In this document: positions 1 through 64,000 of the stretch, piece after piece
Layout of the letters: each line of letters starts with the position of its first letter
How positions within the stretch are numbered: the first letter of the stretch is position 1
Assembly: GCA_000004985.1 (NCBI GenBank)
Contig: GG738874.1
DNA: 64,000 bases
Source: Naegleria gruberi
Lineage: Eukaryota
Reading direction: 5' to 3' (one strand)
Notes under the pieces: model-generated
What the model saw: only the letters and a program-made list of their open reading frames with translations
The model's database searches: none
What the model was told of the DNA's origin: nothing
Program-made: the position numbers and the translations under genes

Positions 1-659
1 CTGTCGAACTTGTAACTGGATGTACTCTTGACGCCATTTGTTTTTAAACTGATAAATTGACTAGATTGAGTTTTGCACCCTTACTTCATAAGTTATTTAA
101 TGTCGTACTGTCTTTTCTTATTATCTTGTGATTGTCCAATGGTATATTTATCAAATAAGGACACTAAGATTCTGATTTAAAGCGAATGTTTCGAGCTTTT
201 TTGGTATGATGGTTCCGAAGGGAGATATGCATCATGATAATTTGTTGTGAAGTGTTGTTACATGGCCACAATATTGAATTGTAAAAAGCTAGATCGTATG
301 AAGTGAATCTAGCTTGTCAACACTTGTTCATTTTGTTTGGAAGGTATGGCTTTTAATTTATAATAATTGATGATTCATGATGTATTGTCTTCCGATCAAT
401 GGTTTACTGATTTCCAATTTCTGATCAGACTTGTTTTTGCCTTTTTACTATTTAATACCACACTACTTTTTGATATCTTTGTTCGCAATATTTCTTACTT
501 CATCAACTTAAGAAGAAAACCCATGATTTAACCACAAACAAAGAACTCATAATTTTGTTTTTTTTGAATCATGCTTTTAAAAGTAACGGATGGTTGGCGG
601 GAAATAACAAGCAAAAATAATTGTTGTCCACACAAATTGCAATCTTTCATATTAAAAAA

Positions 660-2105
660 ATGGTAAACAAGAAACTGGCGTTTAGTTTGATAATTTTACT
701 CCTGTCACTGATCACGGTTTCATGTACAACTGCAATTTTCAATCTTCCATACACTACCATATCAACATCAAATTCCTTTTCGTTTCCTAAAGCAACCGAT
801 TCTTGTTCTTTAATTGTTTCATTTAATAGAACTTTATCCGAAGCTTTACTTTTCACAATGAACAAATATTCAACTTTTGATTATAAGAATCTTCTTCCTG
901 ACTCTTCATTTTCCTTGCTGGGTGTTTATGAAATTATATTGAGAGCTGATTATTTGGATTTTGAAGAACTTTCGTTTGACTTGAGTTGTCAAAATGGAAT
1001 TACGAACGTTAGCCCACAGAATATGCGTATTTATACACTAGAGTCTGGTAATATCTTTAAAGATACAAATTCCTATGCTTCTATTCCAACAAATATTGTT
1101 TACTCAACCAGTTTTCAATCAAATTCAAGTTATTCAAAAATTATTGGATTTGCTGGAAAAGTTGATAGTGGAATTGCAATTATTGGATATGTTAGTAATT
1201 TCTTTGGACCTTATGAATTTAAATATCGATTAAAAATTGATTCAAATGTTCAAACAGTTGAAGCACTAACTCTTTCCTTACCAAATATTCCTCCACAATT
1301 GATACCTTATGGACTCTTACTTGATTATACTGGATTTTATTATGATTCTAATGGATATACTTCACTGTATGCATTTAGTGTTAGTAGCAGTGGTGTTACT
1401 CTTCCTAATTTTAAAGGGGCTACTTTACAATATTCATTCCAAGATGGAAATACTTTTAGAGATGTGAAAGGAAATGCAATTCAAATTTTAAAGAGTTCTC
1501 TTGCATGTTTTATCTCAGCTGATGGATATTCCTTTACAAAGATAGTTTCTACTGTTACATCTACAGCATTGACATGTAGTGGCTTTTCAAATGTTCAATA
1601 TATTGCAATCGCTGCTACACCAGCAGTTGCAGGTGCTAGTAGTAGTTCAGGATCAAAGGGTTCAGCCATTCAAATGTACAGTGGAAATTATGTCTATACC
1701 AATACGATTTATTCGAAAGTTTATTACGAAATTAATGTGGAATCAGGAAAGACTTTGACATTGAGTAGTATTTCATTAAATACAAAATCTAATGGAAATG
1801 CATACATTACCATTGATTCAGGAGGAGATAGTAGCACTATGGAATTTATTTTCTCAACAACACAACTTTTCAGCTTGACTTATACGAATTACAACAGTTA
1901 TTCGAAAACAATTTATGTTTCAGTTGAACCTTCTTCCAGTTCAACTAACATTTCATTTTTACCTTACATTTCAGATTATTACAATGTTTGGTCCTATCGA
2001 CTACCTGTTATCATTACTGTTTTGGTAATTATTCCATGTTTCACCTTATTTACCATCATTACTGTCATGATAACCATCAAGAAAAATTCACGTCAATCAC
2101 AGTGA
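660..2105 (+). CDS. Ser/Thr/Asn-rich putative type I membrane glycoprotein (N-terminal signal peptide, single C-terminal TM helix); function unknown
   Basis: Single long ORF in the frame of the 621..2105 track entry; the first true ATG is at 660 (MVNKKLAFSLIILLLSLITVSC, a hydrophobic signal-like stretch). The body is a long S/T/N-rich low-complexity region with many N-x-S/T sites. The C-terminus is a hydrophobic helix (LPVIITVLVIIPCFTLFTIITVMITI) followed by a basic KKNSRQSQ stop. No family recognised. Confidence 0.5.
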   Translation: MVNKKLAFSLIILLLSLITVSCTTAIFNLPYTTISTSNSFSFPKATDSCSLIVSFNRTLSEALLFTMNKYSTFDYKNLLPDSSFSLLGVYEIILRADYLDFEELSFDLSCQNGITNVSPQNMRIYTLESGNIFKDTNSYASIPTNIVYSTSFQSNSSYSKIIGFAGKVDSGIAIIGYVSNFFGPYEFKYRLKIDSNVQTVEALTLSLPNIPPQLIPYGLLLDYTGFYYDSNGYTSLYAFSVSSSGVTLPNFKGATLQYSFQDGNTFRDVKGNAIQILKSSLACFISADGYSFTKIVSTVTSTALTCSGFSNVQYIAIAATPAVAGASSSSGSKGSAIQMYSGNYVYTNTIYSKVYYEINVESGKTLTLSSISLNTKSNGNAYITIDSGGDSSTMEFIFSTTQLFSLTYTNYNSYSKTIYVSVEPSSSSTNISFLPYISDYYNVWSYRLPVIITVLVIIPCFTLFTIITVMITIKKNSRQSQ

Positions 2106-2190
2106 AATCAACTAAACTTTACAATTATCTAAAAATAAATACAGGTTCAGTTGACTATCTCGTTGTTTTAAATGAAAAGACATAAAAAAA

Positions 2191-3617
2191 ATGTTTGCAA
2201 AATTAAGCTCAGGATCTTTTAATTCAGTTAATTTTAGAGAGGTTTTGAATTCTGGGAAACTACCATCTAGTTCTTCAATTACATATGAAGGAATTATGAA
2301 GGAATATTTCTATCGGACAGGAATGAAAGTTTCGGATCAATTATTGGAAAGCGCCTATTCGGTTGCCATTGATCATGATCCAATTACTTTGGAAAAACAA
2401 ATTCATTTGGCTTTAGGTCTTCACAGTTGTAAAGATGGAAAGAATGAAAGAAAGGATTTAAATTTGGTGGTATGTGAAATATATTTAATATTTATTTTAT
2501 AATATTTTACAAAATATTAAAGATTGTTTTGGATATCAGTGGATCCATGTCAAGTTCCATGTCTGGAAAGGGTTCAGAATCAAAAATGAAAGTTGCCAAC
2601 AAAGTAATTTGTGAAATAATTGATAATTTGAAAGATTTTGAAAGATTGGGAATTGTTTTATTTGATGATAAGGCAGAAACTTTTTTACCATTAACTATAG
2701 TTCAAGATTTAGAAAAGAAATCACTTAAAGAGAGGGTAATGAAGATTACTGAGAAGGGATCAACAAATTTTGAAGCTGGAATGAAAAGAGGAATTGATCT
2801 TTTTTCTACAATGGATTCGTCTGATTTATCCAATTCGAATAGAATTATTTACTTGACAGATGCTTGCCCAAATGTTGGAGGAACAGACAGTCTTGATGTT
2901 CTCACAAAAGATGCTAACAGTGGACCTTATGGAATTCTTTCAACTTTTATTGGAATTGGTTTAGATTTCAATTCTGAAATTGTTGAAGAATTGACCAAAG
3001 TTCGTGGTTGTAATTATTTCTCAGTTAAATCCTCTGAAGAATTTAAAAAGATTTTGAATGAAGATTTCAATTATATTGTAACACCAATTTGTTACAATGT
3101 CAAATTGACACTTGAATCAAAAGATTATGAAATTGAGAAATGTTTTGGAACCAATATGGCTGAGCAAGCAACAGGTGAGATTATGAAATTAGATTCATGC
3201 TCAGCTGGTCAATTGGATGAAAGAGGTGTTAAAGGTGGGATTGTTTTATTGAGATTGAAACAAAAAAGTCAACCAATTGAGGATTCTATCATTAAATTGA
3301 CACTTTCATATGAAAATGAGGAGGGAAAGAAATTTAGACAAGAAAAACAAGTCACAATTAAAACTGATCTTGATGGAAACTTGTATGAAACCAATGGAAT
3401 TAGAAAGGCTGTAGCCTTGGTGAGATATGTAGAAATTGTGAAGGATTATTTGGACAAGAAGGGAAACCAACACTCAAAATCAAATACATCTCCAGAATGG
3501 AATTCTAAATTTTTACAATTATCAGAAATTTTTACCAATGAAATGAATGAAATAGGAGATGAACTAATGAAGCAAGAGCTTGAAGTTATCAACAAACTAA
3601 TTTACTATTCCAAGTGA
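2191..3617 (+). CDS. von Willebrand factor type A (vWA) domain protein; 2 exons 2191..2469 and 2523..3617, 53-nt intron GTATGT...TTAAAG
   Basis: ATG at 2191 sits in an AAAAAAAATG context. Exon 1 ends NLVV in phase 0 before gtatgt at 2470; the acceptor is aag at 2520-2522. The spliced join reads ...NLVV|IVLDISGSMSS, the canonical MIDAS start of a vWA domain (DxSxS). Downstream come the GSTNFEAGMKRG and YLTDACPNVGG motifs. Stop TGA at 3615-3617. Predicted about 457 aa. Confidence 0.75.
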
Positions 3618-4292
3618 TTGTTTCAATAAATTCCATCGAGTTTAAATTATGACTGATGCTGCCAATAGACCTCATCTTCCAGTAATTGACATCTGGATCG
3701 ATTTCATCCTCAATGGTAACTATTATGCTTCACTTAATATTTTCATCTATGTGAAGATATTTCAGATTTCCTCATAGATATTCCTCCACAATAAAGTTTC
3801 AATGCTCGGTTTTATCACCTCTAACTAATTCCCCAGAACATGACACTTTCATATGAAAACTTTGCAAACATCTTTCACTAAATAAGGAAATATCAGGTAG
3901 CATATATTTCAATTTTGATGGGAAAGGAATTAATTCCTTCAATAATAATAAATAAATTAATCCAAATGTGTCCTCCACTCGTAGATCATTCTTGAATAAT
4001 TCCCAATCATGATTGCTTTTAGAATTTCAATTTTTTGTTTCATAGAAAATTCCTCAGATGGTGCATTCGAGTGGAAAGAAACTTTCTCCTGGTGAAAGCA
4101 TAACAATCTTCTCATCAAAATTGCATGTTGTACTTTCGGTAGAAATGTTAGACGAAAGAAGAACTAAAATTGTCAAAAATGTGGTGAGTTGTTTTTGCAT
4201 TTTTTTAAAGAACACAAAATTTTGTTGGACTTTGAAATAAATAACAAAAATACTTGTTATCACTAACAAATTACAGCAAAAAAAAACCAACA

Positions 4293-5207
4293 ATGACCAT
4301 TGGAAAGAATAACCGCGTTTCAGAAGATGGCTCCTTTCACTCCAAACCATTATCCCCATCTTCATCCTCCTCTTCTTCATCTACCATTAAAACATCAAAG
4401 ACATCAAAAAAAGACAAGCAACAATCAAAGGCCAGGAAAATTGGTAAATATAAAAGTTTGGCTTTAAAAATCAAATCAGATTGGGAACCACTTCTTCATA
4501 AAGTGATAGAGTCTTTCTGTCAAGACGACTCTTCTTTAACAAATTACGGTGCACCAAGTTGTTTCTATGCTCAATTTAGTTTGTTCAGTGCTCAAGATAA
4601 GAGTAATAACAGTGATCAAATTTTCATCTTGAACAGGAGAAGTAAATCGAAAATATATGCCCCATCAGCAGAAAAATGTTGGTTTTTCCTTGTGAGAGGC
4701 AATGAACTCGACAAACCCTACGAATGCACGCAAGATAAGACAGTTGGACATTATTTTGTTCAAGATGAATGGATACAGCATGGTACTGGTGAAGAGTGTA
4801 AATTAGGATTTGTGGTTAAATATCAAAACGATTTGTACATACATGTGGTGAGTGAGCTAACTTTCATGGGAGTGATTGAGAATATTGGTAAGGTGAGAGA
4901 AAATACAAACTATTGTAATGTTAAAGAGTATGAACCTGATGAAATGTTAAATCTAAAACAGAAACCAACTATGAATGAATTATACCCCTCTCTGAAATAT
5001 TGCAATGCTGAAGAATTGACACAGGAAGATGTAAATGAGAGTCAGCTTGATAAACATATTCAAGGTTTCATAGATCACTTTTGGAAAGGTCGACAAATCA
5101 AACCTTCATTTGAATTATTTAAGAAGGAGATTAAATCCTTGGCCAACTCAATGCTAGAGAAGGATTCAGAGAAAGAGTCTGGCTACGAAACTGAGGATCA
5201 AGATTGA
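4293..5207 (+). CDS. hypothetical protein, Ser-rich N-terminus, no recognisable domain
   Basis: ORF 4254..5207; the first ATG at 4293 (MTIGKNN) sits in a CAAAAAAAAACCAACAATG context. A candidate upstream exon (4058..4183, donor GTGAGT at 4184, acceptor TTACAG at 4271-4276) is out of phase with this ATG and is more likely a 5'-UTR intron. The 5' end is therefore uncertain. Confidence 0.45.
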   Translation: MTIGKNNRVSEDGSFHSKPLSPSSSSSSSSTIKTSKTSKKDKQQSKARKIGKYKSLALKIKSDWEPLLHKVIESFCQDDSSLTNYGAPSCFYAQFSLFSAQDKSNNSDQIFILNRRSKSKIYAPSAEKCWFFLVRGNELDKPYECTQDKTVGHYFVQDEWIQHGTGEECKLGFVVKYQNDLYIHVVSELTFMGVIENIGKVRENTNYCNVKEYEPDEMLNLKQKPTMNELYPSLKYCNAEELTQEDVNESQLDKHIQGFIDHFWKGRQIKPSFELFKKEIKSLANSMLEKDSEKESGYETEDQD

Positions 5208-6219
5208 ATCATAATCCCGAATCTCTCAATAGATGAGTAAATAATAATTTACTATTCATGAATAATATTAAAACTTTATTAAATAGAGATGGTTGTAATG
5301 TTTGGAGTGTCCAATTTGTTAGAATTTCTATTCAATGAAGATCACACATTAAAATGGTGCAACTACTAATAAAAACTCCAACAATGGGACACTCAAACAT
5401 GACAGCCATCGAGTGTGTTTGTTCTTTTTTCAAAATCAAGAGTGAATTGGTCTCAATACAACTCTTTTTTGGTCTCAAAATAAAATTCCTTTTTGAGCAC
5501 TTTTTAACACAACACTGGAAATACTCATCCATCTCATATTTGATCTAGATTAAGATAAAAACTCAGATAAATTTGATTAACAAAAGGTTGACTGAGAGTT
5601 TACAATTTTAAATGTACTCAGCAAGGCATCCACTTTCAAAGTTGTCAAAAAAGACATTTGACTTGCAGGTCCATACCTCAATAGAGATATCGATCTCATC
5701 ATTTGGTCACCACACCACCAACCTCAATCCACTCTAGTTCTCCACCTTCATTCTTGTTATCTTCCCACTCACGAACCATCACAAAACGTGAGGAAGGAAA
5801 TGCCGTATTCGTTTTTGGCGGCAATTTTTCTCACGCTTGAATCAAAACAAGCTAAAAATAAAACAAAACATTTAAATCAGAGTTTCATCATCAGAACAAA
5901 ATTCACAAACAAACAGCAACGGATTGTTACGTTTATTTTAGATCAAGAAACAGCAGCAACAATAGAAAAGATTTTGATCAGTTAATTTAAAAGATTTTTA
6001 ATTATCATCATCAAATAGGAGGATTTAATTATTAAACAATAATATATACACGTGGAAGTATTAATTTGCCTTGACTATTACTACCGACGATATTTATTAA
6101 AATCATTATCATTGAGACTTGTTTTGGTTTGATTGTTGATAAGGACAAGTTCAAGGCACTCTTCATCATCACAACTACTTGTGAATATTCTCTTGTAAAA
6201 GAATCAACATAATAACAAA

Positions 6220-7780
6220 ATGCTTACATTACCAGTAGAGCCGGGCTATAGCATGGGAAGTTTTAGGATTGGAATGCCCATTTCCGAAGCTATTCAGCAT
6301 TTGAAACAGTATGTGGATCAAATGGTCAAGTTTTTCCAAAACAAACAAGCTGCCAGTGAATTGGTAATGATTCAAAGTAATTCTTCATCATCAAATAATG
6401 CTGAGGTAAATGTTCCTTCATATTCTATAGTGAGTTTGGATGATAAACCAAATGCTGTGGAAATTTTGTACAATGAAAAGGATCCTCTGAATAATGATAC
6501 TATTGTGAAAATTGTTGAGGAAGATATTGTATTATATTTCGAGTCAAAAACACAACGATTGAAGTTAATTCAAATCAATAACGTTAAAAAAGTTAAATTA
6601 TCATATGGTGCTAGCATATTTAGTGGTCCGAATGTTGATGCTAGTTTTGTAAAGTAAGTACTATTCACAATTTATTAACAAAATTCTCATCAATATCTTT
6701 CTATTTAAATAATATTTCTTTAATAATAACAATAGTATTTATAATGTATTCGGTCCAACTTATCCAGGCGAGTTTGACACAAAATCAAACACGTACAAGT
6801 TGACTTATCCTGGTCTGACTTTTGTATTCCCAATCCCTCCAATGTTTTCTCATTTGTACTCAGATGGTAAAGAGTTACCAATTGAATTCCCAAATAATAC
6901 CACTCCAATAGCCACCACCATTTATCTTTTCCATGGTCATGATCTTGCAAAACCCAAACTACCTCCTGTAAAATCAGAATGTACTACCAACATTACAAAT
7001 GGATCAAATTCTAAAAATAAGGAAGAAAATAGGAAGAGAATTGATTCAGCTACTCCTGACAGTTATTACGAGCCAATTATTGTCAATCTTGGAAGGGGCA
7101 TTGAATTATCTTACTCAAAGAAGAAAATCAAATTTGGTTATTCAACTCAAGATGTTTTAATGATTCTTGGAGCTCCAGATAAGATTTATTACAAGAGGAA
7201 TGACAAGTTGAGAATTCACGCTATAGGAGCAGGCCAATCTGTAAATGGACGTTTACTCTCTGAAAAGGAAGAAGTTGCCCAACCAACAGAGCACACTAAT
7301 GGATACGAAAGAGTTCTTCAACGTGACAACTCCCTTAATACCATATTGGCACCATCAACTAATAATAGATCCAAGCAAACTGTTGGAAATGACTATTTTT
7401 ATAATTATTTTAGTATGGGCTTTGACATTATGTTTGGAGGAAATACACACACAGTACAAAAGATAATGCTTCACACTAACTTCCCTGGCAGTGTTGATTT
7501 TAATACGTACTCTAAATGTAACTTCTCCATTCCAGTGTCACAATTCGAATTTCAAGAGAAGAGGGAAAATCAATTTATTGGTCCAGATGAAAAGTTTTCC
7601 AATGTTCAAAAGATACTTGATGGCACTCCTTGTAGCAAACCAATTGTTCATGACCACACCAAAGCTAATAATCCATTTGGAGGAACCAAATTCTTTGCTT
7701 TTAGAAATTGTATATTTGAAGTGATTAGTAGAAATGATCATATTAATTCATTGACCTTATTTAAGGATGAAAACAGCTAG
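6220..7780 (+). CDS. PHAF1: UPF0183 family protein, homolog of PHAF1 (phagosome assembly factor 1 / C16orf70); 2 exons 6220..6653 and 6736..7780, 82-nt intron
   Basis: The N-terminus MLTLPVEPGYSMGSFRIGMPISEAIQHLKQ matches the UPF0183 N-terminus (MLDLEVVPERSLGN..LGMPLAQAV). Exon 1 ends in phase 2 before GTAAGT at 6654; the acceptor AATAG ends at 6735. The spliced protein contains GPTYPGEFD, NYFSMGFDIMFGGNTHTVQKIMLHTNFPG and the C-terminal NPFGGTKFFAFRNCIFEVISRNDHINSLTLF. All are colinear with the conserved blocks of the human protein. Stop TAG at 7778-7780. About 492 aa. Confidence 0.85.
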
Positions 7781-7791
7781 CAATAAACTGT

Positions 7792-9060
7792 TTAGTAACC
7801 AAAATCATCCATTCCATCATCGTCTTCTTCCTCTTCTTCATCATCCCATTCTTCTTCTTCATCATCTGGGTAGCCATAAATATCATTGTAATTGTAGTTA
7901 TTTTGTCTGTGGTGTTCATCCTCTCCTTCTTCACTGTCTTCATCATCTGGATACTCATTGTTTGGATTGCCAGATGCATTGGAATCTTCAGAATCATATT
8001 CATCATCTTGAGCAAAACCATACTCATCCTCCAAATTACTTTCAAGCCATAATTGATCATCAAATCTTTCAAATCTCAATACATTTTGTTGATCTTCATA
8101 ATTTTCAGAGTCAATATCATCCATCTTTGTACATGTTTCAACAGTATAGTAATCAACTTCAAATTCATTATCACAAATATTTTGCATTGATTCAGTGGCT
8201 CCCTTTCCATAAATTTCATCCAACATGGAAGCATAATTTGACAAGTCAACCTTTTCTTCCTTTTTCTCTGTTTGTTCTCCAGATAAAACTTGCAATTCCA
8301 CAATTTGCTTATTTCCTTCATTTCTCATCTCACTAATTCTCAACATTCTCTTCTTCTTCATGTCACTTTCATGAGCTTTAGTTCTCTCAGTAGTTTTAGC
8401 TTTAATATTTGTGACTTGTTTGAGTGAAGATTGTTCCGAAAGCTTTGTCTTTTCTTCCACCACTTTCTTTTCACTCTTCACAATGGTAAATTTATAGAGT
8501 GAGAATGATGGCTCCAGAGAAAAGGATGAAGAATCCTTCTTCTTATTCAATGAAGTAGAAGCAAATTGCTTCTCCAAATCAGACATTTTAGTCTTTTTCG
8601 ATTGTTGAATAGATGGAATGTAAAATGTTTCCAAAGGTTCTTCATTTCTCTTTCTCTTGACACAAAACACCTTTGTTGCAGATGCACTCTTACTCTTTTC
8701 ATCAATTTCTTCAATGAGAGGTTGATCCTTCTTCTTAGTTGCTTTAGCCTTGATTGATGGCTTCTTTTGTTGAGGAACAGAGAAGGGTGTTGGTTGAGCA
8801 TAATTAATCTCCTCTCTATATTTCAACCAGAAGGACATATCATCAAGTGTGAGTCCTTTAGGTAAATTGGTAAATGTCTTTTGTTCCGATGGTTTTGTTG
8901 ATGCGGTAACTCCCAATGATTTGTCCATGTCATCAAATTGATTATTTAAAGCCTTTGCTTTTTGTTCAAAATTACTAGTACTTGATGGAGCATCTGATGA
9001 TGATGATGGTGCACTATTAGAATTGATACCCGAAGATTGTGCTGATGATGAAGGTAACAT
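7792..9060 (-). CDS. hypothetical protein with strongly acidic (D/E-rich) C-terminal tail
   Basis: Continuous 422-codon ORF with its ATG in an AAAAAAAATG context (plus 9058-9060). The N-terminus is Ser-rich, the middle is Lys-rich, and the C-terminal roughly 90 aa are Asp/Glu/Tyr-rich (DDEEEEWDDEEEEEDDDGMDDFGY). No family recognised. The stop at 7792-7794 lies 11 nt from the convergent PHAF1 stop. Confidence 0.5.
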   Translation of the reverse strand: MLPSSSAQSSGINSNSAPSSSSDAPSSTSNFEQKAKALNNQFDDMDKSLGVTASTKPSEQKTFTNLPKGLTLDDMSFWLKYREEINYAQPTPFSVPQQKKPSIKAKATKKKDQPLIEEIDEKSKSASATKVFCVKRKRNEEPLETFYIPSIQQSKKTKMSDLEKQFASTSLNKKKDSSSFSLEPSFSLYKFTIVKSEKKVVEEKTKLSEQSSLKQVTNIKAKTTERTKAHESDMKKKRMLRISEMRNEGNKQIVELQVLSGEQTEKKEEKVDLSNYASMLDEIYGKGATESMQNICDNEFEVDYYTVETCTKMDDIDSENYEDQQNVLRFERFDDQLWLESNLEDEYGFAQDDEYDSEDSNASGNPNNEYPDDEDSEEGEDEHHRQNNYNYNDIYGYPDDEEEEWDDEEEEEDDDGMDDFGY

Positions 9061-9381
9061 TTTTTTTGAATTTATAAAAATTAAATTACTTCACATACTT
9101 CATCTAGTTTAATAAATTAAGTTTAATTGAACATGAAGAAGAGTGGGAATGAGTTTAAAAAATGTATTTTTAATAAGCATTTTCAAAAAGGTTCACAATT
9201 AAAGGTGTGAACCAATTTGATTATAAGAAGAATATCAGTTGTGGTGTTGAGATGGTTTTTCATCTAGAATATTGTCAACCACGCAAATTTGTTGGACATT
9301 ATCATGCTTGTTATGTCTGTAATATTTTGAATGATATTCAAATGTGATTTCTATGGATACAGTGCAGATCAAATTGTGTCA

Positions 9382-11865
9382 CTAATCAAATAAGTTGAAT
9401 GTGTTTGATGCTCCATTGTCATTCTTCTTTCTATCTCTGAATGGGAATGGAATAAATCCAGGAGATTGATCACCAGCCAAGTGTGGAGAAGTGTGAGATG
9501 GAGGAGAGTGATGATTTGGAGTTTGTTGTGGTGGAGAATACATTGAATTACTAGTTGGATATCCAACTGGAGAAAAACCAAACGGATTATAAACAACATT
9601 AGGATTTGGCATTTGAGCAAATCCTCCCAAGAATGGCGTTCCTGGAGCAGTTCCCCAATTGGCCTGTGGATTAGAGGAAATTCCACCATTATGCCAATTT
9701 CCAAATACACTGTCATAAACAGATGGAGCATTGGATTGTTTTTGTGGTGGTGAGCTTAATAACTTGCTCATCAAATTTGACTTTTCTATTGGTGAACTTA
9801 GTCCATTATTTACAGGAGTTGAAATTCTCTGGTTGAATAATTGATCATTGATGAATGGTGAATCTACATTGTTTCTCATGAATGGCTTTTCGATATAGTC
9901 GTTTCCAGCTTGGCTTGAAATGTTAAGCTTGGAAAGTGATGAAGGACTATCATTTTTCATTTCTGGAAGGGATGTGCTGTCAGTCTTCCAAATATTACTG
10001 CCTCCTGCAGGAGTAATGAAGCCATTGGTGCTTGTTGTAGCATTGTTAGGAAGAGCAGTAAAACTCTTTGGTTCAATATGTTGATGGTCCAAAGTCATAC
10101 TGTCACTAATGTCATCCACAATAATTTCATCATTAATATCATCCAACAAGTCTCCGTTAATTACAATACTCTCGTCATCAATTTTATCGTCATCTTCAAT
10201 ATCATCTTCAAAGCTTGCTGTTGAGAAGGCTCTGTCATATTCTCTGTAATAAAAACTGATAATCTTGTCATTGATGAGTTCATTCATTTGCTTTTGGAAT
10301 ATCTTGTTCAATGATTGTTTCACATTGGAGTTTTCATTTCTAGTTGAAAAGGTTCCAAGATTACCATTCAATGGATTGTATCCTAGAATGTCGTGATAAA
10401 ATCCATTTTCTCCATCATCAGCAAGTCTTTGATCATCGACAATTTTAGCATATAAGAAGCAAAGGTTATTGCACAATGCTTCATTATCATAGAGGTAGAT
10501 TTTTCTATTTTGAAGGAAATATTCAATGTAGAGTACCAATGAATTGTAAATATCAAAATTCCTAATAGAATCAGATTCATAAAGATCTGAATAGTGGGAG
10601 ATGAGCTTGGCAAAGAAAGCTTCGTTGAAAATCTTACTATAATTATTGGAATTTTGTTGATCCACAAACAAGTTCATGATTGTTGCTTTGAAAAAGTAGG
10701 AGCTGTCATTTTCAGGAACTTCTGCAAAAATTTCCTCAATAATATTCAAATTATCATCATCCAATTCTTCAATAGTAGATTGAGATTGGAATAACTTTCC
10801 ATGGAGAGTTAAAAGTTTGAAACTAGGTTTTCCTTTCATCTTTGGAACGTTATTCTTGAAAAGAAGAATAATATTATCTCTAGCAGATTTGAATGGTCTG
10901 TGAATACAGCTCAAACTTCTATAATATCTATAGATGGCCAAAAAGTAGTCATTTTGATAGGTGGAAATTACAGCCAATTGATTCCAAGCATTGCCGAAAT
11001 TGTAAGATAATTGAACGGCTTTCTTGTAGTACTTTTCACTCTTTGAAAAGTCCATATTCTTAGCATTTAGCAAGGTTTTATATCTGAACAAGTCACCTCG
11101 TTGGAGAAGAACTTTTTCCTTCTGGAATAGTTCCGAAATCTTTTTATAAAACTCCTTATACTCCAAAATACTATCATTAAGAAACTTGATGTATAGATCC
11201 TTTCTCTCCTTCAATACAGGGTTTCTTCTGAATAATTCAATCAATTTGTAATAAAAAGTTTTCCAAATTTGCAAAATCAAATCATACTTCTTGTCATACT
11301 CTGTATCGGAGAGTGCAATATTTTGATATTGTTGAATACAAGTTGAACGAAGAGAACAAAAGTCTTGTGGTTCTCTTTCTCCGCTAAGACTTTTAATTAC
11401 ATTAGGGATCTTTCCTTCATCTGAGAGGAATGCCAAGTATTGTTCCTCATGTTTTTTAACTAGGGAGCATTGAAGTTTAGTTGATTTTTCATTGCTTGGT
11501 TTCGGAGTTGGATTTGATGGATTTTTCAATAACTGTGGAACAGCAGTTACATTGTTTGTTCTAGTTGATGATGTTGTTGTAGTTACATTATTAGGTATCA
11601 TCATAATATTTCCGCGTTGTTGCTGTTGATTATTTGTACTAGATGATGTTGCTCTACCGTTTGATGGATGACCACTAGTGGTTGTTGTTGTTGCTGGTTT
11701 TTCTTGTTGTTGGGCAGTTGTTTTTAGGGTGAGAGGATTTTTGTAGAATCCTTTTCCTTCCACTCCTTGTTGTATTTGTTGTGGTTTTTGCCCACCATTA
11801 TTAATACCACCATTGTTTTGCTTGTTGTTGATCATCGAACGAGGTGGATTCGTTGAGGATGACAT
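9382..11865 (-). CDS. EST1/SMG5-SMG6-SMG7 family protein (14-3-3-like TPR domain), probable nonsense-mediated-decay / telomerase-associated factor, with long Gln/Asn/Thr/Pro-rich low-complexity ends
   Basis: 827-codon continuous ORF; ATG in a TAAAAAATG context (plus 11863-11865). The central block ...KYYKKAVQLSYNFGNAWNQLAVISTYQNDYFLAIYRYYRSLSCIHRPFKSARDNI matches the EST1/SMG7 signature (G.PYNQLAIL......YYY.RSL.V..PF..A..N). The assignment rests on this motif only. Confidence 0.6.
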   Translation of the reverse strand: MSSSTNPPRSMINNKQNNGGINNGGQKPQQIQQGVEGKGFYKNPLTLKTTAQQQEKPATTTTTSGHPSNGRATSSSTNNQQQQRGNIMMIPNNVTTTTSSTRTNNVTAVPQLLKNPSNPTPKPSNEKSTKLQCSLVKKHEEQYLAFLSDEGKIPNVIKSLSGEREPQDFCSLRSTCIQQYQNIALSDTEYDKKYDLILQIWKTFYYKLIELFRRNPVLKERKDLYIKFLNDSILEYKEFYKKISELFQKEKVLLQRGDLFRYKTLLNAKNMDFSKSEKYYKKAVQLSYNFGNAWNQLAVISTYQNDYFLAIYRYYRSLSCIHRPFKSARDNIILLFKNNVPKMKGKPSFKLLTLHGKLFQSQSTIEELDDDNLNIIEEIFAEVPENDSSYFFKATIMNLFVDQQNSNNYSKIFNEAFFAKLISHYSDLYESDSIRNFDIYNSLVLYIEYFLQNRKIYLYDNEALCNNLCFLYAKIVDDQRLADDGENGFYHDILGYNPLNGNLGTFSTRNENSNVKQSLNKIFQKQMNELINDKIISFYYREYDRAFSTASFEDDIEDDDKIDDESIVINGDLLDDINDEIIVDDISDSMTLDHQHIEPKSFTALPNNATTSTNGFITPAGGSNIWKTDSTSLPEMKNDSPSSLSKLNISSQAGNDYIEKPFMRNNVDSPFINDQLFNQRISTPVNNGLSSPIEKSNLMSKLLSSPPQKQSNAPSVYDSVFGNWHNGGISSNPQANWGTAPGTPFLGGFAQMPNPNVVYNPFGFSPVGYPTSNSMYSPPQQTPNHHSPPSHTSPHLAGDQSPGFIPFPFRDRKKNDNGASNTFNLFD

Positions 11866-11982
11866 TTTTTAATCAAATCAGCAACTTTATTAATAGAACG
11901 AAACTGCGTTAACTTTTAAGTTGTATTGTAATTTGCACACAATACCAATTTTGTTTAACACAAACATTTTACCTTGCGATTT

Positions 11983-14583
11983 TTATTTCGTTGTTTCAAT
12001 TAGGGAATGAATAACTTCTTCACAAACCAGTATCCACTCTAATTGTTCAGTTTCAGTTTGTGTCTTCATTACCAAATCTCCACGGCTGGTCTGTGTGATT
12101 GTAAAGCTCAGTTCCGTGTCTGATTTCTTAACATTTGATTTGGCTGTAAATTTAATTTCTTCTGGGTTGATAGATTTGATTGTCTTGTACACTTTCAAGT
12201 GAGGATCCATACTTCCCAACACTATCCAACGTTTTTTCCAAACATCCTTGCTTGCTTTCTGTAATTGAAAAGTTAAAATACTTGAACTAAAAAAACACTT
12301 ACCTCACTTCTGGTCATGACAAGTACATTTCCACACTTGATCATTTCGTTGGTGAGACTATCCTCTTCTTCCTCTTCATCCAGAGAGTCATTAAGATTTT
12401 GTTGATGTTTCTTGAACCCTCCCTTGATTGGAACGACAAGCTTTCCTCCTGTTTTTTGTCCTATTCCTTTAACAGTTTGATTTTGTGAGAGTTGATTCAA
12501 AATACTACCCTCCTCAAATTTAACCTCCTTGTTGTTTGTTAGGAAAACATCCAACTCATCCTTAATCATCTTACTTTGGTTTTCCAACATTTGTACATAA
12601 TCTTTCAACTCTTGAGTGGTGAAATTCATTTCCAACTCACTAACATCCTTCTCTGAAATATTAGAAAGAGACTCACTAGATGAAACAGTATCGGCTGCTT
12701 GAGATTGTTTTGGTTGCTCTGTGGATGTAGGATTTGTAATGAGTTGGTCCATATAGTCTCTAATTTCATTAGATGCAGTCTCCACTATTCCCTTAATTTC
12801 CGATCTATCTTTTTTAATTTTCATCAGCTCGTCAATTACTGTTGTCACTGCACTAGAGTACTGTCCATGGTCTTGCAAGAGTTCATCCTCAGTATTTTCA
12901 TTACTAGCTACCTGAGTGGAGAGCTTCAACTTGAGGTGTTCATTATTATTTTGTAGTTCCGTGCATTGTCTCTTATATTCAACCAGTTCTGAAATGAGAG
13001 AGGAAGTTTTTTCTCCCATTGTAATATTCAGCTGGTTTTCTCTTCCTTTCAAAATTTCCACTTCAAGTCTCAATCTCTGAATTTCATTTTCCTTGTCTTG
13101 TATCAGTTTATCCTTTTGTTGAACTTGCTTTAACAGTAAAGAGTTTGCATAGCTGAGCTTTTCATTATTATTTTTGGAAGCTTTAAATGCAGACAATTCC
13201 GATTCCAAAGACAAGTTTTGTGCTCTCAAGTCGTTAATTTCTTGCTTGGCAACTGCTAGTTGCTTTCTATATTCAGAGTCACTAGTTTCCAAATTGACTT
13301 TTGGTTTGTTTTTAATATTTTTAGCACTGTGACCAAATCTTAGGGATGAAATTGTTTCTTCCTCGTTAATTGTACTCGGTGAGCAATTGACCATGAGTGT
13401 GGTTCTTGCATTTCCTCCAAGGGCATCTTGTAAAAGTTTAGTTAGTTTACTTTCTCTGTAAGGTACGTGGGTGCTCTGCAAACGTTGTCACACCATTATA
13501 ATAAGAAAACTTACATTCTTCTCAGTTAAGGCGTTAATAACCTTAGCTAGAGTGGCAAGACTCTTATTGATTGTCTTGGCTTCCTCTAATCTCAACCCTG
13601 TGGCTTCAGTCTTGGAAACTTTTTCCTGAAAAAATATGAGAATGAGTTTTAAAAGAAATCAAAAACATACACTTCCCGCAAGATCTACAATATACAATTT
13701 GGAAACTATTTTCTGACCTTTTCTAGTGTCATGTTGTGTGACAGTTATTGAGAAGATGGTGTGACTTCTACTACTGTCTCTATTCATTTCTGATAATTGA
13801 TGATTAGATTTACAACAATAATTCAAAACTTACTAGTTGAGGAAATTTTCTTATTCTTATTACCAATTTTCATCAATCTCAATACTTCCTCCTCGCTAGA
13901 CACGTACAACTCTGAGAGATCTTCCACATAAAAGTTCTTTTCGTTAGTGTCTTCCTTTACATTTAAATTTTGTTTTGAAGCTATCATACAGAGATTATTT
14001 AATCACAATCTCACTAAACTTACGTTCGAATAAATCATACAATTTTTCCATGTAAACCTCAAAGAATGATACTTTGACTGTGAACTCTACATGGTCTGGT
14101 GACTGATCTATTGCCTCAAACAAACCACATACCATTCTTGGAGCGATACCTCTCTCATCCTAAATAATTAAATCAATGAATATCACATATGATGTATTAG
14201 AATCCACAATCCATCAATACTACAATACATACAAGTTTGTTCTTCTTCGGCAAATTCATCATGGTGTATGTTTTACCGGAACTAGTTTGACCATAAGCAA
14301 AAATCGTACAATTGTATCCCTTGATAATATCTTCAATGAGAGGTTTTCCGACCGATTCAAATACACTAGATTGACTTGCTGTAATTCCAAATACTTCATC
14401 AAAAGTAAAAGTAATACCCTTAGAGGGCAGAGTCACTGTCTCGTGATCATTAATTTCCATACAATGTCTTCCTCCTGCTTCCATCTCCAAAGTTGGTCTA
14501 AATCTACAAACAACTTGCACCCGACTCCTCGTAAAACTCTGACTCGAGGTAAGGGATGAAGAGCTAGAGCTGTGATGATACAT
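11983..14583 (-). CDS. kinesin motor protein with coiled-coil stalk and C-terminal PH domain; 7 exons (minus strand): 14233..14583, 14024..14159, 13834..13980, 13671..13789, 13515..13625, 12303..13475, 11983..12258
   Basis: The motor domain is split over exons 1-6. Motifs present: [10 protein letters not shown]; P-loop [11 protein letters not shown]; DERGIAPR; switch [12 protein letters not shown]; switch [18 protein letters not shown]; the neck [18 protein letters not shown]. All donors are GTAAGT or GTATGT, acceptors are CAG or TAG, and the phases are consistent: 0,1,1,0,0,0. Exon 6 carries about 300 aa of heptad-rich stalk. Exon 7 ([25 protein letters not shown]...[13 protein letters not shown]) has the PH-domain pattern, including the C-terminal helix Trp. 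Total 770 aa. Confidence 0.9.
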
Positions 14584-14756
14584 TTTTTCGAGTTTGATTT
14601 TTTTGATTTGTTAAGATGAGGCGCGTTTTGTTGTTTTTGCAGTTATATTGTTGGGTAATAAAAGTGATTCTCCATGATCATCACAATATGTAATTCAATG
14701 TGATATATCTCTGAAAGCATCTACGTAGATGTAGATTGGGTATTATCGGAATGTTG

Positions 14757-16757
14757 CTAGATAAAACTTGTCTTTTCTCTTTCCATGTTTTTAAGGTGAG
14801 AGGACCATTGTTTGGAGAGTCGTTCTTGCTGTTGATATTCTGAGGCAAGTCGATTGGCACGTTCCTCTTCACTCTCGAGGGAGGGCATTACTACAACAAA
14901 ATCAATGGATAGTATGAAACAGGCAGCTTCGGTGGCAGTTTGGAAAATGTTTCTCTTCACTCCACACGGTTCTAGAATGGTGGAGAAGGTTATCTTGTCA
15001 ATGTATTTCTTTCCATTGTTGCCACTGGTGTGATGTGGTGGCAGGAGACTCATGATGGAATTTCTTGAAAGATTGAGTCCACAATAGGTATTTCCACTTT
15101 CATGTTGTAAGGATAGTGTCTCAATAACTTTGGATGCATTGAGTCCAGCATTGTCACACAGAATGAAAACAATTTCCTCTAAAGATTTTCCAAATGATTT
15201 CATGCACTCGAGAATGGATAGGGCGTGGCTATTGGTGGTTTTGGTTGACTTGTCAAGACAATACTTGTGAAGGAGAGTTTTTAAATGCATTTCAGTGGCA
15301 CCTCCACCGAGATGGCAAATAGGTTCTCTGATAACATTTTCTAAAATACACAATGCATCGTGCATACTTCTCTTCGATTCTTCCAGAATATTTTCCTCTC
15401 CTCTGAGTACGATGGTCATTGTTTCATCATGGCCTGACTTTTTAAATCCAGACAAGATACAGTAAAAATCCTCTCCAACAGTTTTCTCCTCAAACATGGA
15501 ACATGTTCCATACAATTGTTCATTCTCATACATGGTAGAAAGATCTTCAATGGAGGAGAATATCTGACCACCCAATGACTTGACAATTGATTCAATGGTT
15601 TTAGAATCCATCTTTCCAAGTGAGGTGATTCCATTTTGTGTAAACCACTGAGTGGCAATATCTCCAGTAGTTTGTAAATTAAGAATAAGATCACACTTTG
15701 TGTTGGTAATGACGTCCAGTTGTCTCTTTAGCAAATTCCACTCTGTTTCAATAAAATTCTGATATTGGATTGGATTATTAATAACAATTCTAGCAAATTC
15801 TTTCTGGTGCTTGAGTTCCAATTCATGATTGAGGATGAGGATTTTTGGATTTTCAATTTTCTTTTGTTGTTGTTCATATCCTGCATAGTAAAAAGGTCTC
15901 CTGAAACAAATTCCCTCAATTACGAAAGAATCTTGTATTGAAGAACCAGGAATTGGGCAAAATTGAATATTCTCAATAGAGAATGCATCTCCTATTTGAG
16001 AGTTTCTTTCTTGTTGAACTGTTCTCAATTTATAGTATGAATCCACCAGTAGTGAGGCAAAAAAGGATGAATGATTTTTCAAAATCTTACTATTGAAAGG
16101 TACTCTCACAAGTTCAATCAAAATATTTCTAGTACTTTCATTCCAATCCTCCAGATTAAGATGCAGCTCAATTTCCTTCAATTCCTTCTCTACAAGTTGA
16201 TGTGCCAGCTGAAAATCAATATTAATTTCTCTCAAATTCCAAGAAAACAAACCTTATAGCTCTGTATAATAGTATGAACATTGTATCCAAGATTCAGTAA
16301 ATGTTTAGCTTGCCTCAACAAGGCACAAGCCAACAATACCACACTTGTTGTTCCTTTCACATGTCAATAAAAAATCAAGCAATGACAACCTACCATCACC
16401 CACTTGTTCATCCTGTGTCTGGCTAATATTCACCAATAATTCAATTACAGGTTCCGTACTAAATGCCCATTTGATACTCTCAACTTTTGATTGTTGTTTA
16501 TCATTTGGTCCTTTTTTAATTTTCCTTTTCAAATATTGAAGAATGGTGGCTCCATCGTTGGTGATTGTGATTTTACCACTCTCCCTCTCACAAAACAATT
16601 TATCTCTTCCGAATGGTCCATAGGTAGTTTTCAGAATGGATCCGATTTTAAGAGCAGCCTCTATATTATCTAAAACAACTTCTAATCCATTCCTTCCTCC
16701 TGCAATGGAAGATGAAGAAGCAGAAGAAGAATTTTCGGAAGTTATTGTTCTTTGCAT
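14757..16757 (-). CDS. group II chaperonin, T-complex protein 1 (CCT/TRiC) subunit, divergent; 3 exons (minus): 16394..16757, 16253..16353, 14757..16208
   Basis: ATG in an AAAAATG context. Exon 1 contains the ITNDGATIL and LGPFGRDKL motifs and ends in phase 1 inside ...EQVGD|G. The spliced join restores the canonical VGDGTTSVVLLA motif (intron 16354..16393, GTAGGT...AAAG). Intron 2 (16209..16252, GTTTGT...TTTTCAG) joins ...IQSYK|LAHQLV. Exon 3 holds the GGGATEMHL motif. At 638 aa the protein is unusually long, with Ser-rich N-terminal and charged C-terminal extensions. Which CCT subunit it is cannot be told from sequence alone. Confidence 0.85.
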
Positions 16758-16932
16758 TTTTATTAATAATTAGAAATGAAGCACACAATATTCATAGCAA
16801 CACAAGAGTTTGTGCTTTGTTAATTTCTTCCACATTTTCATTCAACAATATAGACAACATTAGACAGTTGTAACAAAACTTGAATAATTGATGATCAAAG
16901 CCTTAATGGAAAGAAGACAAACGTTTAAAAAA
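16758..16932. promoter_or_regulatory. compact divergent intergenic region shared by the CCT gene (minus) and the Sec8 gene (plus)
   Basis: Only about 175 bp separate the two divergently oriented start codons. The call is inferred from gene arrangement alone; no motif was identified. Confidence 0.35.
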
Positions 16933-19900
16933 ATGCCTTACAGAGAAGATAGTGATGACGATGATGAAGATATTGAGGAATATGAAGATGAGGATGATAG
17001 AGAGGAAGAAGAATATCATCGTCGTAAGGAAAGAGAAGAAGAGGAGGAAGAAGAACAAGATCCAATAGTTGAGGAGGACGAAGAAGAAGAGGAAGAGGAA
17101 GAGCCCGAGGAGGAAGAAGAAGAGCACCAAGAAGAGGAGGAACATGAAGAAGAAGAGCATGATGAGGAAGAGGAACATGAAGAGCATGATGAGGATGAAC
17201 ATTACGATGATGAGGAAGAGGAAGAACATAGAAGAAGAGGAGGATGAAACCCTAGAAGAATTGATCAGGTTGGAAGAAGCAGTGCAAGAGGTACTACAAG
17301 GTATTCCCGAATGTTACACTAAGGGTACACATGTTTCTATTGTTGGACAATCATTGAAAAATGTTTCCTACATTGAAGATTTGGAAAATTTGAATGAACA
17401 TCATGAAAAGCTTTCTGAAGCACTCTCGGAAATGGTCTCTTTTAATTATGAGGAATTTAACAAATCTATTAGGAACTTTTCAGATATTCTTCAAGAGTTG
17501 AACGGATCACAGCAGAAGATACAAAAGTTGCGAGATAATGTGAAAAAGACAAAAGTTTGCCTCAAATCACACGCAACAGATCTTTCAACACTGTATACAA
17601 ATTATCTTCAACATTCAGAATATTTGAGAATTTTGAATATTGTAAATGAGGTCAAGCAAGTTCCCGATAGAATCTCTGTACTTATTGAAAAGAAACACTA
17701 CTCATCTGCTATTAGACTTTCCAAAAAGTGTCACCAATATTTGAAGAATAGCCCCGAATTGAAACACATTAAGGGATTGGAGGATATAAGAAATCAATTG
17801 AAAAATTTTGAAAAACAGTTACCTGACAAGATGATTGATGCTCTCACCACACATTTGTATAGCCTTGATGTGGAAAAATGTACAATACCAAAAGAGCAAT
17901 TGCCAAAATCACCAATGCACGCGAGACCAATCTCGATCACAGAGGAAAGTATCAAGAAGAAAATTCAAAACGAGCGTATGAACACCAAAAAGCAAGGTTT
18001 TCAATCTGTCCATGAAAGAGCCTTTGCTATGGTACAACAAAAGAATACAGACTCTTTTGATTTGGCAGATAATACTGATTTAACATTCGATCCAGAGCAA
18101 GACAGTAATTACTTTTTATCCATGATTATTGATGGACTTGATACGCTTGGTAAATTATCACTGCTTCAATCTAGAATGGTTCACAGTTTAAAATATGATG
18201 TGAGGTCACTTATTGAAAAGCAAATTCTTGAATTTGTTAACAATTTAGAAGAGCAAGGTGCTGATTTTACATGGAATATTTCTCAATCCATGCTAAAAGA
18301 GAGTAAGTCAGCAACCTCTATCCAACAGGGTGCAATTTTGAAAAAGCTCTTTAACAGAATTTTCTCAAACATTGCCCAATTATTGGAAAAGTATAAATTC
18401 ATGATTGGGATTATGGAACTGAGAGCTGCCAGTTTAGATTTCAGCTCATTGACTAACACATCAGAGGATACGATGGTTGCTACACCGGTTGACATTAAAT
18501 TGACCAAACCAGTTATTGAAAAAATTAAGAAGGCTATTAATGAGAAAATCGACCATCTAAAGATCAATTTGAAGACAAAAGAGCCTAGTAATTACATGTC
18601 ACTGTTATCAGATCATTCATCAAAAACCAAGGAAGCTAATAATCTTTACTTGTCATTACTGACAGACCTTTCAAACAACTTTTTCAAGAAAAATATGGAA
18701 GAAGATTTGAGGGTTAGAGATGTCATTTCTTTCTTTGAAGGCCAATTAAGCTTGAAAATCACAAAGCAAACAGCCATGACAGATTCTATCAAGGAAAAGT
18801 TCTCCTCTCTCATCACAACCAGTGTTTCCGATTCAACTACCCCTCATACTTTTACAGCCACATATGTATGGAAGACAGCCCAAGAGGAAATCAAGAATGT
18901 TCTTAAGGATATTCTTGGATTAACAAATCTATCTAGTCTAGTTGAAACATTAGGAAGCAAGTCTTCTACTGAAGCGCTAAAGAATATTATCGATACGGGA
19001 GCTCCTTCCTCACACGACGACTACAAGATTACATTTAAATATTCATTCAATGTTGACTACTACGAGCAATCAAATGAAAAGAGTTCAGATTCAGATGTCT
19101 CTCCTATTATTTCACATTTCTCGAAATACTTTTTGCTCTCTCCATACAACATGCTTTGGGTTTACAAGGAAGTGTCAACTTTTATTGATCAGTGTAAGAC
19201 TATTGTTGTGGATGAAATTGGAAAAAATGATTCAAACGAATATCAAAGCCTTAAGGTGTTTTGTGATGATATTGTTAGGCACTATTTACTTTCTGTTGTG
19301 AAAACAGATTACAGAACAAAAATGAATGAACTATTAAGAAAGGACTCTACTGCCTTCAATTGTGTAAATAGCAAAGATTTTGCAAGTTTGCTGCCTAACT
19401 CAAATAGAGAAATTTATAATCAAAAAGAAATCTTTCTGGGATCTATTAGTTGTATGAGATGGATTAGCGAAATTATAGTTATAGCTAAAACTATTCCAAT
19501 AATCAAATATGAATTTTATAGTACCATAGAATTAGTTTTGAAGAGATACCTTGATGAATGTTATACCTTCTTTGATTTGGCCCTTTCTTCTAGCTATTGT
19601 CAACAAATTTTGAAACAGAGTAGAGATTATAGTTCTGTACTTGTAAATGAACCCCTTTTCCAAAAAGCACAAAAGTGGAAACCTCTCAATTTGAAACGTA
19701 AGGCTGTGGATCCAGAGGAAATTAGAAAGATTTTCGAACAATTAGTGGACAAACCAATCAGTAATATTACCTATGATTCTTCAAGAAAAACCCATGTCAT
19801 TGATAGAACATCTGGGTTCATGTCTCTTTCTGCTTTAAATGGTACTTTGGAATGGGTTTTGGAGAATATTTACTTGTGGCACTTTGATATCATCTCACTA

Positions 19901-20764
19901 ACAGCCAAACAAAACACCTCAATGACTGACTTCCATCACGCCTCAAAAGACAAGCTTTTCAAGCACACCAATAGATCAACATCTCTTTTGCTAAACTCAA
20001 GCTTTCAAGTTGTTAGACAATTGGAAGATTATTATGAAAAATTTGTAGAGTTATATAATGACTGTTTGTTGGCTATTAAGATTGATTTGAGAATTCGTTG
20101 CCTTTTCTCCGTAAAGAAAAATTTGGTACAAAATTTAATAGATTCCGACCATCCATATAGTAGTGAAGAGTTGACTGAACAGCCAGAATCATTTGTGGAG
20201 GAATTTAATAAGGATCTATTAATGATTTATCGCTCATTGAGCACATGTACATCAGAAGAAAAACTCAATTATGTTTTTTCAGGCATTGGAAAATTCATTT
20301 CTGGTCTACTAATCAATTCTCTGGTTACAGCAAGTAAATCAAGCTCTCCTAAATTCTCAATTGAAGGTATACAAAGAATGAAACGTAATATCACAGCTCT
20401 CCAACAACAAATCAGCTATGTAACATCAAAACAGGAATTATCCTTCAATTCTGTCATTCAATATTATGAACTTTTACTTTTGGACGAGATTGGTCTGATT
20501 GAGCATGCCAGAAATATTCACACCTTCACTCGAGAACAATATCTTTCCATCTTTAAATGTACAACACCAAAACAAAGTATTGACAAGAAAAAGTTCGAAA
20601 GGGACTTGGATGGAGCAATTCATAAAAGTAAGCTCATCAAGAAATCCGCATCCTCAGCTACACTTAGCCAATCCTCAATACCTACCACACCAACTCTCAA
20701 ACATTCCACAACTGCTACTTCTACACTCTCCACTTCCTCATCAAAACAACAACTCAATAATTAA
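16933..20764 (+). CDS. EXOC4: exocyst complex component Sec8 (EXOC4) homolog, preceded by an acidic poly-Glu N-terminal region; apparent reading-frame discontinuity near 17200-17250
   Basis: The long ORF 17069..20764 contains ...FNYEEFNKSIRNFSDILQEL...LRILNIVNEVKQVPDRISVLIEKKHYSSAIRLSKKCHQYL, colinear with the Sec8 N-terminal region ([34 protein letters not shown]). The best start is ATG 16933 (TTTAAAAAAATGCC), in the frame of the acidic ORF 16888..17247. That frame stops at 17245, 1 nt out of frame with the Sec8 body. The alternative K/R-rich reading of the same repeat in the Sec8 frame uses many rare AGG codons. See finding. Confidence 0.75.
16960..17250 (+). repeat. (GAR)n polypurine trinucleotide repeat, about 290 bp, within the Sec8 5' coding region
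   Basis: Runs of gaagag/gaggaa triplets with almost no pyrimidines. It reads as poly-Glu/Asp in one frame, poly-Lys/Arg in the second and poly-Arg/Gly in the third. Confidence 0.8.
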
Positions 20765-20926
20765 TTCCTATTTATAAAATTTGTTTTGCTCACAATGATT
20801 GCAACGTACTATAAGATTGGAAGCTCAACAACAATTGGCAAGACAACCACTAATCAACTCTTTTTCTTCTTCACCATAATTTTTTCTAAATCCTTATTGT
20901 TTCTCAATAAAGGAATATTGTTATTA

Positions 20927-22259
20927 TTATATCTTGATCGATTCTTCTGAAACAATTGAAACCTCTGGAGCTTGATGAATGGATTGATTCTTATTGGACT
21001 TTTTAGAAGAATGTTTGGAATTAAGCTGAGATGAATGCTTGGAAGACTGTTTGTTACTGAATTCATTTGCAACATTCTTATTGAGATCTGACAGTACCTT
21101 AGTTGTATCTGTAAAAATAGGATGATACAATGCAATGGCAACACATGCAAAAAGAATAATCCCCACATTATTAAAAATCGAATAGAATAATGTCAAATAA
21201 ACCCAATCAAATAGAGCAATAGCAAAAGCCATTGAAACTATTTGGAGCAATGCACAGAGAACGAGAAATATTTCAAGAATAATCACCTTAATAATTGGTT
21301 TTCTTGATTTCTTTCTATTTTCATTGGAAGCTGTTTTTGTAATAATTTTCAAAAGTGAAGCTGCTGACAACTATTAAATACAATAAATCTTATTCACTTG
21401 AAAAAGAACTTACATTGGAAACTATTGTTTGAATCAAAATTTGAGAGACAAATACTATATATCCAGCAATGAAAAAATAATTCTGATACTCCTCAACAAT
21501 ATCCAAACGATTCAAGATTAGAATAATGCAAGTCAATGCAATAATCATACTCAAAGTAATGGAGAATAGAATTGTTATAGTATTTACAATTATGGTAGCT
21601 CTCTGAACACCTTTCGAATAAATCAATCCACTCGTTATTCGAACAGTATTTAAAAATACATTATCCACAAAACACATTATCAACATCATGACTACACAAT
21701 TCATCAATGCACAAAACAATTCCAAAGCTCCAAAAACATGCATTGCAACATATCTTCCTTGTGAAATTCCAGCTTGTTCAATATTCGAAAGGAAACTATT
21801 ATTATACATATAGGTAACATCAAATCCCCTCTCCACAATCACACTTTCATTGAAATTCGAATAGACATACGAATGAATTTGAGTAACCATTGACAAATTC
21901 AATGAATCATACAAAGTCCTACACACCAAAGACGAAACCTGAACTAGACACAATAAAATAACACTCCCAATCATGACATGTTGATTTCTCTTCATACTCT
22001 CCCTAACACTCCTCATCATTAAAAAGAAAACTATAAACAATATCAAACCAATCAACAAAAGCATAAAGAATGAATTCAATGGAATGCTAATACTACTTGT
22101 GATGATTGGTTCCAAATCAATGACTTGTGCTTTTGTTGAATTGGTAGTGTCAAAGGTCTGTTGTTGAATAGTCATGATGTCAATGGAGGAGAAGGTTGTT
22201 TCGTATGGTGAGCTAGGCATCATCGAGTTTCGAACATTATTTCGAATAAATTTCATCAT
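20927..22259 (-). CDS. seven-transmembrane-helix membrane protein, unknown family (possible receptor-like); 2 exons (minus): 21414..22259, 20927..21370
   Basis: Exon 1 ends ...VSN in phase 0 before GTAAGT (plus 21408-21413); the acceptor is TTTAATAG (intron 21371..21413). The spliced roughly 430-aa product has an N-glycosylation-rich N-terminus and seven hydrophobic segments: FFMLLLIGLILFIVFFLMM, VMIGSVILLCLVQVSSLV, VAMHVFGALELFCALMNCVVMMLIM, ATIIVNTITILFSITLSMIIALTCIILIL, YFFIAGYIVFVSQILIQTIV, IIKVIILEIFLVLCALLQIVSMAFAIALF, VYLTLFYSIFNNVGIILFACVAIALY. The tail is Ser/Lys-rich. Confidence 0.55.
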
Positions 22260-22734
22260 GGTTTCTCTCTTGTTTTATAGGGAAATACGAAAGTAATACT
22301 TGGGTATTGCTGATGTAGTAACAGAGGGTGAGAGTGTTTGGAATTTTCTTTTTAACTTTTGAAAACCGTTATCACCTTCGCACTGAAGGAATATTTATTC
22401 AGAGTTGAGTAGTGACAGATTGCTACTGATAAGAGAGGGTGATGTGGATTTGGAAAAAGTTTACTTTTATGAAACATTTGGAAGAAATATTCCATAAATG
22501 AGATGTCGTTATTTCTCATATGGAATTTACAATAAAAAAATTTACAAATTACATTTTAAATTTTGATTAAATGAAAATTTTGATTATGAATACAAATTTA
22601 ATTTCAAAAAAGAAATATTTATAAATTCAATATTAAATATTTTTGTAATCTTCTTCAATTATCATTCATTTTGGAACGCACTTGGAGGGAATGGACTTTC
22701 TATCGCACCATTAAAAAAAACAAAATCAAAAAAA

Positions 22735-23871
22735 ATGGCGCCACCCAAACTCTCCACCGAAGAGGAAGAACGAAGAAGACACCTCGAACAAGAAGTAACC
22801 TCATCTTTGCCTTTTCATAAGGAACTGGGAGAGGTGATTATTAATGCGAAGGGAATTTATAAACATTATAATATTGCTGGGAGAACGGAATCGGTTCGGG
22901 CTTTGGAAGAAATTAATGTGAATGATGAATCAGAGTTTTATGGGATTAGGAGAGGTGAATTTGTGATGATCAGAGGACCATCAGGAGGAGGTTTGTATTG
23001 TGATGATGATGATTTTATTGATTGTTTTTTGTCATCTAATATATTTAAATAATCTATTTATTACTATAATGGATAATGGTCATCTATTTAATAACTATTT
23101 AATTTATTATTATTATTATTATGGATAATGATGATCATAGGTAAAACAACCTTGTTGAATATAATTGGAACAATTGATAAACCTAGTGGAGGTACTTTGG
23201 AAATATTGGGAGAACCAATTACATCAAAATCGAGTGATAATTATTTAGCTGATTTGAGATTGAGAAGAATTGGATTTGTTTTTCAAACATTCAACTTGAT
23301 TGCCACAATGAGCGCCTTTGAAAATGTTGAACTGCCCATGACACTGTTAGGTAAATTGAACAAGAAGGAGAGAAGAAAGAGAGCTAAAGAATTATTGAGA
23401 TTGGTTGGTTTGGAAGACAGAATGGCTCACTTGCCATCTGAGTTGAGTGGTGGTGAACAACAACGTGTCACTATTGCTCGTGCTCTTGCCAATGAACCTG
23501 AAATTTTGTTATTGGACGAACCAACGTATGTACATTTTGATGATTTAACAATTTTAACATTTATGACGATTGATGATCGGACAAAATGTGGATTAACTTT
23601 TCATCATGATAACAATAATTTGATACGGTATGGAATAATAATTAGAGGTGACTTGGATACAAAGAATACAGTAGAAATTATGGATTTGTTATTGAGAATT
23701 AATTTAAATAAGAAGACAACCTGTGTCATGGTTACTCACAATCCCGATGTAGAAACCTATGCTGATCGTGTTTTATTTGTGAGTGATGGAAGATTTGTTG
23801 AGCAAGCTCTCAATGAAATCCAAGTTCCTTTAATTTTCGAAAACTATTCAAACTTTTTGAAATCAAAATAA
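22735..23871 (+). CDS. ABC transporter ATP-binding protein, MacB/LolD/FtsE-like (ABCH-type, ATPase domain only); 3 exons 22735..22990, 23141..23525, 23646..23871
   Basis: ATG in an AAAAAAAATG context. Splicing restores Walker A as GPSGG|GKTTLLNIIG (intron 1, 22991..23140, GTTTGT...CATAG; it contains a (TTA)n microsatellite). Also present are a Q-loop, the signature LSGGEQQRVTIARAL, and Walker B ILLLDEPT. Intron 2 (23526..23645, GTATGT...ATTAG) joins ...LDEPT|GDLDTKNT (D-loop). The H-motif is VTHNPD. There are 288 aa with no transmembrane domain. Confidence 0.85.
23104..23121. repeat. (TTA)6 microsatellite inside ABC intron 1
   Basis: The sequence ttattattattattatta is visible directly. Confidence 0.8.
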
Positions 23872-23983
23872 TTTATTTGTAAATATTGTCAGATTGTACA
23901 TGTAATAGTTGCCAAATCAATTTTTGGCGCCCAAAATCTACAAAAATAAAAAACCTCAACTGATTTTCTCAATAAGAAAAAAA

Positions 23984-24196
23984 ATGATGCAAAATGACCC
24001 TGTCTTGACTAAGCGAGAGAAGGTCAAACAACGAATGGACAATGAAATGTATTTGAGACAACATCCCGAACTTAATAAATTAATTTCAAAAGCAGTGGAA
24101 CACATTCTCGTCAAGAAACCAGAAGCTAGTGACTTGCATGAAGAATTGTGCAACTTTTTCAAACAACCAAATGTGAGAGATCTTTGCAAGGAATAA
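23984..24196 (+). CDS. small protein (about 70 aa) with RIIa/Dpy-30-like dimerisation motif; hypothetical
   Basis: ORF 23909..24196; the first ATG at 23984 sits in an AAAAAAAATGATG context. The segment YLRQHPELNKLISKAVEHILVKKPEASDLHEELCNFF resembles the RIIa/Dpy-30 helix-turn-helix pattern. The call rests on this weak motif only. Confidence 0.4.
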   Translation: MMQNDPVLTKREKVKQRMDNEMYLRQHPELNKLISKAVEHILVKKPEASDLHEELCNFFKQPNVRDLCKE

Positions 24197-24229
24197 AGTT
24201 AATAGAGTTTTTATGTACATAATATATTC

Positions 24230-25970
24230 TTAATCAAAATAGTCTTCACTATATTCTTCTTCTTGGTCATTGGTTGTTTTAGCTGTTTGCTTGAAAACAG
24301 TGGAAAAGTAAGTTGGAAGGGCTTTTTGTTGGAGTTTCTCGCATTCATCTGTAAAGAAGTGGAATTGTTCCAGAATTTCTTGTTTGAGGGTACCTCTTGG
24401 AATGGAAAGGGAGAAGAATTTATGTTTGAGCAATTCACTTGCTTTTGGACGATCAGCTGGATTACTATATTTGTATAATAATAAAGGTGTAAATATATAT
24501 TAATATGAATAAAAAAACAACTGTACTTACACTTTGAGACAATTCGTAATAAGATCTTTCAATTCTTCTGAAACTTGCAATTCTGGTATGACCTTTGTTG
24601 GTAATGTATCTAAATTCTTCACAATAAAATCAGTCAATCTATATTCGCTGTAAAGTGCTTCTGGATCAGAATCTGAATTTTCAGAATGTCCAGTTGATGA
24701 TAAAATACTCTTTCTAAATTCTCGTTCCCAAATATTGTATCCGAAAATCATTTCCAAAATACACATACCCAAACTCCAAATATCAGGTGCATGAGATCGT
24801 TTATAGGATGGATCTCCCTTTAACATTTCTGGACTACAGAATGTTAATGTTCCCACAACAGAGTTACGAGTTTGTGATAATGTTTGTCCTTTCTGTATAA
24901 CCTTTGCTTCGCCAAAGTCAGCAAGTTTGATTAAACCACCAGCTAACAAGAAATTGTCACATTTCAAGTCACGATGGTAAACATGTGTAGGTATCTCCTC
25001 GTGTATATATACTAAAGCTGATATAATTTGTTTAAGATAATCTTGAATTAAATCTTCAGTAAGACCTTTTCCAATACGTTTCAATACACTTTTCAGTGAT
25101 CCACCAAGCATTAATTCCATCATAATGTAGAAAAATTCTCCATTTTCATGATATCCAAAACATTTTACAATATTTGGATGTTCCAACGATTGCATTACCT
25201 GAATTTCCTTTTCAATTTTTTCCTTGTATTCCTTTTGCTATATACAAGTTAAAGATCAACAATTTTCAAATAGCAATACTTACTCCTTTAGAGACGTGTA
25301 TCTTTTTAACGGCCATTGTCTTGGAGTGAATCTTATCATAGACCATTTTAACTTCTCCGAATGCACCAGAACCCAACAATTTCATCTCAATCCAACCCAT
25401 CTGTTCTTCAAAACTAACGAGTGGTTTGTTGAGTTCTAAACGTAATTTGATAGGTTTAGAAGATAACTTTTCTTTACATGATTTGATTTGATTCATAGTC
25501 TCTGCAACAACATAAACCTCCACTTTCGGATCATAGACATCCAATCTAACACTTGTTGATTCATCAATATTGAATATTTGTTTACAGATTTGCATAGCAT
25601 CCTCTACACTTCCTCTCATGTTAATATTAGCAAATTTGTTTGCTTCCCCAAAGGACACTAGACACTTTTTCTCTTTCGGTGGCTTATTACTACTTTGACT
25701 CTTCTCATCAGGATCATCTATAATTTTAATTGTATCAAAAACCTTCTCGATTTCTCTTTCCGTTAAAATTGGTGTTGTTGGAGTTTGCTTTTTTAATGAA
25801 GGCGATCTAGCCGAAGGTGAAGAGCCTGACAAATTATTAGAGCTTCCTCCCAACACAGTATCCCTCTGTGGTATTCTAATATCAACTTCATCGGCCTCAG
25901 CTGATTTACTCTGCAGAGTGAGCGTCTTGTTACTACTGCTAATATTGATAAAATTTAGGAGGCGAACCAT
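24230..25970 (-). CDS. Ser/Thr protein kinase with about 200-aa N-terminal regulatory region; 3 exons (minus): 25284..25970, 24531..25237, 24230..24464
   Basis: Exon 1 is MVRLLN... ending in the Gly-loop LGSGAFGEV and AVKKI (VAIK-like), in phase 0 before GTAAGT. Exon 2 is QKEYKEKIEKEIQVMQSLEHPNIV...HRDLKCDNFLL...DFGEA...GTLTFCSPE...DIWSLG, ending in phase 2 (...LKV). Exon 3 is NPADRPKASELLKHKFF.... Introns are 25238..25283 and 24465..24530. About 542 aa. The DFG+1 (DFGEA) and the SPE-for-APE motif are atypical. Confidence 0.85.
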
Positions 25971-26313
25971 TTTTTTCTTCTCTTTGTGGTGGTAGCGGAA
26001 AAAGAGAGTTTGTGTTTTCCTTTTTTTTAGCTATGAAAAATGTTGATGTGTGGTATTGCGATATCTTCATCATCATTCGATCGGAAGGGAAAGGAAATGA
26101 TCTCTCTTGTTGTTGAAGAGGAAAATCAGGTTGAGAGAATAATTGTTAGAGGTGCTTGTTTGATATTTACACTTGATGGTCAAGTTGTAGTTGCTGGATT
26201 TATAAATTTAGATGAGAAATTGTTGGAAACGTTGATTGCATCAATATTAATTATTATTTAATAATTTTGTAATTACAGAGATATTACTAAGAATAGAGAT
26301 TGACATAATCTTG

Positions 26314-27519
26314 TTATTGTTGATTCAATTCGTTCAATTCCTTTGGATAAATCAATCCATGAACAGATCTGATTTCATCCATAATTTCCATAACAGAGAT
26401 GGTTTCACTGAGTGGCATAATTGGACTCTCAATGTTACCTTGTTGGATCATTTCCAAAATGTGTTTAATTTCATAGAAAAATCCAGTACCTTCCTGATAA
26501 TCAACACCCTTTCCAGAAAATTCAAAAGTTTCAGATGTAGATTTGATGAGGGAGAAACTGACAGGTCTGTGGAATGAATTATTCACCACAATCATTCCAT
26601 CAGTTCCAGAAATTTCCAAAGTTCTTGTACATTCATTGACAAAGGTAGAATTGAAGGTACCAAAGATTGGTTTTCCATTTTCGTGTTGGAATTCAATTAA
26701 TCCACTACACTGATCGTCTGTCTTGGTTTCTGGATTAATGTGCATGCTTGATTGGACTTTGGAGAGTTTGTAACCAAGAGAGGATGTAATCATTGAGATG
26801 GCAGAAATACAGTACACTCCACAATCCAAAAGAGCTCCACCTCCCAGGTCAATATTATACAATCGATGATTCTTATCTGAATTACGTTTCTCTCCAACAA
26901 ATCCCAAACTCACATTGATATTTCTCACTTGTCCAATCTTGCCCTCTTGAATGAGTTGTATAATCCTTCTTGAGACTGGGAAGAATCTTGTCCACTGTTA
27001 TTTTCCAAGTGGTTGAATCAAAAGAAGAGGTCATTTTTACAATGAGATAATCAAAAACTAACAACCTACCATTCCTTCCATCAAAAAGACATTATTTTTC
27101 CTTGCCAACTCAACCAATTCCTTTGCCTCTTTTGCATTAATTGTAAATGCCTTTTCACACAAGACATGCTTTTTAGCTCTTAACTGGTTCGAAATCAAAT
27201 TCAATATGTGTAAAACCTACTCTAAAGCCATTTTACAATGTTCATAGTGAAAGTAGTGAGGTGATGCCACGTAGACAATATCAACATTTTCATCAGAGAA
27301 AAATTCATCATAGGACGCATAAACTTTCATATCACCATCCTCTTGCTTGAGTTTTTCACCAAATTGTTTTCCTCTCTCCAAATCTCTCGATACAACTGCC
27401 ACTACTTGGACCGAATAATTTGGGCCATAATCATTCTTCAGCAATGATTCACAAAAAGTCATGGCAATAGCTCCGGTTGAAAGTATCCCGAATCGGAGTG
27501 TGAATGGCGTTTGAGACAT
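26314..27519 (-). CDS. Gfo/Idh/MocA family NAD(P)-dependent oxidoreductase (dihydrodiol-dehydrogenase-like); 3 exons (minus): 27221..27519, 27070..27178, 26314..26994
   Basis: The N-terminal Rossmann fold reads FGILSTGAIA...VVAVVSRDLERGKQF...VDIVYVASPHYFHYEHCKMAL. Splicing (GTAGGT donors; TTAAG and AATAACAG acceptors) gives ...MALE|AKKHVLCEKAF...VFLMEGM|WTRFFPV..., the family hallmark EKP/W.RF. The C-terminal domain is ...NIDLGGGALLDCGVYCISA. Phases are 2,0. 362 aa. Confidence 0.85.
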
Positions 27520-27632
27520 TTTTTTTTCTATTGTAATTGCTATGAGTATTTTCTTTGTAAAACAGAATCATCTCTAAACCTTTAATGAAAAGATTTCGTT
27601 CCACTAATTGTTATTTATCATATATGGAGTTA

Positions 27633-29810
27633 CTACTTCTTAATCATTGAAGAAATAGTCTTTTGTACAATGCCAGATCCAGAAATGTTGACTTTCGATG
27701 GGAACAGACTATCAAGGAATGGGATTAGTTGCAAATTGGCAAAGAATCTATAGTTTTCAACTGGTAATATGTCTGACAAGCTCTGTGAAAAGGAAGAGCA
27801 CACCTCTTTGAATTCTTGTTCCACTTCATTCAAATTCTTTGGTATTGTCTTATCGAAAATGCATTGTAGCATGGAGAGCATTGTTTCGAACATGTGCAGG
27901 CAAGCATAATTGGCATTGTTTCCAACTGGGCACTCTTCAGACAGATTTCGCATGAATTCCAGTGAATGCTTCAATAGGGGAATAAGTTGTTCAGTTGGTG
28001 GAATACCTTCGTAGGAGAGAATTGTATCTTTAGAAAGTAATTGATAATTAGTAACCTGAGTCAAAATGAGTAAAAACATCTTCTTGAAGAGGTCTCTCAC
28101 AGCTTGAGACATGTTGAAAAATGGTTTGGATTTAACGAATTGAGAAAAGCAAGGTGGGAAATAGTGCTTGGTAGTCTGAAGAAGTGAGTGATGAGTAACT
28201 TGATTCAAATCTAGGGAAGGAACATTAGTAAAGAAACCAAATTTATCCAGCACCATTTCTACAACGGTGTTGATATTGGTAGGATTGAGTGAAGACTTCA
28301 TACAATTGTTAAAATCTCTCAGGAGGGAATTGCTAAACAAGTAATTTGAAAGAGAAGAATCAAAGATTTCCTTCAATTCTTGGGATATCTGTACAGAGGA
28401 TGGATTGAAAATGTTTCCTTGAATGTATTGAACCATACTTTGAGGAACACATCTATTCATACAAATAAATAAGGTAATGAGAAATACTGAAATGTCGTTG
28501 CATGGTTGTTTGAGTTGGAATTGAATCATCTTCTTGATGAGGAAGGAAATTGTCTTGGAATTGGTTTGAAGAACATTGTAGAGTGGTACAATTTCCTCAG
28601 GACAAATCACTTCAAACTTTTGATTTTGTTTGGTGAGGTTGACTCCAAACTCGTCGAGCAGTTCCTGGAACTCTTCCACGGAGGAGAACTTTGTGAAAAG
28701 TAAACTTGAGGCTTCTGTTTGTTCAGCAGTCAATTTGTGTGATACATTTCTGGAGATGTGTTTGTAATTTTCAACAGAGAATTGGCTGTATTGCTCAACC
28801 TTTTGTGAGAGACTTTCAAATGATTCTCCATTCTTGAATTCTCTTCTCAATACTTTTGCAATATCGAAAATGTAAAATCTTTGAATTTCCTCTGGTAAGG
28901 TAGTATAGAGATAGACCTTTAGGAAATCTTCATTAGATTCTTGAGAATCAAGAATTGAAACATCAATATCAGTGATACCTTCATCTTCCAACATCTTTTT
29001 CATACTCTCCATCTTTTGCTTATTCGTAGGAGTTTGTTGTTCCTTTTCCAATTGTCTCTTAGTTGATTCTTCCTCGAGTTGTCTAATTTGTTCATTCAAT
29101 TCCTTGTTAATTTGTTGAATTTTGAAACTTTCAGCCACTTCCCTTTTATGTTCTTCAAGTAATCTCTTCTCAGCCTCATAATCAAAGGACATGACATTGC
29201 CAAATGAAAAATCAATGACAGGCTTGTTTTCTGAAGGCTTACAAAACTGTGCATAACAATCATCATTGAATAAATCCATGCTATCTTCAGTATTTACAGG
29301 TGAAAGCTTGTTAGAGGTTTGTGACATTTCAATCATTACTTCATCCACAACTTGTGCTTCTGAATAAGATTCGGAAGGCTTGATCACTTCCTCAATATTC
29401 TTCTCATTGCTTCGATCATCAGCTCTAGATTCCAAAGATGATGAAGATGACAAAGATAATGATAAGGAAGTTGTCGAATCAGAGGACAATTCGTCCATAA
29501 TAATGACATTCTGTTGTATGTTGAGTGGTACTGGCGATTCAACAGATGATTCATCATCCAATACAACTTCTTCAATAGGAGGAGGAGCAGAGAAGGCTTC
29601 CACAACAATAGCCTTTGTTTCTTCAACTTCAATCTTTCTCACTTTTGGTTTGGAGAAGAAGGTGTCGAGCCTGAGTTGTTTAGTGTCGTCCTTCTTGGGA
29701 GTGTTGGATCGGGAGGGTGAGACAAGGCTTGATTTTCTCTTCTTGTTGTTTGCAGTGGGCGATTTGAGTGCAGACTTTGGTGGCATTTTTTTTGATGTAA
29801 TTTGAAACAT
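27633..29810 (-). CDS. hypothetical 700+ aa protein with N-terminal PIP-box-like motif (QLRLDTFF); no recognised domains
   Basis: Continuous ORF. There are two candidate ATGs (29810 MFQITSKK..., 29786 MPPKS...); the second has an AAAAAAAATG context. Residues about 40-47 read KQLRLDTFFSKPK, which matches Q-x-x-[LIM]-x-x-[FY]-[FY] followed by basic residues. The N-terminal half is Ser/Lys-rich and disordered; the C-terminal roughly 450 aa look helical. Confidence 0.55.
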   Translation of the reverse strand: MFQITSKKMPPKSALKSPTANNKKRKSSLVSPSRSNTPKKDDTKQLRLDTFFSKPKVRKIEVEETKAIVVEAFSAPPPIEEVVLDDESSVESPVPLNIQQNVIIMDELSSDSTTSLSLSLSSSSSLESRADDRSNEKNIEEVIKPSESYSEAQVVDEVMIEMSQTSNKLSPVNTEDSMDLFNDDCYAQFCKPSENKPVIDFSFGNVMSFDYEAEKRLLEEHKREVAESFKIQQINKELNEQIRQLEEESTKRQLEKEQQTPTNKQKMESMKKMLEDEGITDIDVSILDSQESNEDFLKVYLYTTLPEEIQRFYIFDIAKVLRREFKNGESFESLSQKVEQYSQFSVENYKHISRNVSHKLTAEQTEASSLLFTKFSSVEEFQELLDEFGVNLTKQNQKFEVICPEEIVPLYNVLQTNSKTISFLIKKMIQFQLKQPCNDISVFLITLFICMNRCVPQSMVQYIQGNIFNPSSVQISQELKEIFDSSLSNYLFSNSLLRDFNNCMKSSLNPTNINTVVEMVLDKFGFFTNVPSLDLNQVTHHSLLQTTKHYFPPCFSQFVKSKPFFNMSQAVRDLFKKMFLLILTQVTNYQLLSKDTILSYEGIPPTEQLIPLLKHSLEFMRNLSEECPVGNNANYACLHMFETMLSMLQCIFDKTIPKNLNEVEQEFKEVCSSFSQSLSDILPVENYRFFANLQLIPFLDSLFPSKVNISGSGIVQKTISSMIKK

Positions 29811-30544
29811 TTTTCATTTATTTAAAATTTTAAATGTAACGGTCAGATTTTTGAAACTGCCAAAATTCAGCAAGCCAAGATAACAACAAGATCATGTGAG
29901 GAGTTCTCAACTCTAAACTTGACTTTCCACAATTTAATCCAACAATTCCCTTTCAAATTATCTACACCGATATTATCGAATTCCAAAAAGGAAGGCCACC
30001 AATCGATTCTCGTCCAAAACAGCAAATTTTTTAAGCAATTACTCCACTCTACTTCCATCAAGTTAAAAAGAACGAACTCAATTTCCAACTCTCTGATAAC
30101 ATTAAATAAAAACAATTGAAACTCATAGAAGAAAACAAGCTAACCTCAAACAAGCAGAAAGAGAGTTTATGAGTTTCGTATTAGCAAACTAAAGAGAATT
30201 GTATTATTATTAGGGTAAGTTATCAAGTCAGTAATCTCTGAGCAAAACAACAAACTTCGTCATCATATTCAATTTGGAAATTTTATTTCAATATTAATAA
30301 CAATTAACCGCGCCGTCACTTATCTTTCGTATTTCTTCTACTTTGACTACTCTCAATTTGAATATCAAATAATGTCAACTGATGTTTTTTTGATGGAATG
30401 TGTATTGAAATATAATGTATCAAAACGGTATCATCTCTAGTCATTTGTGAATCTACTCACCCAACTATTAATGTCTGCATTGGAAGAAACTCTTTCGAAT
30501 ATCTCTTCATTCAACTAAAAAACAAATAAGCAACAACAATAAGA

Positions 30545-32174
30545 ATGACCAACAACACTCAGACTTCGCCACCACCTGAGGCTGGTTCTCCAGAATCTAA
30601 TAGACCTTCATCGCCAATGAATTCTTCCACCACTACTTCTTCATATTTAAATGACAATAATTCATCACCACCTTTGGAAGGAGCAACTAATCAAACTAAG
30701 AACACAACGACTGCATCTTCGCCTCCTATTCATATCTCAACAACAGATACATCCTATTGGAAACAAAACAAATGTTTCGTCTAATGTTTCCATTAAGAAA
30801 GTAGTAACCATTGCATCACCTTCTTCAGTAAACAAACCACCAGCTCAATCACAAGCTGGTATTGTCAATCAGAGCGAAAGTGGTAGATCAGGAGGTTCTT
30901 TCAGTCACAGTAAAATCACCGTACGAACATGTTGTGGTGTGGTTGAGTTGACTTCAATGAAATTAGCTTGTTTACTTGGTATGATGGTTACAGTAATTGG
31001 TTTATTAGTTTTGGCAGCTGTTGCCATTGCTGCCTTTGTTACTGCTAGCTCAAAAGCAACCGACATTTTGATTGCTGTTGGTAAAGCTACAACTATATTC
31101 GAAAGTTCAAATTCAATGGTTCTGAAATATACCTATACTGGATATTCATATGATGGTCAGAATATTGTCGTTCAGGAACAGTATAAGAATTCATCAACAA
31201 CTATGAAAATACTCCTTCAATCAATTTTTAAGAATTTGGACGATTCTACCATTCAAACCATGTTCAATTCGACTGTTATTGAATCTTCCAATTCATTGGA
31301 TTCACAGAATTCTCAAATTTTATTAATGATTGGTTACAATCAACAGAGTGATGCCATTACAAGAATTAATTCAGATACCTATTCCACTATTTTGTCAACT
31401 TTCCAAGATGGTTTGGATAAGTTGGTGACATTTGTGCAACAATCTGAAAAGAACAAAGACACGAGTGTGTTGGCAATTACTTTGGTTCAATTGATTGTCA
31501 TTGCTATTTCATTATTTGTCATTTTGCCAATCATTGTGTTTGTCTTTACTTATGCCATCAATCGTGACTCTTTGTATTTGGAGAAGATTCGTCGTGCCAA
31601 TGCCATCATGTTGATGGACACTATGGAGGATGATGGATTGAGAACATTATTTAAGATACATTGTGAAAAGGAAAAGTCAACTGAAAACTTTTTACTTTTG
31701 GAAAAGATTCAATATTATAGATCATTGTGTGAACGTTCATTGGATTTACAAATGAGATTATTTGGTGATGCCAATATGTTGAGTGATGTTTCGAGTGATA
31801 TTTCAGCAGAATCTGCTCATTCTACAAAGAAGAGGAGGGAATCTCCACTCGAAAAGGAATACACAGAAATTGAAGCTAAAAAGTATGAAGTTGCTTTTGA
31901 GATATTTACTGAATTTTTGGAAGTTACTGGTGATATGGCTGTCAATATTTCTCATGTTCTAACTGATTCTGTTAAGGATAAGCTTGATAAGTATAACGAC
32001 AAGCAAATTGAAACACTTCCCGATGATATGTTCAATATTTTGGAGAAGGAAACTTGTTTGGTAATGATGGATACTCACCACAGGTTTAAGCAATCACTTG
32101 CTTTCCAACGTGAAATGAAGATTGATAAGATTAAGATTGACAAACTGAAAAAGAAGAGAAATGTAGATTTTTAA
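30545..32174 (+). CDS. membrane-anchored RGS (regulator of G-protein signalling) domain protein, paralog 1; frame discontinuity near 30770-30790
   Basis: The N-terminal S/T/N-rich ORF (30545..30784, ATG 30545) is +1 out of frame with the main ORF (30651..32174). The main ORF has CCGVVELTSMKLACLLGMMVTVIGLLVLAAVAIAAF (a TM anchor), an extracellular/luminal S/T-rich stretch, and a second TM (LVQLIVIAISLFVILPIIVFVFTY). The RGS core is FKIHCEKEKSTENFLLLEKIQYYRSL (compare FxxFLxSEFSEENLEFWLA). It shares 60-80% identity over long blocks with the gene at 59303..60889. Confidence 0.75.
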
Positions 32175-32324
32175 TATAAAGCAAATAAAAACTTTTAGTG
32201 ATAATTAGTGGGCATTCCCAAGTTTAAACATCTACAGCCTACAAATGTACTTACATCTCAATCTGGCCATTTCAATCTTCCAATCTAAATCCAAACACAA
32301 TATTTTCTCACGTTAGAATTTGGT

Positions 32325-34364
32325 TTATTTACAAAAACATGTTAGGTCAGTGAATTTACAGGTTATATCTTGGTTAGAATCAGAACAGAAACGAAAGAGA
32401 TTCTCTCTCATTCGTTTAGTGTACTTGCAGGTGAGTCCATCTATTTGTTCTTCATTGCTCAGGTAGGAATAATAGTCCAAAGATTCAATAGTTCTTTGAA
32501 CTTCGTCCTCTTTGAGTTCAATATCAATACTATTATCATAGTAATTGGGAATGAGGGAGAGGAAACAACGTTGTTGTCCTCTCACTAGATAAATCAATCT
32601 ATCAGATGTTGCTCTTTCCATTGCCATGTTCAAAATTCGTTTGAAAAGTACTTCAACTTGTTCAACAAATTTTTCCTCAGAAAGCAGGAAGAACCTATAA
32701 CATAGGAGATAGAATTTTTCATTCATACTCTTAAAGATTGAAAAATTGTTAGGGTGTAATGAGATTGCTCTAGAGAAGAGTGTTTCAGATCGCTTATCCT
32801 CACCATCCTTATAGAGACAATAGCCAAGTATTGAGAGGAGAACTGGATTGAATTTACCTTCCACTGGGAATAATCTCATTACTTTGGTAAGATTATTTGC
32901 TACAAGGTTGGATTCACCCAGAGCACACTCAATCGATCCACAGAAAGATCCACGTCCATTCAGTAGAAATGAGTCCTGAAAGTATTGTTCAGGGAGGGAA
33001 ATTCTCTTATTGGATAGGTTAATGACCTCTCTTGGAGATTTAATCTTGGCAAAAATGTTGGCTTCTTTGAGAGATTTGAGTGATATCTGGTTCATCTTTT
33101 TGAGAGTATGGCCACCACTATCATGGAATACCAAATCGTGAATTTTGGCTCTCAACATGAGTTCTTCATCAGATGAAGTGCAGTTTGGTTGTTGGGGATG
33201 GTAATTTGAAACTGAGGATGAAGTATTGGTCAACTGTTCTAAAGTGTGACAAACGAGTGCAATTTGACACAGTACTCTCGATGGAATCAAATTACCAAAG
33301 GCCATACTCTTACACAGATATCTATATTGCATACGGAGTTGATCTGGTGGTACTGTTTCTGTGGAGACTTGTTGGCAATTCGATGCAATATATTGTAATC
33401 GCCACAATTCTCCCATTGTAACATCTCTATGGTGTTGGTAAATGAAATTAATATCCTTCTCGAAGTTATGTTGAAAGATGTGTTGCTGGTTGTGGTCTTT
33501 CATTTTACGAAGTGAGACAAAATCCAAATGAGAATGTTGTGAATGATTCAATGTTGAAGAATGATTTCTAGTATTTGTTCTGTGGTGATGTCGAGAACAA
33601 TTAAGCTTGGAGTAAACTTCCTCTCCAAGAGCTATTCCCTTTGAGGATGTCTTTTTCATTTCCTCAAAGTTTCCACAAATGTAATACTCTACTGAATCAA
33701 TCCATAATTCAATCCTCTTCAATATACTCTCCTGTGTTTGTTGTTGGACTTTTAGTGGAGAGAAGTGTATTACTGTTCCTTCCTCTTGATGGTTCTCTTT
33801 TGAATTCTGATACGATAGTGCAACCAATTTCATTTGTTTCAAATAATCTCTGGCAATTTCTATATAGTGCAGTGCTTCTTTTAATCTTTCTCTACACGGA
33901 CTCAACAATTCATTTCTCAGAGTTTCATCATGAATTGTATCTCCCAAAATCTGAGCATACAATAAGGGAGCAAGAAAATGTTTCTCCTCCTCTTTCGAAT
34001 ATTTACAAGTGGCTTGCTTTAAACATCCCAATGCAGATTCAATTTCCAACCTTTCGTATTGAATAATTGCTTCATCAATTAGTTTCCTATACTCCTCAAT
34101 CATTAAATTCCTCTTCTTCTTTCCATCAAATGCATTGATTGTATTACTGGTACAAACAGCAGTATTATGATGTATTGAATGATTAGAATGTTTCGTTAGG
34201 AGACAAGCAGAAGAAGAAGAAGAACCATAACATTGAAACAGAATTAAAAGAGGATCATCATGTGGACAACAATTACAATGATTTTTCGTAAAATCAAAAT
34301 AGAAAGGATTCAAATAGTGTTGGGATAGAATAACTCGAGAGGGTGAAGTAGGCGTTCTTCTCAT
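32325..34364 (-). CDS. hypothetical 679-aa protein, Cys/His-rich N-terminus, no recognised family
   Basis: Continuous ORF with ATG at plus 34362-34364. The N-terminus is NHCNCCPHDDP...; there are several His-rich stretches; the C-terminal half looks helical. Sequence alone gives no homology handle. Confidence 0.5.
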   Translation of the reverse strand: MRRTPTSPSRVILSQHYLNPFYFDFTKNHCNCCPHDDPLLILFQCYGSSSSSACLLTKHSNHSIHHNTAVCTSNTINAFDGKKKRNLMIEEYRKLIDEAIIQYERLEIESALGCLKQATCKYSKEEEKHFLAPLLYAQILGDTIHDETLRNELLSPCRERLKEALHYIEIARDYLKQMKLVALSYQNSKENHQEEGTVIHFSPLKVQQQTQESILKRIELWIDSVEYYICGNFEEMKKTSSKGIALGEEVYSKLNCSRHHHRTNTRNHSSTLNHSQHSHLDFVSLRKMKDHNQQHIFQHNFEKDINFIYQHHRDVTMGELWRLQYIASNCQQVSTETVPPDQLRMQYRYLCKSMAFGNLIPSRVLCQIALVCHTLEQLTNTSSSVSNYHPQQPNCTSSDEELMLRAKIHDLVFHDSGGHTLKKMNQISLKSLKEANIFAKIKSPREVINLSNKRISLPEQYFQDSFLLNGRGSFCGSIECALGESNLVANNLTKVMRLFPVEGKFNPVLLSILGYCLYKDGEDKRSETLFSRAISLHPNNFSIFKSMNEKFYLLCYRFFLLSEEKFVEQVEVLFKRILNMAMERATSDRLIYLVRGQQRCFLSLIPNYYDNSIDIELKEDEVQRTIESLDYYSYLSNEEQIDGLTCKYTKRMRENLFRFCSDSNQDITCKFTDLTCFCK

Positions 34365-34960
34365 CTCTATGGCTCTTCAATATTTAAATCTTCTCGATCC
34401 GAAATGCTCTTTGATGTTCAAATCATCAAGAATCAAACTTTACCGCGCAGAGTTTTCGTTACGTAAAAGGCAGCAGTTTGAGAGTTTTCTTTTTTTCTTT
34501 TGAGGTTCTTGTTGTAGTTTTTGGTAGAAATGCATTTTGAGAAACGTGATAGGAAGGAATGAGACCAATTTATCTCTCTTGTTTAATGTCTCACTTTGTA
34601 AGATGATTTTTAATCAGCATCAGCATCATAGGAATGAAAAATAATAAAAATCAATGATGAAGAATTAGATTTGTTCCGATGTAGAAGAATATGTAATAAT
34701 TAGTGAAGGAAGAATATTGTTCTTCTTTTTAGAATAACATGTAAGAGTAGGAAGAAATAACTGATAGATTATGCACCCGCTTAAGAGGAGAAATTATCTT
34801 CAATTATTTTTAGAGTTGACCAATCGCGTAGATTTAAAATGTGGGTCCTAAATTCATTTGTTCATCTCAATTCATCAAAAAAAACATCAACACGACATCT
34901 TTGTCATCTTTGTATTAAACCAATCATCTTTAAAAATCATTTAAAAATACAACCACAACA

Positions 34961-36091
34961 ATGAGATCATCAAGAAAATTACTCAAACTTGCTCCATTAT
35001 TTGCTGTAGCTTCGTATGGAGTTATATCAATGAAGGATACAGATCTTGTCTCTAAATTTTTTAATTATGATCGTAAACAGTTCTATCATCAATTCATGCC
35101 AAATCATCACTTTCTAGTTCAGGCCGAGGAAGAAACTTTGAAACCACAATCTGGTGTGGTGACTGGTAACTTCCCACAAATGGCAATTATCAGCATTAAA
35201 TTGAAAGATTACAAGAATTATGAAAAGGTTTTGAAAGCAGTTTCTCTTGTTCCTTCAATTGTTGAGGAATTGACAGGAGATAAACAAGTCGATGCAGAAG
35301 ATGAATTTGCATTGCCACCTGTCATGATTAATGTTGCACTGAGTACTAGATTTTGGAACTTTTTAAATTCAAAAGATGGAGCTACCTTCAAAAAGCCAGA
35401 AGGTTACACTAAGGATTATGAAACTAAAACAGGAGAGTTTGGTTCAATGCCATATAAGGAAACTGAAATTGTCTTGCATGTAAAGGCAGAGAATACCTCA
35501 ATTTGTTATCAAGCCATTGATCAATTTTTGTCCAATCTCCCAAAGGATGCACTTGAATCAGTGAATGAACATTACGGATTCCAATATCAAGATTCAAGAG
35601 ATTTGAGCAAATTCATTGATGGTATCAATAATCCATCCGGAAATGATGATCGTTCAGTAGCTGCTCTCAATTCACAAAAGGGAAGTTTCCTCATTCATCA
35701 AAAGTGGGTCCATCACCACCATTTAGATTCCAAATTTTCAGTTAAGGATCAGGAGGCATTCGTTGGAAGGGAGAGAGTTTCTGGAGCCGAATTACCAACT
35801 CTACCACCCTCTTCACACGTTGCCAGAATGAGACGACCAAATGGTGATATCATTCCAATTGTGAGACAGAGTTTCCCTTATGGTACAGTGAGTGGAGAAC
35901 ATGGATTATTGTTCATTGCTTACAGTAATAACATTGAAAAGTATGAAACTCTATTGGATGCCATGGTTGGTAAAGTGCACGGCAAACATAATGATGCCAT
36001 CATGAAATTCTCCAATTGCCACTACTCTAATTATTATTACGTTCCATCCATCAATGAATTGAATTCTATCAAGACAAAATTTAATAAATAA
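34961..36091 (+). CDS. DyP-type (dye-decolorising) haem peroxidase with about 50-aa N-terminal hydrophobic/basic extension
   Basis: Single exon, ATG in an ACAACAATG context. It carries the DyP hallmark GxxDG-type motif KFIDGINNPSGND, a proximal His region SSHVARMRRPNGD, and the C-terminal LLFIAYSNNIEKYETLLDAMVG. The N-terminus MRSSRKLLKLAPLFAVASYGVIS looks like a signal or transit peptide. Confidence 0.8.
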   Translation: MRSSRKLLKLAPLFAVASYGVISMKDTDLVSKFFNYDRKQFYHQFMPNHHFLVQAEEETLKPQSGVVTGNFPQMAIISIKLKDYKNYEKVLKAVSLVPSIVEELTGDKQVDAEDEFALPPVMINVALSTRFWNFLNSKDGATFKKPEGYTKDYETKTGEFGSMPYKETEIVLHVKAENTSICYQAIDQFLSNLPKDALESVNEHYGFQYQDSRDLSKFIDGINNPSGNDDRSVAALNSQKGSFLIHQKWVHHHHLDSKFSVKDQEAFVGRERVSGAELPTLPPSSHVARMRRPNGDIIPIVRQSFPYGTVSGEHGLLFIAYSNNIEKYETLLDAMVGKVHGKHNDAIMKFSNCHYSNYYYVPSINELNSIKTKFNK

Positions 36092-36422
36092 TGAATACTT
36101 ATAATAAAGTGAAATAAGTAGCTATTCACAAGCCCTTAATCAGTAATTGATGGATAACCTTGTTGCTTCTACAGTTCATCGGTTATGAACCAGTCACAAG
36201 GCCATACAAGTTAAAGGACGAGCAAATCTCCTTAACGCCCGTAATCTCTACTACTGTAAAATCCAAAGTGCATTTTCTTATCTTTAAAAAAACGGCAAGT
36301 TTGTTCATCTGTTGCTGCTTAACAGAACCCTACCACTAGGCTAACTAAGAATAAGGGTCCTTCCTTATATTCTTCTACACACACTGAATAGATCAGATTA
36401 CGCGGTAGTTAACAAGAACACT

Positions 36423-39400
36423 ATGCTTAAAAATTCAAGAGCTGGTCTTTTGACCCTATTGTTGTTTATCGCATGCTTGATAATTAGCATGGAGGAGCAA
36501 CATGTTGAGGCTCGTGGTGGTAGATATTACAGATCACTTGTACAGGTAAATAATATTATAATATTTTATTGTATTAACATGAATAATAACAATAGAAATG
36601 TACATCTTGGGGAGATCCACACATTCGCAAGTTTGGGCGAGGTGGCTTTGACTATTATTCCATCAGTGAATATACACTGGCAGAGACTTCTGACAAGGCT
36701 TTTATTATGCAGGTCAGAACTGGTCGTCTTGTCAGTGTTAGTGGTAATACTGCATTTGTTATTAAATTTGATGGAGAAACAACTATTGAACTAATTGCTC
36801 AATGCAATTGTTTCAGATTGAATGGAGAACCTATTGATATTGCTCTCAACAAACCATTACAATTGACATCAAAGGGATCTACTCTCACGAGACCAAGTGA
36901 ATTTTTCGGTATTTTCAAATCAGCAAATGGTGCTACCATCATGTACTCATTCTTTTCGAGGGGAGAAACTCGTTATCTTGATTTCAGTATTGATGCACCA
37001 ACTAACCTTAATTTCTCACATGGTTTTTGTGTTAGTTCTGCTAAGGGAGCCATTAATGACAATCTCTTCTACAAGCCTCTTGAAAAGACTAGAACCATCA
37101 AGGCATCAAGTGTAAATAATAAGCTTTTCGATAAGGTAACCGATACCCAACAACAAAAAGCTGAGAATACTTGTAAGAAGGCAGGAATAGACCCTAAGAA
37201 ACATCCAAATGACTATAGTTCTTGTGTAATTGATGCTTTGATTGATCCAAAGAATGCCAAACAGATTGCCAAAGGAATGGTCAAGAATCAAAAGAGGGAA
37301 GAAAAAGCAGCTATTTCTGTCGCTAAGGATACTATTCGAACAATGGATAAGAAGGATCTGGTAAAATTTATTTCCAAAATAGTTGTTTCTGAGGAAAAGA
37401 AGAAGGCTGCTGTTCAAGAAACAAAAACTCCAAGTGCAAAAACTGTTTCCAAGACTTTGAAGGCATTGTCTGTTGATAACTTGATCAATACATTGGATAA
37501 GATTATTGACAATAAGAAGGTTACCGTAAAAACCATTAATTCTACAAAGAAGAAACAAGAAAAGGAACAACATAAGGCTAAAAACAATTCCGAAATGAAA
37601 CAAACTCAAGGTGTTTCTCCAAAAGTTACTGAAAACAAATTTAAACAAGAAGTTCAAAAAATTACTGAAGGAAAGAGTCCAGTCAAGAGATTGATTAAAA
37701 CCAAGTCAATTGATGACAAGCCAATAACAGTTGAAAAAAAGATTAAATCAAAGGTTGCTCAAGAGTCTCTCGTACCAAAGAAGAATGTTGAAAAGAGGAC
37801 ACAACAAACTTCAAAGATCAACTTTGGAAAGAATGACACCACCTTTAGAAAGAGAAAGAAGCAGACTTCTACAGCAACAAAGAAAGAAGCCAAACCAAAG
37901 AAGAAGTCAACCAAGGTTGAATCTGATTTCACTCAATCTTTTGATTCCAAACCAGTTGTCGAAAAGAAGAAGCCAAAAACTTTAAATATTGAATCTCAAT
38001 CTGTTTCAACTAAAAAGCCAGCAACCTCTCAAAAAATTACTGAGGGAAAGAGTCCTGTTAAGATATTGATTAAAACCAAGTCAGTTGATGACAAGTCAAT
38101 AACAGTTGAAAAAAAGATTAAATCAAAGGTTGCTCAAAAGTCTCTCGAACCAAAGAAGAATGTTGAAAAGAGGACACAACAAACTTCAAAGATCAAGTTT
38201 GGAAAGAGAAAGAAGCAGACTTCTCCTTCCACAAAGAAAGAAGCTAAATCAAAGAAAGCTGATGATGAAGAAATGAAACCAAAGAAGAATTCAACCAAGG
38301 TTGAATCCACTCAATCTTTTGATTCCAAACCAGTTGTCGAAAAAAAGATTAGTCCAGTTACGAGATTTATTACAACCAAGGCGGTTTCTACAAAGAGTGA
38401 TCAAGAAACTAAACCAAAGAAGAAAAAAGAGGTTGAAGCGCCAAAGAAGAACTCAAAAACTACTTCAGAAAAGTCCAAGAAACAATCAAAGAAATCAAAG
38501 AAGCAAGTTGAGCAAACATCTGAAAAATCAGGAAAGAAAAATACAAAGAAAGTTTCCAAGAAGACAACTGAAATCAGTGATTCTTCAAAGAAGACATCTG
38601 ACATCAAAGAAACTAAACCAAAGAAGGGTAAGAAGTTGGTCAAGGATAGCTCTGAAAAGAAGGTTAGTAAATCAGTGAAATCATCAATGAAGACAAAATC
38701 AAAGAAGGAAGTTGATTCTCAACAAGATATACCAAAGAAGACCTCTGAAGGCAAGGAAACAAAACCAAAGAAATCTGCCATTTCAAGTAAATCTGTCGAT
38801 TCATCTCCAACCATTAAGCAAGAAACAAAACCAAAGAAAGGGTCTTCTGGAAAGAATGGTAATGTTTCAAATGAAACACCACAGAAATCAAAGAAGGAGG
38901 ACTCCAAGATTTCTTATCAAGAAAAGAAGCAAAAAAAGAAGGTAAAAAAGGTAAAGAAGGGAGCTTCAACATCTAGCAAAAAATCAACCTCTGAAACAAG
39001 TGCTAAATCAAAGAAGGATAGTTCTCGAAATGAAGATGAAATTTCAATTCCTTCCAAGAAATCAAAGGGTGGAAAGAAAAAGGATTTAACTAGTTCAGTT
39101 GATGCTGCAAAAAAGCAAAAGAGCAAGAAGGAACAAGTTCAAAGTAATGATGAATCCACAACCATTCAAAACAAAAAGAAAAAGAGAAAGGACACAAGCA
39201 CTTCTAACTCTTCTGTCGAAACTCCAAAGAAGGACAAGGCTTCCAAGAAGAACGCTAATTCTGAAGATGAAGCACCAAAGCTTAGAATTCCAATTAGGAA
39301 ATCCAGACAAGCTCAAGGTAATGAAGAAACACCAATTCAATCAAAGAAATCAAAGGGTGGTAAGAAAAAGATTCCAAAGGTAGATAAATCCAACAAGTCG

Positions 39401-40426
39401 GAAAAATCACAAGATAAACCAAAGCTCAGAATTCCATCCAGAAAAACCAGTCCATCTCGAGATGATGAAGAAGTACCAAAACTTAGAATTCCAACTAGAG
39501 GTCAATCCAATTCTCCAAAGAATGCTCCAAAGCAAAGTGAAACTTCATCTCAACAAAGAATCGAATCAGGTATGATGACTATCAAGTCTGTTGATTCTGT
39601 TCCAGTTACTGTTGAAAGAACCCAAAAGAATACAATCTCTACACCAAAGGTTAGAATTCCAACCAAGAAAGGGAAAGATTCAAAGAAACAACCAAAGACT
39701 GAATCAATAAGTTCTTCTCAAAATGAAAGTGCAATTGACTTGGCTTCTGAGAGAGTGGAACCAACTCGTCGTCTTCGTGAAACAGCAACAACAGAATCAA
39801 GTGGTAAGAAGAAGAAGGAAACTGTTGAATCTGCTCAACAAATTCCTTCCGAAGAGGTTAGAGAAGTGAGCGAACCAGCCCTTTCTTCTGAAACATCAAA
39901 ACCAACATCCAAAGGTAAACCAAAGGAAAAGAAATCCAATAGAAGATCCAAGAGAACCTCTCACAATGTATCCCGTTATGTCCCAATTGAGAAAAGTCCA
40001 CAATCCAGAGCTGTAGAAAAACCAACATCTGTGAATCAATCTATTAAGACCATCATTAATGTTCCTACGCCTGCAGTTCCAAAACAAAAACAATGTAGAC
40101 CCTCCAAAGTACCATCCCCAGATAAGAAATTGATCTCACAATTGTCCAAGTTGAAGAGAAGAAACGAGAAATTAGCTCGTCATCTCAAGCAAGTTACTCG
40201 CTTCAATCAACAACAAACAGCTTGGAATAGAAAGATGTCCCAATCTCTTCGTTCTGAACATGAAAGTAAGGACAGATTAAAGCACTATCTCCAACGATTA
40301 AGACTTGAATTATCTGACCTAGAGAGAAGTAATCAATTTCAACAAAATCAACAACCAACTGCCGTTACAAATGATAACCAGCAATCTATCGTTCTCAATG
40401 TTGTAGGTTCACCAAATTTACAATAA
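36423..40426 (+). CDS. secreted giant polycationic Lys/Ser/Thr/Pro-rich repeat protein with N-terminal vWD-like (GDPH) domain, paralog A; exons 36423..36545 and 36596..40426
   Basis: Exon 1 encodes a signal peptide (MLKNSRAGLLTLLLFIACLIISM...) and ends in phase 0 before GTAAAT. The 50-nt intron ends AATAG at 36595. Exon 2 starts KCTSWGDPHIRKFGRGGFDYYSISEYTLAE, the von Willebrand D-domain opening C.SWGDPHY.TFDG..Y.F.G.Y.L. About 1100 aa of KK/PKK/SKK-rich repeats follow, including two near-identical copies of about 180 bp at 37661..37842 and 38036..38217. The tail is a Q-rich coiled coil. About 1317 aa. Confidence 0.7.
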
Positions 40427-40908
40427 ACAGTAATTTACAACGGCGTATAATATACTTCCTACTGTTCCCATGAAGGGCGAGGATTTTTATTGTATTAATA
40501 AATAGAAAATATATCTAGTCCATCTCTTACATCACAATTAATTGGATTCACCACCACATAATGTGATCAAGAATATGATGAACTCCAGTTACCTTAAAAT
40601 TCCTTAGCTTTGAAGAATTACCTGTGTTGCTTATCCCGCAAAATCCTTATACACGTAACTCCCACAAAGCTAGAGATGGCTCAATATGGCAATTGAATGA
40701 TATTACTAGACCAAAAGAGGCTATTGAGGATTCACTTCAGCAGTTTGGTGTGCTATTTAGCAGCGAAAAACAAGTGAGCGAGATTCTAGATGTACAGTAA
40801 ATTGTTATCCGAACTCACAGTATAAATTCACTTTGTACATCTAAATTACCGTTCACTTTGTGATTCATCCTTATCATCTATAAAAAAACAACATAAAGCC
40901 ATACTAAG

Positions 40909-43900
40909 ATGTCATCGAGAGATTTATCCTATTCATTCTTGATTGTTTCCTTGTTGTTACTTGGCATGTTGCTGGGAGTACATGCTGCTGGTCCTGCAGT
41001 TATTAATGCTAAATCAGTCATCAATGCTGTTGTTAAGGTAAGTGTTGATAGTTGAAATTCTGTCGGTTGATATCGTGTTTTTATCTCATTCAACCTTACT
41101 CCTCATTAAATTCCATCCTTAATGTTTCCATTCAATGCCAATAGAAATGTGTTTCTTCAGGCGACCCTCACTTGAGAACATTTAGTGGTACAAGATTTGA
41201 CTATTATTCTGTTGGTGAATATGTCTTGGCTGAAGCTGCCGACAAATCCATCATGATTCATGCTCGTACTGGTAAATTGAATGCTGTTTCTGGTAACATT
41301 GCTGTTGCTTTAGCACTGGACCAGGAAACAGTTTTGGAATATCATGCTAACGGTGCTTACTTTGTTATTGATGGTAAGAACGCTACCATTAAATCTGGTG
41401 AAACTGTTTCATTGGGAACTAAGGGAGCATCTGTAACATATAACAAAGGAAACGTTGCTGTTAAGAGTAGTTCAGGAGCTTCTGTTGACTTGTATGGTTG
41501 GTCCGTCCCAAACCAACTCTCATATTTTGACATTTCCTTTGAAGCTCCAACCACACTTGATATTAATTATGGTTATTGTGTCAGTCAATCAATGGGTACT
41601 CAAAAGGATGGAAGTTACTTTAACAAGCCAATTAAGAGAGTTGCATTGATCAAGACTGCTAGTATTAATGCTGAGCTCAAGGAAGCAACTCCAGAAGAAA
41701 AGAAACAAGCTCGTGCAGCATGTTCTAAGATTTCTGAAAAGGACCATCCAAATGATTTCAAATCGTGTTACACTGATGCCTTGCTCAACCCAGAACTTGC
41801 TTCAAAGTTTGCTAAGGGTATTGTTGGTATGCAAAACATGCAAAAGGTATCAATGAAGGAAGTTGCTAAGGATGCCCTTTCACAAATGGATAAGAAGGAT
41901 ATTGTCAAGCTTGTAGCTAAGGCTACTGTTTCAGAAGCTAAGAAGAATGAAGTTCCAACCGCTTCCACTCAAAAGATTACTTCTGCTTTGAACACCTTGT
42001 CAACTGACAAGTTACTTTCAACATTGGATAAGGTTATTGATAATAAGGCTACTGTAAAGATTGATCCAAAGGCCACCAAACCAGTCGAAAAGAAGATTAC
42101 TCCAGCAAAGGTTGCCGTCAAGTCTGTTGATGCTAAGGTTCCAGTTGTCATGTCTTCCACCACTCAATCTTTAAAGCCAATTAAATTGGTGGAAACTCAA
42201 AAGGTTGTTGAAAAGAAGGTTGAACAAGTTGAAAAGAAGACTGAAACCCCAAAGGTTGTCGAAAAGAAGGTTAAAACTAAGGCTGAAAAAGTTGAAACAA
42301 AACCAGTAGAGAAGAAGACCAAGCCAGTCGAAACTCCAAAGGTTGTTGAAAAGAAAACAGTTGAATCCAAGCTAGTTTCTTCACCAAAGAATTCTACTCA
42401 AACTGTTTCCAAACCAGTTTCTACTGTTAAACCAACTAGTCAGCCAAAGAAACCAGCTACCAAGCCAAGTACTAAGAATGAACAACCAAAGAAGGTACAA
42501 CCAAAGATCAGTAAGCCTGCAGCAAAGACTTCAACCTCTCCAAAAGTTGCTGCCAAGTCTGTTAACTCCAAGCCAGTTTCCGCTCAACCAAAGAAGCCAA
42601 CTTCTTCTAAGCCAATTACCAAGCCAACAATTCCAGTTATTGAAAAGAAGAATACAGCTGTTCCAAAGACAAATTCTACTCAAACTGTAAAGACTGAAAC
42701 CAAGCCAGTCTCAGAAATTAAGATTTCTTCTGTTCAATTCAAGTCAGTCAAATCACCAAAGGTTGTTTCCAAGAGTACTGAAACTATCAAACCAATTAAA
42801 CAGAAGTCTGAAAAAACGAAACTAGTAACAAAGATCGTTTCTGCTCAACCAAAGCCAACAACCAAAATATCCAAACCAGCCTCTAAAACAGAAACTCCCA
42901 AGCCTGCTGCTAAGAGTTCATCCTCTACAAAGGTTGCTGTGAAGTCTGTTAAATCAGTTGCTCCAAAGAATGCTCCTGTCAAGTCAGTTTCTCCAAAGTC
43001 TTCAACCAAGAAGCCAGTTACTGAAAAGAAGGCAACCACTTCTAAGCCTACTATCAAGACTTCAACTTCTCCAAAGGTTTCTGTAAAGTCTGTAAAATCA
43101 GTTCCAGTTAAAAAGGCTCAACCAAAGAAGTCAACCTCTTCAAAGCCGGCTACTTCTAAACCTATTACCAAACCAGTTTCTACTAAATCAACTAGTCAAC
43201 AAAAGAAGCCAACTGCTACCAAGACAAGCACTAAGAATGAACAACCAAAGAAGTCTTCAACAACTCCAAAGGTTGAGACAAAATATTTTGAAAAGAAGTC
43301 TGAAACTTCACCTATTAAGGTTGCCTCTGTTTCATCACCAAATGTTGTCAAGTCAGTTGCTGAAAAGAAGCCAGTTACTAAACCAGCTACTCCAAAGAAG
43401 ACAACTACTTCTAAGCCAGCTACAAAGACCTCTCCAAAGGTTTCTGTAAAGTCTGTAAAATCAGTTCCAGTTAAGAAGGCTCAACCAAAGAAGTCAACCT
43501 CTTCAAAGCCAGCTACTTCTAAACGTGTTACCAAACCAATTTCTACTAAACCAAGTAGTCAAGCAAAGAAGCCAACTGCTACCAAGAGTTCATCCTCTCC
43601 AAAGGTTGTTAAATCAGTTCCAGTTAAGAAGGCCCAACCAAAGATCAGTAAGCCTGCAACAACGACTTCAACCTCTCCAAAAGTTGCTGCCAAGCCAGTT
43701 TCCGCTCAACCAAAGAAGTCAACAACCTCCAAGTCTTCTGCTTCTAAATCTGCTACCAAGACTTCATCTCCAAAGGTTGCTGTAAAGTCTATCAAGTCAG
43801 TTCCAGTTAAGAAGGTTGAAGATTCAATTAAGGTTGCTTCTGTTTCATCACCAAAGATTGCTGTAAAATCTGTAAAGCCAGCTTCTCCAAAGAAACCAAC

Positions 43901-45434
43901 CAAGAAGTCAGTTGCTTCAAAGCTTGTTAAGTCAAAGACTGCTGAAAAGCTAGTTTCTCCAAAGAAGTCAACTACTAAAACAGATACTCCAAAGAAGGCC
44001 CAACCAAAGAAGTCAACCTCTTCAAAGCCGGCTACTTCTAAACCTGTTTCCAAACCAGTTTCACCAAAATCAACTAGTCAACAAAAGAAGCCAGCTACCA
44101 AGCCAAGCACTAAGAATGAACAACCAAAGAAGTCTTCAACAACTCCAAAGGTTGAGACAAAATATTTTGAAAAGAAGTCTGAAACTTCACCTATTAAGGT
44201 TGCCTCTGTTTCATCACCAAATATTGTCAAGTCAGTTGCTGAAAAGAAGCCAGTTACTAAACCAGCTACTCCAAAGAAGTCAACATATTCTAAGCCTGCT
44301 ACAAAGACTTCATCCTCTCCAAAGGTTACTGTAAAGTCTGTCAAAACCGTTGCTCCAAAGAAAGCTACTCCAAAGAAGTCAGAAAAGAAATTAGAGGAAA
44401 AGAAATCAAAGACTGTCTCAAACCCAAAGAAACAAGTTTCCAAGACTGAAAAGCCAAAAGCTAAACCAACTTCTCAACAAAAAAAGCAAGATACCAAACC
44501 AAAGAAAAGTTCAACAACTCCAAAGGTAGAAACAAAACCATTTGAAAAGAAGTCTGAAACTTCATCAATTAAGGTTGCTTCTGTCTCCTCATCAAAGCTT
44601 GCTGTAAAGTCTGTTTCTACTAAACCAAAGATTGCTGTTTCTCCAAAGAAACCAACCAAGAAGCGAGTTGTTGAAAAGAAGTCAACTACTAAGAAGGCTC
44701 AACCAAAGATCACTTCTCCTAAATCTGCTACCAAGACTTCCTCTCCAAAGGTTGCTGTTAAACCTCAATCAGTTACTCCTAAGTTTGCTGTAAAGCCTGT
44801 TGCTTCCAAATCAAAGATTGCTGTCAAGCCAGTTTCTCCAAAGAAACCAACCAAGAAGCCAGTTATTACAAAGCCTACTGCTCCAAAGATTTCAGGTAAA
44901 TCAAAAGTAACTCCAATGCAATCAGGTGTCAAGATTCCAATTCACAATGCTCCAATGCAAGTTGTAAAGAAGCCAGCTGGAACAGTCAAGAAGTCAAACA
45001 AGAAGTCACCAAAGAAGCCACACAAGAAGTCACAAAAGAAGAGAGATGCCAAGAAGAGTTCACAAGCCAAGCCTGCCAGACCATCTTCTCAAAATGTTAA
45101 CACTCAACAAGTTAATGCTTCTCCAGTAGTCAACGTTCCAGTCTCTGTTCAATTGCCAGCTCAACCAATTTTGGAACAACAAGAAAGATTCAACAAAAGA
45201 CAATCTTCTTGGAATCAATATGTTCAAAACACTTTCAGAAATGAAGCATCTATCAAGGGACAAATTAAGAATTATTTGCTTAAATTGAAGCAAGATGTTG
45301 AACAATTAAGAAGAGATAACACTGCTCAAAAGGAAGCTCTTCAAAGATTGAGAGCCCAACAAAGTGTTAGACCAAGTGGCGCCAACTTTAGTGAAAAGGT
45401 TCATGATTTGATTGGAGCCATCAAGAGTATTTAA
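40909..45434 (+). CDS. secreted giant polycationic Lys/Ser/Thr/Pro-rich repeat protein with N-terminal vWD-like (GDPH) domain, paralog B; exons 40909..41037 and 41145..45434
   Basis: Exon 1 has ATG 40909 and a signal peptide (MSSRDLSYSFLIVSLLLLGMLLGVHA); it ends phase 0 before GTAAGT at 41038. The 107-nt intron ends CAATAG at 41144. Exon 2 starts KCVSSGDPHLRTFSGTRFDYYSVGEYVLAE. The gene is colinear with paralog A through the vWD-like domain, the PNDxxSC...LDKxIDNK block and the C-terminal coiled coil. The repeats are SPKV/KSVKSVPVKKAQPKKSTSSKPATSKP-type. About 1472 aa. Confidence 0.7.
43116..44385 (+). repeat. internal direct repeats within paralog B: about 385-bp near-identical copies at 43116..43500 and 44001..44385 (period 885 bp), plus related partial copies
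   Basis: The DNA string aaggctcaaccaaagaagtcaacctcttcaaagccggctacttctaaacc ... aatgaacaaccaaagaagtcttcaacaactccaaaggttgagacaaaatattttgaaaagaagtctgaaacttcacctattaaggttgcctctgtttcatcaccaaat recurs with only a few substitutions. Confidence 0.8.
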
Positions 45435-45692
45435 ATAAATGTATTGTTTATTCTCTCATTGTTCTTTTTTGAGTGGCAATGTTGTTGATATTTTAAATTT
45501 TTGATTCTGATTGAATAATCAATCCATAAATGTTAAAATTATCCAAACTCCAAGGCAGTGTTATGGTATTAAGGGTATTAAGTAATCTCTCCAAATGCAG
45601 GTGATTTCACAATATCCAAGGTTTCATCAGTTTGCAATAGAACTATTATGTAAACTTTGATTAATTTAAAATAAGGGTACTCTCAACCTTTT

Positions 45693-47408
45693 TCAGTCAA
45701 CTGAATGTCGGATTCTGTAAAAGCTGTACTCATCAAGAAGGTGTTTGATATTTGGTAACAGCTTAGCCTTATTGATCTTTTTACACCCATTGATATAAAT
45801 CTTTGAAATATTATTACATTTTTTAACAATACTATTAATTGTCTTCTCAGTAATTTCACAATACTGAAGATCTATTTCTTCTAGGTTAGGTAAATTGGAA
45901 AGAGTCATACCACTCTCATCATGTATTTGATCTTGACTCAAATTTAAAAGGAAAACCTTTTTCAAACTTGTTATCATTGAAATATGCTTTGTTCCGATAT
46001 CTCCACAAGTTGAGCTTTGTGTAACAGATAATAGCTCAAGGTTAGGGAGGTTCTTAAGGTATTTGAAATCATCTCTTTCATGTCCACGTGTACAATCAAG
46101 ATACAGACTTTTAAGAGACACTAATTCTGAAATACCTTCAAACAATTGTGAATTAATCTTTGTGTGTTCTAAATCAAGGAAAGTAAGCGTTGAAGGTAGT
46201 CTATTAAAGGTCGAAAGACAAATTGAGTCGTGTCGAACAGTCAGCTTTTCAATTTTCAAGTCGCTGAGAGCTTTTAAGAACTCTGTTTGTTCATCTCCTA
46301 TTGCTACTTCAATTGAGCGTGAGTAAGAAGATTGAATTGATACATTCACTTCCTTCAATTCTTGCCAGTTTCCAATAAAATTTCCACATTTTCCAATGGA
46401 GACAGAAGATTCAATTATTAGTTTTTGAAGTTTAGGGGTTGATTTGGAAATTTTCTCCATGCTTTCAACAGAAAAATAATCTCCCAAATAAGCAAATTCC
46501 TTCATGTTTTGAATTTTACAGATGGAATCAGAAGCCTCAGCCATGCTGAAAGATTTTTGATACATGTACCCTTTCGTAGGCATGTTGGTGTATCCAAGTC
46601 TTACTATTTCAAGGTTTGGAAAATTATTTGCTCCAAACTCAACAGCACTTTCAAAGGTCTCCAATCTTTGCAAATCAATTTTGGTTACCTTTTCACAAAG
46701 TGACTTATCCTTTTCAAAAACATTTGAAATATAGGTGAGTCTTTTGGAAATTCTTTCTTCTAAATCTGTTGGTGCTTTTCTTCTATCTACAATATTCAGC
46801 CAACACATCGTTCTAAAGTAGTCGTCAATTGGTAAATTAAGACTTGTCATTATTGTTAACAAGCGGTGATATTCAGTTGCAGAACGACGATCATCAATAG
46901 AAACTACTGCAGCTCTCTTGAAAATCAATTTTGGGGCAGTGTCTGTTCCTCTGTTTGTGAACTTTCCAAAATATTGCTTATAAAACAATGATTCATCAAA
47001 TTTCAATGAATTTAAATCTATTTCTCTAGTAGGAATCACTACAGGATTCAAACAAACTTTAAATCCTGGTCCAACATAATAATCTAAAATTTCTAAAACA
47101 ATTTCTGGAGGAAGAATACTCAACAACTCTTTATCCAAACCCTTCTTCACTGGCTTTTTTGTTTCCTTGTTTGCTTGATTAGTAGTACTTGCAGTTTTAG
47201 TAATCTTCTTTCTAACTACAACCGGATGTTTTTTAGATTGTTGAGGAAGTGGATTTGATGTACGTGAGGGTGAATTTACCTTACTTGATCCGCCATAAAT
47301 AGAGACTGCCTTCTTATGAGAAGTTTCTGGTTGAAAGTTTGGCTTTGAATCTCCATCTCTTGCCTTGATAAATTTATTGTTGGGTGATGGCTCTACAGTT
47401 TTTTTCAT
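45693..47408 (-). CDS. F-box / leucine-rich-repeat (FBXL-type) protein
   Basis: Continuous ORF. The likely start is the third in-frame ATG (plus 47406-47408, context CAAAAAAAATATG); the track start at 47489 is an upstream in-frame ATG. It has a basic S/T-rich N-terminus, then an F-box (LSILPPEIVLEILDYY), then repeated LxxLxxLxL units (NLPNLELLSV, LSNLPNLEEIDLQYCEITEKTINSIVKKCNNISKIYINGCKKI). Confidence 0.7.
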   Translation of the reverse strand: MKKTVEPSPNNKFIKARDGDSKPNFQPETSHKKAVSIYGGSSKVNSPSRTSNPLPQQSKKHPVVVRKKITKTASTTNQANKETKKPVKKGLDKELLSILPPEIVLEILDYYVGPGFKVCLNPVVIPTREIDLNSLKFDESLFYKQYFGKFTNRGTDTAPKLIFKRAAVVSIDDRRSATEYHRLLTIMTSLNLPIDDYFRTMCWLNIVDRRKAPTDLEERISKRLTYISNVFEKDKSLCEKVTKIDLQRLETFESAVEFGANNFPNLEIVRLGYTNMPTKGYMYQKSFSMAEASDSICKIQNMKEFAYLGDYFSVESMEKISKSTPKLQKLIIESSVSIGKCGNFIGNWQELKEVNVSIQSSYSRSIEVAIGDEQTEFLKALSDLKIEKLTVRHDSICLSTFNRLPSTLTFLDLEHTKINSQLFEGISELVSLKSLYLDCTRGHERDDFKYLKNLPNLELLSVTQSSTCGDIGTKHISMITSLKKVFLLNLSQDQIHDESGMTLSNLPNLEEIDLQYCEITEKTINSIVKKCNNISKIYINGCKKINKAKLLPNIKHLLDEYSFYRIRHSVD

Positions 47409-48230
47409 ATTTTTTTTGAGCATGAACTTGCCTTGATGTTTTAACTTGTGCGTTACGCAAAATAGGTTTAGAATGGTAATATCACACATCTACTCTACTG
47501 TGGGTATTATTAAATCATTATTTGATTCTACAGGAACGTTCAGGAGAAATTCTTGTCCTTTCAATCCTTTGGAAAAATCATTTTCTGAAATTTCTGATAA
47601 TTCCATAATTGGAGGAGATTAATTGTACCTTTGAAACCAAAAAAAAAGAAATAAAAATAAGGAAAATGAAGAATATTATCCTGCTATTGATTTGTAAAAA
47701 GAGTATTTTTTGTTGTAATAATATTAAACTTATATTCTTTCCAATTTTCAATTCTTAAAAAAAAAGCAAAACAATCCAAAGGCTTCCAATATCATCAAGC
47801 CTAACAAAAATTACAAAGCCTTTAAATTCCTCCAAACCATCAACAACTTCATCATCGACAACTATTGATAGTCGTGATGTAATTAAATTAATGTTACAAG
47901 TTTGTAGGGGAAATACCATGATTGAAGGTTATATTTGAATGGATAGAATTATCGGAAGGTTTTTAATGAATATTCATGTGATTTCTAATGATTTTAAGAG
48001 AGGAAGAACCTGCTAGATTTAAAAAGTTGGAACATGTTGTAAATAATGCAAAACATTTTGATAATTTAATTGCCTATGATATAAATATTATTGGAAACGC
48101 AATTCAATATCAAAAAGTTAAACAAGGGTGATGATTTTATTAGATCATACTATTAAGAATGTTAAAAAAGCATCGGAGAAGTCCATTATTACTCCACACC
48201 TGAAAACCTTTTCTCAAGAATTTTCACCAT

Positions 48231-48270
48231 TGTAGTGTAGCAGTTATTGTTGTAGTGTAGCAGTTGTTGT
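48231..48270. repeat. tandem duplication of a 20-mer (tgtagtgtagcagttRttgt x2) in the intergenic region upstream of gene C
   Basis: The sequence tgtagtgtagcagttattgt|tgtagtgtagcagttgttgt is visible directly, with one mismatch. Confidence 0.7.
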
Positions 48271-48402
48271 GTTTCCAGAAACCATTCTAATTTTGCTCTT
48301 TTGCAAACAACTAACATCTGACCTTCAGCATTTTAAAACGATCTCTTCCTATACTACAATACCCTTATTGTGTTCAATGCTCTCGTTAATGGCCCACTGT
48401 AA

Positions 48403-51400
48403 ATGCCACACCCCAAAGCAATGTTCAAAAAAAGAACACACACAACGTTTCTCTCTATAGTGTATGCAAAAATGATTAAGGCTAGAAGGAGTAACTTTTC
48501 ACTTTTAATTGGGGTTGTCTTGGTGTGCATGATTGCATTCTTGAGCATGTATGCACATGCCGGTAAGAGCTCATCAGCACCACCACGAACTGCTGCTCCG
48601 TCCGTGGCTAGAGCTCAACTACCTCCACAGCCAGTTTCAAGAGCACCTCCGATGGCACAACCAATTTCAAGACAGGCAACTCCACAACCTGTATCAAAAC
48701 CAACTCCAGTTTCTAAACCAGCTGCTGCTCAACCTATTGTTGCCAACGTTAATGAAAAGAAATCTTTCCCAAAGAAAGGAGATCCATCTTTTGTTGGACC
48801 TGTTCAACCAAAGAAACAATCATCAACACCAGCTACTTCTAAACCAGAAGTTCCAAAGGCAGGCGCCAAGAACAAGCCTGTCGTGGATATCAAGAAATCT
48901 AATGATGTTATAGTAGCAAATGTTAATGATAAGAAATCTGGTAGAAAGAAGGAAGAAACAAAACCTGAAAAGACTGTTGAACACAAGAAAGACAGTACAT
49001 CTAGCAAGATTGAAAAGAAATCTGAAGAATCAAAGCCAGACACCAAGGTGGAACACAAATTTGATGAAAAGAAACCTGATATCAAGTCAAAGACTGAAAA
49101 AAAGAAAGAAGAAAAGACATCTTCTCATAAGGATGATGTAAAGAATTCTGAAAAGAAGGCCCAGAAATCTGAACTTAAGGAAGATAAGAAATCTGAAAAT
49201 TATAATAAGATGACCAATGAGAAAAACAAGATGAATGATAAGAAATCTGATGTAAAGAAATCTTCAAAGAATTTAGAAGAAAATAAGAAGGAATCCGTTG
49301 AGCATAACAAGGCTAATAAGGATTCTGAAACTTCCAAACCAGATTCCAAAATGCAAGTCAAATCATCAGAAAAATCAAATTTAAAAAAGGATGAAAAAAA
49401 ATCCGAACATAAGGAGGATAAGAAATCTGATAAGAAATTTGATAAGAAAAAGAAATCTGATAACAAGAAGGATGAAAAGAAATCTGATGACAAGAAATCT
49501 ACCGAAATCAAATCTGATAAGACTGATCATAAGAAATCCAATAAGGATGATAAGAAATCAGAAAAGAAGGGTTCAACCGATAAGAAGAAGACTGATGGTG
49601 AAAAGTCAGATAAGAAGACTAAGGATGTAAAGTCTGATAATCCTGATTCTAAGAATACTAGTAAATCAAAGAAGTCTGTTGATAAGAAGAAGACTAACAC
49701 AAAGAAGGATAAGAAGACCAATAAGGAAGAAAAGAAATCTGTAGAAAAGAATGAAAAGAAAATAGGAAAGAAGTCTACAAATACAGCCACAAAGAAGGAT
49801 ACTACCAAGTCCACTAAGAAAACTGATAAGAAATCCTCTGAAAATAAGAAGACAAGTGGATCCAAAAAGGCCGAGCCTAAAAAGAAAACCAATTCAACCA
49901 AACCTGGAAAGAAATCTAGCACAAAGAAGCTCTCTAGTACGAAATCAAAATCTATTGGAAAGAAATCTGATATTAAGGAGGGTAACAAGAATGCTAAACC
50001 AAAGACCACTGATACCGGTAAGAAATCAGCTTCTGATAAGAAATCCAAGTCAGACAAGAAATCTGAAAAGAGCCCAACAAGTGTAAAAAAGGATAAGAAG
50101 AGTACCAAATCAAAAACTGAAAAAAAGTCAACAACTAGAATGAAATCCAAGGATGTTAAAAAGCCAGGAATGACACCAAAATCATTTGATAACATGTTTG
50201 CTCAACAAGCTAAAAAGTTGTCTCAACCAACAAGTCCAGTCAAACCAAACACAAAGTCTGACAAGAAGTCCAACAAGCCAAAGAAATCAAACACTGGTAA
50301 GAGGACCTATTCCAAGAAGAATGATAAGTCAAAAACTAGTTCCAAGAAACCTGGAAAGAAATCTAGCACAAAGAACCTAGCTGGTAAGAAATCAAAATCT
50401 ATTGAAAACAAATCTGATGTTAAATCCACAAAATCAGGAAAGAAGTCTTCAAAAAATACTGGCAAAAAATCTGGAAAGAAATCTACCAACAAGTCTGGAA
50501 AGAAATCAACTAAAAAGAGTAAGAACACTACTAAGTCTGGAAAGATATCCAATACTGGAAAGTCTGGAAAGAAATCAAAGAATGGTAATACGAAATCAGA
50601 TAAGAAGACCAAGAAATCAGAAACTGGTAAGAAATCAAAAAATTCCAAAGGAAAGAAGGATAGTAAGAAATCAAAGAAATCTACCAAAAAATCAGTAACG
50701 TCAACTAAAACAACTAGTAAGAAATCTAACAAGTCTGGAAAGAAGGCTTCTAAGAATACTGGCAAGAAATCAGGAAAGAAATCCAATAAGCCTGGAAAGT
50801 CAAAGAAGATACCCAAGAAATTAGGTAAGAAGGGTTCTAAAAAGGCTAACCAACCAAGCAAATCCAGTAACAAGTCTGGAAAGACCTTAAAGAATGGTAA
50901 ACCAAAGAAATCCAATACTGGAAAGACATTAAAGAATGACACATCAAAGAAATCAACTAAAAAGGGCAAGAACGGTACTAAGTCTGGAAAGAAATCAAAA
51001 TCTGGTAAGAAGACTAAGAAATCAGAAACTGGAAAGAATTCTGGAAAGAAATCAAATACTGGAGAGAAAAACAACAATTCTTCTAAGAATAATAAGAAAA
51101 AGAACTTGAATGGAAAGAAGGACAAGTCCAAAAACAAATCAACTAATTTAAAGAATAATAAGAACACCAATAAGAAGAGTGCAAACAAATCAAGGAATAA
51201 CAAGAACATGACTGAACAAAAGGAAGAATCTGAATCATCTTTTGGCACACCAGATTCTGAGGAGAGAGAAACTCCATATTCTGAAGATGGACCAATAATA
51301 TTATTAAGAGATGATAACATCTTATCTAATTCTTACAAACAAAGAGGAATTGAAATTGAAGATGAACCAGTTAAAGTAGTTGAAAAGAATAGTATGAAGG

Positions 51401-52608
51401 TCAAGCAAGTCGATAGTGAAATTGAACTATCTAGTGATCAAGATGAAGAAAGGCCACTCCAAATTTCTAAGAGGCAAGTTGAAAAGTCAATTCAAAGAAA
51501 CGATTTTGAAGACAATGAGGAACCAAAGGTCTCTAAATCTAAACAAGACGCTGAAAAATCCGAAGTTGAAAAGACCATTCAAAGAAAAGAGAAACACCAA
51601 GTTGAAGATGAAGAAGAAGCCCCTCAAAAGAAGTCTGTAAAAGGAAAGCATGATAAGAAATCTGGAAAGAAATTGAAGAATGAAAGATCAAAGAAGTCTG
51701 GAAAGTCTGTTGCTAAGAAAGGCAACAGGTCTGGAAAGAAATCAAATAATTCCACAGGAAAGAATGGCAATAAGAAATCAAAGAAATCTGGAAAGAACAC
51801 CAAAACAACAAGTAAGAAGTACGGAAAGAAGCTCACTAAAAAGAATACCAAGAAATTAGGTAGGAAGGGTTCTAAGAAATCTGTAATTAAACCAAAGAAA
51901 TCCAATCTTTCTTATGGTAAGGATTCTGGAAAGAAATCTTCCAAACAATCCAGAAAAGTGGAATATGAAGATGTTGAATATCCAATTCAAAGAAACCAAA
52001 AAAAAAGAAAACAACAAGTTGATGAAAAACCTCCTCAAAAGAAGTCTAGAAATATTTCAAAGAGACAGCAGCAAGATGAAGAAAGATTTATTCTACAATA
52101 TGAAAAGAAATCTGGACACAGAAAGGTTAATAAGAAATCATCCAAGCAAGAATTCGAAGAAAACCGAGCTCCAAAGAGGCAATATGTTGAATTTGATGAA
52201 GAAGTTCCTCAAGAGAATTCCAAATCTGGAATGGATATCTTGACCTATAGAACAAATCCAATCAATATCAATAACCATCAACCTCAAAAAAGAATGATCA
52301 ATAGAATTACCCCTCAAACAGTATCTCAATTAAGACCAATCGAATCAAATGCCCCAGCTATTACTAATCCACAAATTTATCATCCATTTGTTAGACCAAA
52401 TAACTTTGTTACCACTGCTCCACCAGCTATTGCTCGACCAAATAACTTTACTCCTCAAACACAATCTCATGATGAAACTATGAATCTGCAAAATATTGGT
52501 ATCAATCTTGTCACCAACAATCCAACTCCTACAGCTCCAAATCATAATGTTAACAGAGCCAGAGTTGTACAAGCTTTGAGAAAATTGATTGCCTCTATGA
52601 AGAAATAA
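48403..52608 (+). CDS. giant Lys/Ser-rich low-complexity protein with N-terminal signal-anchor and conserved C-terminal module (family C/D, member C)
   Basis: Single 1401-codon ORF; in-frame ATGs at 48403 and 48472 (the latter with an AAAAATG context, MIKARRSNFSLLIGVVLVCMIAFLSMYAHAG). After a Pro/Ala/Gln-rich stretch come about 1000 aa of KKS/DKKS/GKKS repeats. It ends in a roughly 110-aa non-repetitive module (...INRITPQTVSQLRP...NLQNIGINLVTNNPTPTAPNHNVNRARVVQALRKLIASMKK) shared with the next gene. Confidence 0.6.
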   Translation: MPHPKAMFKKRTHTTFLSIVYAKMIKARRSNFSLLIGVVLVCMIAFLSMYAHAGKSSSAPPRTAAPSVARAQLPPQPVSRAPPMAQPISRQATPQPVSKPTPVSKPAAAQPIVANVNEKKSFPKKGDPSFVGPVQPKKQSSTPATSKPEVPKAGAKNKPVVDIKKSNDVIVANVNDKKSGRKKEETKPEKTVEHKKDSTSSKIEKKSEESKPDTKVEHKFDEKKPDIKSKTEKKKEEKTSSHKDDVKNSEKKAQKSELKEDKKSENYNKMTNEKNKMNDKKSDVKKSSKNLEENKKESVEHNKANKDSETSKPDSKMQVKSSEKSNLKKDEKKSEHKEDKKSDKKFDKKKKSDNKKDEKKSDDKKSTEIKSDKTDHKKSNKDDKKSEKKGSTDKKKTDGEKSDKKTKDVKSDNPDSKNTSKSKKSVDKKKTNTKKDKKTNKEEKKSVEKNEKKIGKKSTNTATKKDTTKSTKKTDKKSSENKKTSGSKKAEPKKKTNSTKPGKKSSTKKLSSTKSKSIGKKSDIKEGNKNAKPKTTDTGKKSASDKKSKSDKKSEKSPTSVKKDKKSTKSKTEKKSTTRMKSKDVKKPGMTPKSFDNMFAQQAKKLSQPTSPVKPNTKSDKKSNKPKKSNTGKRTYSKKNDKSKTSSKKPGKKSSTKNLAGKKSKSIENKSDVKSTKSGKKSSKNTGKKSGKKSTNKSGKKSTKKSKNTTKSGKISNTGKSGKKSKNGNTKSDKKTKKSETGKKSKNSKGKKDSKKSKKSTKKSVTSTKTTSKKSNKSGKKASKNTGKKSGKKSNKPGKSKKIPKKLGKKGSKKANQPSKSSNKSGKTLKNGKPKKSNTGKTLKNDTSKKSTKKGKNGTKSGKKSKSGKKTKKSETGKNSGKKSNTGEKNNNSSKNNKKKNLNGKKDKSKNKSTNLKNNKNTNKKSANKSRNNKNMTEQKEESESSFGTPDSEERETPYSEDGPIILLRDDNILSNSYKQRGIEIEDEPVKVVEKNSMKVKQVDSEIELSSDQDEERPLQISKRQVEKSIQRNDFEDNEEPKVSKSKQDAEKSEVEKTIQRKEKHQVEDEEEAPQKKSVKGKHDKKSGKKLKNERSKKSGKSVAKKGNRSGKKSNNSTGKNGNKKSKKSGKNTKTTSKKYGKKLTKKNTKKLGRKGSKKSVIKPKKSNLSYGKDSGKKSSKQSRKVEYEDVEYPIQRNQKKRKQQVDEKPPQKKSRNISKRQQQDEERFILQYEKKSGHRKVNKKSSKQEFEENRAPKRQYVEFDEEVPQENSKSGMDILTYRTNPININNHQPQKRMINRITPQTVSQLRPIESNAPAITNPQIYHPFVRPNNFVTTAPPAIARPNNFTPQTQSHDETMNLQNIGINLVTNNPTPTAPNHNVNRARVVQALRKLIASMKK

Positions 52609-52714
52609 ACAATTAAGATTTGGTGTGTTTGAAAATTTAATTTTAACGGCTCTGGGAATATTTAAGAAAATTCACACAAGTGATTAATAATTAAGTTATG
52701 ATAAGAATTAGTGA

Positions 52715-54805
52715 ACGTTCATTACACATTCACTTGAATGGCTATCGTATCTTAAACCAGTAGCACAACCAACTGTTGAAAAGAAATCTGTTGCCAAGAC
52801 TGACAAGAGTCAAGTCAAATCAGCAACTGAAAAGAAGAAGGCCGATGTAACACCAAAAGAAATTGCTAAACCAACAAAGAAGCCAGTTGATACCAAGCCA
52901 GCTAAACCTGTTGTCGATACCAAGAAATCTGATGCCAAGAAGTCAACTGATAAATCTGGTAAGCCAAAGACTGGTGCCAAGAAAACTACTGGTAAGAACA
53001 CTGATGCCAAGAAGTCAACTAATAAGAAGACTGATGCAAAGACAGGAAAGTCTGCTACTGCCAAGAAGACTCCAGCTATGGCAACCAAGTCTGTTCAAAA
53101 TAAGACTATTGCCAAGAAATCTGATGCCAAGAAGTCAACTGATAAAACTGGAAAGCCAAAGACTGCTACCAAGAAGACTGCCAAGAAAACCATTGATAAG
53201 GCAAAGTCTGGTGTAAAGACTAATGCCAAGAAGACTGGTTTGAAGGGAAAGTCAACAAAGAAAGATGTCACCAAGTCAACTAAAAAGTCTGACAAGAAGC
53301 CATCTGCCAAGAAGGATAAGTCTGCCAAGAAGTCATCTGATAAGACTGTAAAATCAAAGAAATCATCTGAAAAGAAAACCGGTAAAAAATCCAAGAAAAC
53401 TGGTGTAAAGAAGACTGATAAGAAGGGAAAGAAGGATAAAAAGCCAACTAAAAAGACTCATAAGAAAACCAAGTTAAGTGCATTGACTAGAGCTAGAGGC
53501 CACGTCTTTAAGAAAAAGAAGAAGAATTTGACAACTGAAAACCCATCCCAATCATCCCAATCTCCAATTCTTGAACATATTCCAATGGAATCAGATGGTT
53601 TGTCAAGAAGACAAAGATATGAACGTTCACTTAAAGAAAAATCAAAGAAATCCGAAAACAATGAAGAGAATGTCCAAAAGGAATCTGAAGTTATTGCAAC
53701 TCCTAGTTCTGAAGACATTTCCTCACCAATTAATTCTGAAAGAGTAGCTACTTCTGAAGATTCACCGGTCCAAAACAATTCCGAAGAAAGATCTTCCTCA
53801 AACGATAACATCTCATCCAATTCTGTTAATCAAAGAGGACTTGAAATTGAAGATGATGTTAAAGTTGAAAAGAAACAACGTGTTGGAGTCAAGCAAGTTG
53901 ATGAAGAAATTGAATCTAAGGAAGAAATCAAGTCTGACGAAAAGAAATCTGCTAAGGTTTATGGAGAGTCTGATAAGAAACCTAGAAAGGATGAATCTGA
54001 AGAAGAATTGGAAGAGCCAACCTCTGTCCAAAAGAAATCCAAGAAGTCAACTAAGAAATCAAGAAATCTTACGAAGAAGACTGGTAAGAAGGGTGAGAAA
54101 TCAACCAAAAAGACTGCTCCAAAGAAGAATAGCAATAAGACAGGTAAGCAGACAGGTAAGAAGGGTAAGAAATCTGGAAACAAATCAAGAAAGGTTGTTA
54201 AGAAATCTGGAAACAAGTCAAACAAGAATGAAAAGAAACCAACCAAGAAGACTGATAAGAAGGGTAAGAAATCTGGAAACAAGTCTAACAAGGGTGCTAA
54301 GAGATCCACTAAGAAATCAGGAAAGGGTGAAAAGAAATCCATGAATACTCAAAATAGAAGAATCAATAGAATTGCTCCTCAATCAGTAACTCAATTCAAA
54401 CCAATGGAAATTGTTGATACTCCAGCTATCAGTAAGGCACAAATTTCCCAACCAGTTATCACTCAACAAGATGTCGAACCAACTACTGGTACTCAAAGAC
54501 AACTTCCAACTGGTGCAATGAATGTTCAAAACATTGACATTAATCTCATCACAAACAATCCAACTCCTACTGCTCCAGATAGTCCATCTCCATCCGAGAT
54601 TGCATTGGTCAGAAGATTTTTGGCTAATAGAAGAAGATTGGAAAAGAAGCAAGCTCCACAACAACCAAAGGAAGAACCAATGAATGTTTCTAATGTTGTC
54701 ACTGTTGGTATGCCTCAACCTGCTCAAAAGCCAACCAAACAAAATATTGATAGAGCTAAAGTTGCTGCTGCTTTGAGAAATTTGATTGCTTCTGTTAATA
54801 AATGA
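52715..54805 (+). CDS. Lys-rich low-complexity protein, member D of the C/D family; 5' end and start codon undefined (possible partial tandem duplicate)
   Basis: The frame is open from 52715 (after TGA) to TGA 54803-54805. There is no ATG before 53078 and no signal-peptide exon in the 107 bp separating it from gene C. The body is AKKSDAKKSTDKTGKPKT repeats. The C-terminal module (...INRIAPQSVTQFKP...NVQNIDINLITNNPTPTAPD...RAKVAAALRNLIASVNK) is homologous to that of gene C. Confidence 0.45.
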   Translation, partial: TFITHSLEWLSYLKPVAQPTVEKKSVAKTDKSQVKSATEKKKADVTPKEIAKPTKKPVDTKPAKPVVDTKKSDAKKSTDKSGKPKTGAKKTTGKNTDAKKSTNKKTDAKTGKSATAKKTPAMATKSVQNKTIAKKSDAKKSTDKTGKPKTATKKTAKKTIDKAKSGVKTNAKKTGLKGKSTKKDVTKSTKKSDKKPSAKKDKSAKKSSDKTVKSKKSSEKKTGKKSKKTGVKKTDKKGKKDKKPTKKTHKKTKLSALTRARGHVFKKKKKNLTTENPSQSSQSPILEHIPMESDGLSRRQRYERSLKEKSKKSENNEENVQKESEVIATPSSEDISSPINSERVATSEDSPVQNNSEERSSSNDNISSNSVNQRGLEIEDDVKVEKKQRVGVKQVDEEIESKEEIKSDEKKSAKVYGESDKKPRKDESEEELEEPTSVQKKSKKSTKKSRNLTKKTGKKGEKSTKKTAPKKNSNKTGKQTGKKGKKSGNKSRKVVKKSGNKSNKNEKKPTKKTDKKGKKSGNKSNKGAKRSTKKSGKGEKKSMNTQNRRINRIAPQSVTQFKPMEIVDTPAISKAQISQPVITQQDVEPTTGTQRQLPTGAMNVQNIDINLITNNPTPTAPDSPSPSEIALVRRFLANRRRLEKKQAPQQPKEEPMNVSNVVTVGMPQPAQKPTKQNIDRAKVAAALRNLIASVNK

Positions 54806-54810
54806 ATTCT

Positions 54811-55974
54811 TTAAAATTGACAATTTATCATTAAATCTGTTAGTTTCTGAGCTATCATTGATTGATAGCATCTTTTCAATGTTGTCTTCTCGAATAAACA
54901 ATTAGAAATATAGTGGTTATTTTTCTCGTTACTATTCACTACATATTTAACCACTTGTGAAATGTCAAAATCAGATATCGACTTGATAATGTGATATTCT
55001 GACACATTTCCATTACCTGTTCGTAAATAGTTAGATATAATTGTATTGACAACATCCCTCTCGTGATAATCGTTTACAATTTGTTCAAGTTCTGGCATTA
55101 ATTGAGCTTCAAAAGGTCTTTCAAATTTGATATAATTCCTCAACTTTTTCATCATTAAATCTGGTTTGGTAAAGAGAAGAATTATTCTCGTATTCGAATG
55201 ATTTCCAATCAATTCCTTGTAGAGTTTCAAACTTTCGTCCATTCTATTAACCTTCTCATCTCCATAACATGTTTGATTAAATTCTGAAAGAGAAACTACA
55301 TAAATCAAAACTGAAACTTGATTTTCCAAACAATATCTCCACTTTCGTCTTTCATGAATTTTTCCACCTGCTGTCACAAATGTCAATCTATTCTTATTAA
55401 AAATAACACTATAATCAATTATTCCAGAAGATCCTCCCTTAATATAAATATCTGGAATAAACCTCTCTCGATTCTTAATTTTTGACACAAAAATGTCAAC
55501 ATTCTCAAATAAATTCAATGTATCCTGATTAGTTCTATAAATCTTTCTAAATCTATCATCATTCCACAATGCAACAAGTGCATGATCATCAAAATTTCCA
55601 TTCGGTACCTTTTCATTAATAATAAACTCAACTGTCCTATCACTCGATGACGATGACGATGAGTACAAAATTTGTTGAATGATAATTCGTGAAATTGTAT
55701 TCGTATCGACGTGATAGAAAGAGTCGGAAGTTTTATCGATGGAAGTAAAATGTTCCTTCTTTCTATTTTCATATCGAATCATTTCACAGATGGTTGTCTT
55801 TCCACTTGATGTGTTTCCAAGGAGGACGAATCTCTTTTCTTCCACGTCGTCATTAGCAAGATTATTCGAATGGTTATTCGAAGGAGAAGACGAAATAAAC
55901 GTGTTTTGAATTGCGTTACTGTTAACGACGTTGGCGTGTTGCTGTTGTTGAAGTGTTGAGAGCTTCCCACCCAT
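54811..55974 (-). CDS. divergent heterotrimeric G-protein alpha-subunit-like protein with non-canonical catalytic residues
   Basis: ATG in an AAAAAAAAATG context. MGGKLST is an N-myristoylation consensus. The P-loop is LLGNTSSGKTT. The block PDIYIKGGSSGIIDYSVIFNKNRLTFVTAGGKIHERRKWRYCLENQVSVLIYVVSLSEF...VNRMDESLKLYKELI...ILLFTKPD is colinear with G-alpha switch I / switch II / NKxD regions (DVLRTRVKTTGI...DVGGQRSERKKWIHCF...NRMHESMKLF...ILFLNKKD). The switch-II Gln is Lys, the switch-I Arg is absent, and NKKD is TKPD. 387 aa. Confidence 0.75.
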   Translation of the reverse strand: MGGKLSTLQQQQHANVVNSNAIQNTFISSSPSNNHSNNLANDDVEEKRFVLLGNTSSGKTTICEMIRYENRKKEHFTSIDKTSDSFYHVDTNTISRIIIQQILYSSSSSSSDRTVEFIINEKVPNGNFDDHALVALWNDDRFRKIYRTNQDTLNLFENVDIFVSKIKNRERFIPDIYIKGGSSGIIDYSVIFNKNRLTFVTAGGKIHERRKWRYCLENQVSVLIYVVSLSEFNQTCYGDEKVNRMDESLKLYKELIGNHSNTRIILLFTKPDLMMKKLRNYIKFERPFEAQLMPELEQIVNDYHERDVVNTIISNYLRTGNGNVSEYHIIKSISDFDISQVVKYVVNSNEKNNHYISNCLFEKTTLKRCYQSMIAQKLTDLMINCQF

Positions 55975-56141
55975 TTTTTTTTATCTGATTCTTTTCGAAA
56001 GGTTTCACTAGTAATGCTCGAATTGGAAGGAAGAGTCCAAAGATGGTCTTCCAGCTGCTGTTGGAATCTGTAAATCTTTAGCTTAATATTTATTACTGTT
56101 CGATACCAGCTTGGCTAGACAGTAAATTTTATTATTAAAAA

Positions 56142-56486
56142 ATGGCGGGAAAAGCTGTGAACGAATGTTTCTTCCCCATTTCGTTCACTATTGAGCAAAA
56201 GGAACTGAAAAACTCGTCGACACCAGATGTGGTGGTGGCAAAAAAGCGCAGAAAAAAACGACACAAATATATATCAGGTGCATATCAAAGGTTGTTTGAT
56301 TTTGAAACCAACTTGTTCACTCGCTTTTTATCAATTGTCTTACCAAATGATGAAGATTTGAAAATAGTCCAGTGGTCATATATCCTTAGTGTCATTGTAT
56401 TCCATCTAGTCTTCCAATTTATTTTACCGTGTTACCTCGCTTGCAAAGTGGAAGAAAAAGATATTTTGCAAGGGAAGCTATTGTGA
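56142..56486 (+). CDS. small hypothetical protein (polybasic KKRRKKRHK tract plus C-terminal hydrophobic segment)
   Basis: 114-codon ORF with ATG in a TTAAAAAATGGCG context. No homology is recognisable. It could alternatively be a 5' exon or an upstream ORF of the adjacent 7-TM gene. Confidence 0.3.
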   Translation: MAGKAVNECFFPISFTIEQKELKNSSTPDVVVAKKRRKKRHKYISGAYQRLFDFETNLFTRFLSIVLPNDEDLKIVQWSYILSVIVFHLVFQFILPCYLACKVEEKDILQGKLL

Positions 56487-56728
56487 TTTTGTGTGGCTTG
56501 GTCAATTATTCACTAGAAGAAAAAAAGGTGATTGAAAGGGAAGAAAATATTTTCACGCTTTTTCTGTCCACGTGTGTTCATCATTAGAGAAGAGAACACT
56601 TTCAACATCACGTTCATCAATTTATAGAATATACTTCTTCCTTTTTGTGTGAGTATTCAGAAGTGTAACAACAAAAGAAAAAGAAGAATTTTAAACAATT
56701 TTGCCTACTACACTACTTCATCATCATT

Positions 56729-58698
56729 ATGTCCATCGGAAAGTTAATACAGTCATCAGCCTTGTTAAGTCAAGTTGCTGGACAGGCTAATCAATTGTTT
56801 GATTCAATACTTTCCTATTTATTAATTAATTTAGGTTCTTCATCATCTTTATCAACAACAACTATAGCACAACAAGATACAAACTTGTTGCACAATATCA
56901 TCAATAACAACAACAATATTATTGGATCATCCTTTGGAACAACAACCAATGATATAAATAATAGGACTGAAGAAATAATTTTGGTGAGAGGAGTAACACT
57001 TACAATGGATATTACCTTCTTGTTGGTTCCTTTAATAATCTCGATTGCCATTCCGATCCTCTATGAAATGCTTGTTGTTCGACAATTCCTGGATAAGATT
57101 AAAAAGAAGTTTAAAAGAAAGGCAAGAACACGTTCAACCTATTACGATAAGTTTGGTCAATATCAAGATAGTATTGAGGCATTTGCACTTCAAGATATTG
57201 AAAAGGAGGAGAATGCTAGAAGCACATTGTTTTGGAAATTGGTTTGCTTTTGTGGATGGAGAAATTTCAAAAACTTTTTCTTTACTACTCCATTAGGTGC
57301 AGATAATTCATTGGCAGCAATCAATGAGAATGGAAGCTTTGTAATGTATCATTCAACACCCTTTCAATTATTGGATAGAATGTGTTCCAGTTGCTGCACA
57401 ACTGTCAGTACATCATCCAGTGAAGATCTCGCACCACTCTTTCCATCAGAAAACAATGTGAAAATTCGATCTGTTACATCCAAAAGCGTTCATCAATATA
57501 ACATTTCATGCTGGATTTCTAGTTCAATACTCTTGCTAATACGTATTGGTAATTTCGTATTGGCAGTAGTGACAGCTGTCTACTTGGGAAAGGATGAAAT
57601 ATTCAAGAAGGGCAATCACAATCCTTGGTTCGAATATACCAAATATCTTACCAACAATACTTTCAATCTCTTCCTTGTCTATTCATCACTCGTGCTATTC
57701 TACCATATTATTCTAATGATGACTGCAGGTGTTCTTGTGATCAAGAAGAGAAAACCAACAAGTGGTAACACAGCTACAGTTACTTTTCCATATCATGACA
57801 TTATGCCAAGAAATTTGGAAAAAGTTTTAGAGGTAATTGGTAACATGTTGTGGTTCTTATCAGAGATGAACCTTGTAACTTCTGCTCTTGTTTCTATTGG
57901 GTATGTTATTATTGCTATTGTATAATATTTACCATTAACCTGAAAATTATTTTGAATAATTATTATAATTATTAATGAACTTGCTGAATGATTATCTTAA
58001 GTTTTTGGACAATCATCATACCAACAGGAAATTTCCCAACGGATAGAATTAACTTTATCATTATATCATCACATGGATTGACATTTATTGGAAGTTTTAT
58101 AGAGGCCTTCATGTCAGACTTTTATTTTAAATTCTGGCATGTCTTCATCATTGGCCTTTATTCACCAATTTATCTTCTCTATGTTATTGGATTGAAAGAA
58201 GGTGGATACATTACATCATTCCCATACGGAAATCTTCTCGATTATGACAAGGGAGATTTAGCTTTGGCTGGACATTTCACATTCATCATTGGCATTTATT
58301 TACTCTTCGCCTTGTTCTGGCTCGTCTTGACAGTTTTTAAAAAGTTGATGGTCATCAAGTTTTGTGCCAGTTATGCCTTCCCTTCAACACTTGGACATCG
58401 TTCTTCTATTCCTCATAGTGCATCATCAGGATCATTGGAAAGAAGAGCCAGTTCGACCCCATACTATCAATCCACTTTTAAAGTTGGTTCTCCCGATAGA
58501 ACAATTTCACCAACTCTTCTCCAACAACATGCTCGTTCCATCAGTTTATCGAGTAGTGGTTATGGTGATGAAGAGGAGGAACAATTTACATCACTCCCAG
58601 CCAATTCAACCCTACAAACAACACCTACTCCATCCTCTACAGCTCAGCATCACAAGAGAACCTTTTCTTATGGCAGTACAAGCCATAGCCAGCAATAA
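56729..58698 (+). CDS. seven-transmembrane-helix membrane protein, unknown family; 2 exons 56729..57900 and 58002..58698
   Basis: Exon 1 ends in phase 2 (...SIG) before GTATGT at 57901. The 101-nt intron ends CTTAAG at 58001; the join gives ...ALVSIG|GFWTIIIPTG. The roughly 622-aa product has an Asn-rich N-terminus. TM1 is about residues 95-117; a roughly 150-aa loop follows; then come six further hydrophobic helices. The C-terminal roughly 110 aa are S/T/P-rich. Confidence 0.6.
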
Positions 58699-59302
58699 TT
58701 TTACATCATCAGCCCACAGTACAATAATTTCAAGTGAAATTAGCCCAACAAAATAGAATGTGAGAAGGGCTTTAAAGTGTTAAAGGGTTGGCTAGAAACT
58801 GGACCATTCGAAGTTTGTGTGTCACTGCTTGTTGCTTTGTGATATCTTGTATTTGGAAAGACTTCTCTTCTGGAGCCGTGAGTGTTACGCGATGACAGTT
58901 TGGGTAATACAAATCTGTCAGAAAGGTGTAACAAATTCGAAACTTTTGCCAAGTTAACAACGCACGTTGCTGCATCAATGTTGCCAAAATGATCCAATGA
59001 AGTTATTCACCTCCTAATCGTTTCATGAATCTGCTTGTAACGATACTTTTCACATCTCTTGAGGTAACAAAACAATCATTTGTTGTCTCTTGTTGAGAAA
59101 GATGATTCACCATCATTTCAAAACAAATACCCCAACCAACAACAACTAGAGCAAATTACTCTTAGCCGAGTTGTAGCAGTAATTTGTAAATCTTCATTAA
59201 CAACAACAACAAGAATACCTTTCTTCTCTAAAATCATTAAAATTATTATTAACCAACTTTCGGTAGCTCTTTCTAACACTTTCTCACAACACCATTTTCT
59301 AA

Positions 59303-60889
59303 ATGTCAAGCGATAACACTAATGGTGGAACAACCTCAAGTGGTCCAGTTCTCTCCCAATCGGCAACTGATGTCTCATCTCCAACCGAAATTAAAGCCAA
59401 AAAGAAGGTTGTCATTAATGCTGAACCAACCCACGGTCCAATGTCAGTAGCTTCCAACACTACAAAAACCTCTGCCTCTGCTAAAGGAGCTCTCAAAGTC
59501 AATACATGTTGTGGTGTTGTTGAACTGACACCTATGAAATTAGCCTGTTTGATTGGTATGGCTATTACTGTCGTTGCCTTTGTTGCTTTGGGTGTTATTT
59601 CAATTACAAGCTTTGTTTATTCGAGCAGTAAGAAAATTGACCTTTTAATTACCTATGCAGATATCAGATATTACAGATCACAAGCTATGGCTGCTGTCAA
59701 GATGGCTGCTTATTCTAATGTATGTTTTATAATTATTTGATCAAACTGAACTGTTATTTCCACAAATTAACAATGTTGTCAACCTTTTAACAATGATGAC
59801 AACTAACATTAATTGATAACCAATAATTTAATGATGACAATTCAATAGGATTTTAATCAATACTATGATATCTACACTTCCAACAATAACAATTTAACAA
59901 ACCTCATCACGTCGATCAGAACAATTTTCCAAAATGATGCCACAGCCAATGCCCTCTTCACCAAGACCACTCTGACAGCAAAGAGTAAATTGGAAGGTTT
60001 TAATACCTATATCTTTGGTTTATTGAGACAAGGCAGTTATCAACAAGATGCTATTGACACAGTGAATAGTCAAGATTATAAGGACACTGATAATCTTTTC
60101 TATTCTGGTTTAACTTCCCTATTGAACTATGTCGTTACTTCGGAACAATCCAAAGACAATAGTGTCATTGCTTCCAACCTAGTTCAATTGGTAATTATTG
60201 TGATTGCCTTGGTGATTGTTTTGCCAGTTTTAGTATTCGTCTTTACTTATGCCATCAATCGTGACTCACTCTATTTGGAAAAGATTAGACGTGCCAATTC
60301 CATCATGTTATTGGATACAATTGCTGATAGTAATTTACGTTCTCTCTTCAAAGCTCATTGTGAAAAGGAAAAGTCAACTGAAAACTTTTTACTCTTAGAA
60401 AAGATTCACAACTATAAGGCCATGTGTGAAAGAGTCGACGATTTAAATATGAAATTATATGGAGATAGCACAATTTCTGATACTGCTAGTGCTTCTTCAA
60501 AGACTGATTCAACTGCCACTGCTGAGTCAGTTCCAAAACTCAAGAAGGAACAAGTTGCCAAGTATGAAAAAGAGCTCAATGAAATGGAAGGTAAAAAGTA
60601 TGAATTGGCCTTTGAAATTTACTCCTATCACTTGGATATCAACGGTGACATGGCTGCCAACGTAACCAAGAGCAAGTGTGACAAGGTTAAGGTTCAACTC
60701 GATAATTACAATACCAAACAAATCGAAAGTTTACCACTCGATTTATTCAAACAAATTGAAAAGGAAGTTTGTTTGACCATGATGGACACTCACAATAGAT
60801 TCAAATCATCCATTGCCTTCCAAAAGGAAATGAAAATTCACAAGCTTAACGTTGAAAAGATTAAGGCTAAGCATAAGAATAAGTTTTAA
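59303..60889 (+). CDS. membrane-anchored RGS domain protein, paralog 2; exons 59303..59719 and 59849..60889
   Basis: ATG at 59303. Exon 1 is MSSDNTNGG...CCGVVELTPMKLACLIGMAITVVAFVALGVISITSF (a TM anchor) and ends ...AYSN in phase 0 before GTATGT at 59720. The 129-nt intron ends CAATAG at 59848. Exon 2 has a second TM (LVQLVIIVIALVIVLPVLVFVFTY). The RGS core is FKAHCEKEKSTENFLLLEKIHNYKAM. About 485 aa, and colinear with the gene at 30545..32174. Confidence 0.8.
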
Positions 60890-61267
60890 ATTTTTGAGAG
60901 GAGAGAAAAATAATTACCCACCAAGTAGAATATATCTGATACCTTGCTGCTGCTGTGTGTGTAATTAATATTGTATCATAATAATATTAAAATAATGAAT
61001 TTTTGTAAATTGTAATAGAACATCATATTCTCCTCGGGTTGCCTTTTTTGATCAAACTGAATCTGTAAAAAATGGCGTTAATCAAACCGCGGGAAATCGT
61101 TAGTTGATTTTAGAAGGCTTGTTGTTGTATGGAAAGTGCATGGAGATATTACCATAACTCTCATGATTGGAGAAATATTAAAGTGGAAAGGAAGGCTATT
61201 TTGAATGTGAAAATATTCCATCCGATAATTTTATTATTTAATATTATTTTTAAAATTTAAATTTAAT

Positions 61268-63985
61268 TTATTGGGTATTGGCAAAGAGGTTGGAAACACT
61301 TCTATTGTTTGAGTAGAGGAGTGGATTGTTTTTCAAGTGTCTGTGATGTTTGTCATTGAGCAAATAGGTCTTGACAATTCCCTTTCCTTTCACATCAACT
61401 TCTCTCTCTTCAAAATCATATCCCAAATCGAAAACTCTTTCATAAGTTGATCTGGAGATTTGAATTCGTCCATTCTTTGAAGTGGATTCCATTCGAGAAG
61501 CAATATTGATGGTATCACCCCATAAATCGTAGGCAAACTTTTTCATTCCAATCACTCCAGCAACAACTGATCCTGTATTAATTCCAACTCGAATATTGAT
61601 TTGTTGAGGTGGTGGAGAGGATGATTTCACCTTTAATTCATTATCTGTTTCCTTAACAACCTCCTCTTGTTCATTATTATCAACAGATTTGAGTCGATTT
61701 GAATTGAAATCATTTATCACTCCAAATGTTTCAATTGCAAATTTTAAAACTCTTTCAGGATGATCACTTGTTGCAGCTCCAGGTAATCCACCCACTGCAA
61801 AATAGGCATCTCCAATTGTTTTGATCTTTTCCAAATCATATTTTTCAGTCAACATGTCAAATCCATTCACAATTGAGTTCAACATCATTACTAAATCAGT
61901 GGCTTGCATATTACTACTTATGGCTGTAAATCCAACCATATCTGAAAAGAAACAAGTGATATCATCCAATTTTTCAGCAATGAATGTATGTCCACTTTTC
62001 AATCTTGAAGCAACACTTGTTGGTAAGATATTCTTCAAGAGATTATCCGATTTTTGTTTCTCTTCACTCAATAAGGCATTTTGTTTCTTTTCAGAAGTTA
62101 AATCTTTCATTGTGACAATCAGAATATTTCTCATTGAACCTCTTTCACCTTGAATTTTGACAGTGAAGAGTGTTATTTTGCAAGGGAATTTGGTTTGATT
62201 TCTTCTGATACAATCTAATTCAACAATTTCACATTTTCCATTTCCTTCTTCACTCTCCTTGCTGGATTGTTTCAATTGAACATCTTCATCATCTTGATCT
62301 TCATCCTTCTTATCAGAATCTTTTCCACTCTTTTTGAAAATATACTTGATACACTTGTTGAGTTCATCTTGGTGTGTTGATTCAACCAATTGTGAAATTG
62401 AAGTTCCCAAAACATCAATTGGTTTCATTCCAAACATTTTCAATGCAGAATAATTCAAAAATTCAATTTCATGATTCTCATTACAAATAATACTTCCTTC
62501 AACACTTGAATTGAAAACATTCTTCAAATCAGAAATGGATGAAGCGGAAGATGATGATGATTTGTCCTTCTTTTTCATTCTTGTACTCAATGAATTGGTA
62601 TTGTTATAGAGGATAAAGTTTCTCAATGTTTCATTCCTCTCTAAAACTTCAACTGGAATATATTGTGACATTAATCGAAGTGAATGTAATTGACCACAAT
62701 AATTGGAGTAGATGATATACATCAGAAAGAAGAAAACCATACACCCAACAATTTCCACACCTGCAAAGCTTATTACTACATCATAAGAGGGAGCTGTAGA
62801 GGAGGAAATGAATGCCTTGATGAAAATTGTGAACTTGTTACTCAATGCTAGTGCCATTCTCATAGCAAGGTTATGCCGTATCCCTAAATCAGCTATTGGA
62901 AGAAGAATACCTTTTGGAGTTGCTGCCTTTTGAAGAGAATTTTGCTTTCTGGAGTCAGTCAATAATTGAGGAACCAGGGTCATGTAATCATTCAAAAGTG
63001 TTTCCAAACCGATGCAGTACATCATATTTGTTTCTATTGTAAGAGTCATATTATTTTCTTGCAAATAGTCAGAGCAATTAGATGAAACGCCATGATTAAT
63101 AAGTGAGTCAACACCTGGATACATTCCTAAAATTGGTCTGGTACCAACAGAGGCATCCCCATAAATTAATCTTGACCACATACTACTAAGAGTTGGTAAT
63201 CTATTTGTTGCTCTGTCAAAGAGTACATTGAAATTTGTAACAGTATTGAATAATCTTGGATCACCATATGTAACATTTCTTTTGAAATTAACTGCCAATG
63301 GAGAAATATTGTTTGAAATTTCACTTGCAACAAAGTAGGTCATTACTTCACCTGTGTTAAATGCGATTCTCTGTACAGATGTTGCAGCTTGAATACTTAA
63401 TCTTACATTGTTCATCACTCTACCAGCAGTTTGGGCATTGAAGTCGCTTTCATAATAGAACATGGCAATACTTGCACATGTAAATAAGGTAATCAGCGAA
63501 ATCAAAATAATTGTTGAAATGTTTGATTTCATTTTGGCAAGTGAGAAAGTATTGTCAGCATTATTGGCAGTATCAGTTGTTTTGTTGTTGAGAGAGTGAA
63601 ATATTTTTCCAATCACATCTTTGCTCAAATGTTTTTCATATATTTTCACAATTTTTGTCATATGACTCATTTCAAATATCATATAACTCAAATAAGCAAT
63701 ACTGATCAAAAAGAATGCAACTAGAACTGCACCTGAATAATACACCAAATTTTGAGTTGTTAGATCTACTGCATCTGTTGATCTATCAAGATAACGGGCG
63801 CAAAAAGTATCAAAAGCCAGTGAAGCAGTTTCTCTATTCGCAAACAGGAACATGAAATTGTAATTCTTCAATGGGTGAAAGTACAAATCAGTTGCTGCAA
63901 TATTTAGCAATAGAGTTTGATAGGACGGATCATAGTTATGGCTTGAAATATTTGTCAACAAGTTAATTGGAAAGGTGTCAATCAT
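61268..63985 (-). CDS. receptor-type class III adenylyl cyclase: 2-TM-flanked extracellular sensor domain + third TM + PAS domain + cyclase catalytic domain (N-terminus may extend beyond the window)
   Basis: A continuous 905-codon ORF reaches the window edge; the upstream 15 nt remain in frame with no stop. Hydrophobic helices lie at about residues 85-105, 155-177 and 400-425, bracketing a roughly 220-aa hydrophilic domain. A PAS-like segment follows (...EGSIICNENHEIEFLNYSALKMFGMKPIDVLGTSISQLV). The cyclase core has FSDMVGFTAISS (the metal Asp) and EKIKTIGDAYFAVGGLPG / FAYDLWGDTINIASRMES. The substrate-specifying Lys and Asp predict ATP as substrate. Confidence 0.85.
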   Translation of the reverse strand: MIDTFPINLLTNISSHNYDPSYQTLLLNIAATDLYFHPLKNYNFMFLFANRETASLAFDTFCARYLDRSTDAVDLTTQNLVYYSGAVLVAFFLISIAYLSYMIFEMSHMTKIVKIYEKHLSKDVIGKIFHSLNNKTTDTANNADNTFSLAKMKSNISTIILISLITLFTCASIAMFYYESDFNAQTAGRVMNNVRLSIQAATSVQRIAFNTGEVMTYFVASEISNNISPLAVNFKRNVTYGDPRLFNTVTNFNVLFDRATNRLPTLSSMWSRLIYGDASVGTRPILGMYPGVDSLINHGVSSNCSDYLQENNMTLTIETNMMYCIGLETLLNDYMTLVPQLLTDSRKQNSLQKAATPKGILLPIADLGIRHNLAMRMALALSNKFTIFIKAFISSSTAPSYDVVISFAGVEIVGCMVFFFLMYIIYSNYCGQLHSLRLMSQYIPVEVLERNETLRNFILYNNTNSLSTRMKKKDKSSSSSASSISDLKNVFNSSVEGSIICNENHEIEFLNYSALKMFGMKPIDVLGTSISQLVESTHQDELNKCIKYIFKKSGKDSDKKDEDQDDEDVQLKQSSKESEEGNGKCEIVELDCIRRNQTKFPCKITLFTVKIQGERGSMRNILIVTMKDLTSEKKQNALLSEEKQKSDNLLKNILPTSVASRLKSGHTFIAEKLDDITCFFSDMVGFTAISSNMQATDLVMMLNSIVNGFDMLTEKYDLEKIKTIGDAYFAVGGLPGAATSDHPERVLKFAIETFGVINDFNSNRLKSVDNNEQEEVVKETDNELKVKSSSPPPQQINIRVGINTGSVVAGVIGMKKFAYDLWGDTINIASRMESTSKNGRIQISRSTYERVFDLGYDFEEREVDVKGKGIVKTYLLNDKHHRHLKNNPLLYSNNRSVSNLFANTQ

Positions 63986-64000
63986 ATTTTGGGTATACTT

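Follow-up and report, generated by a model that had tools for sequence, protein, structure and literature searches.

A kinesin-1-type motor that ends in a PH domain in Naegleria gruberi

The gene at 11983..14583 on the minus strand of the window (the whole 64,000-nucleotide stretch of contig GG738874.1, assembly GCA_000004985.1, that we analyzed) is a real, expressed gene of Naegleria gruberi, and its product is a kinesin-1-type motor that ends in a PH domain. Judging from sequence, this motor-stalk-PH architecture is conserved across Naegleria, Willaertia, Acrasis, and several other protists, and the proteins that share it, here called PH-kinesins, form one clade, either beside kinesin-1 or within it. 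In the textbook cargo motor, kinesin-1, attachment to cargo normally goes via light chains and adaptor proteins, and built-in lipid binding through a PH domain counts as a kinesin-3 hallmark. A kinesin-1-type motor with its own PH domain right after a remnant of the IAK motif combines both solutions in one lineage. We consider it probable that the protein is a kinesin-1-derived, dimeric plus-end motor and attaches directly to membrane cargo during the flagellate stage.

The gene itself is not new. It corresponds to N. gruberi JGI 34430/68781 (XP_002676147.1) and is in both 2010 inventories of N. gruberi kinesins, as a kinesin-1 in the phylogeny of the genome paper and as a member of group X11 in Wickstead et al. 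2010, where the domain record for Naegr_34430 is "KISc" only, the PH domain and tail motif being absent from the record. It is also listed under kinesin family 1 in Table S1 of Velle et al. 2022. The tail was previously undescribed, and the IAK-like motif, the acidic linker, and the basic PH domain are reported here as new. A literature search with the term NAEGRDRAFT_34430 found no papers, and the mentions of "Kinesin-1" in two Naegleria papers turned out to concern kinesin-13 and kinesin-14.

The gene model was obtained by splicing guided by reading frame and splice consensus and was then validated against orthologues; exhaustive combination of GT..AG introns gave hundreds of models that keep the frame and was uninformative. 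From the ATG at 14583 to the TAA stop at 11985-11983, seven exons (14583-14233, 14159-14024, 13980-13834, 13789-13671, 13625-13515, 13475-12303, and 12258-11983) yield a spliced coding sequence of 2313 nt, or 770 codons plus the stop, with no internal stops. Intron 1 (14160..14232) is 73 nt long, introns 2 to 5 (14023-13981, 13833-13790, 13670-13626, and 13514-13476) are 43, 44, 45, and 39 nt long, and the last, intron 6 (12259..12302), is a 44-nt phase 0 intron bounded by GTAAGT and ACAG. All six (39 to 73 nt) start with GTAAGT or GTATGT, end with YAG, and have a higher AT content than the exons. The clean coding sequence and consensus splice sites bear out the seven exons and 770 residues given in the preliminary description, and its coordinates for the last intron recur in the gene model as re-derived from the sequence. 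Predicted removal of 12302..12259 joins the end of exon 6, ...ACCAGAAGTGAG, to the start of exon 7, AAAGCAAGCAAG..., at a point inside the β1-β2 loop of the PH domain. Retention of this intron in silico leads to a stop after 9 additional codons and hence to a 688-residue product without the PH domain.

Orthologues with the same tail are found in N. lovaniensis (62% identity over 98% of the length), Willaertia, and Acrasis, along with P0005, and the gene order TCP1-kinesin-EST1 is common to N. gruberi and N. lovaniensis. In Willaertia, aa 286-814, covering the stalk and PH domain, are encoded in a single uninterrupted ORF. Because stalk and PH domain share one ORF there, a gene-fusion artefact is ruled out; the orthologous tails and synteny likewise speak against fusion or mis-splicing, and we reject both. 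The PH exon thus belongs to the same gene as the motor, as was originally supposed.

The C terminus is, by profile matches and structural modeling, a true PH fold, as the preliminary description had proposed. The domain spans 11989..12344 (aa 666-769). The N. gruberi copy alone scores 21.7 bits against Pfam PF00169, under the cutoff of 25.1, and the profile is matched by all five orthologous tails (best E-value 1.3e-14, profile positions 2-104 of 105). With the tail as its sole query, a word-indexed homology search gave no matches, and an exhaustive profile search was used instead. The AlphaFold model of the tail has seven predicted strands (40-51, 58-68, 73-77, 86-89, 95-98, 104-110, and 113-118 in model numbering) followed by a C-terminal helix (122-143), with pLDDT of ~90, and the best 50 Foldseek matches to this model in the PDB are all PH domains, with target-normalized TM scores of 0.62-0.82 for single-domain entries. 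The same Pfam scan gave no FHA match anywhere in the protein even at E≤1, and the region after the neck, where kinesin-3 carries its FHA domain, is modeled as a continuous high-confidence helix. The terminal exon had been taken to be essentially one PH domain, encoded on its own. Strands β2-β7 and the C-terminal helix do lie in exon 7, but β1 (aa 666-677) is encoded at the end of exon 6, in which 12338-12303 covers a 12-residue stretch, so that intron 6 splits the domain. N. lovaniensis has an intron at this position as well, N. fowleri apparently does too, and Willaertia has none. Because β1 is in exon 6 and Willaertia is intronless at that position, the exon structure is no evidence for recent exon shuffling; of the earlier notion of a domain-shuffled, lineage-specific motor, the lineage restriction (Heterolobosea and a few other protists) holds.

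How might such a motor work? In the reading that we favor, the neck and stalk would dimerize the protein, which would walk toward microtubule plus ends in the style of kinesin-1. The PH domain would take the place of light chains and the adaptor-binding tail, tying the motor directly either to a membrane-associated ligand or to the membrane itself, where it would bind acidic lipids or phosphoinositides. The tracks would be the cytoplasmic and basal-body-rooted microtubules, present only in the flagellate stage. To our knowledge, Naegleria amoebae have no cytoplasmic microtubules. The published log2 ratio of amoeba to flagellate expression for this gene is -3.637 (Velle et al. 2022, Table S1; data of Fritz-Laylin & Cande 2010), which corresponds to ~12-fold more mRNA in flagellates than in amoebae. 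Taken together, these two points would therefore confine the motor's job to a short, experimentally inducible period.

Several features of the PH domain are consistent with membrane binding. Its pI is 7.9-9.6 in the orthologues, and the basic motif of strand β2, VWKKRWIVL (12243-12217), contains the basic pair K687 and R689 (in WKKRW), the first Lys being invariant and the pattern W-K-x-R/K being kept in four of five orthologues. The β1-β2 loop of the Willaertia domain is Lys-rich, and the closest Foldseek structures include PH domains bound to lipids or inositol phosphates, those of Akt, TAPP1, the pleckstrin C-PH, ARAP3, and ASAP1. The signature of phosphoinositide-binding PH domains, K-Xn-[K/R]-X-R, spans β1 and β2, and by hand alignment to Akt1 and Grp1 its canonical β1 Lys position is occupied by Val or Ile across the orthologues; Acrasis in addition has Val in place of the β2 Arg. 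Because the β1 Lys is missing and the Acrasis β2 position is Val, specific lipid binding is not confidently predicted. We infer, as the preliminary description did, a minimal membrane-cargo kinesin that may bind phosphoinositides: the β2 pair expected of it is present, but the β1 Lys is not.

These same substitutions lend weight to a different use of the domain, which we regard as considerably less probable: instead of anchoring the motor to lipid, the PH domain could be a protein-interaction or targeting module whose partner is tubulin, a small GTPase, or a protein of the cytoskeleton or basal body. The motor would then organize or slide flagellate-stage microtubules or deliver protein cargo. 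Many PH domains bind no lipid, and expression of the gene is stage-specific, coinciding with construction of basal bodies, flagella, and cortical microtubules. A kinetoplastid parallel points the same way. The X2 family, which includes TbKifX2C and the kinesin-like TbPH1, likewise consists of discoban proteins outside kinesin-3 with a motor, a coiled coil, and a C-terminal PH domain, and TbPH1 and TbKifX2C localize to the microtubule quartet and basal-body area, not to vesicles. The X2 motors differ in being a divergent family restricted to kinetoplastids, TbPH1, whose motor is inactive, having an additional homeodomain-like fold, and none of them was among the matches of the homology searches that we ran. 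What weighs against the protein-module reading is the basic character of the domain, the retention of W-K-x-R/K in most orthologues, the Lys-rich Willaertia loop, and the lipid- or inositol-phosphate-bound proteins among its nearest structures. TbKifX2C and N. gruberi 71914, another, divergent KISc-PH kinesin gene, also show that PH domains outside kinesin-3 are already known, contrary to the initial expectation that PH kinesins are normally members of that family.

The case for a kinesin-1 origin begins with the motor and neck. The motor domain (13314..14526, aa 20-342) is encoded by exons 1-6 and gives a Pfam kinesin motor match over aa 48-342 (E=4e-109). It contains the P-loop GQTSSGKT (14292-14269, aa 98-105), switch I NRDSSRSH (13784-13761, aa 214-221), and switch II DLAGSE (13685-13623, aa 247-252), the last of which straddles intron 4. 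It is followed by a kinesin-1-type neck linker and neck start (13287..13325, aa 339-351), in which an 11-residue stretch matches the N. gruberi kinesin-1B gene 33335 at every position; a high-confidence predicted helix begins at aa 354, just past the linker. Among PDB entries, kinesin-1 gives the best matches (282-356 bits), ahead of KIF3B (261), Eg5 (~250), and KIF1A (228), and the motor is 52-60% identical to kinesin-1 references, compared with no more than 49% for any other family and 40-44% for kinesin-3 references. In neighbor-joining (NJ) trees, the PH-kinesins of Naegleria, Willaertia, Acrasis, and other protists form a clade with 100% bootstrap support, and PH-kinesins plus kinesin-1 are monophyletic in 97-98% of bootstraps (two trees), away from kinesin-3, with few outgroups and with kinesin-5, -6, -15, -16, -18, and -20 and Dictyostelium Kif2 left out. 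When the PH-kinesins are set aside, kinesin-1 is monophyletic in 13-43% of NJ bootstraps, so these trees do not distinguish a sister from a nested position. Beyond the orthologues, nearly every one of the best 120 matches among 5.8 billion proteins is a kinesin heavy chain, KIF5, or Dictyostelium Kif3; many of the 120 are unnamed, and those named by their source all belong to this set. The kinesin-1-like motor first noticed by its motifs is thus upheld by structure scores, identity, tree, and neck linker, and the motor-domain phylogeny proposed as a check supports it. Other kinesin genes of N. gruberi include kinesin-1B genes 33335/79591 and 72809 and kinesin-3A genes 80962 and 39261.

The published X11 assignment raises the alternative of an independent ancient family, with Dictyostelium Kif2, that merely resembles kinesin-1 and either arrived at its IAK-like motif by convergence or shares it as a primitive trait. 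In the Bayesian tree of 1263 kinesins of Wickstead et al. 2010, Naegr_34430 is placed with Kif2 and two others in this small group, outside the supported Kinesin-1 node, and in their table its BLAST score against KIF5B (285) is little above those of the N. gruberi kinesin-19 genes (266-274). As an independent family would be, the clade of PH-kinesins is distinct, with 100% bootstrap support. We nevertheless judge this origin improbable: PH-kinesins grouped with kinesin-19 alone in 0% of NJ bootstraps against 97-98% with kinesin-1, Kif2 was absent from the best matches of both full-length searches, which kinesin heavy chains dominated, and the neck linker identical to kinesin-1B, the IAK-type motif at the right place in the tail, and the kinesin-1 assignment of the genome-paper phylogeny all argue for kinesin-1. 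A clade of PH-kinesins beside or within kinesin-1 reconciles the two conflicting published classifications. That the protein is instead a degenerate kinesin-3 of the Unc104/KIF1 type, in which the PH domain was kept while FHA and most of the tail disappeared, has a negligible chance of being correct, the one point for it being a C-terminal PH domain as in KIF1A/Unc104, against a motor far closer in identity and score (356 versus 228 bits) to kinesin-1, kinesin-3 references distant from the clade, no FHA match, kinesin-1-type neck and tail motifs, and separate kinesin-3A genes in the same genome. A kinesin-3 with a hidden FHA region is refuted by the Pfam, PDB, identity, and tree results alike, in agreement with the view first taken that this is not a kinesin-3.

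The comparison with Unc104/KIF1A is still useful for function. Both couple an N-terminal motor of plus-end type to a PH domain at the C terminus, suggesting direct cargo binding mediated by lipid; the ligand reported for UNC-104 is PI(4,5)P2 (PMC2973836). The PH-kinesin differs in its motor family, in the absence of FHA and of kinesin-3 neck and tail modules, and in size, at no more than half that of Unc104/KIF1A. By sequence and tree alike, its closest motor is the kinesin-1 heavy chain (KIF5/KHC, fungal Nkin, and Dictyostelium Kif3/Kif5), with which it shares the neck linker type (AK.IKNK.KVN), a helical stalk with a hinge, and, in diverged form, an IAK-type motif at the stalk end in a disordered tail. 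Fungal kinesin-1 is not known to have light chains. In length the protein is comparable or shorter, as fungal and protist heavy chains are. Unlike any canonical heavy chain of a 213-protein comparison set, it ends in a PH domain; its stalk is shorter, its total length is 770 rather than ~930-1100 residues, and it belongs to a clade of its own.

The stalk (12462..13283, aa 353-626) was originally described as a coiled coil of ~300 residues. AlphaFold modeling of the exon-6 product supports a helical stalk but not a continuous one of that length: it spans ~250 residues, with ~200 predicted to be helical in three helices (aa 354-481, with pLDDT >90, 491-535, and 575-602), broken by a hinge (aa 482-490) and a disordered segment rich in Ser, Thr, and Gln (aa 536-573). 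It is followed by an IAK-like tail motif (12408..12443, aa 633-644), a diverged form of the kinesin-1 motif R-I-A/V-K-P-L-R-G-G-G. In KLVVPIKGG (aa 633-641), four positions (P, L/I, G, and G) are identical to the consensus RI[AV]KPLRGG and four are conservative. Among 91,015 control residues a relaxed IAK-like pattern did not occur, and shuffling the tail 200,000 times produced it twice, from which the resemblance to the kinesin-1 tail consensus appears non-random. The autoinhibitory IAK motif of the kinesin-1 tail is QIAKPIR; every PH-kinesin has Val in place of its central Lys, K922 of KIF5B, and the flanking GGG has become GG[F/Y]KK. A conserved acidic linker comes next (12339..12407, aa 645-667), with 6-11 Asp or Glu and at most one Lys or Arg in the orthologues. 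On the motor side, the KIF5B pocket for the IAK isoleucines, F116, I119, F128, and I130, corresponds to F131, I134, F143, and V145 here. The motif is absent from the two divergent PH-kinesins, P0141 and P0183. Because the central Lys is replaced and these two proteins are missing the motif, autoinhibition by an IAK-like route is put forward as a possibility only.

We speculate that the IAK-like segment may fold back onto the heads without cargo and that engagement of the PH domain may relieve this state. With Val in place of the motif's central Lys, this relief is the most speculative step of the mechanism; the AlphaFold models cover the tail and the exon-6 product as separate chains. A broader proposal, which we offer tentatively and think unlikely to hold in every part, is that the PH-kinesins are an old kinesin-1 subfamily and the true identity of X11, a self-contained, adaptor-free motor in which a lipid-bound PH domain would pull the acidic linker and IAK-like segment off the heads. 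One polypeptide would then couple cargo recognition to release of autoinhibition, and Naegleria would use it only while assembling cytoplasmic microtubules, at the switch from amoeba to flagellate. With 770 residues and no known accessory chains, the protein is a compact natural construct for studying how cargo binding and autoinhibition release are coupled. Some orthologue records, in which the PH exon has been missed, are flagged here as mis-annotated.

The kinesin gene occupies 14583 to 11983 on the minus strand, and the seven-exon, 770-aa model of the preliminary description was reproduced exactly (exons 14583-14233, 14159-14024, 13980-13834, 13789-13671, 13625-13515, 13475-12303 and 12258-11983). 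Its spliced coding sequence of 2313 nt contains one stop, which is terminal, and the six introns (73, 43, 44, 45, 39 and 44 nt) begin with GTAAGT or GTATGT, end with YAG and have a GC content of 22-33% compared with 37% in the exons. Because automatic enumeration of GT..AG combinations did not discriminate between gene models, the structure is based on reading frames and consensus sites and on its match to the orthologues. The orthologues also favor the upstream ATG at 14583 as the probable start, which would place the first 42 codons at 14458-14583. In JGI numbering the gene is 34430 (alternate model 68781, XP_002676147.1), and its motor matches 'Naegr_34430', residue for residue, in the deposited alignment of Wickstead, Gull & Richards 2010 (PMC2867816, Dataset S2). 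JGI model 34430, the version used there, begins near the internal Met42 (MEINDHETV...) and lacks motor strand beta1. The flanking genes, for an EST1-domain protein (9385-11865; an 827-aa single ORF with abundant Asn, Gln, Ser and Thr tracts) and a TCP-1/Cpn60 chaperonin subunit (14760-16250), are likewise on the minus strand, with spacers of only ~117 and ~170 nt, and the same three-gene order occurs in N. lovaniensis. ARAGORN found no tRNA genes in the whole 64-kb window (1-64000).

The kinesin-1-like nature of the motor (Pfam kinesin motor, aa 48-342, E=4e-109), already proposed from its motifs, is borne out by structure matches, sequence identity and phylogeny. Against solved structures it scores 282-356 bits with kinesin-1, versus 261 with KIF3B, ~250 with Eg5, 235 with KIF4, 230 with KIF15 and 228 with KIF1A. 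Nearly all of the best 120 database matches after the orthologues are proteins labelled kinesin heavy chain, 'KIF5' or dictyostelid Kif3; these labels cover every match that has a source name, and many have none. In a 288-column motor alignment of family-labelled sequences from the Wickstead dataset and named kinesin-1 matches, all kinesin-1 sequences are 52-60% identical to this motor, those of kinesin-19, -17 and -2 at most 49%, and those of kinesin-3 40-44%. The last value and the KIF1A score rule out a kinesin-3 affiliation, the alternative raised in the preliminary description. No Pfam match to an FHA domain was found in the protein even at E<=1. In a distance-based neighbor-joining tree (300 bootstraps; family sampling incomplete and without Dictyostelium Kif2), the PH-kinesins of Naegleria, Willaertia, Acrasis and other protists form a clade with 100% support and join kinesin-1 with 98%, kinesin-1 alone receiving only 13%. 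Adding P0141 and P0183, two divergent full-length motor-coiled-coil-PH proteins from a tail-profile search, gave 100%, 97% and 43%, respectively. From these bootstraps, the PH-kinesins are, as far as motor sequences tell, a clade of their own, either sister to kinesin-1 or nested in it, which reconciles the label 'kinesin family 1' of the genome-paper phylogeny tabulated in Velle et al. 2022 with the 'X11' of Wickstead et al. 2010 (PMC2867816), a group that also holds Dictyostelium Kif2. P0141 (905 aa, JGI metagenome) and P0183 (994 aa, Logan assembly) show the putative PH-kinesin family to reach beyond the named Heterolobosea; the motors of both contain large insertions, such as one following the P-loop, and low-complexity tracts rich in Asn occur in P0183.

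The C-terminal PH domain is, on modeled structure, real and intron-split, with the last splice junction predicted. The Pfam PH match at aa 667-762 is full-length but, at 16-22 bits, stays below the cutoff of 25.1; PF00169 is matched by all five orthologous tails (best E-value 1.3e-14). For aa 627-770, AlphaFold, given an alignment of orthologue tails, predicts seven strands and a C-terminal helix at a pLDDT of ~90. When this model is compared with the PDB by Foldseek, each of the best 50 matches is a PH domain, among them pleckstrin C-PH, Akt, SKAP55, CERT, TAPP1 and ARAP3 (target-normalized TM 0.62-0.82 for single-domain entries; rmsd mostly ~2.4-3.9 Å for crystal structures and larger for NMR and cryo-EM entries). 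The domain had been described as encoded by its own terminal exon, which is only approximately so because strand beta1 (aa 666-677) is encoded by the 3′ end of exon 6 and exon 7 starts in the beta1-beta2 loop. Exon structure lends no support to recent exon shuffling.

Among database proteins, the best matches come from N. lovaniensis, at 62% identity over 98% coverage, and from N. fowleri, Willaertia magna and Acrasis kona. The tail of the N. lovaniensis, Willaertia and Acrasis proteins, and of the database protein P0005, is conserved in the order stalk end, K(L/V)(V/I)VP(L/I)(K/R)(G/A)G(F/Y)KK, acidic run and KCG...WKxRW.V(L/I)...YK..KS...EW. Willaertia residues 286-814 are one uninterrupted ORF (L001:5021-6607, 100% identity), so that species has no stalk/PH intron; a gene-fusion artefact is ruled out by this ORF and the conserved tail. 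In N. lovaniensis an intron lies at exactly the same position as here (...ILSKSS/GTAAGT...CCAG/NSSQDVWKKRW). The N. fowleri model P0002, which also lacks part of the N-terminal motor, ends ...SKSDVSISLFKLLY, and P0158, a JGI metagenome fragment, ends ...KLTDDVSIVLLLE; both ends resemble read-through into the conserved last intron (12259-12302), and annotation seems to have overlooked the PH exon, rather than either protein really being PH-less. Retention of the 44-nt intron (region 12273-12311) would add nine codons (VSVFLVQVF) and a stop, giving a 688-aa protein with the PH domain reduced to strand beta1, a hypothetical PH-less isoform.

The sequence between motor and PH domain gives evidence on the kinesin family that does not depend on the motor. 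An 11-residue neck-linker stretch matches its counterpart in N. gruberi kinesin-1B 33335 at every position. AlphaFold of the exon-6 product (aa 289-679) predicts ~200 helical stalk residues: a 128-residue helix (aa 354-481, pLDDT above 90), a break (aa 482-490), a helix (aa 491-535), a disordered Ser/Thr/Gln-rich segment (aa 536-573), a conserved helix (aa 575-602) and disorder from aa 603 on. We infer that this stalk dimerizes as a coiled coil. The kinesin-1 IAK motif, present in 157 of 213 full-length kinesin-1 proteins (G-S-R-I-[A/V]-K-P-L-R-G-G-G, median 43 aa from the C-terminus), has an equivalently placed counterpart after the last stalk helix of PH-kinesins, K-[L/V]-[V/I]-V-P-[L/I]-[K/R]-[G/A]-G-[F/Y]-K-K (here aa 633-644), in which Pro, L/I, G and G are identical and four more positions conservative. 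A relaxed form of the pattern is absent from unrelated proteins totalling 91,015 residues, and of 200,000 shuffled versions of this tail 2 contain it; P0141 and P0183 lack the motif. In KIF5B, K922 is the center of the pseudo-palindromic QIAKPIR, and I920 and I924 pack into a pocket of F116, I119, Y120, F128 and I130 (PMC12228791). The central lysine is Val in every motif-bearing PH-kinesin, and direct alignment gives F131, I134, D135, F143 and V145 as the pocket counterparts. The motif argues well for kinesin-1 ancestry of the tail and only faintly suggests autoinhibition working as in kinesin-1.

The PH domains of the orthologues are basic (pI 7.9-9.6), directly preceded by a conserved acidic linker (6-11 D/E), and four of five carry the beta2 motif W-K-x-R/K (K687 and R689 here), which corresponds to the Akt R23/R25 pair and Grp1 'WKRRW'. 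Since the canonical beta1 lysine position is Val or Ile, lipid binding is plausible but its specificity unpredictable, and binding of a protein ligand instead is a serious rival. In Velle et al. 2022, Table S1 (data of Fritz-Laylin & Cande 2010), the log2 (amoeba/flagellate) value is -3.637, ~12-fold more mRNA at 80 minutes of differentiation than in amoebae. Because Naegleria amoebae lack cytoplasmic microtubules, as Velle et al. 2022 state, the motor can only act on flagellate arrays or, conceivably, the spindle; how the gene is expressed speaks against a part in mitosis. Dimerization, plus-end motility, membrane binding and autoinhibition are what we infer from homology and expression.

The motor-coiled-coil-PH layout also occurs in kinesin-3 (Unc104/KIF1) and among kinetoplastid X2-family proteins (TbKifX2C; the motor of TbPH1 is dead). 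This gene had been catalogued before, and Wickstead et al. (PMC2867816) gave it as 'KISc' only; what we did not find described in the literature searched is a kinesin-1-type motor with an IAK-type remnant and a terminal PH domain, a combination conserved across Heterolobosea. Other kinesin genes of N. gruberi include two ordinary ones of kinesin-1B type (33335/79591 and 72809), the separate kinesin-3A genes and 71914, which encodes a divergent KISc-PH kinesin unrelated to this one. The genome also encodes a KISc-MORNx7 (56509) and a KISc-kinase-SAM (81903) kinesin (PMC2867816, Additional file 3, also for 71914), and unusual tails seem to be frequent among its kinesins.

Follow-up and report, generated by a model that had tools for sequence, protein, structure and literature searches.

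Two adjacent genes of Naegleria gruberi encode members of a protein family that is real, conserved among Naegleria relatives and previously uncharacterised. They lie within a 64,000-nt window, the whole stretch of DNA that was analysed, and share one architecture: a signal peptide (SP) exon, a phase-0 GT..AG intron, a von Willebrand D (VWD) domain opening with KC.S.GDPH, a two-Cys helical module, a tail of ~1000 aa and a C-terminal helical block. We infer, at about even chances, that both products are secreted, very large polycationic matrix proteins with a mucin-like layout, acting as a self-cleaving, multimerising, polyanion-binding glue or matrix.

Gene structure and the signal peptide exon

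Gene 1 (36423..36545 joined to 36596..40426, plus strand, ATG at 36423) encodes 1317 aa, and gene 2 (40909..41037 joined to 41145..45434, plus strand, ATG at 40909) encodes 1472 aa, each in two exons. Re-reading of the sequence reproduced the coordinates, the reading frames and the adjacent same-strand arrangement of the original prediction, which had also placed a phase-0 intron after exon 1. Such an intron can be read in both genes. In gene 1 it occupies 36546..36595 on the plus strand (50 nt, GTAAAT...AATAG), with the donor GT at 36546 and the acceptor AG ending at 36595; in gene 2 it occupies 41038..41144 on the plus strand (107 nt, GTAAGT...CAATAG), with the donor at 41038 and the acceptor ending at 41144. 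Both introns are in phase 0, and both spliced coding sequences are in frame, with lengths divisible by 3. Retention of either intron shifts the frame, the read-through ORF of gene 1 being 36423..36794. The second exons begin with KCTSWGDPHIRKF in gene 1 and KCVSSGDPHLRTF in gene 2. The predicted exon 1/exon 2 junctions are supported by the homologues P0009 and P0010, in which the SP runs straight into KC.S.GDPH. A Dyp peroxidase (EFC43331) lies upstream of the pair.

Exon 1 of gene 1 (36423..36545, plus strand) encodes an SP with the h-region LTLLLFIACLII, whose hydrophobic window has a mean KD of 3.24, followed by a probable cleavage site after VEA and a short basic linker, RGGRYYRSLVQ. Exon 1 of gene 2 (40909..41037, plus strand) likewise encodes an h-region, LIVSLLLLGMLL, a probable cleavage site after VHA and the linker AGPAVINAKSVINAVVK. 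The pattern of gene 1, an SP ending in VE[AGS] with cleavage before R, recurs in P0003, P0008, P0009 and P0010, and a strong h-region was found in all seven complete N-termini (7/7) of family genes that come from a named genome or a long contig. Thus exon 1 does encode an SP, as had been proposed, but not an SP only, since it also encodes a linker of ~10–17 aa. Because of this linker, the mature protein would not open with GDPH, contrary to the proposal, but with a short peptide and β-strand 1 (KC.S.) that precede the motif.

The reference model of gene 1 (P0001, that is, XP_002676076 / NAEGRDRAFT_49892 of N. gruberi) is probably wrong. It starts at an internal Met and splices exon 1 to an acceptor further downstream, at 36712, so that the conserved GDPH block is deleted; as a result it has neither SP nor GDPH, and lacks the first 39 residues of the head. 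If such modelling, which also affects XP_002677408 (P0002), were right in starting at an internal Met or skipping GDPH, the proteins would have no SP and would be intracellular Lys-rich proteins (e.g. nuclear or nucleolar, H1-like), their VWD likeness being a relic. The SPKK/KK-rich tails do resemble those of histone H1. However, the 39 skipped codons encode KCTSWGDPHIRKFGRGGFDYYSISEYTLAE..., a match to the stretch that is best conserved in the family and throughout VWD domains, and their loss takes out strands 1–3 of a β-sandwich that is confidently predicted in the AF2 model. Four homologues (P0009, P0010, P0008 and P0003) run unbroken from the SP through the linker into KC.S.GDPH, and four conserved cysteines co-vary, which points to an oxidising compartment. 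We therefore reject an intracellular H1-like identity and regard the annotated version as very improbable. The automated model of NAEGRDRAFT_49892 is corrected here, and that of its paralogue NAEGRDRAFT_48959 probably needs the same correction; both hide the SP and the VWD/GDPH head.

A GDPH-type VWD head

The VWD-like β-sandwich of gene 1, delimited by alignments, spans 36596..37036 on the plus strand, with Cys43 in β1, GDPH at 36611..36622 and a G-F-C186 end motif. In gene 2 the domain spans 41145..41585 on the plus strand, with Cys45 in β1, GDPH at 41160..41171 and a G-Y-C188 end motif. The two heads are 40% identical over 308 columns (tblastn E = 2e-69). The Pfam VWD model (PF00094) matches gene 2 with 23.8 bits (E = 6.2e-5; cut-off 22.9) and, among the family heads, 20 of 23 (best E = 2.3e-10). 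Gene 1 by itself falls below the VWD threshold in the HMM scan, where it gives just a weak match to RGM_C; its membership follows from its 40% identity to gene 2 and from the family profile. Searched against the PDB, this profile retrieved FCGBP first (6.6e-39), followed by MUC5B, MUC5AC, MUC2 and VWF.

The AF2 model of the head (pLDDT 88.9, pTM 0.76) places strands within residues 2–142 and helices within residues 171–266; a model computed from a two-sequence alignment had given a pLDDT of 50 and was unusable. With the former model as the query, the top 45 Foldseek matches are all VWD proteins. The vWD-like fold of the original prediction is thus upheld by the HMM and profile matches, and structure prediction, which had been proposed as a check, returned a confident β-sandwich matching VWD proteins only. 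Together, the profile searches and the predicted structure show the head to be a VWD β-sandwich.

In the head model GDPH comprises residues 6–9, between strand 1 (2–5) and strand 2 (9–11). Its letters are well retained among the 23 heads: G in 18, D in 21, P in 22 and H in all 23. Cleavage of FCGBP D10 needs both Asp and His (PMC10880436). In this placement of GDPH, and in its Asp and His, the family heads agree with the self-cleaving GDPH-type VWDs of FCGBP, MUC2-C, MUC5AC, MUC4, SUSD2, RGM and BMPER. The β1 cysteine (Cys2 in the head numbering) and Cys145 are each present in 21/23 heads; P0039 and P0087 are the two exceptions in both cases. This co-loss fits a putative disulfide pair.

A putative reduced C8-like module

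The VWD domain is followed by a helical module (gene 1, 37169..37516; gene 2, 41718..42047; both plus strand). It comprises a C8-like hairpin, Cys234...Cys251-x2-Asp in gene 1 and Cys236...Cys251-x2-Asp254 in gene 2, and then a helical block ending in L..LDKIIDNK in gene 1 and LDKVIDNK in gene 2. The hairpin is family-wide, while the rest occurs in the N. gruberi subfamily only. The "shared 150-aa block" of the original prediction accordingly divides in two: its C8-like, two-Cys part holds for the family, and the remainder, up to L..LDK.IDNK, for the N. gruberi subfamily.

In structure comparison, the module superposes on mucin C8, with ~60 more residues aligning to VWD+C8 targets than to VWD-only targets, and the family profile gives sub-threshold matches at the C8 position in 5 of the 6 FCGBP D assemblies that it matched. 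The HMM scan found no Pfam C8 match in the module even at E <= 10, and two of the eight C8 cysteines are present. The term C8-like is accordingly used here in a structural sense only. The comparison with the predicted model indicates a reduced C8-like partner that would pack on the VWD domain.

Polycationic tails and the C-terminal block

The tail of gene 1 (37517..40198, plus strand) is of low complexity, rich in Lys, Ser, Thr and Glu, with a net charge of +9 to +21 per 100 aa; that of gene 2 (42048..45185, plus strand) is rich in Lys, Ser, Thr, Pro and Val, with ~+17 to +28 per 100 aa. Over the whole proteins, Lys amounts to 19.7% in gene 1 (net charge +166) and 20.6% in gene 2 (net charge +231), and the pI values of 10.1 and 10.4, respectively, agree with the estimate of above 10. 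Aromatic residues are scarce in the tails (0–4 per 100 aa), and the sole cysteine there is Cys1208 of gene 1. Since Ser and Thr make up ~30% of the tail, and Pro reaches 16% in gene 2, it may be O-glycosylated, which could mask or alter its charge behaviour.

Internal DNA repeat copies are 94–99% identical. The tail of gene 1 contains a 179-nt direct repeat (37654/38029; 95% identical), and that of gene 2 carries interspersed units such as SPKV[AS]VKSVKSVPVKK and QPKKSTSSKPATSKP. SPKK-like repeats had been ascribed to both proteins; this description suits gene 2, with 30 [ST]PK motifs, but not gene 1, which has 4, less Pro and more Glu.

Each protein ends in an amphipathic helical block that runs to the stop codon: RFNQQQTAWN...LERSN in gene 1 (40199..40426, plus strand), with a Q/N-rich end, and RFNKRQSSWN...LRRDN in gene 2 (45186..45434, plus strand). 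The two blocks are 36% identical over 53 aa (BLASTP E = 3e-10), and tblastn also detected the similarity.

Distribution of the family

A word-index search with the gene 2 head gave no match, and one with the family profile found 4 proteins only, so an exhaustive profile search was needed. It found members in N. gruberi, N. fowleri, N. lovaniensis, Willaertia magna and uncultured protists. Outside the head, all 21 of 21 members carry a net charge of +8 to +39 per 100 aa, as compared to a median of -3 for other VWD matches. The homologues of N. fowleri and N. lovaniensis have a low-complexity region N-terminal to the head, and hence a fixed head–spacer–coil logic is not universal. The N. lovaniensis homologue P0162 is located at a contig end, and its neighbours are unrelated.

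The original prediction could not place the architecture in a described family. Reference entries are named just "predicted protein", "hypothetical protein" or, automatically, "VWFD domain-containing protein", with no function given. Literature searches met no mention of the family's locus tags or accessions, and yielded neither transcript nor proteomic evidence, nor any record of localisation or binding, for any member. Lang et al. 2016 (PMC4948705) list Naegleria, in passing, among the few protists with VWD, and state that VWD and C8 do not occur in combination in protists.

Discussion

The features described above suggest the following mechanism for a matrix protein. The SP would direct the chain into the secretory pathway, as the sequence and the homologues suggest, and the VWD β-sandwich would pack against the reduced two-Cys C8-like module, in keeping with the HMM, profile and structure comparisons. 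GDPH, given its position between β1 and β2, may then self-cleave between Asp and Pro, as in FCGBP, MUC2 and RGM; the β1 peptide would be held on by a disulfide between the β1 cysteine and that of the G-x-C end motif, for which the co-loss in two homologues speaks. Judging by its composition and by the positive flanks throughout the family, the ~1000-residue tail would form an extended, disordered polycation that binds polyanions multivalently. It might attach to the envelopes of bacteria, to acidic polysaccharide of wall or slime, to DNA or polyphosphate, or to the surfaces of minerals or the substratum. Finally, the chains might be joined into a multimeric network or glue by the amphipathic helix conserved at the C-terminus, perhaps with a contribution from the head.

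As to the biological setting, a matrix outside the amoeba, serving as adhesive or slime, ranks first, although we favour it only tentatively. A cyst-wall or plug component comes second, with a visibly smaller chance, and a prey-binding or antibacterial agent third, somewhat less likely again.

The latter two were also weighed as rivals of the glue or matrix. The proteins could be structural components of the cyst wall or ostiole plug, made in encystment only, packaged in vesicles and cross-linking acidic or fibrillar wall polysaccharide electrostatically. A secreted head stabilised by Cys and joined to a long spacer of repetitive, low-complexity sequence is the customary plan of protist wall proteins, and the family is kept in the cyst-forming Naegleria and Willaertia. 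Moreover, of the polycationic genes clustered on the same strand within 18 kb, at least three, possibly four, are secretory, which suggests components of one material. However, stage-specific expression data were not found in the literature; literature searches, among them ones on Naegleria cyst-wall proteomics and on mucin-like or lysine-rich proteins, brought up no Naegleria wall or secreted protein of such a kind; and the 360–372 N-terminal residues scanned hold no recognisable cellulose- or chitin-binding domain. We consider this rival unlikely.

Marginally less probable still are prey-capture or antibacterial effectors, in which bacteria, being negatively charged, would be agglutinated or permeabilised by the polycations, either extracellularly or within phagosomes, while the VWD head recognises or anchors. 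VWD domains of vitellogenins and haemolectins have been reported to bind microbial surfaces, and the family-wide density of positive charge suits such a role. The near-identical internal repeat copies, indicating fast repeat evolution, and the multiple paralogues are likewise as expected for proteins facing other organisms. Nevertheless, a size of 150 kDa, a candidate C-terminal multimerisation block and a mucin-like layout better suit a structural polymer than a diffusible toxin, and there is no amphipathic membrane-active segment. The glue or matrix remains our preferred reading.

These data define an uncharacterised family, present in Willaertia and in Naegleria with the pathogen N. fowleri among its species, in which a GDPH-type VWD head is always coupled to polycationic regions. 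If the proteins form an adhesive, wall or prey-binding matrix, they would be worth studying in attachment, encystment and feeding, and in N. fowleri they would be candidate surface or secreted antigens. The data also suggest that a VWD+C8-like unit is not confined to animals and choanoflagellates, in conflict with the published summary of domain evolution (PMC4948705). A bolder proposal, and in our view a rather improbable one, is that Heterolobosea and related uncultured protists own a gel or glue system built on the self-cleaving VWD+C8 core of animal mucins and FCGBP with the opposite charge logic, polycationic spacers taking the place of anionic or neutral glycosylated ones. The D-assembly core, GDPH autoproteolysis included, would in that case be older than animals, or exchanged with them, and amoebal adhesion, slime or cyst plugs, or else bacterial capture, would depend structurally on these proteins.

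Comparison with known systems

The Naegleria proteins can be compared with the D assemblies (VWD-C8-TIL-E) of gel-forming mucins, VWF and FCGBP. There, C8 has eight Cys, whereas the Naegleria module has two and is missed by Pfam C8; animal VWD domains contain several disulfides, but the Naegleria VWD has one disulfide-capable pair. D assemblies and mucins further possess TIL, E, VWC, CysD and cystine-knot domains, which the Naegleria proteins lack. The heads gave no Pfam match to TIL, E, VWC/cystine-knot modules or multiple D assemblies, and the tails are Cys-free but for the one residue in gene 1; the proteins are therefore not gel-forming mucins as defined, and membership in that group is rejected. 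In place of the neutral or anionic, glycosylated PTS spacer of mucins there is a polycation (20% Lys, pI > 10), and the candidate C-terminal multimeriser is a helix rather than a CK knot.

RGMa/b/c, which contain Pfam RGM_C, act as co-receptors in animal signalling; they measure ~400 aa and bear no polycationic tail, while the Naegleria proteins have neither RGM_N nor a GPI-anchor signal. Membership in the RGM family is rejected: RGM_C scores 14.6 bits in gene 1 (cut-off 27), RGM_N has no match and the C-terminus is not hydrophobic. Histone H1 tails and neurofilament KSP repeats are alike in their SPKK/KK-type composition, mostly to gene 2, but they are intracellular, whereas the Naegleria proteins carry SPs and a predicted disulfide-bonded domain of extracellular type.

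Plant extensins, Lys-rich wall glycoproteins and the cationic cements of mussels and sandcastle worms are extended polycations, secreted, repetitive and rich in Pro, Ser and Lys, whose binding to acidic polymers or surfaces is electrostatic. To extensins and cement proteins the Naegleria proteins bear a functional analogy: the layout of a secreted polycation is alike, but there is no sequence relationship, and a VWD head is lacking there. Unlike these basic wall and adhesive proteins, the Naegleria tails have no Tyr or DOPA cross-linking motifs. The Naegleria VWDs of Lang et al. 2016 (PMC4948705) represent the same domain in the same organism; the architecture, the GDPH motif and the polycationic regions are what the present analysis adds to that record.

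Gene structures and reference annotation

Start codons, splice sites and reading frames were re-read, confirming the coordinates of both genes. Gene 1 starts at the ATG at 36423 (+) and carries a 50-nt intron (donor GT at 36546, acceptor AG ending at 36595), after which exon 2 (36596..40426, +) opens with KCTSWGDPHIRKF. Gene 2 starts at the ATG at 40909 (+), its 107-nt intron extends from the donor at 41038 to the acceptor ending at 41144, and exon 2 (41145..45434, +) opens with KCVSSGDPHLRTF. The spliced coding sequences are in frame and encode 1317 and 1472 aa, respectively. Given intron lengths of 50 and 107 nt, retention in either gene shifts the frame, as illustrated for gene 1 by the read-through ORF 36423..36794. 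The heads (N-terminal VWD plus helical module) share 40% identity over the N-terminal ~305 residues (pairwise; tblastn E = 2e-69), and the C-terminal blocks share 36% over 53 residues (E = 3e-10). Long antisense Phe/Leu-rich ORFs (50307..51320 (-), plus several minus-strand ORFs of 60-180 aa within 37.1-44.7 kb) were rejected as genes, being by-products of AAG/AAA-rich plus-strand coding.

The top match of the profile search, the N. gruberi 'predicted protein' P0001 (XP_002676076 / NAEGRDRAFT_49892 / D2VIT9), is gene 1 under another model, which starts at Met23, splices 36545 to 36713 and thereby lacks both the signal peptide and a stretch of 39 residues, KCTSWGDPH...FIMQ. These residues form the best-conserved stretch of the family and of VWD domains generally, and skipping them would take out strands 1-3 of the sandwich predicted by AlphaFold2. 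In several homologues (P0009, P0010, P0008 from Willaertia and P0003 from N. gruberi), the signal peptide leads directly into KC.S.GDPH, the junction in N. fowleri P0009 being ...SVEG|RRRRVVRATPTIKRCQSLGDPH. Because the skipped block is conserved, sandwich-forming and present in homologues, we judge the reference model of gene 1 probably wrong and conclude, from sequence and modelled fold, that the junctions of the original prediction are probably right. The intracellular, H1-like proteins that the reference models imply are unlikely, as the conserved GDPH block, sandwich strands 1-3 and the homologues with signal peptides all oppose such a reading. The model of the paralogue NAEGRDRAFT_48959 (XP_002677408, P0002) begins at the equivalent internal position (MAQARTGKL...) and probably has the same defect, omitting the signal peptide and GDPH block.

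A 12-residue hydrophobic core (mean Kyte-Doolittle 2.9-3.6) is present in 7/7 complete family N-termini, and positions -3/-1 behind it are occupied by small residues (V-E-A, V-H-A). Exon 1 had been proposed to encode only the signal peptide, and the mature chain to open at GDPH. Given the core and the -3/-1 pattern, exon 1 is predicted to encode a linker of ~10-17 residues as well, so that the mature chain would open with this linker and strand β1.

The family and its VWD head

An exhaustive profile search over 1.84 billion representative proteins returned 440 matches. Members that cover the head contain the VWD, mostly together with a helical Cys-Cys block. N. gruberi has three paralogues beyond gene 1, namely P0002 (NAEGRDRAFT_48959; K/P/V/T tail), P0003 (NAEGRDRAFT_59485; two tandem heads, K/R/A tail) and gene 2 of the window. 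Further members occur in N. fowleri (FDP41_005632, FDP41_012263, FDP41_011818), N. lovaniensis (C9374_012355, C9374_004053) and Willaertia magna (ABK040_003113), with about a dozen unnamed metagenome proteins. Databases call them 'predicted' or 'hypothetical', or give the automatic name 'VWFD domain-containing protein', and none of the accessions is mentioned in the literature searched.

With Pfam VWD, gene 2 scored 23.8 bits (E = 6.2e-5), narrowly exceeding the gathering threshold of 22.9 bits; gene 1 alone gave only a weak RGM_C match. Across an alignment of 23 family heads, VWD was detected in 20/23 (best 2.3e-10) and RGM_C in 6/23. The alignment profile matched FCGBP at 6.6e-39, then MUC5B, MUC5AC, Cypridina luciferase, MUC2 and VWF. 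AlphaFold2 on this alignment yielded a confident model (pLDDT 88.9, pTM 0.76), with strands at residues 2-142 and helices at 171-266, and its best 45 Foldseek matches in the PDB were all VWD proteins. The proposed vWD-like head is thus borne out by the Pfam match and a β-sandwich model resembling VWD proteins; by every testable feature of sequence and model, the products belong to the VWD superfamily and its GDPH-bearing subset. RGMs were rejected, with no RGM_N domain or GPI signal present, as were gel-forming mucins, with TIL, E, VWC and CK domains absent from the Pfam matches to the heads.

The head model places GDPH at residues 6-9, flanked by strand 1 (2-5) and strand 2 (9-11), matching the position described for FCGBP D10, in which mutation of the Asp or His abolishes cleavage (PMC10880436). 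Retention among the 23 heads is 18/23 for G, 21/23 for D, 22/23 for P and 23/23 for H. The canonical GDPH arrangement needs a disulfide to hold strand 1 after cleavage. Cys2 and Cys145, the latter in a conserved G-x-C motif directly past the last strand, each occur in 21/23 heads. P0039 (N. fowleri) and P0087 are the only heads missing either, and both miss both; this co-loss supports a predicted Cys2-Cys145 pair. By analogy, the head may be cleaved at Asp|Pro.

A C8-like helical module

Foldseek aligned the head model with VWD + C8 targets over 199-212 residues at about 3.3 Å, as compared to 122-148 residues for VWD-only structures (RGMB, vitellogenin, FCGBP fragment), so that some 60 residues from the helical block seem to superpose on C8. 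The pattern A..C.KAG...(13-17)...C.xD of the family profile matched at the C8 position in 5/6 of the FCGBP D assemblies that the profile hit, each match being weak and insignificant. Cys193 and Cys208 (head numbering), in the helical hairpin, are invariant, and some uncultured relatives retain four cysteines with C8-like spacing. Since Pfam C8 did not match the module even at E <= 10, we call it C8-like on structural grounds only. Lang et al. 2016 (PMC4948705), who list Naegleria among the few protists with VWD, state that the protist domain does not occur in combination with C8.

Polycationic tails and neighbouring genes

The tails of genes 1 and 2 span ~900-1050 residues between the head and the C-terminal block, with 0-4 aromatics per 100 aa and a single cysteine, Cys1208 of gene 1. 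Overall Lys content is 19.7% in gene 1 and 20.6% in gene 2. The estimated pI above 10 held for both whole proteins (10.1, net +166, and 10.4, net +231). Their interspersed repeats include DNA copies 94-99% identical, which argues for recent expansion. Tails show no mutual homology across the family: those of genes 1 and 2 are rich in K/S/T/P and disordered, those of P0003 and P0008-P0010 rich in K/R/A and helix-like. In 21/21 members the regions beyond the head carry a net positive charge (+8 to +39 per 100 residues), as compared to a median of -3 for the other retrieved VWD proteins. The conserved feature of these regions is positive charge, not sequence. In P0005 (N. fowleri FDP41_005632) and P0007 (N. 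lovaniensis C9374_012355), S/K/R-rich regions of 640-1100 aa precede the VWD head; GDPH cleavage would leave this N-terminal region held by the β1 disulfide only. Alternatively, these two models may fuse tandem genes.

Four polycationic genes lie on the same strand within 36.4-54.8 kb, at least three of them secretory. In the third, giant and Lys/Ser/Asn-rich (48403..52608, +; probable start ATG 48475; about 1377 aa), the signal peptide is clear (MIKARRSNFSLLIGVVLVCMIAFLSMYAHA|GK), a VWD head is absent and the C-terminus reads ...NRARVVQALRKLIASMKK. The fourth is Lys/Ser/Thr-rich (53078..54805, +; at least 575 aa); its start at 53078 is provisional, with K-rich coding text extending upstream of the first ATG and the ORF open to about 52740. 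The two have C-terminal blocks NRI[TA]PQ.V.Q..P.E and NL.TNNPTPTAP...RAKVAAALRNLIASVNK in common. An opposite-strand leucine-rich-repeat gene (45693..47489, -; weak LRR matches, basic Ser/Lys-rich N-terminal region) separates them from the VWD genes. Directly upstream of gene 1 lies a Dyp-type peroxidase (34961..36091, +; Pfam Dyp_perox_C 1.7e-30; EFC43331 / D2VIT8, the accession immediately preceding that of gene 1) with a hydrophobic N-terminus (MRSSRKLLKLAPLFAVASYGVIS); any part for it in cross-linking a matrix would be speculative. The matches of gene 1 and of this peroxidase assign the window to N. gruberi NEG-M. The cluster is bordered by genes with signalling functions, one for an RGS-domain protein (30651..32174, +) on one side and those for a G-alpha subunit (54811..55974, -) and a PAS-domain adenylate/guanylate cyclase (61268..63985, -) on the other.

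Proposed function

Three things are new here: the corrected gene structure, the C8-like partner of a protist VWD, and the family-wide coupling of the VWD/C8-like head to polycationic regions. Genes 1 and 2 encode an N-terminus of the secretory type, then a VWD/C8-like head bearing a canonical GDPH site and a huge polycationic low-complexity tail, and they share a conserved C-terminal amphipathic helix. The head would self-cleave at Asp|Pro within the secretory pathway and remain disulfide-linked, the tail would bind polyanions electrostatically and multivalently, and the C-terminal helix, perhaps with the head, could multimerise the chains into a network. Within this explanation, an extracellular adhesive or slime matrix is a reasonable if tentative setting, a cyst-wall or plug component a doubtful one, and a prey-binding or antibacterial agent somewhat more doubtful still. 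The biology of these proteins is readily testable. In FCGBP, the domain is stabilised by GDPH cleavage with a retained disulfide link. The layout is that of a mucin, but with the charge of the spacer reversed.

What the first reader, a model, noticed from the sequence alone, without database searches (positions are those of the whole stretch)
48403..54805. Second pair of Lys/Ser-rich giant genes sharing a distinct C-terminal module; downstream copy lacks any 5' start (partial tandem duplication?)
Gene C (48403..52608) and gene D (52715..54805) lack the vWD N-terminus. They share a different, non-repetitive roughly 110-aa C-terminal module: INRI.PQ[TS]V[ST]Q..P ... N[LV]QNI.INL[VI]TNNPTPTAP ... 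RA.V..ALR.LIAS..K. Gene D's reading frame opens only 107 bp after C's stop, with no ATG, signal peptide or splice acceptor that I could pair with an upstream exon. D therefore looks like a 5'-truncated tandem duplicate, which could be a pseudogene, a read-through product or a separately initiated isoform. Together with A/B this gives four K-rich giant genes within 18 kb, interrupted only by an F-box/LRR gene on the opposite strand. That pattern points to a lineage-specific, rapidly evolving locus.
Basis: partly seen in the sequence, partly recalled or inferred. Interest (0 to 1): 0.65.

Follow-up and report, generated by a model that had tools for sequence, protein, structure and literature searches.

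The report
Old tandem paralogues, orphan lysine-rich proteins
Two neighbouring genes of the amoeba Naegleria gruberi encode related, very lysine-rich, mostly unstructured proteins of an orphan family; the second copy lacks a visible start and export signal yet has clearly been kept intact by selection, so it is a gene-model puzzle and not a new kind of biology.

Summary
The window is Naegleria gruberi nuclear DNA. ORF C (48403..52608, 1401 aa) and open frame D (52715..54805, 696 codons) are collinear paralogues. They share an acidic block (76% nt identity), a C-terminal motif block (BLASTP E=1e-16) and a terminal helix. D has no in-frame ATG before 53078, no hydrophobic segment and no canonical 5' exon in the 106-nt spacer.

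- The duplication is old (dS about 0.5-1.2), not recent.
- D is not a decayed pseudogene. Neutral drift of only 5% per site would be expected to create about 6 stop codons in it, and there are none.
- An environmental relative (P0003) is closer to D than to C.
- There are no near-identical repeats, which argues against assembly collapse.

The C-terminal "module" is not a folded domain (AlphaFold pLDDT 61, pTM 0.20). It consists of two linear motifs plus amphipathic helices. An exhaustive profile search found only two other members. There are no Pfam, NCBIfam or PDB matches.

C has a signal peptide. D lacks exactly that part. How D is expressed cannot be settled without transcripts; the options are internal Met122, an unconventional mini-exon, or a borrowed 5' exon from C. 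Interest is modest: an orphan low-complexity family with an unresolved gene model.

The parts
48377..48460 (+). Candidate short first exon of C (ATG 48377..48398) followed by a candidate 62-nt intron (48399..48460, ACT|GTAAAT...CTATAG|TG). The ATG at 48403 that opens ORF C lies inside this donor site. Tentative.
   Evidence: The donor is at the 92nd and the acceptor at the 93rd percentile on a matrix built from 11 introns in the window that join ORFs. Splicing is in frame and gives MLSLMAHLYAKMIKARR... No transcript evidence.
48403..52608 (+). Gene C: a 1401-aa ORF, K 26%, S 14%, pI 10.2. Order of parts: signal peptide, Pro-rich stretch, Lys/Ser-rich degenerate repeats, acidic island, second Lys-rich tract, C-terminal motif module.
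48472..48561 (+). Predicted signal peptide or signal anchor of C (MIKARRSN-FSLLIGVVLVCMIAFLSMY-AHA, aa 24-53). A GGTAAGA donor-like site follows immediately, with its GT at 48563, phase 1.
   Evidence: (KD19 maximum 2.48). The assignment is by inspection (basic n-region, 19-residue hydrophobic core, A-x-A), not by a dedicated predictor.
51310..51432 (+). Acidic conserved block of C (DDNILSNSYKQRGIEIEDEPVKV..VKQVDSEIELS).
   Evidence: (76% nt identity to D).
52297..52605 (+). C-terminal module of C: INRITPQTVSQLRP motif, MNLQNIGINLVTNNPTPTAP motif (52480..52539) and terminal amphipathic helix (52549..52605).
52609..52714 (+). C-D spacer of 106 nt. AATAAA overlaps C's stop codon. No in-frame ATG, no hydrophobic reading frame, and stop codons in all three frames.
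52715..54805 (+). Gene D: an open frame of 696 codons. The Lys-rich, coding-like sequence begins at about 52760. K 24%, pI 10.3, no hydrophobic segment. Same order of modules as C, minus the signal peptide.
52760..52763 (+). Two adjacent candidate 3' splice sites at the 5' edge of D's coding-like sequence (..AAACCAG|TAG|CA). Both are phase 1. 52763 scores at the 93rd percentile of all AG sites and 52760 at the 61st.
   Evidence: Inferred only.
53078..53080 (+). First in-frame ATG of D (codon 122), which would give a 575-aa product. It is preceded by six out-of-frame ATGs between C's stop and this codon.
52920..53197 (+). In-frame 86-nt repeat pair (52920..53005 and 53112..53197, 85% identity, 192 nt apart) that straddles Met122. 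The sequence upstream of the first ATG is therefore the same kind of coding repeat as the sequence downstream.
   Evidence: same codon usage upstream and downstream of Met122.
53801..53917 (+). Acidic conserved block of D (NDNISSNSVNQRGLEIEDDVKV..VKQVDEEIES).
54362..54802 (+). C-terminal module of D: INRIAPQSVTQFKP, MNVQNIDINLITNNPTPTAP plus a first helix (54518..54637), an insertion of about 45-55 aa, then a second helix ending in LIASVNK (54680..54802).

Best explanation
C and D are two old, diverged tandem paralogues of an orphan protein family confined to Naegleria or close relatives. The proteins are very basic (pI about 10), rich in Lys/Ser/Thr and largely disordered.

Both copies have the same order of parts: a Pro/Lys-rich N-terminal stretch, Lys-rich degenerate repeats, a short conserved acidic island, a second Lys-rich tract, and a conserved C-terminal end. 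That end consists of two linear motifs (INRIxPQxVxQ, N-x-QN-x-x-INL-x-T..P-x-AP) and one or two amphipathic helices.

C is the complete copy. It starts with a signal peptide, so its polycationic body is most likely exported or surface-exposed. The same applies to the neighbouring Lys-rich genes A and B, which also have a signal peptide, and B at least carries a vWD domain. D is a shorter copy that lacks exactly the signal-peptide portion.

D is not a decayed relic. Its frame of 681-696 codons has been held open by selection for essentially all the time since it split from C. D is therefore most likely an expressed gene whose 5' end is not readable from the DNA alone. In decreasing order of my preference, the options are: initiation from a transcript that starts inside or just upstream of the frame (Met122 at 53078, or an unconventional mini-exon at ATG 52698); a 5' exon borrowed from gene C; or very recent inactivation.

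Shown: the paralogy, the collinearity, the age of the split, the intact frame, the absence of a start codon and signal peptide in D, the absence of a globular fold in the module, and the narrow distribution of the family.

Inferred: secretion of C, current expression of D, and the biochemical role. I propose that these are polycationic disordered matrix, surface or adhesive proteins, with the conserved C-terminal helix and motifs acting as the docking or assembly element.
For: - Organism: the Dyp-peroxidase ORF at 34961..36091 is identical to N. gruberi XP_002676075. The neighbouring genes are ordinary eukaryotic genes: G-alpha, Sec8, CCT, kinesin, Est1, PAS-cyclase and RGS.
- Paralogy and collinearity: three blastn blocks lie in the same order, at 76%, 66% and 76% identity. 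BLASTP gives E=1e-16. See also alignments A1 and A2. There is a weak collinear match between C aa 64-120 and D's first ~55 codons.
- Age: dS is 1.22 in the acidic block, 0.50 in the C-terminal block and 0.69 pooled. dN/dS is 0.31, 0.63 and 0.49 respectively.
- Selection on D's frame: there are 334 one-step-to-stop neighbours. P(no stop) is 0.004 at 5% drift and 1e-5 at 10%. The other five frames have maximum open runs of 33-198 codons, against 681.
- Sequence upstream of Met122 looks coding: same codon usage (AAG 75% upstream, 71% downstream; ACT preferred) and an in-frame repeat shared with the downstream part.
- The D type is old: environmental P0003 matches D at 62 bits and 41% identity, including D's first helix, against 44 bits and 35% for C.
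- Not a folded domain: AlphaFold2 gives pLDDT 60.7 and pTM 0.20, with only two helices.
- Orphan status: no Pfam, NCBIfam or PDB hits. Only P0002 and P0003 were found among 1.84 billion representatives.
- Signal peptides: C aa 24-53. A and B each have a signal-peptide exon followed by a short intron. B has a VWD hit at 24.4 bits, above the cut-off of 22.9.
Against: - No transcript or peptide evidence for C or D was available.
- Neither protein is in the searched protein collections, so there is not even an annotation to lean on.
- D has no in-frame ATG for 121 codons. Six out-of-frame ATGs precede Met122, which is unfavourable for scanning initiation from a transcript that starts in the spacer.
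- The mini-exon models use poor splice sites. Donor GTGAAC is at the 50th percentile and GTATCT at the 79th; acceptor 52760 is at the 61st.
- dN/dS was measured only on the blocks that can be aligned, which biases it downwards. It also averages over both lineages.
- The functional proposal (exported polycationic matrix or surface protein) rests on composition and a signal peptide assigned by inspection.
- A D protein without a signal peptide would sit in a different compartment from C, which is awkward for a shared function.
Confidence: 0.55

Rival explanations
1. D is a recently inactivated, 5'-truncated pseudogene. A deletion, or the original duplication breakpoint, removed the start codon and signal peptide. 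The remaining frame is still open only because too little time has passed for stop codons to accumulate.
For: - No in-frame ATG for 121 codons, no signal peptide and no canonical 5' exon.
- Six upstream out-of-frame ATGs.
- D is absent from the protein collections.
- The homology with C starts just after C's signal peptide.
Against: - The truncation would have to be very recent, less than about 1-2% neutral divergence, whereas the C/D split is old (dS 0.5-1.2).
- D has its own lineage-specific features: an insertion with a helix that the environmental D-like homologue shares.
- If the truncation dates from the duplication itself, the intact frame is statistically untenable (P about 1e-10 to 1e-17).
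Confidence: 0.2
2. D is an alternative 3' body of the C transcription unit. Transcription starts at C's promoter, and a 5' exon of C is spliced over the whole body of C (about 4.2-4.4 kb) onto the acceptor at 52760/52763. The 5' exon would be either the candidate mini-exon ending at 48398 or the signal-peptide exon ending at 48562. If the signal-peptide exon is the one used, D acquires C's signal peptide as well; the mini-exon would supply only a start codon.
For: - Both candidate donors are phase 1, as is D's acceptor, so the junctions are in frame. They would read ...YAHA-V/A-AQPTVEKK or MLSLMAH-L/S-AQPTV.
- The acceptor at 52763 scores at the 93rd percentile. The donors score at the 90th-92nd.
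- D's homology to C begins just after the signal peptide.
- In the neighbouring genes A and B the signal peptide sits on its own exon, so an ancestral intron at this position is plausible.
Against: - All 11 introns in the window that join ORFs are 43-146 nt long. A 4.2-kb intron would be an extreme outlier.
- In-frame GGTAAG (Gly-Lys) occurs 8 times in C and 7 times in D, and it is always phase 1. The phase match is therefore close to a 1-in-3 coincidence.
- Both donors score below every training donor (3.8-4.3, against at least 6.4).
- No transcript data.
Confidence: 0.1
3. C and D are one gene, or an artefact of mis-assembly, for example a collapsed or mis-joined repeat in low-complexity DNA.
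For: - The Lys-rich tracts are repetitive.
- A separate 1421-bp N. gruberi scaffold carries a 90%-identical copy of C's last 122 codons. The assembler therefore did not merge everything from this gene family.
Against: - C and D are only 66-76% identical even in their best blocks, so they could not be confused with each other by an assembler.
- Both copies end at homologous stop codons (LIASMKK* and LIASVNK*). C's stop is therefore a genuine C-terminus.
- No repeat longer than about 120 nt or above 86% identity exists in 48-55 kb.
- The in-frame readthrough of C's stop meets another stop after 7 codons.
Confidence: 0.03
4. The open frames are chance products of A-rich low-complexity DNA and do not encode protein.
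For: - Strong AT skew and AAG/AAA-rich sequence.
- Long antisense ORFs also occur across C, for example 50307..51320 on the minus strand, 337 aa.
Against: - Open frames of 1401 and 696 codons, against at most 198 codons in D's other frames.
- Non-repetitive blocks are conserved between C and D with dN below dS.
- The module is conserved in an unrelated environmental contig and in a second N. gruberi scaffold annotated as a protein.
Confidence: 0.02

Closest known systems
Genes A and B of the same locus (36.4-40.4 kb and 40.9-45.4 kb): Lys-rich proteins with a signal peptide and a GDPH / vWD-type N-terminus
   Same: Same strand and same 18-kb cluster. Similar composition (K 21-26%, S 13-14%, pI 10.2-10.4). 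N-terminal signal peptide. Long degenerate Lys-rich repeats. A conserved non-repetitive C-terminus.
   Different: No detectable sequence homology to C or D outside the low-complexity tracts. A and B have a GDPH/vWD-type N-terminal region (a VWD hit for B) and a coiled-coil-like C-terminus. C and D have neither. In A and B the signal peptide is on a separate exon.
Secreted mucin-like and other low-complexity repeat proteins encoded by tandem paralogues (general class; from my own knowledge)
   Same: A signal peptide, a very long and compositionally biased disordered repeat region that turns over quickly, short conserved terminal modules, tandem gene copies and lineage restriction.
   Different: The bias here is Lys/Ser/Thr/Asn (polycationic), not the Pro/Thr/Ser of mucins. 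There are no Cys-rich, vWD or cystine-knot domains in C or D. Glycosylation cannot be tested here. D has no signal peptide.
Linker-histone-like Lys/Ala/Ser/Pro-rich tails and other polycationic nucleic-acid-binding disordered proteins (from my own knowledge)
   Same: Composition and charge, especially D's N-terminal part (K 30%, T 16%, A 12%, P 8%). As it reads, D has no signal peptide and many NLS-like Lys clusters.
   Different: No linker-histone globular domain or any other Pfam domain. C carries a signal peptide. The conserved acidic island and C-terminal motifs have no counterpart in these proteins.
Partial (5'-truncated) tandem gene duplicates, and loci where a downstream gene shares a 5' exon with an upstream one, such as the cholinergic ChAT/VAChT locus (from my own knowledge)
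   Same: The downstream copy lacks its own start. The copies are on the same strand and adjacent. The homology begins inside the parent gene. A phase-compatible acceptor lies at the edge of the copy.
   Different: Exon sharing is not demonstrated here. It would need an intron about 30-100 times longer than the 11 introns seen in this window.

Membership tests
vWD-domain proteins (Pfam PF00094), the family of neighbours A/B | A VWD domain with the GDPH-type motif | tested here: not met
   Pfam scans of full-length C and D, of C's N-terminus and of both C-terminal modules gave no hit, even at E<=1. B's N-terminus does hit VWD at 24.4 bits.
Pseudogene (unprocessed, 5'-truncated) | Disabling lesions in the frame (stop codons or frameshifts) or relaxed constraint | tested here: not met
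   There are no stops in 696 codons, although 5.6 would be expected after only 5% neutral drift. dN/dS is 0.31-0.63 in the alignable blocks.
Pseudogene (unprocessed, 5'-truncated) | Loss of start codon, promoter or first exon | tested here: met
   No in-frame ATG before codon 122, no canonical donor with an ATG exon in the spacer, and no signal-peptide remnant.
Pseudogene (unprocessed, 5'-truncated) | Absence of transcription or translation | not testable with these tools
   No transcript data are accessible. N. gruberi RNA-seq exists as ENA PRJEB23822 (PMC6142364).
Partial tandem duplication | Adjacent same-strand copies with collinear homology that starts inside the parent gene | tested here: met
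   Three collinear blocks, plus a weak N-terminal match that starts at C aa 64, just after the signal peptide.
Partial tandem duplication | Junction signature: the spacer after copy 1 is homologous to the flank after copy 2 | tested here: inconclusive
   The local alignment of 52609..52770 against 54806..55100 scores no better than shuffles (264 of 300 shuffles reach it). At dS of about 0.7, neutral sequence would no longer be alignable in any case.
Secreted or surface low-complexity (mucin-like) proteins | N-terminal signal peptide | tested here: inconclusive
   C has a basic n-region, a 19-residue hydrophobic core (KD 2.48) and A-H-A, assigned by inspection without a dedicated predictor. D has none (maximum KD 0.45).
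Secreted or surface low-complexity (mucin-like) proteins | Dense O-glycosylation of Ser/Thr/Pro-rich repeats | not testable with these tools
   Composition only: S 11-14% and T 7-10%.
Linker histone / H1-like | Winged-helix globular domain (Pfam Linker_histone) | tested here: not met
   No Pfam hit at E<=0.01 for C or D.
   AlphaFold2 on alignment A2 gave mean pLDDT 60.7 and pTM 0.20, with two isolated helices and the rest coil. The alignment has only 4 sequences, so this is weak negative evidence.

The most novel reading that the evidence does not exclude
D has no promoter or start of its own. It is expressed by splicing a 5' exon of gene C onto the acceptor at 52760/52763, across an intron of about 4.2-4.4 kb that contains the entire body of C. 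If the exon used is C's signal-peptide exon, one promoter and one signal peptide would serve two mutually exclusive protein bodies. That arrangement could arise from a partial tandem duplication whose breakpoint fell in an ancestral intron just after the signal peptide. It would be highly unusual for the short-intron genome of Naegleria.
Probability: 0.08. Interest if true: 0.6.

Novelty: new member of a known kind. Interest (0 to 1): 0.3.

Why it matters
The practical value lies in annotation. Two substantial genes of the model amoeba N. gruberi appear to be missing from the protein sets I could search. One of them is a clear case where an ORF-based or ab initio gene model will fail, because the body is conserved but no start is visible.

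Biologically, the locus adds an orphan family of exported polycationic disordered proteins, clustered with two other Lys-rich proteins that carry a signal peptide and a GDPH/vWD-type N-terminus. This makes it a candidate locus for Naegleria surface, matrix or cyst-wall material. If D proved to borrow C's 5' exon, it would be a neat example of how a partial duplication is rescued by exon sharing. None of this changes a general principle.

Tried and rejected
- Homology search with D's last 328 aa and with full-length C. Nothing was found. The full-length C query hit the 8000-candidate limit because of Lys-rich words, so that search was poorly chosen.
- Exact look-ups of 16 ORF variants, including antisense ORFs across C and D and alternative starts. 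Only the Dyp peroxidase is on record. I therefore could not recover the official gene models. The look-up of encoding contigs holds no N. gruberi context.
- A metagenome scan with the module alignment gave 224 pattern matches, none confirmed.
- Exhaustive enumeration of ATG/GT/AG combinations upstream of D gave 390 in-frame combinations. None had a consensus donor and none encoded a hydrophobic peptide.
- The best-looking intron in the spacer is 52623..52763 (donor at the 97.7th percentile, acceptor at the 93rd, 141 nt). It has no ATG-containing exon upstream in the required frame: reading by eye, a TGA at 52598 closes it. It cannot supply a start.
- I looked for a remnant of C's signal peptide in the spacer and found none.
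- I looked for junction homology between the spacer and D's 3' flank and found none.
- I tested the idea that D's C-terminal insertion is an internal duplication of 'motif 2 plus helix'. The score is not significant (131 of 1000 shuffles reach it).
- Readthrough of C's stop codon is rejected: the next stop follows after 7 codons.
- Near-cognate initiation at ACG 52715 is unlikely: poor context (T at -3 and T at +4).
- Rfam and tRNA scans of the window found nothing.
- Literature searches for Lys-rich Naegleria proteins and for the accession numbers of P0002 returned nothing relevant.

Full report
**Source and context**

The ORF at 34961..36091 is identical to the N. gruberi protein XP_002676075/EFC43331, which lies on a 401,612-bp scaffold. 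The rest of the window encodes ordinary eukaryotic proteins: G-alpha, Dyp peroxidase, LRR, Sec8, CCT chaperonin, kinesin, Est1, a PAS-adenylate/guanylate cyclase, RGS and VWA proteins. GC content is 31-39%. There are no tRNA or Rfam hits. This is therefore an ordinary, gene-dense stretch of the Naegleria gruberi nuclear genome.

Introns here are short. I identified eleven introns that join long ORFs in frame. They are 43-146 nt long, with donors GTAAGT, GTATGT, GTAAAT or GTGAGT, and with acceptors that nearly always end in [AT]A[TC]AG.

**Check of the observation**

ORF C runs from 48403 to 52608 (1401 aa). Frame D is open from 52715 to 54805 (696 codons). C's stop and the opening of D's frame are separated by 106 nt. 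D's first in-frame ATG is at 53078, codon 122.

All the quoted C-terminal motifs are present. The similarity is real:
- BLASTP on the terminal parts gives E=1e-16.
- blastn finds three collinear blocks. The second is the main C-terminal block (66%). The third is the extreme C-terminus (76%).
- Full-length BLASTP with composition correction finds nothing significant in the Lys-rich tracts. Those tracts are degenerate 12-99-nt repeats that differ between the copies.
- Without composition correction, C aa 64-120 align weakly but collinearly with D's first ~55 coding-like codons. D's homology therefore seems to start just after C's signal peptide.

**The proteins**

Both are extremely basic and compositionally biased. 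C has K 26%, S 14% and pI 10.2. D has K 24%, S 11%, T 10% and pI 10.3. In both, a conserved acidic island interrupts the positive charge (charge profile).

C begins with a typical signal peptide or signal anchor: MIKARRSN, then a 19-residue hydrophobic core, then AHA (aa 24-53; KD 2.48). D has no hydrophobic stretch at all (maximum 0.45).

The C-terminal 'module' is not a folded domain. AlphaFold2 on the four-sequence alignment gives pLDDT 60.7 and pTM 0.20, with only two isolated helices. It is better described as two linear motifs plus amphipathic helices.

D carries an insertion of about 45-55 aa that contains an extra helix. I tested whether this is an internal duplication and the result is not significant.

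There are no Pfam, NCBIfam or PDB matches.

**Distribution of the family**

A profile of the module was searched exhaustively against 1.84 billion representative proteins. It found only two true relatives.
- P0002 is N. gruberi EFC35286, 122 aa, on a 1421-bp scaffold. It is 90% identical to C's last 125 residues, so it is a second allele or a very recent copy of C.
- P0003 is a 141-aa protein on a 604-bp ENA metagenome contig.
- A third hit, P0004, is an unrelated repeat protein at E=2e-4.

P0003 is closer to D (62 bits, 41%, collinear through D's first helix) than to C (44 bits, 35%). A word-indexed search with the four-sequence alignment added nothing. A JGI metagenome scan was also negative.

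Neither C nor D, in any of the forms I tried, is in the protein collections. Since the exhaustive profile search would have found any model that contains either module, C and D appear to be unannotated or mis-modelled in the available N. gruberi protein sets.

**Age and selection**

Nei-Gojobori estimates on the alignable codons:

| Block | dS | dN | dN/dS |
|---|---|---|---|
| Acidic block | 1.22 | 0.37 | 0.31 |
| C-terminal block | 0.50 | 0.31 | 0.63 |
| Pooled | 0.69 | 0.34 | 0.49 |

This is an old duplication. D's 681 coding-like codons have 334 single-substitution routes to a stop codon. Neutral drift of 5% per site predicts 5.6 stops (P of none = 0.004), 10% predicts 11 (P = 1e-5), and half the pooled dS predicts 38 (P about 4e-17). 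The five other frames of the same DNA are open for at most 33-198 codons. D's frame has therefore been protected by selection for nearly all its history. A pseudogene reading is tenable only if the inactivation is very recent.

**The 5' end of D**

The region between the frame opening and Met122 behaves like coding sequence. It has the same codon preferences as the rest of D. It also contains one copy of an in-frame 86-nt repeat whose partner lies downstream of Met122.

No satisfactory start is visible:
- The spacer has stop codons in all frames and no hydrophobic peptide.
- Enumeration of all ATG/GT/AG combinations gave no model with consensus splice sites.
- On a position matrix built from the eleven window introns, the mini-exon models score poorly. 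The model with ATG 52698, donor GTGAAC and acceptor 52760 scores at the 50th and 61st percentiles. The model with ATG 52738 and donor GTATCT scores at the 79th.
- The acceptor at 52763 (CCAGTAG|CA) is respectable (93rd percentile). So is a donor at 52623 (97.7th percentile), which would define a 141-nt intron. The required frame upstream of that donor is closed by a TGA at 52598 and holds no ATG.
- Met122 is preceded by six out-of-frame ATGs. It would work only for a transcript that starts within a few tens of nucleotides of it.

Two donors in C's 5' region are phase-compatible with D's acceptor. One is at 48399, a canonical-looking GTAAAT that also defines a candidate 62-nt intron ending at 48460. 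The other is at 48563, a GGTAAGA directly after the predicted signal-peptide cleavage site. These allow a speculative shared-exon model. However, that model needs an intron of about 4.2 kb in a genome whose local introns are at most 146 nt. In addition, in-frame GGTAAG (Gly-Lys) is common in these genes and is always phase 1.

**Assembly artefact and fusion**

C and D end at homologous stop codons (LIASMKK* and LIASVNK*), so C's stop marks a genuine C-terminus. Readthrough of that stop meets another stop after 7 codons. No repeats long or similar enough to cause an assembly collapse exist in 48-55 kb. The test for junction homology between the spacer and D's 3' flank is uninformative at this divergence.

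**Conclusion**

The interpretation needs revision.
- C and D are old, collinear tandem paralogues of an orphan, lineage-restricted family of polycationic disordered proteins.
- D lacks exactly the signal-peptide/start portion, yet it is under selection.
- How D is expressed is an open gene-model question that existing RNA-seq (PRJEB23822) could settle in minutes.

The functional reading is inference. It holds that C, like the signal-peptide-bearing neighbours A and B, is an exported matrix or surface protein, and that the conserved acidic island and the C-terminal motifs and helices are interaction elements. It rests on composition, on a signal peptide assigned by inspection, and on the genomic neighbourhood.

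Noticed in passing
window 48374-48475: The ATG at 48403 that opens ORF C sits inside a canonical-looking donor (ACT|GTAAATGCC). A 62-nt candidate intron (48399..48460, ending CTATAG) would join an upstream mini-exon (ATG 48377) in frame, giving MLSLMAHLYAKMIKARR... C's true start may therefore be 48377 or 48472 and not 48403.
   Followed up: partly
window 36423-36595 and 40909-41144: Genes A and B each have a separate first exon that encodes a signal peptide (MLKNSRAGLLTLLLFIACLII.. and MSSRDLSYSFLIVSLLLLGMLLGVHA..). It is followed by a short intron of 50 nt (A) or 107 nt (B). Exon 2 then starts with C(T/V)S(W/S)GDPH. The plain ORF coordinates (36707.. and 41172..) miss these parts. B's N-terminus passes the Pfam VWD threshold. 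A gives only a weak RGM_C match at the GDPH site.
   Followed up: partly
P0002 (N. gruberi EFC35286, 1421-bp scaffold) versus window 52231-52605: The N. gruberi assembly holds a second copy of C's last 122 codons, 90% identical at the protein level with three one-residue indels. It lies on a tiny unplaced scaffold and is either a divergent haplotype or a third family member. It is the only family member that is annotated.
   Followed up: partly
window 48403-54805: Neither C nor D, nor any protein that contains their C-terminal modules from this scaffold, is present in the protein collections searched. Both genes seem to be unannotated or mis-modelled in the public N. gruberi protein set.
   Followed up: partly
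window 52623-52763: An intron-like interval lies in the C-D spacer, with a good donor (TTG|GTGTGT, 97.7th percentile), a fair acceptor (CCAGTAG|CA, 93rd percentile) and a typical length of 141 nt. No ATG-containing exon lies upstream in the required frame. It could be a UTR intron of C or D.
   Followed up: partly
window 54803-54813: D's stop codon (54803-54805) and the stop of the convergent G-alpha gene (ORF 54811..55974, minus strand) are only 5 nt apart. Their 3' UTRs must therefore overlap.
   Followed up: no
No F-box domain was detected.
   Followed up: no
window 48230-48270: A perfect-looking 20-nt tandem repeat (TTGTAGTGTAGCAGTTATTG, 2 copies, 95% identity) lies in the 913-bp intergenic region upstream of C.
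   Followed up: no
window 49200-51320 (minus strand) and 53458-54901 (minus strand): Long antisense ORFs (up to 337 aa) run across C and D. They are by-products of the AAG/AAA-rich sense strand, whose antisense codons are CTT/TTT. None is on record as a protein.
   Followed up: yes
window 56729-58698: ORFs 56729..57925 (weak CASP-like membrane domain) and 57988..58698 are probably exons of one gene, joined by an intron that starts at 57901 (TGG|GTATGT) and ends at 58046 (GGATAG).
   Followed up: no
L001 1-604 (ENA ERZ12289978 contig): In the environmental relative, the D-like ORF (ATG at 74) overlaps the stop of an upstream ORF in another frame (..IKAWKEDE*, ending at 81). Its own frame stays open and Lys-rich up to the contig start. 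A new signal-peptide-like ORF starts about 50 nt after its stop. Contig coverage is only 1.3x, so a frameshift error cannot be excluded.
   Followed up: partly

What the first reader, a model, noticed from the sequence alone, without database searches (positions are those of the whole stretch)
54811..55974. G-alpha-like protein with both GTP-hydrolysis residues substituted (switch-II Gln to Lys, switch-I Arg lost) and NKxD to TKPD
The gene is unmistakably a heterotrimeric G-alpha homolog. It has the myristoylation start MGGKLS, a P-loop, and colinear switch I/II segments including ..GG.(R/H)ERRKW and the NRM.ES(M/L)KL(F/Y) helix. In the alignment, DVGGQ becomes TAGGK, RTRVKTTGI becomes IKGGSSGI, and the guanine-specificity motif NKKD becomes TKPD. 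The canonical residues (Gln204, Arg178, Asn269 in Gi numbering) are required for GTP hydrolysis and guanine recognition. Such a protein may be constitutively GTP-bound, nucleotide-free, or have altered nucleotide specificity. That would make it a pseudo-GTPase or scaffold rather than a conventional switch.
Basis: partly seen in the sequence, partly recalled or inferred. Interest (0 to 1): 0.7.

Follow-up and report, generated by a model that had tools for sequence, protein, structure and literature searches.

The report
Catalytically stripped G-alpha-like protein of Naegleria
This is a real, selectively maintained Naegleria gene for a G-protein alpha-like protein that has lost the residues needed to hydrolyse GTP. 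It is one member of a whole Naegleria-specific clade with the same trait, and the existence of such divergent G-alphas in Naegleria is already noted in the literature.

Summary
Window 54811-55974 (- strand) is one uninterrupted 387-aa ORF that matches Pfam G-alpha (150 bits). It carries MGGKLS, the P-loop GNTSSGKT, IKGGSSGI for R-x-x-TTGI, TAGGK for DVGGQ and TKPD for NKxD.

- P-loop Gly42 to Thr and Glu43 to Ser (Gi numbering)
- switch-II Asp200 to Thr
- G5 TCAT to KSIS
- no predicted alpha-N helix
- a 41-aa C-terminal extension after a shortened alpha5, in place of the usual receptor-coupling tail

The gene is not an artefact or a pseudogene. An independent metagenome contig is 99.4% identical (5 synonymous, 1 non-synonymous change). 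A relative that is 54-60% identical keeps every altered motif.

The window comes from a Naegleria close to N. gruberi. The protein belongs to a Naegleria clade (NJ bootstrap 98/100) defined by [ST]K[PVA]D (mostly FTKPD), YHIVNT and a [FY]ISPCL C-terminal tail. This clade has generally lost Gly42, Arg178 and Gln204. It keeps the P-loop Lys, the switch-I Ser/Thr, Gly203, Lys270 and Asp272.

Best reading: a myristoylated, nucleotide-binding, hydrolysis-deficient, non-cycling G-alpha-like adaptor. TKPD fits the general (N/T)KxD consensus and is not evidence that guanine binding was lost. A 2021 review already reports deviant catalytic motifs in Naegleria G-alphas. Interest is modest.

The parts
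54811..55974 (-). Complete CDS (387 codons plus stop) of the G-alpha-like protein
   Evidence: ORF list. Pfam G-alpha at 150 bits. AF2 model with pTM 0.71 whose best PDB matches are G-alpha chains. An in-frame stop lies 3 codons upstream of the ATG.
55954..55974 (-). N-terminal MGGKLST, an N-myristoylation motif with no Cys3 for palmitoylation
   Evidence: Matches the PROSITE pattern G-{EDRKHPFYW}-x(2)-[STAGCN]-{P}. MGxKxS recurs across the clade.
55843..55953 (-). Q/N/S-rich low-complexity linker (residues 8-44) where canonical G-alphas have the alpha-N helix that binds G-beta
   Evidence: AF2 pLDDT is 34-44 and residues 1-39 are flagged as disordered. Only 25% of this segment is identical to P0002. 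Other clade members have only 10-25 residues here.
55792..55818 (-). P-loop GNTSSGKTT (residues 53-61). It fits GxxxxGK[ST], but Gi Gly42 (Ras Gly12) is Thr and Glu43 is Ser.
   Evidence: Alignments. LLGNTSSGKTTICEMI is identical in P0002.
55465..55764 (-). All-helical insert domain (about residues 71-170), including a poly-Ser run
   Evidence: AF2 places helices at 91-108, 110-122, 130-137, 140-148 and 159-167 between alpha1 and switch I. Foldseek aligns about 340 columns to full-length G-alpha chains.
55420..55443 (-). Switch I IKGGSSGI (178-185). The catalytic Arg178 position is Lys179, and the Mg/gamma-phosphate Thr181 position is Ser.
   Evidence: HMMER alignment to Gq. MAFFT alignments. 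Identical in P0002.
55339..55374 (-). Switch II TAGGKIHERRKW (201-212). Asp200 is Thr, catalytic Gln204 is Lys205, and Gly203 and ERRKW are retained.
   Evidence: TAGGK is also found in P0002 and in N. gruberi P0043.
55159..55170 (-). G4 motif TKPD (269-272) in place of NKxD. Lys and Asp are retained.
   Evidence: [ST]K[PVA]D, mostly FTKPD, is the clade signature. It fits the general (N/T)KxD consensus.
54973..54984 (-). G5 loop KSIS (331-334) in place of TCAT. The Ala326 position is Ile (or Ser if the alignment is shifted by one).
   Evidence: The AF2 secondary structure puts beta6 at 324-330 and alpha5 at 335-346. The Pfam alignment ends at residue 347. MAFFT table.
54814..54936 (-). C-terminal extension (347-387) after a short alpha5. 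It contains YISNCL and a terminal helix, and it replaces the canonical receptor-coupling tail.
   Evidence: It lies outside the Pfam match. The clade-conserved motifs [FY]ISPCL and L[TS]D[IV]xI are seen. AF2 predicts helix 363-382 at low to moderate confidence.

Best explanation
The gene encodes a functional, N-myristoylated, membrane-tethered G-alpha-like protein. It belongs to a Naegleria-specific clade that has discarded the GTP-hydrolysis machinery (Gi numbering: Gly42, Glu43, Arg178, Gln204) but kept the residues that hold a guanine nucleotide. These are the P-loop Lys and Thr, the switch-I Ser, Gly203, and Lys270 and Asp272 of a (N/T)KxD motif. It most likely binds GTP with negligible intrinsic turnover. 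Binding may be weak or fast-exchanging, because Asp200 and the G5 Ala are also changed. It would therefore act as a non-cycling, effectively always-on adaptor rather than a timed switch. Its conserved switch II/alpha3 face (ERRKWRYCLEN ... NRMDESLKLY) would be the partner-binding surface. It lacks a predicted alpha-N helix, and a clade-specific C-terminal module replaces the receptor-coupling tail. It is therefore probably not driven by a GPCR/G-beta-gamma cycle in the canonical way. Shown here: homology, fold, motif states, clade membership and purifying selection. Inferred: nucleotide binding, lack of hydrolysis, independence from receptor and G-beta-gamma.
For: Homology and fold: Pfam G-alpha at 150 bits. 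AF2 model with pTM 0.71 whose top PDB matches are Gs, Gq, Gt and Gi alpha chains at E about 1e-17.
Motif states.
Purifying selection: 5 synonymous against 1 non-synonymous difference versus contig L001. Against L002, pN is 0.25 and pS is 0.74 (saturated), giving dN/dS of about 0.1.
The altered G motifs are islands of conservation between the window protein and P0002. Identity is 73% in the P-loop region, 70% in switch I, 81% in switch II and 79% in beta4-alpha3, against 42% in the helical domain and 25% in the N-terminus. This argues that the nucleotide pocket and the switch face are still used.
Clade pattern: Lys270 and Asp272 are kept in 17/17 members. Ser/Thr at position 181 is kept in about 16/17. 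The P-loop Lys is kept in 10/12. In contrast, Gly42 survives in 1 member, Arg178 in 1 and Gln204 in 1. Hydrolysis residues were released from constraint and binding residues were not.
The clade is supported at 98/100 NJ bootstrap.
AF2 predicts residues 1-39 as disordered and places the extension after alpha5.
Against: No biochemical or expression data exist. Asp200 to Thr removes a Mg2+-water ligand. The G5 Ala is replaced by a bulkier residue; from general knowledge, Gi A326S and Ras A146T are fast-exchange, low-affinity mutants. Nucleotide affinity may therefore be low enough that the protein is empty in vivo. Some clade members have lost the P-loop Lys (P0038) or the whole P-loop (P0241), which shows that the clade tolerates complete loss of binding. 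Loss of the Gln does not by itself prove loss of hydrolysis; Rap and the HAS-GTPases (hydrophobic residue at the catalytic-Gln position) are precedents from general knowledge. The absence of alpha-N rests on a prediction. Model coordinates could not be inspected.
Confidence: 0.5

Rival explanations
1. Nucleotide-free pseudo-GTPase scaffold. The pocket no longer holds nucleotide at cellular concentrations, and the protein signals purely through protein-protein contacts, as proposed for plant XLG2.
For: Substitutions accumulate at D200 (Thr), the G5 Ala (Ile or Ser), G42 and E43. Clade members P0241 (no P-loop) and P0038 (P-loop Lys to Thr) show that the lineage drifts towards non-binding. Precedent: XLGs have degenerate motifs, very low GTPgammaS binding and nucleotide-independent function (PMC8584482).
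Against: In this protein and its 54-60% identical relative, GxxxxGKT, the switch-I Ser-Ser-Gly, Gly203, and Lys270 and Asp272 are all intact. They lie in the most conserved segments. That is hard to explain if the pocket is unused.
Confidence: 0.27
2. Still a cycling GTPase with non-canonical catalysis. Lys205 and/or Lys179, or residues supplied in trans by a dedicated GAP (for example one of the >100 Naegleria RGS-domain proteins), replace Gln204 and Arg178.
For: TAGGK is conserved in the window protein, P0002 and N. gruberi P0043. Lys at the Arg178 position is shared by the window protein, P0002 and P0033. This hints at a selected role for the lysines. The Naegleria RGS family is very large (PMC9283941), and two RGS-domain ORFs lie in this window. 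Precedents from general knowledge: Rap/RapGAP and the HAS-GTPases.
Against: Across the clade the Gln204 position is K, R, S, D, T, V, Y or M, and the Arg178 position is K, S, H, Y, P, M, G or N. This is the pattern of a relaxed site rather than a new catalytic residue. Thr at the Ras-Gly12 position normally blocks GAP-assisted catalysis (general knowledge). The window+P0002+P0043 grouping has only 3/100 bootstrap support, so TAGGK may be convergent or unresolved.
Confidence: 0.15
3. A decaying pseudogene, or an artefact of gene modelling (an unrecognised intron) or of alignment.
For: No orthologue was found among annotated N. gruberi proteins. The only hits were a 108-aa fragment model at 62-66% identity, more distant paralogues and unnamed metagenome proteins. 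There is no expression evidence.
Against: The ORF is an intact 387 codons and is colinear with the whole Pfam profile. dN/dS is about 0.05-0.1. The same motifs occur in an independent contig and in a diverged relative. A confident G-alpha fold is predicted.
Confidence: 0.03

Closest known systems
Canonical heterotrimeric G-alpha subunits (Pfam PF00503), for example Gq, Gs, Gi and Naegleria fowleri Galpha7 (PDB 6NE6)
   Same: Ras-like domain plus helical insert. MGxxxS lipidation start. GxxxxGK[ST] P-loop. The ERRKW switch-II core and the NRMxES alpha3 motif. Best sequence and fold matches.
   Different: Lacks Gly42, Glu43, Arg178, Asp200, Gln204, Asn269 and the TCAT G5 motif. No alpha-N helix is predicted. 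The C-terminal receptor-coupling tail is replaced by a 41-aa extension.
Uncharacterised Naegleria G-alpha-like paralogues: N. gruberi XP_002677043 (D2VG73), XP_002678655 (D2VBI2), XP_002671918 (D2VVW3); N. lovaniensis XP_044550044, XP_044549842
   Same: Same clade (NJ bootstrap 98/100). They share [ST]K[PVA]D (mostly FTKPD), a YHI[VI]-type beta6/G5 and the [FY]IS[PN]CL C-terminal extension. The catalytic Gly42, Arg and Gln are generally lost. D2VG73 also has TAGGK.
   Different: Only 22-40% identical. The window protein has KSIS rather than NT[TI]S at G5, Lys at both catalytic positions and a longer low-complexity N-terminus. Its only close relatives are unnamed metagenome proteins and a 108-aa N. 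gruberi fragment model.
Plant extra-large G proteins (XLG1-3)
   Same: G-alpha-derived proteins with degenerate nucleotide and catalytic motifs. They are thought to work independently of a GTPase cycle (PMC8584482).
   Different: XLGs carry a long N-terminal Cys-rich/NLS domain and have lost whole G motifs. This protein is G-alpha-sized and myristoylated, keeps G1, G3-Gly and the G4 Lys/Asp, and has a C-terminal rather than an N-terminal addition. The origins are independent (the Naegleria-specific clade is shown).
Naturally GTPase-deficient small GTPases (Rnd, RhoH and similar) and HAS-GTPases (from general knowledge; see also PMC13236570, listed but not read)
   Same: Substitutions at the Gly12- and Gln61-equivalent positions with nucleotide binding retained. 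This gives constitutively GTP-bound proteins that are regulated by other means.
   Different: They belong to different GTPase families. They have no helical domain and no built-in Arg finger to lose.

Membership tests
G-alpha family (Pfam PF00503) | Sequence match above the curated Pfam threshold, colinear over the domain | tested here: met
   150 bits against a 48.8 cut-off. Residues 35-347 align with profile positions 7-331 of 333.
G-alpha family (Pfam PF00503) | Ras-like GTPase domain with an inserted all-helical domain | tested here: met
   AF2 model with pTM 0.71, with helices between alpha1 and switch I. Foldseek top hits are full-length G-alpha chains with target-normalised TM-scores of 0.6-0.7.
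G-alpha family (Pfam PF00503) | N-terminal lipidation motif (MGxxxS) | tested here: met
   MGGKLST fits the myristoylation pattern. The modification itself was not tested.
Canonical (cycling) G-alpha | Catalytic switch-I Arg (Gi R178) and switch-II Gln (Gi Q204) | tested here: not met
   Both positions are Lys (K179, K205) in three independent alignments.
Canonical (cycling) G-alpha | P-loop GAGESGKS with Gly42 and Glu43; DxxGQ with Asp200 | tested here: not met
   GNTSSGKT (Gly42 to Thr, Glu43 to Ser) and TAGGK (Asp200 to Thr).
Canonical (cycling) G-alpha | G4 NKxD and G5 TCAT guanine-binding motifs | tested here: inconclusive
   TKPD fits the wider (N/T)KxD consensus and keeps Lys and Asp. 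G5 is KSIS, with the Ala replaced.
Canonical (cycling) G-alpha | Amphipathic alpha-N helix and switch II that bind G-beta-gamma; C-terminal tail that docks into the GPCR | tested here: inconclusive
   AF2 predicts residues 1-39 as disordered low-complexity sequence, with a 41-aa extension after alpha5. The switch-II core ERRKW..C.E is conserved. Binding itself cannot be tested with these tools.
Naegleria-specific divergent G-alpha-like clade (unnamed) | Shared derived motifs: [ST]K[PVA]D (mostly FTKPD) at G4, YHI[VI]xx at beta6/G5, and a C-terminal [FY]IS[PN]CL ... L[TS]D[IV]xI extension; monophyly | tested here: met
   The window protein has LFTKPDL, EYHIIKS, YISNCL and LTDLMI. NJ bootstrap is 98/100 for the clade. 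Members are named as N. gruberi and N. lovaniensis proteins.
Pseudo-GTPase (no hydrolysis and/or no nucleotide binding) | Absence of GTPase activity and/or nucleotide binding, shown biochemically | not testable with these tools
   Only the sequence prerequisites (loss of catalytic residues) are shown.
Plant XLG family | Long N-terminal Cys-rich/NLS domain fused to a G-alpha-like domain; plant lineage | tested here: not met
   The N-terminus is a 44-residue low-complexity linker with no additional Pfam domain. The organism is a Naegleria.

The most novel reading that the evidence does not exclude
The [ST]K[PVA]D/ISPCL clade could be a distinct, so far undescribed class of G-alpha-derived signalling proteins. 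They would be GTP-loaded but non-hydrolysing, myristoylated membrane adaptors. Their new C-terminal module would replace receptor coupling. The conserved Thr201/Lys205 pair (TAGGK) might hold the gamma-phosphate in a Mg-poor, permanently 'on' pocket. Alternatively, a dedicated trans-acting GAP might switch them off. Either way this would be a second independent route, besides the plant XLGs, by which eukaryotes turned G-alpha into a non-cycling device.
Probability: 0.2. Interest if true: 0.55.

Novelty: new member of a known kind. Interest (0 to 1): 0.33.

Why it matters
Naegleria has one of the largest G-alpha repertoires known, reported as 44 in N. gruberi. Most of these proteins are uncharacterised. 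This analysis shows that a coherent subfamily has systematically shed its hydrolysis residues while keeping its nucleotide-binding residues. It has also swapped the receptor-coupling tail for a new conserved module. That gives a concrete, testable example of G-alpha evolving into a non-cycling signalling adaptor outside plants. It also flags which Naegleria 'G-alphas' should not be assumed to behave as switches, for example in drug-target work on N. fowleri. The general phenomenon is already noted in the literature, and this gene is one ordinary member of it.

Tried and rejected
1. Intron or misalignment artefact: rejected. The ORF is continuous and colinear with the Pfam profile, and three alignment methods agree.
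2. Pseudogene: rejected on dN/dS and motif conservation.
3. Sequencing error: rejected, because an independent contig is 99.4% identical.
4. Tandem paralogues in the window: none found by tblastn.
5. Functional linkage to neighbours: two RGS-domain ORFs, a PAS-cyclase and a multi-pass membrane protein are nearby. These families are so large in Naegleria (PMC9283941) that proximity is not evidence.
6. The third homologue search used an alignment (A2) that included canonical G-alphas. It returned mostly canonical proteins, which was a poor use of the call.
7. The metagenome locus scan returned only canonical G-alphas, useful only as a control. A first attempt with the whole-clade alignment had no stretch conserved enough to search with.
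8. N. gruberi loci for P0035 and P0004 are not on record, so orthology and synteny with strain NEG-M could not be tested.
9. The AFDB Foldseek library was unavailable.
10. The primary paper said to describe deviant Naegleria G-alphas (Anantharaman et al. 2011, Gene 475:63) is not held. I could not check whether this exact clade and its C-terminal module are described there.
11. The supplements of Bosch et al. 2022 contain no motif-level information on N. fowleri Galpha8-13.
12. Model coordinates are not exposed, so the packing of the C-terminal extension and of Lys205 could not be examined.
Full report
**1. What is in the sequence**

Window 54811-55974 on the minus strand is a single open reading frame of 387 codons. 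An in-frame stop lies three codons upstream of the ATG, so MGGKLS is the true N-terminus. The protein matches Pfam G-alpha (PF00503) at E=1.2e-43 and 150 bits, against a curated cut-off of 48.8. The match is colinear from profile position 7 to 331 of 333. The best solved relatives are Naegleria fowleri Galpha7 (6NE6, E=2e-16) and mammalian Gq, G11, Gs and Gi. An AlphaFold2 model built on a 58-sequence alignment has pLDDT 73.7 and pTM 0.71. It shows a confident Ras-like core and a helical insert. Its top Foldseek matches in the PDB are all G-alpha chains, with E about 1e-17, about 340 aligned columns and target-normalised TM-scores of 0.6-0.7.

**2. The motifs**

HMMER pairwise alignments and three MAFFT alignments give the same correspondences.

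| Window motif | Residues | Canonical motif (Gi numbering) | Changes |
|---|---|---|---|
| GNTSSGKTT | 53-61 | GAGESGKST | GxxxxGK[ST] is intact; Gly42 (Ras Gly12 equivalent) is Thr; Glu43 is Ser |
| IKGGSSGI | 178-185 | TRVKTTGI | catalytic Arg178 is Lys, not deleted; Mg/gamma-phosphate Thr181 is Ser |
| TAGGKIHERRKW | 201-212 | DVGGQRSERKKW | Asp200 is Thr; Gln204 is Lys; Gly203 and the ERRKW core are kept |
| TKPD | 269-272 | NKKD | Asn269 is Thr; Lys and Asp are kept |

MAFFT is ambiguous in the C-terminal part. The Pfam alignment ends at residue 347, and the AF2 secondary structure places beta6 at 324-330 and alpha5 at 335-346. Together these put the G5 loop at KSIS (331-334) in place of TCAT. 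The guanine-contacting Ala is therefore replaced, by Ile or by Ser depending on a one-residue shift.

The first 39 residues are Q/N/S-rich and are predicted to be disordered, so no alpha-N helix is predicted. Residues 347-387 form an extension after a short alpha5.

**3. The gene is real and under selection**

A metagenome contig assembled independently (L001, ENA ERZ929261) is 99.4% identical over the gene. It differs by five synonymous changes and one non-synonymous change, A290T. A partial protein from another metagenome (P0002, 252 aa) is 54-60% identical. It has pN 0.25 against a saturated pS of 0.74, which gives dN/dS of roughly 0.1. P0002 keeps LLGNTSSGKTTICEMI, IYIKGGSSGII and FVTAGGK..ER.KWRYCLEN exactly.

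Segment by segment, identity to P0002 is as follows:

| Segment | Identity to P0002 |
|---|---|
| P-loop region | 73% |
| Switch I | 70% |
| Switch II | 81% |
| beta4-alpha3 | 79% |
| Helical domain | 42% |
| N-terminus | 25% |

The altered G motifs are the best-conserved parts of the protein. This rules out a sequencing error, a hidden intron and a decaying pseudogene.

**4. Organism and family**

A chaperonin-like ORF in the window (14757-16250, minus strand) is 94% identical to a Naegleria gruberi protein, 60% to N. lovaniensis and 48% to Willaertia. The window therefore comes from a Naegleria close to, but not identical with, the sequenced N. gruberi strain.

An exhaustive HMMER scan of 1.84 billion representative proteins found 3209 G-alpha hits. 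Only four reached E<=1e-30, and a small group of relatives stood out. The named relatives are uncharacterised proteins of N. gruberi (XP_002678655, XP_002671918, XP_002677043) and N. lovaniensis (XP_044550044, XP_044549842).

The alignment shows shared derived characters:
- an MGxKxS start
- a very short or low-complexity N-terminus
- [ST]K[PVA]D, mostly FTKPD, at G4
- YHIVNT-type sequence at beta6/G5
- a C-terminal extension with [FY]ISPCL and a terminal L[TS]D[IV]xI

A neighbour-joining tree with 100 bootstraps recovers this clade in 98 replicates and window+P0002 in 100. There is no second G-alpha gene in the window.

**5. The pattern across the clade**

The 14 canonical G-alphas aligned include the Naegleria-type P0041 and N. 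fowleri P0192. They all keep G42, R178, T181, D200, G203, Q204, N269, K270 and D272. The 10 metagenome loci that share the alpha3 word MDESLKL[YF] keep DVGGQ, NKxD and [TC]ATDT, or as much of them as each locus covers.

In the 17 clade sequences the picture is different:

| Position (Gi numbering) | State in the clade |
|---|---|
| Gly42 | survives only in P0143 |
| Arg178 | survives only in P0073 |
| Gln204 | survives only in P0034; otherwise K, R, S, D, T, V, Y or M |
| Asn269 | survives in none |
| Lys270, Asp272 | present in all 17 |
| Ser/Thr at 181 | about 16 of 17 |
| Gly203 | about 14 of 16 |
| P-loop Lys | 10 of the 12 with N-termini; exceptions are P0038 (Lys to Thr) and P0241 (no P-loop) |

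Two outlying relatives (P0113, P0156) still have the catalytic Arg and Gln but already carry T/S-K-x-D. The Asn-to-Thr change therefore probably came before the loss of catalysis and is independent of it.

The general G4 consensus is (N/T)KxD (PMC11594714). From general knowledge, dynamin and the SRP GTPases use TKxD. TKPD is therefore not evidence that guanine recognition has been lost.

**6. Mechanism**

The selective loss of hydrolysis determinants, with phosphate, Mg and guanine ligands retained, points to a particular kind of protein. So does the strong conservation of the pocket and of the switch II/alpha3 face in this subclade. The protein probably still binds guanine nucleotide but has little or no intrinsic GTPase activity. 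It would be a non-cycling, effectively 'on' G-alpha-like adaptor, held at the membrane by myristate (confidence 0.5).

Nothing in the sequence suggests canonical receptor/G-beta-gamma cycling. No alpha-N helix is predicted, and the receptor-docking tail is replaced by a clade-specific module. The conserved ERRKW..C.E surface could nevertheless still bind G-beta, RGS domains or effectors.

Rival readings:
- An empty, XLG2-like scaffold (0.27). This is favoured by the Asp200 and G5 changes and by clade members that have lost the P-loop.
- A GTPase with non-canonical or trans-supplied catalysis (0.15). This is suggested by TAGGK being shared by the window protein, P0002 and N. gruberi P0043. However, those three do not group in the tree (3/100), and the position is highly variable across the clade.
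- A pseudogene or artefact (0.03).

None of the biochemical steps can be tested with these tools.

**7. Relation to what is known**

Bosch et al. 2022 (PMC9283941) catalogued 13 N. fowleri G-alphas and characterised six of them, all with working nucleotide cycles. They do not describe this clade.

A 2021 review (PMC8584482) cites Anantharaman et al. 2011. It states that N. gruberi has about 44 G-alphas. [quoted passage not shown] The phenomenon is therefore already on record. The 2011 paper itself is not held, so I cannot say whether the clade signature and its C-terminal module were described there.

The closest functional analogy is the plant XLG family, but XLGs have a different architecture and an independent origin.

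I classify the finding as a new member of a known kind. The gene itself is absent from annotated proteomes. Only unnamed metagenome proteins and a 108-aa N. gruberi fragment model at 62-66% identity resemble it closely.

**8. Verdict**

- Observation: confirmed.
- Interpretation: partly supported. The loss of catalysis is right. The NKxD argument is wrong, and the wider context was missed.
- Interest: 0.33. This is a well-supported, tidy example of a G-alpha that has probably stopped cycling, and it comes with a testable clade-level pattern. It is not surprising to a specialist, and it is not unique within its genome.

Noticed in passing
window 59990-60889 (+) and 30651-32174 (+): Two ORFs with RGS domains (Pfam PF00615, E=1.9e-5 and 7.6e-6). 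The first also has an N-terminal hydrophobic segment. They lie 4 kb and 23 kb from the G-alpha-like gene. Naegleria has >100 RGS proteins, so linkage is probably coincidental.
   Followed up: partly
window 61268-63985 (-): 905-aa multi-pass membrane protein with a PAS domain and an adenylate/guanylate cyclase catalytic domain (PF13426 and PF00211, E=1.6e-52). It is a member of the very large Naegleria cyclase family.
   Followed up: no
window 56142-58698 (+): Three consecutive same-strand ORFs (56142-56486, 56729-57925, 57988-58698) look like exons of one multi-pass membrane protein transcribed divergently from the G-alpha-like gene. The only family match is a weak, sub-threshold CASP-domain hit (E=8e-5). 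Whether it is a 7TM receptor was not examined.
   Followed up: partly
window 53078-54805 (+): 575-aa extremely Lys/Ser/Thr-rich low-complexity ORF with no Pfam match. It converges on the G-alpha-like gene, with only 5 bp between the two stop codons. The strong positive AT skew at 48-54 kb reflects this ORF and the 1401-aa ORF at 48403-52608.
   Followed up: no
window 14757-16250 (-): TCP-1/cpn60-family ORF. It is 94% identical to an N. gruberi 'predicted protein', but only 60% to N. lovaniensis 'CCT-eta' and 40% or less to CCT-eta of other eukaryotes. This is unusually divergent for a CCT subunit. The relatives are 620-646 aa, so the N-terminal exon(s) lie outside this ORF.
   Followed up: partly
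window 34961-36091 (+): ORF with a Dyp-type peroxidase C-terminal domain (PF20628, E=1.7e-30). From general knowledge this family is mostly bacterial and fungal, so it may be a horizontal acquisition in Naegleria.
   Followed up: no
L001 1-368 versus window 56006-56168: Upstream of the gene, the near-identical metagenome contig drops to 88% identity and carries about 200 bp that are absent from the window. This is an indel in the shared divergent promoter region.
   Followed up: no
P0043 (N. gruberi XP_002677043) versus window residues 201-205: The unusual switch-II pentapeptide TAGGK recurs in a paralogue that is only 25-35% identical and does not group with the window protein in the NJ tree (3/100). 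It is either an ancestral state lost elsewhere or a convergence. This is unresolved.
   Followed up: partly
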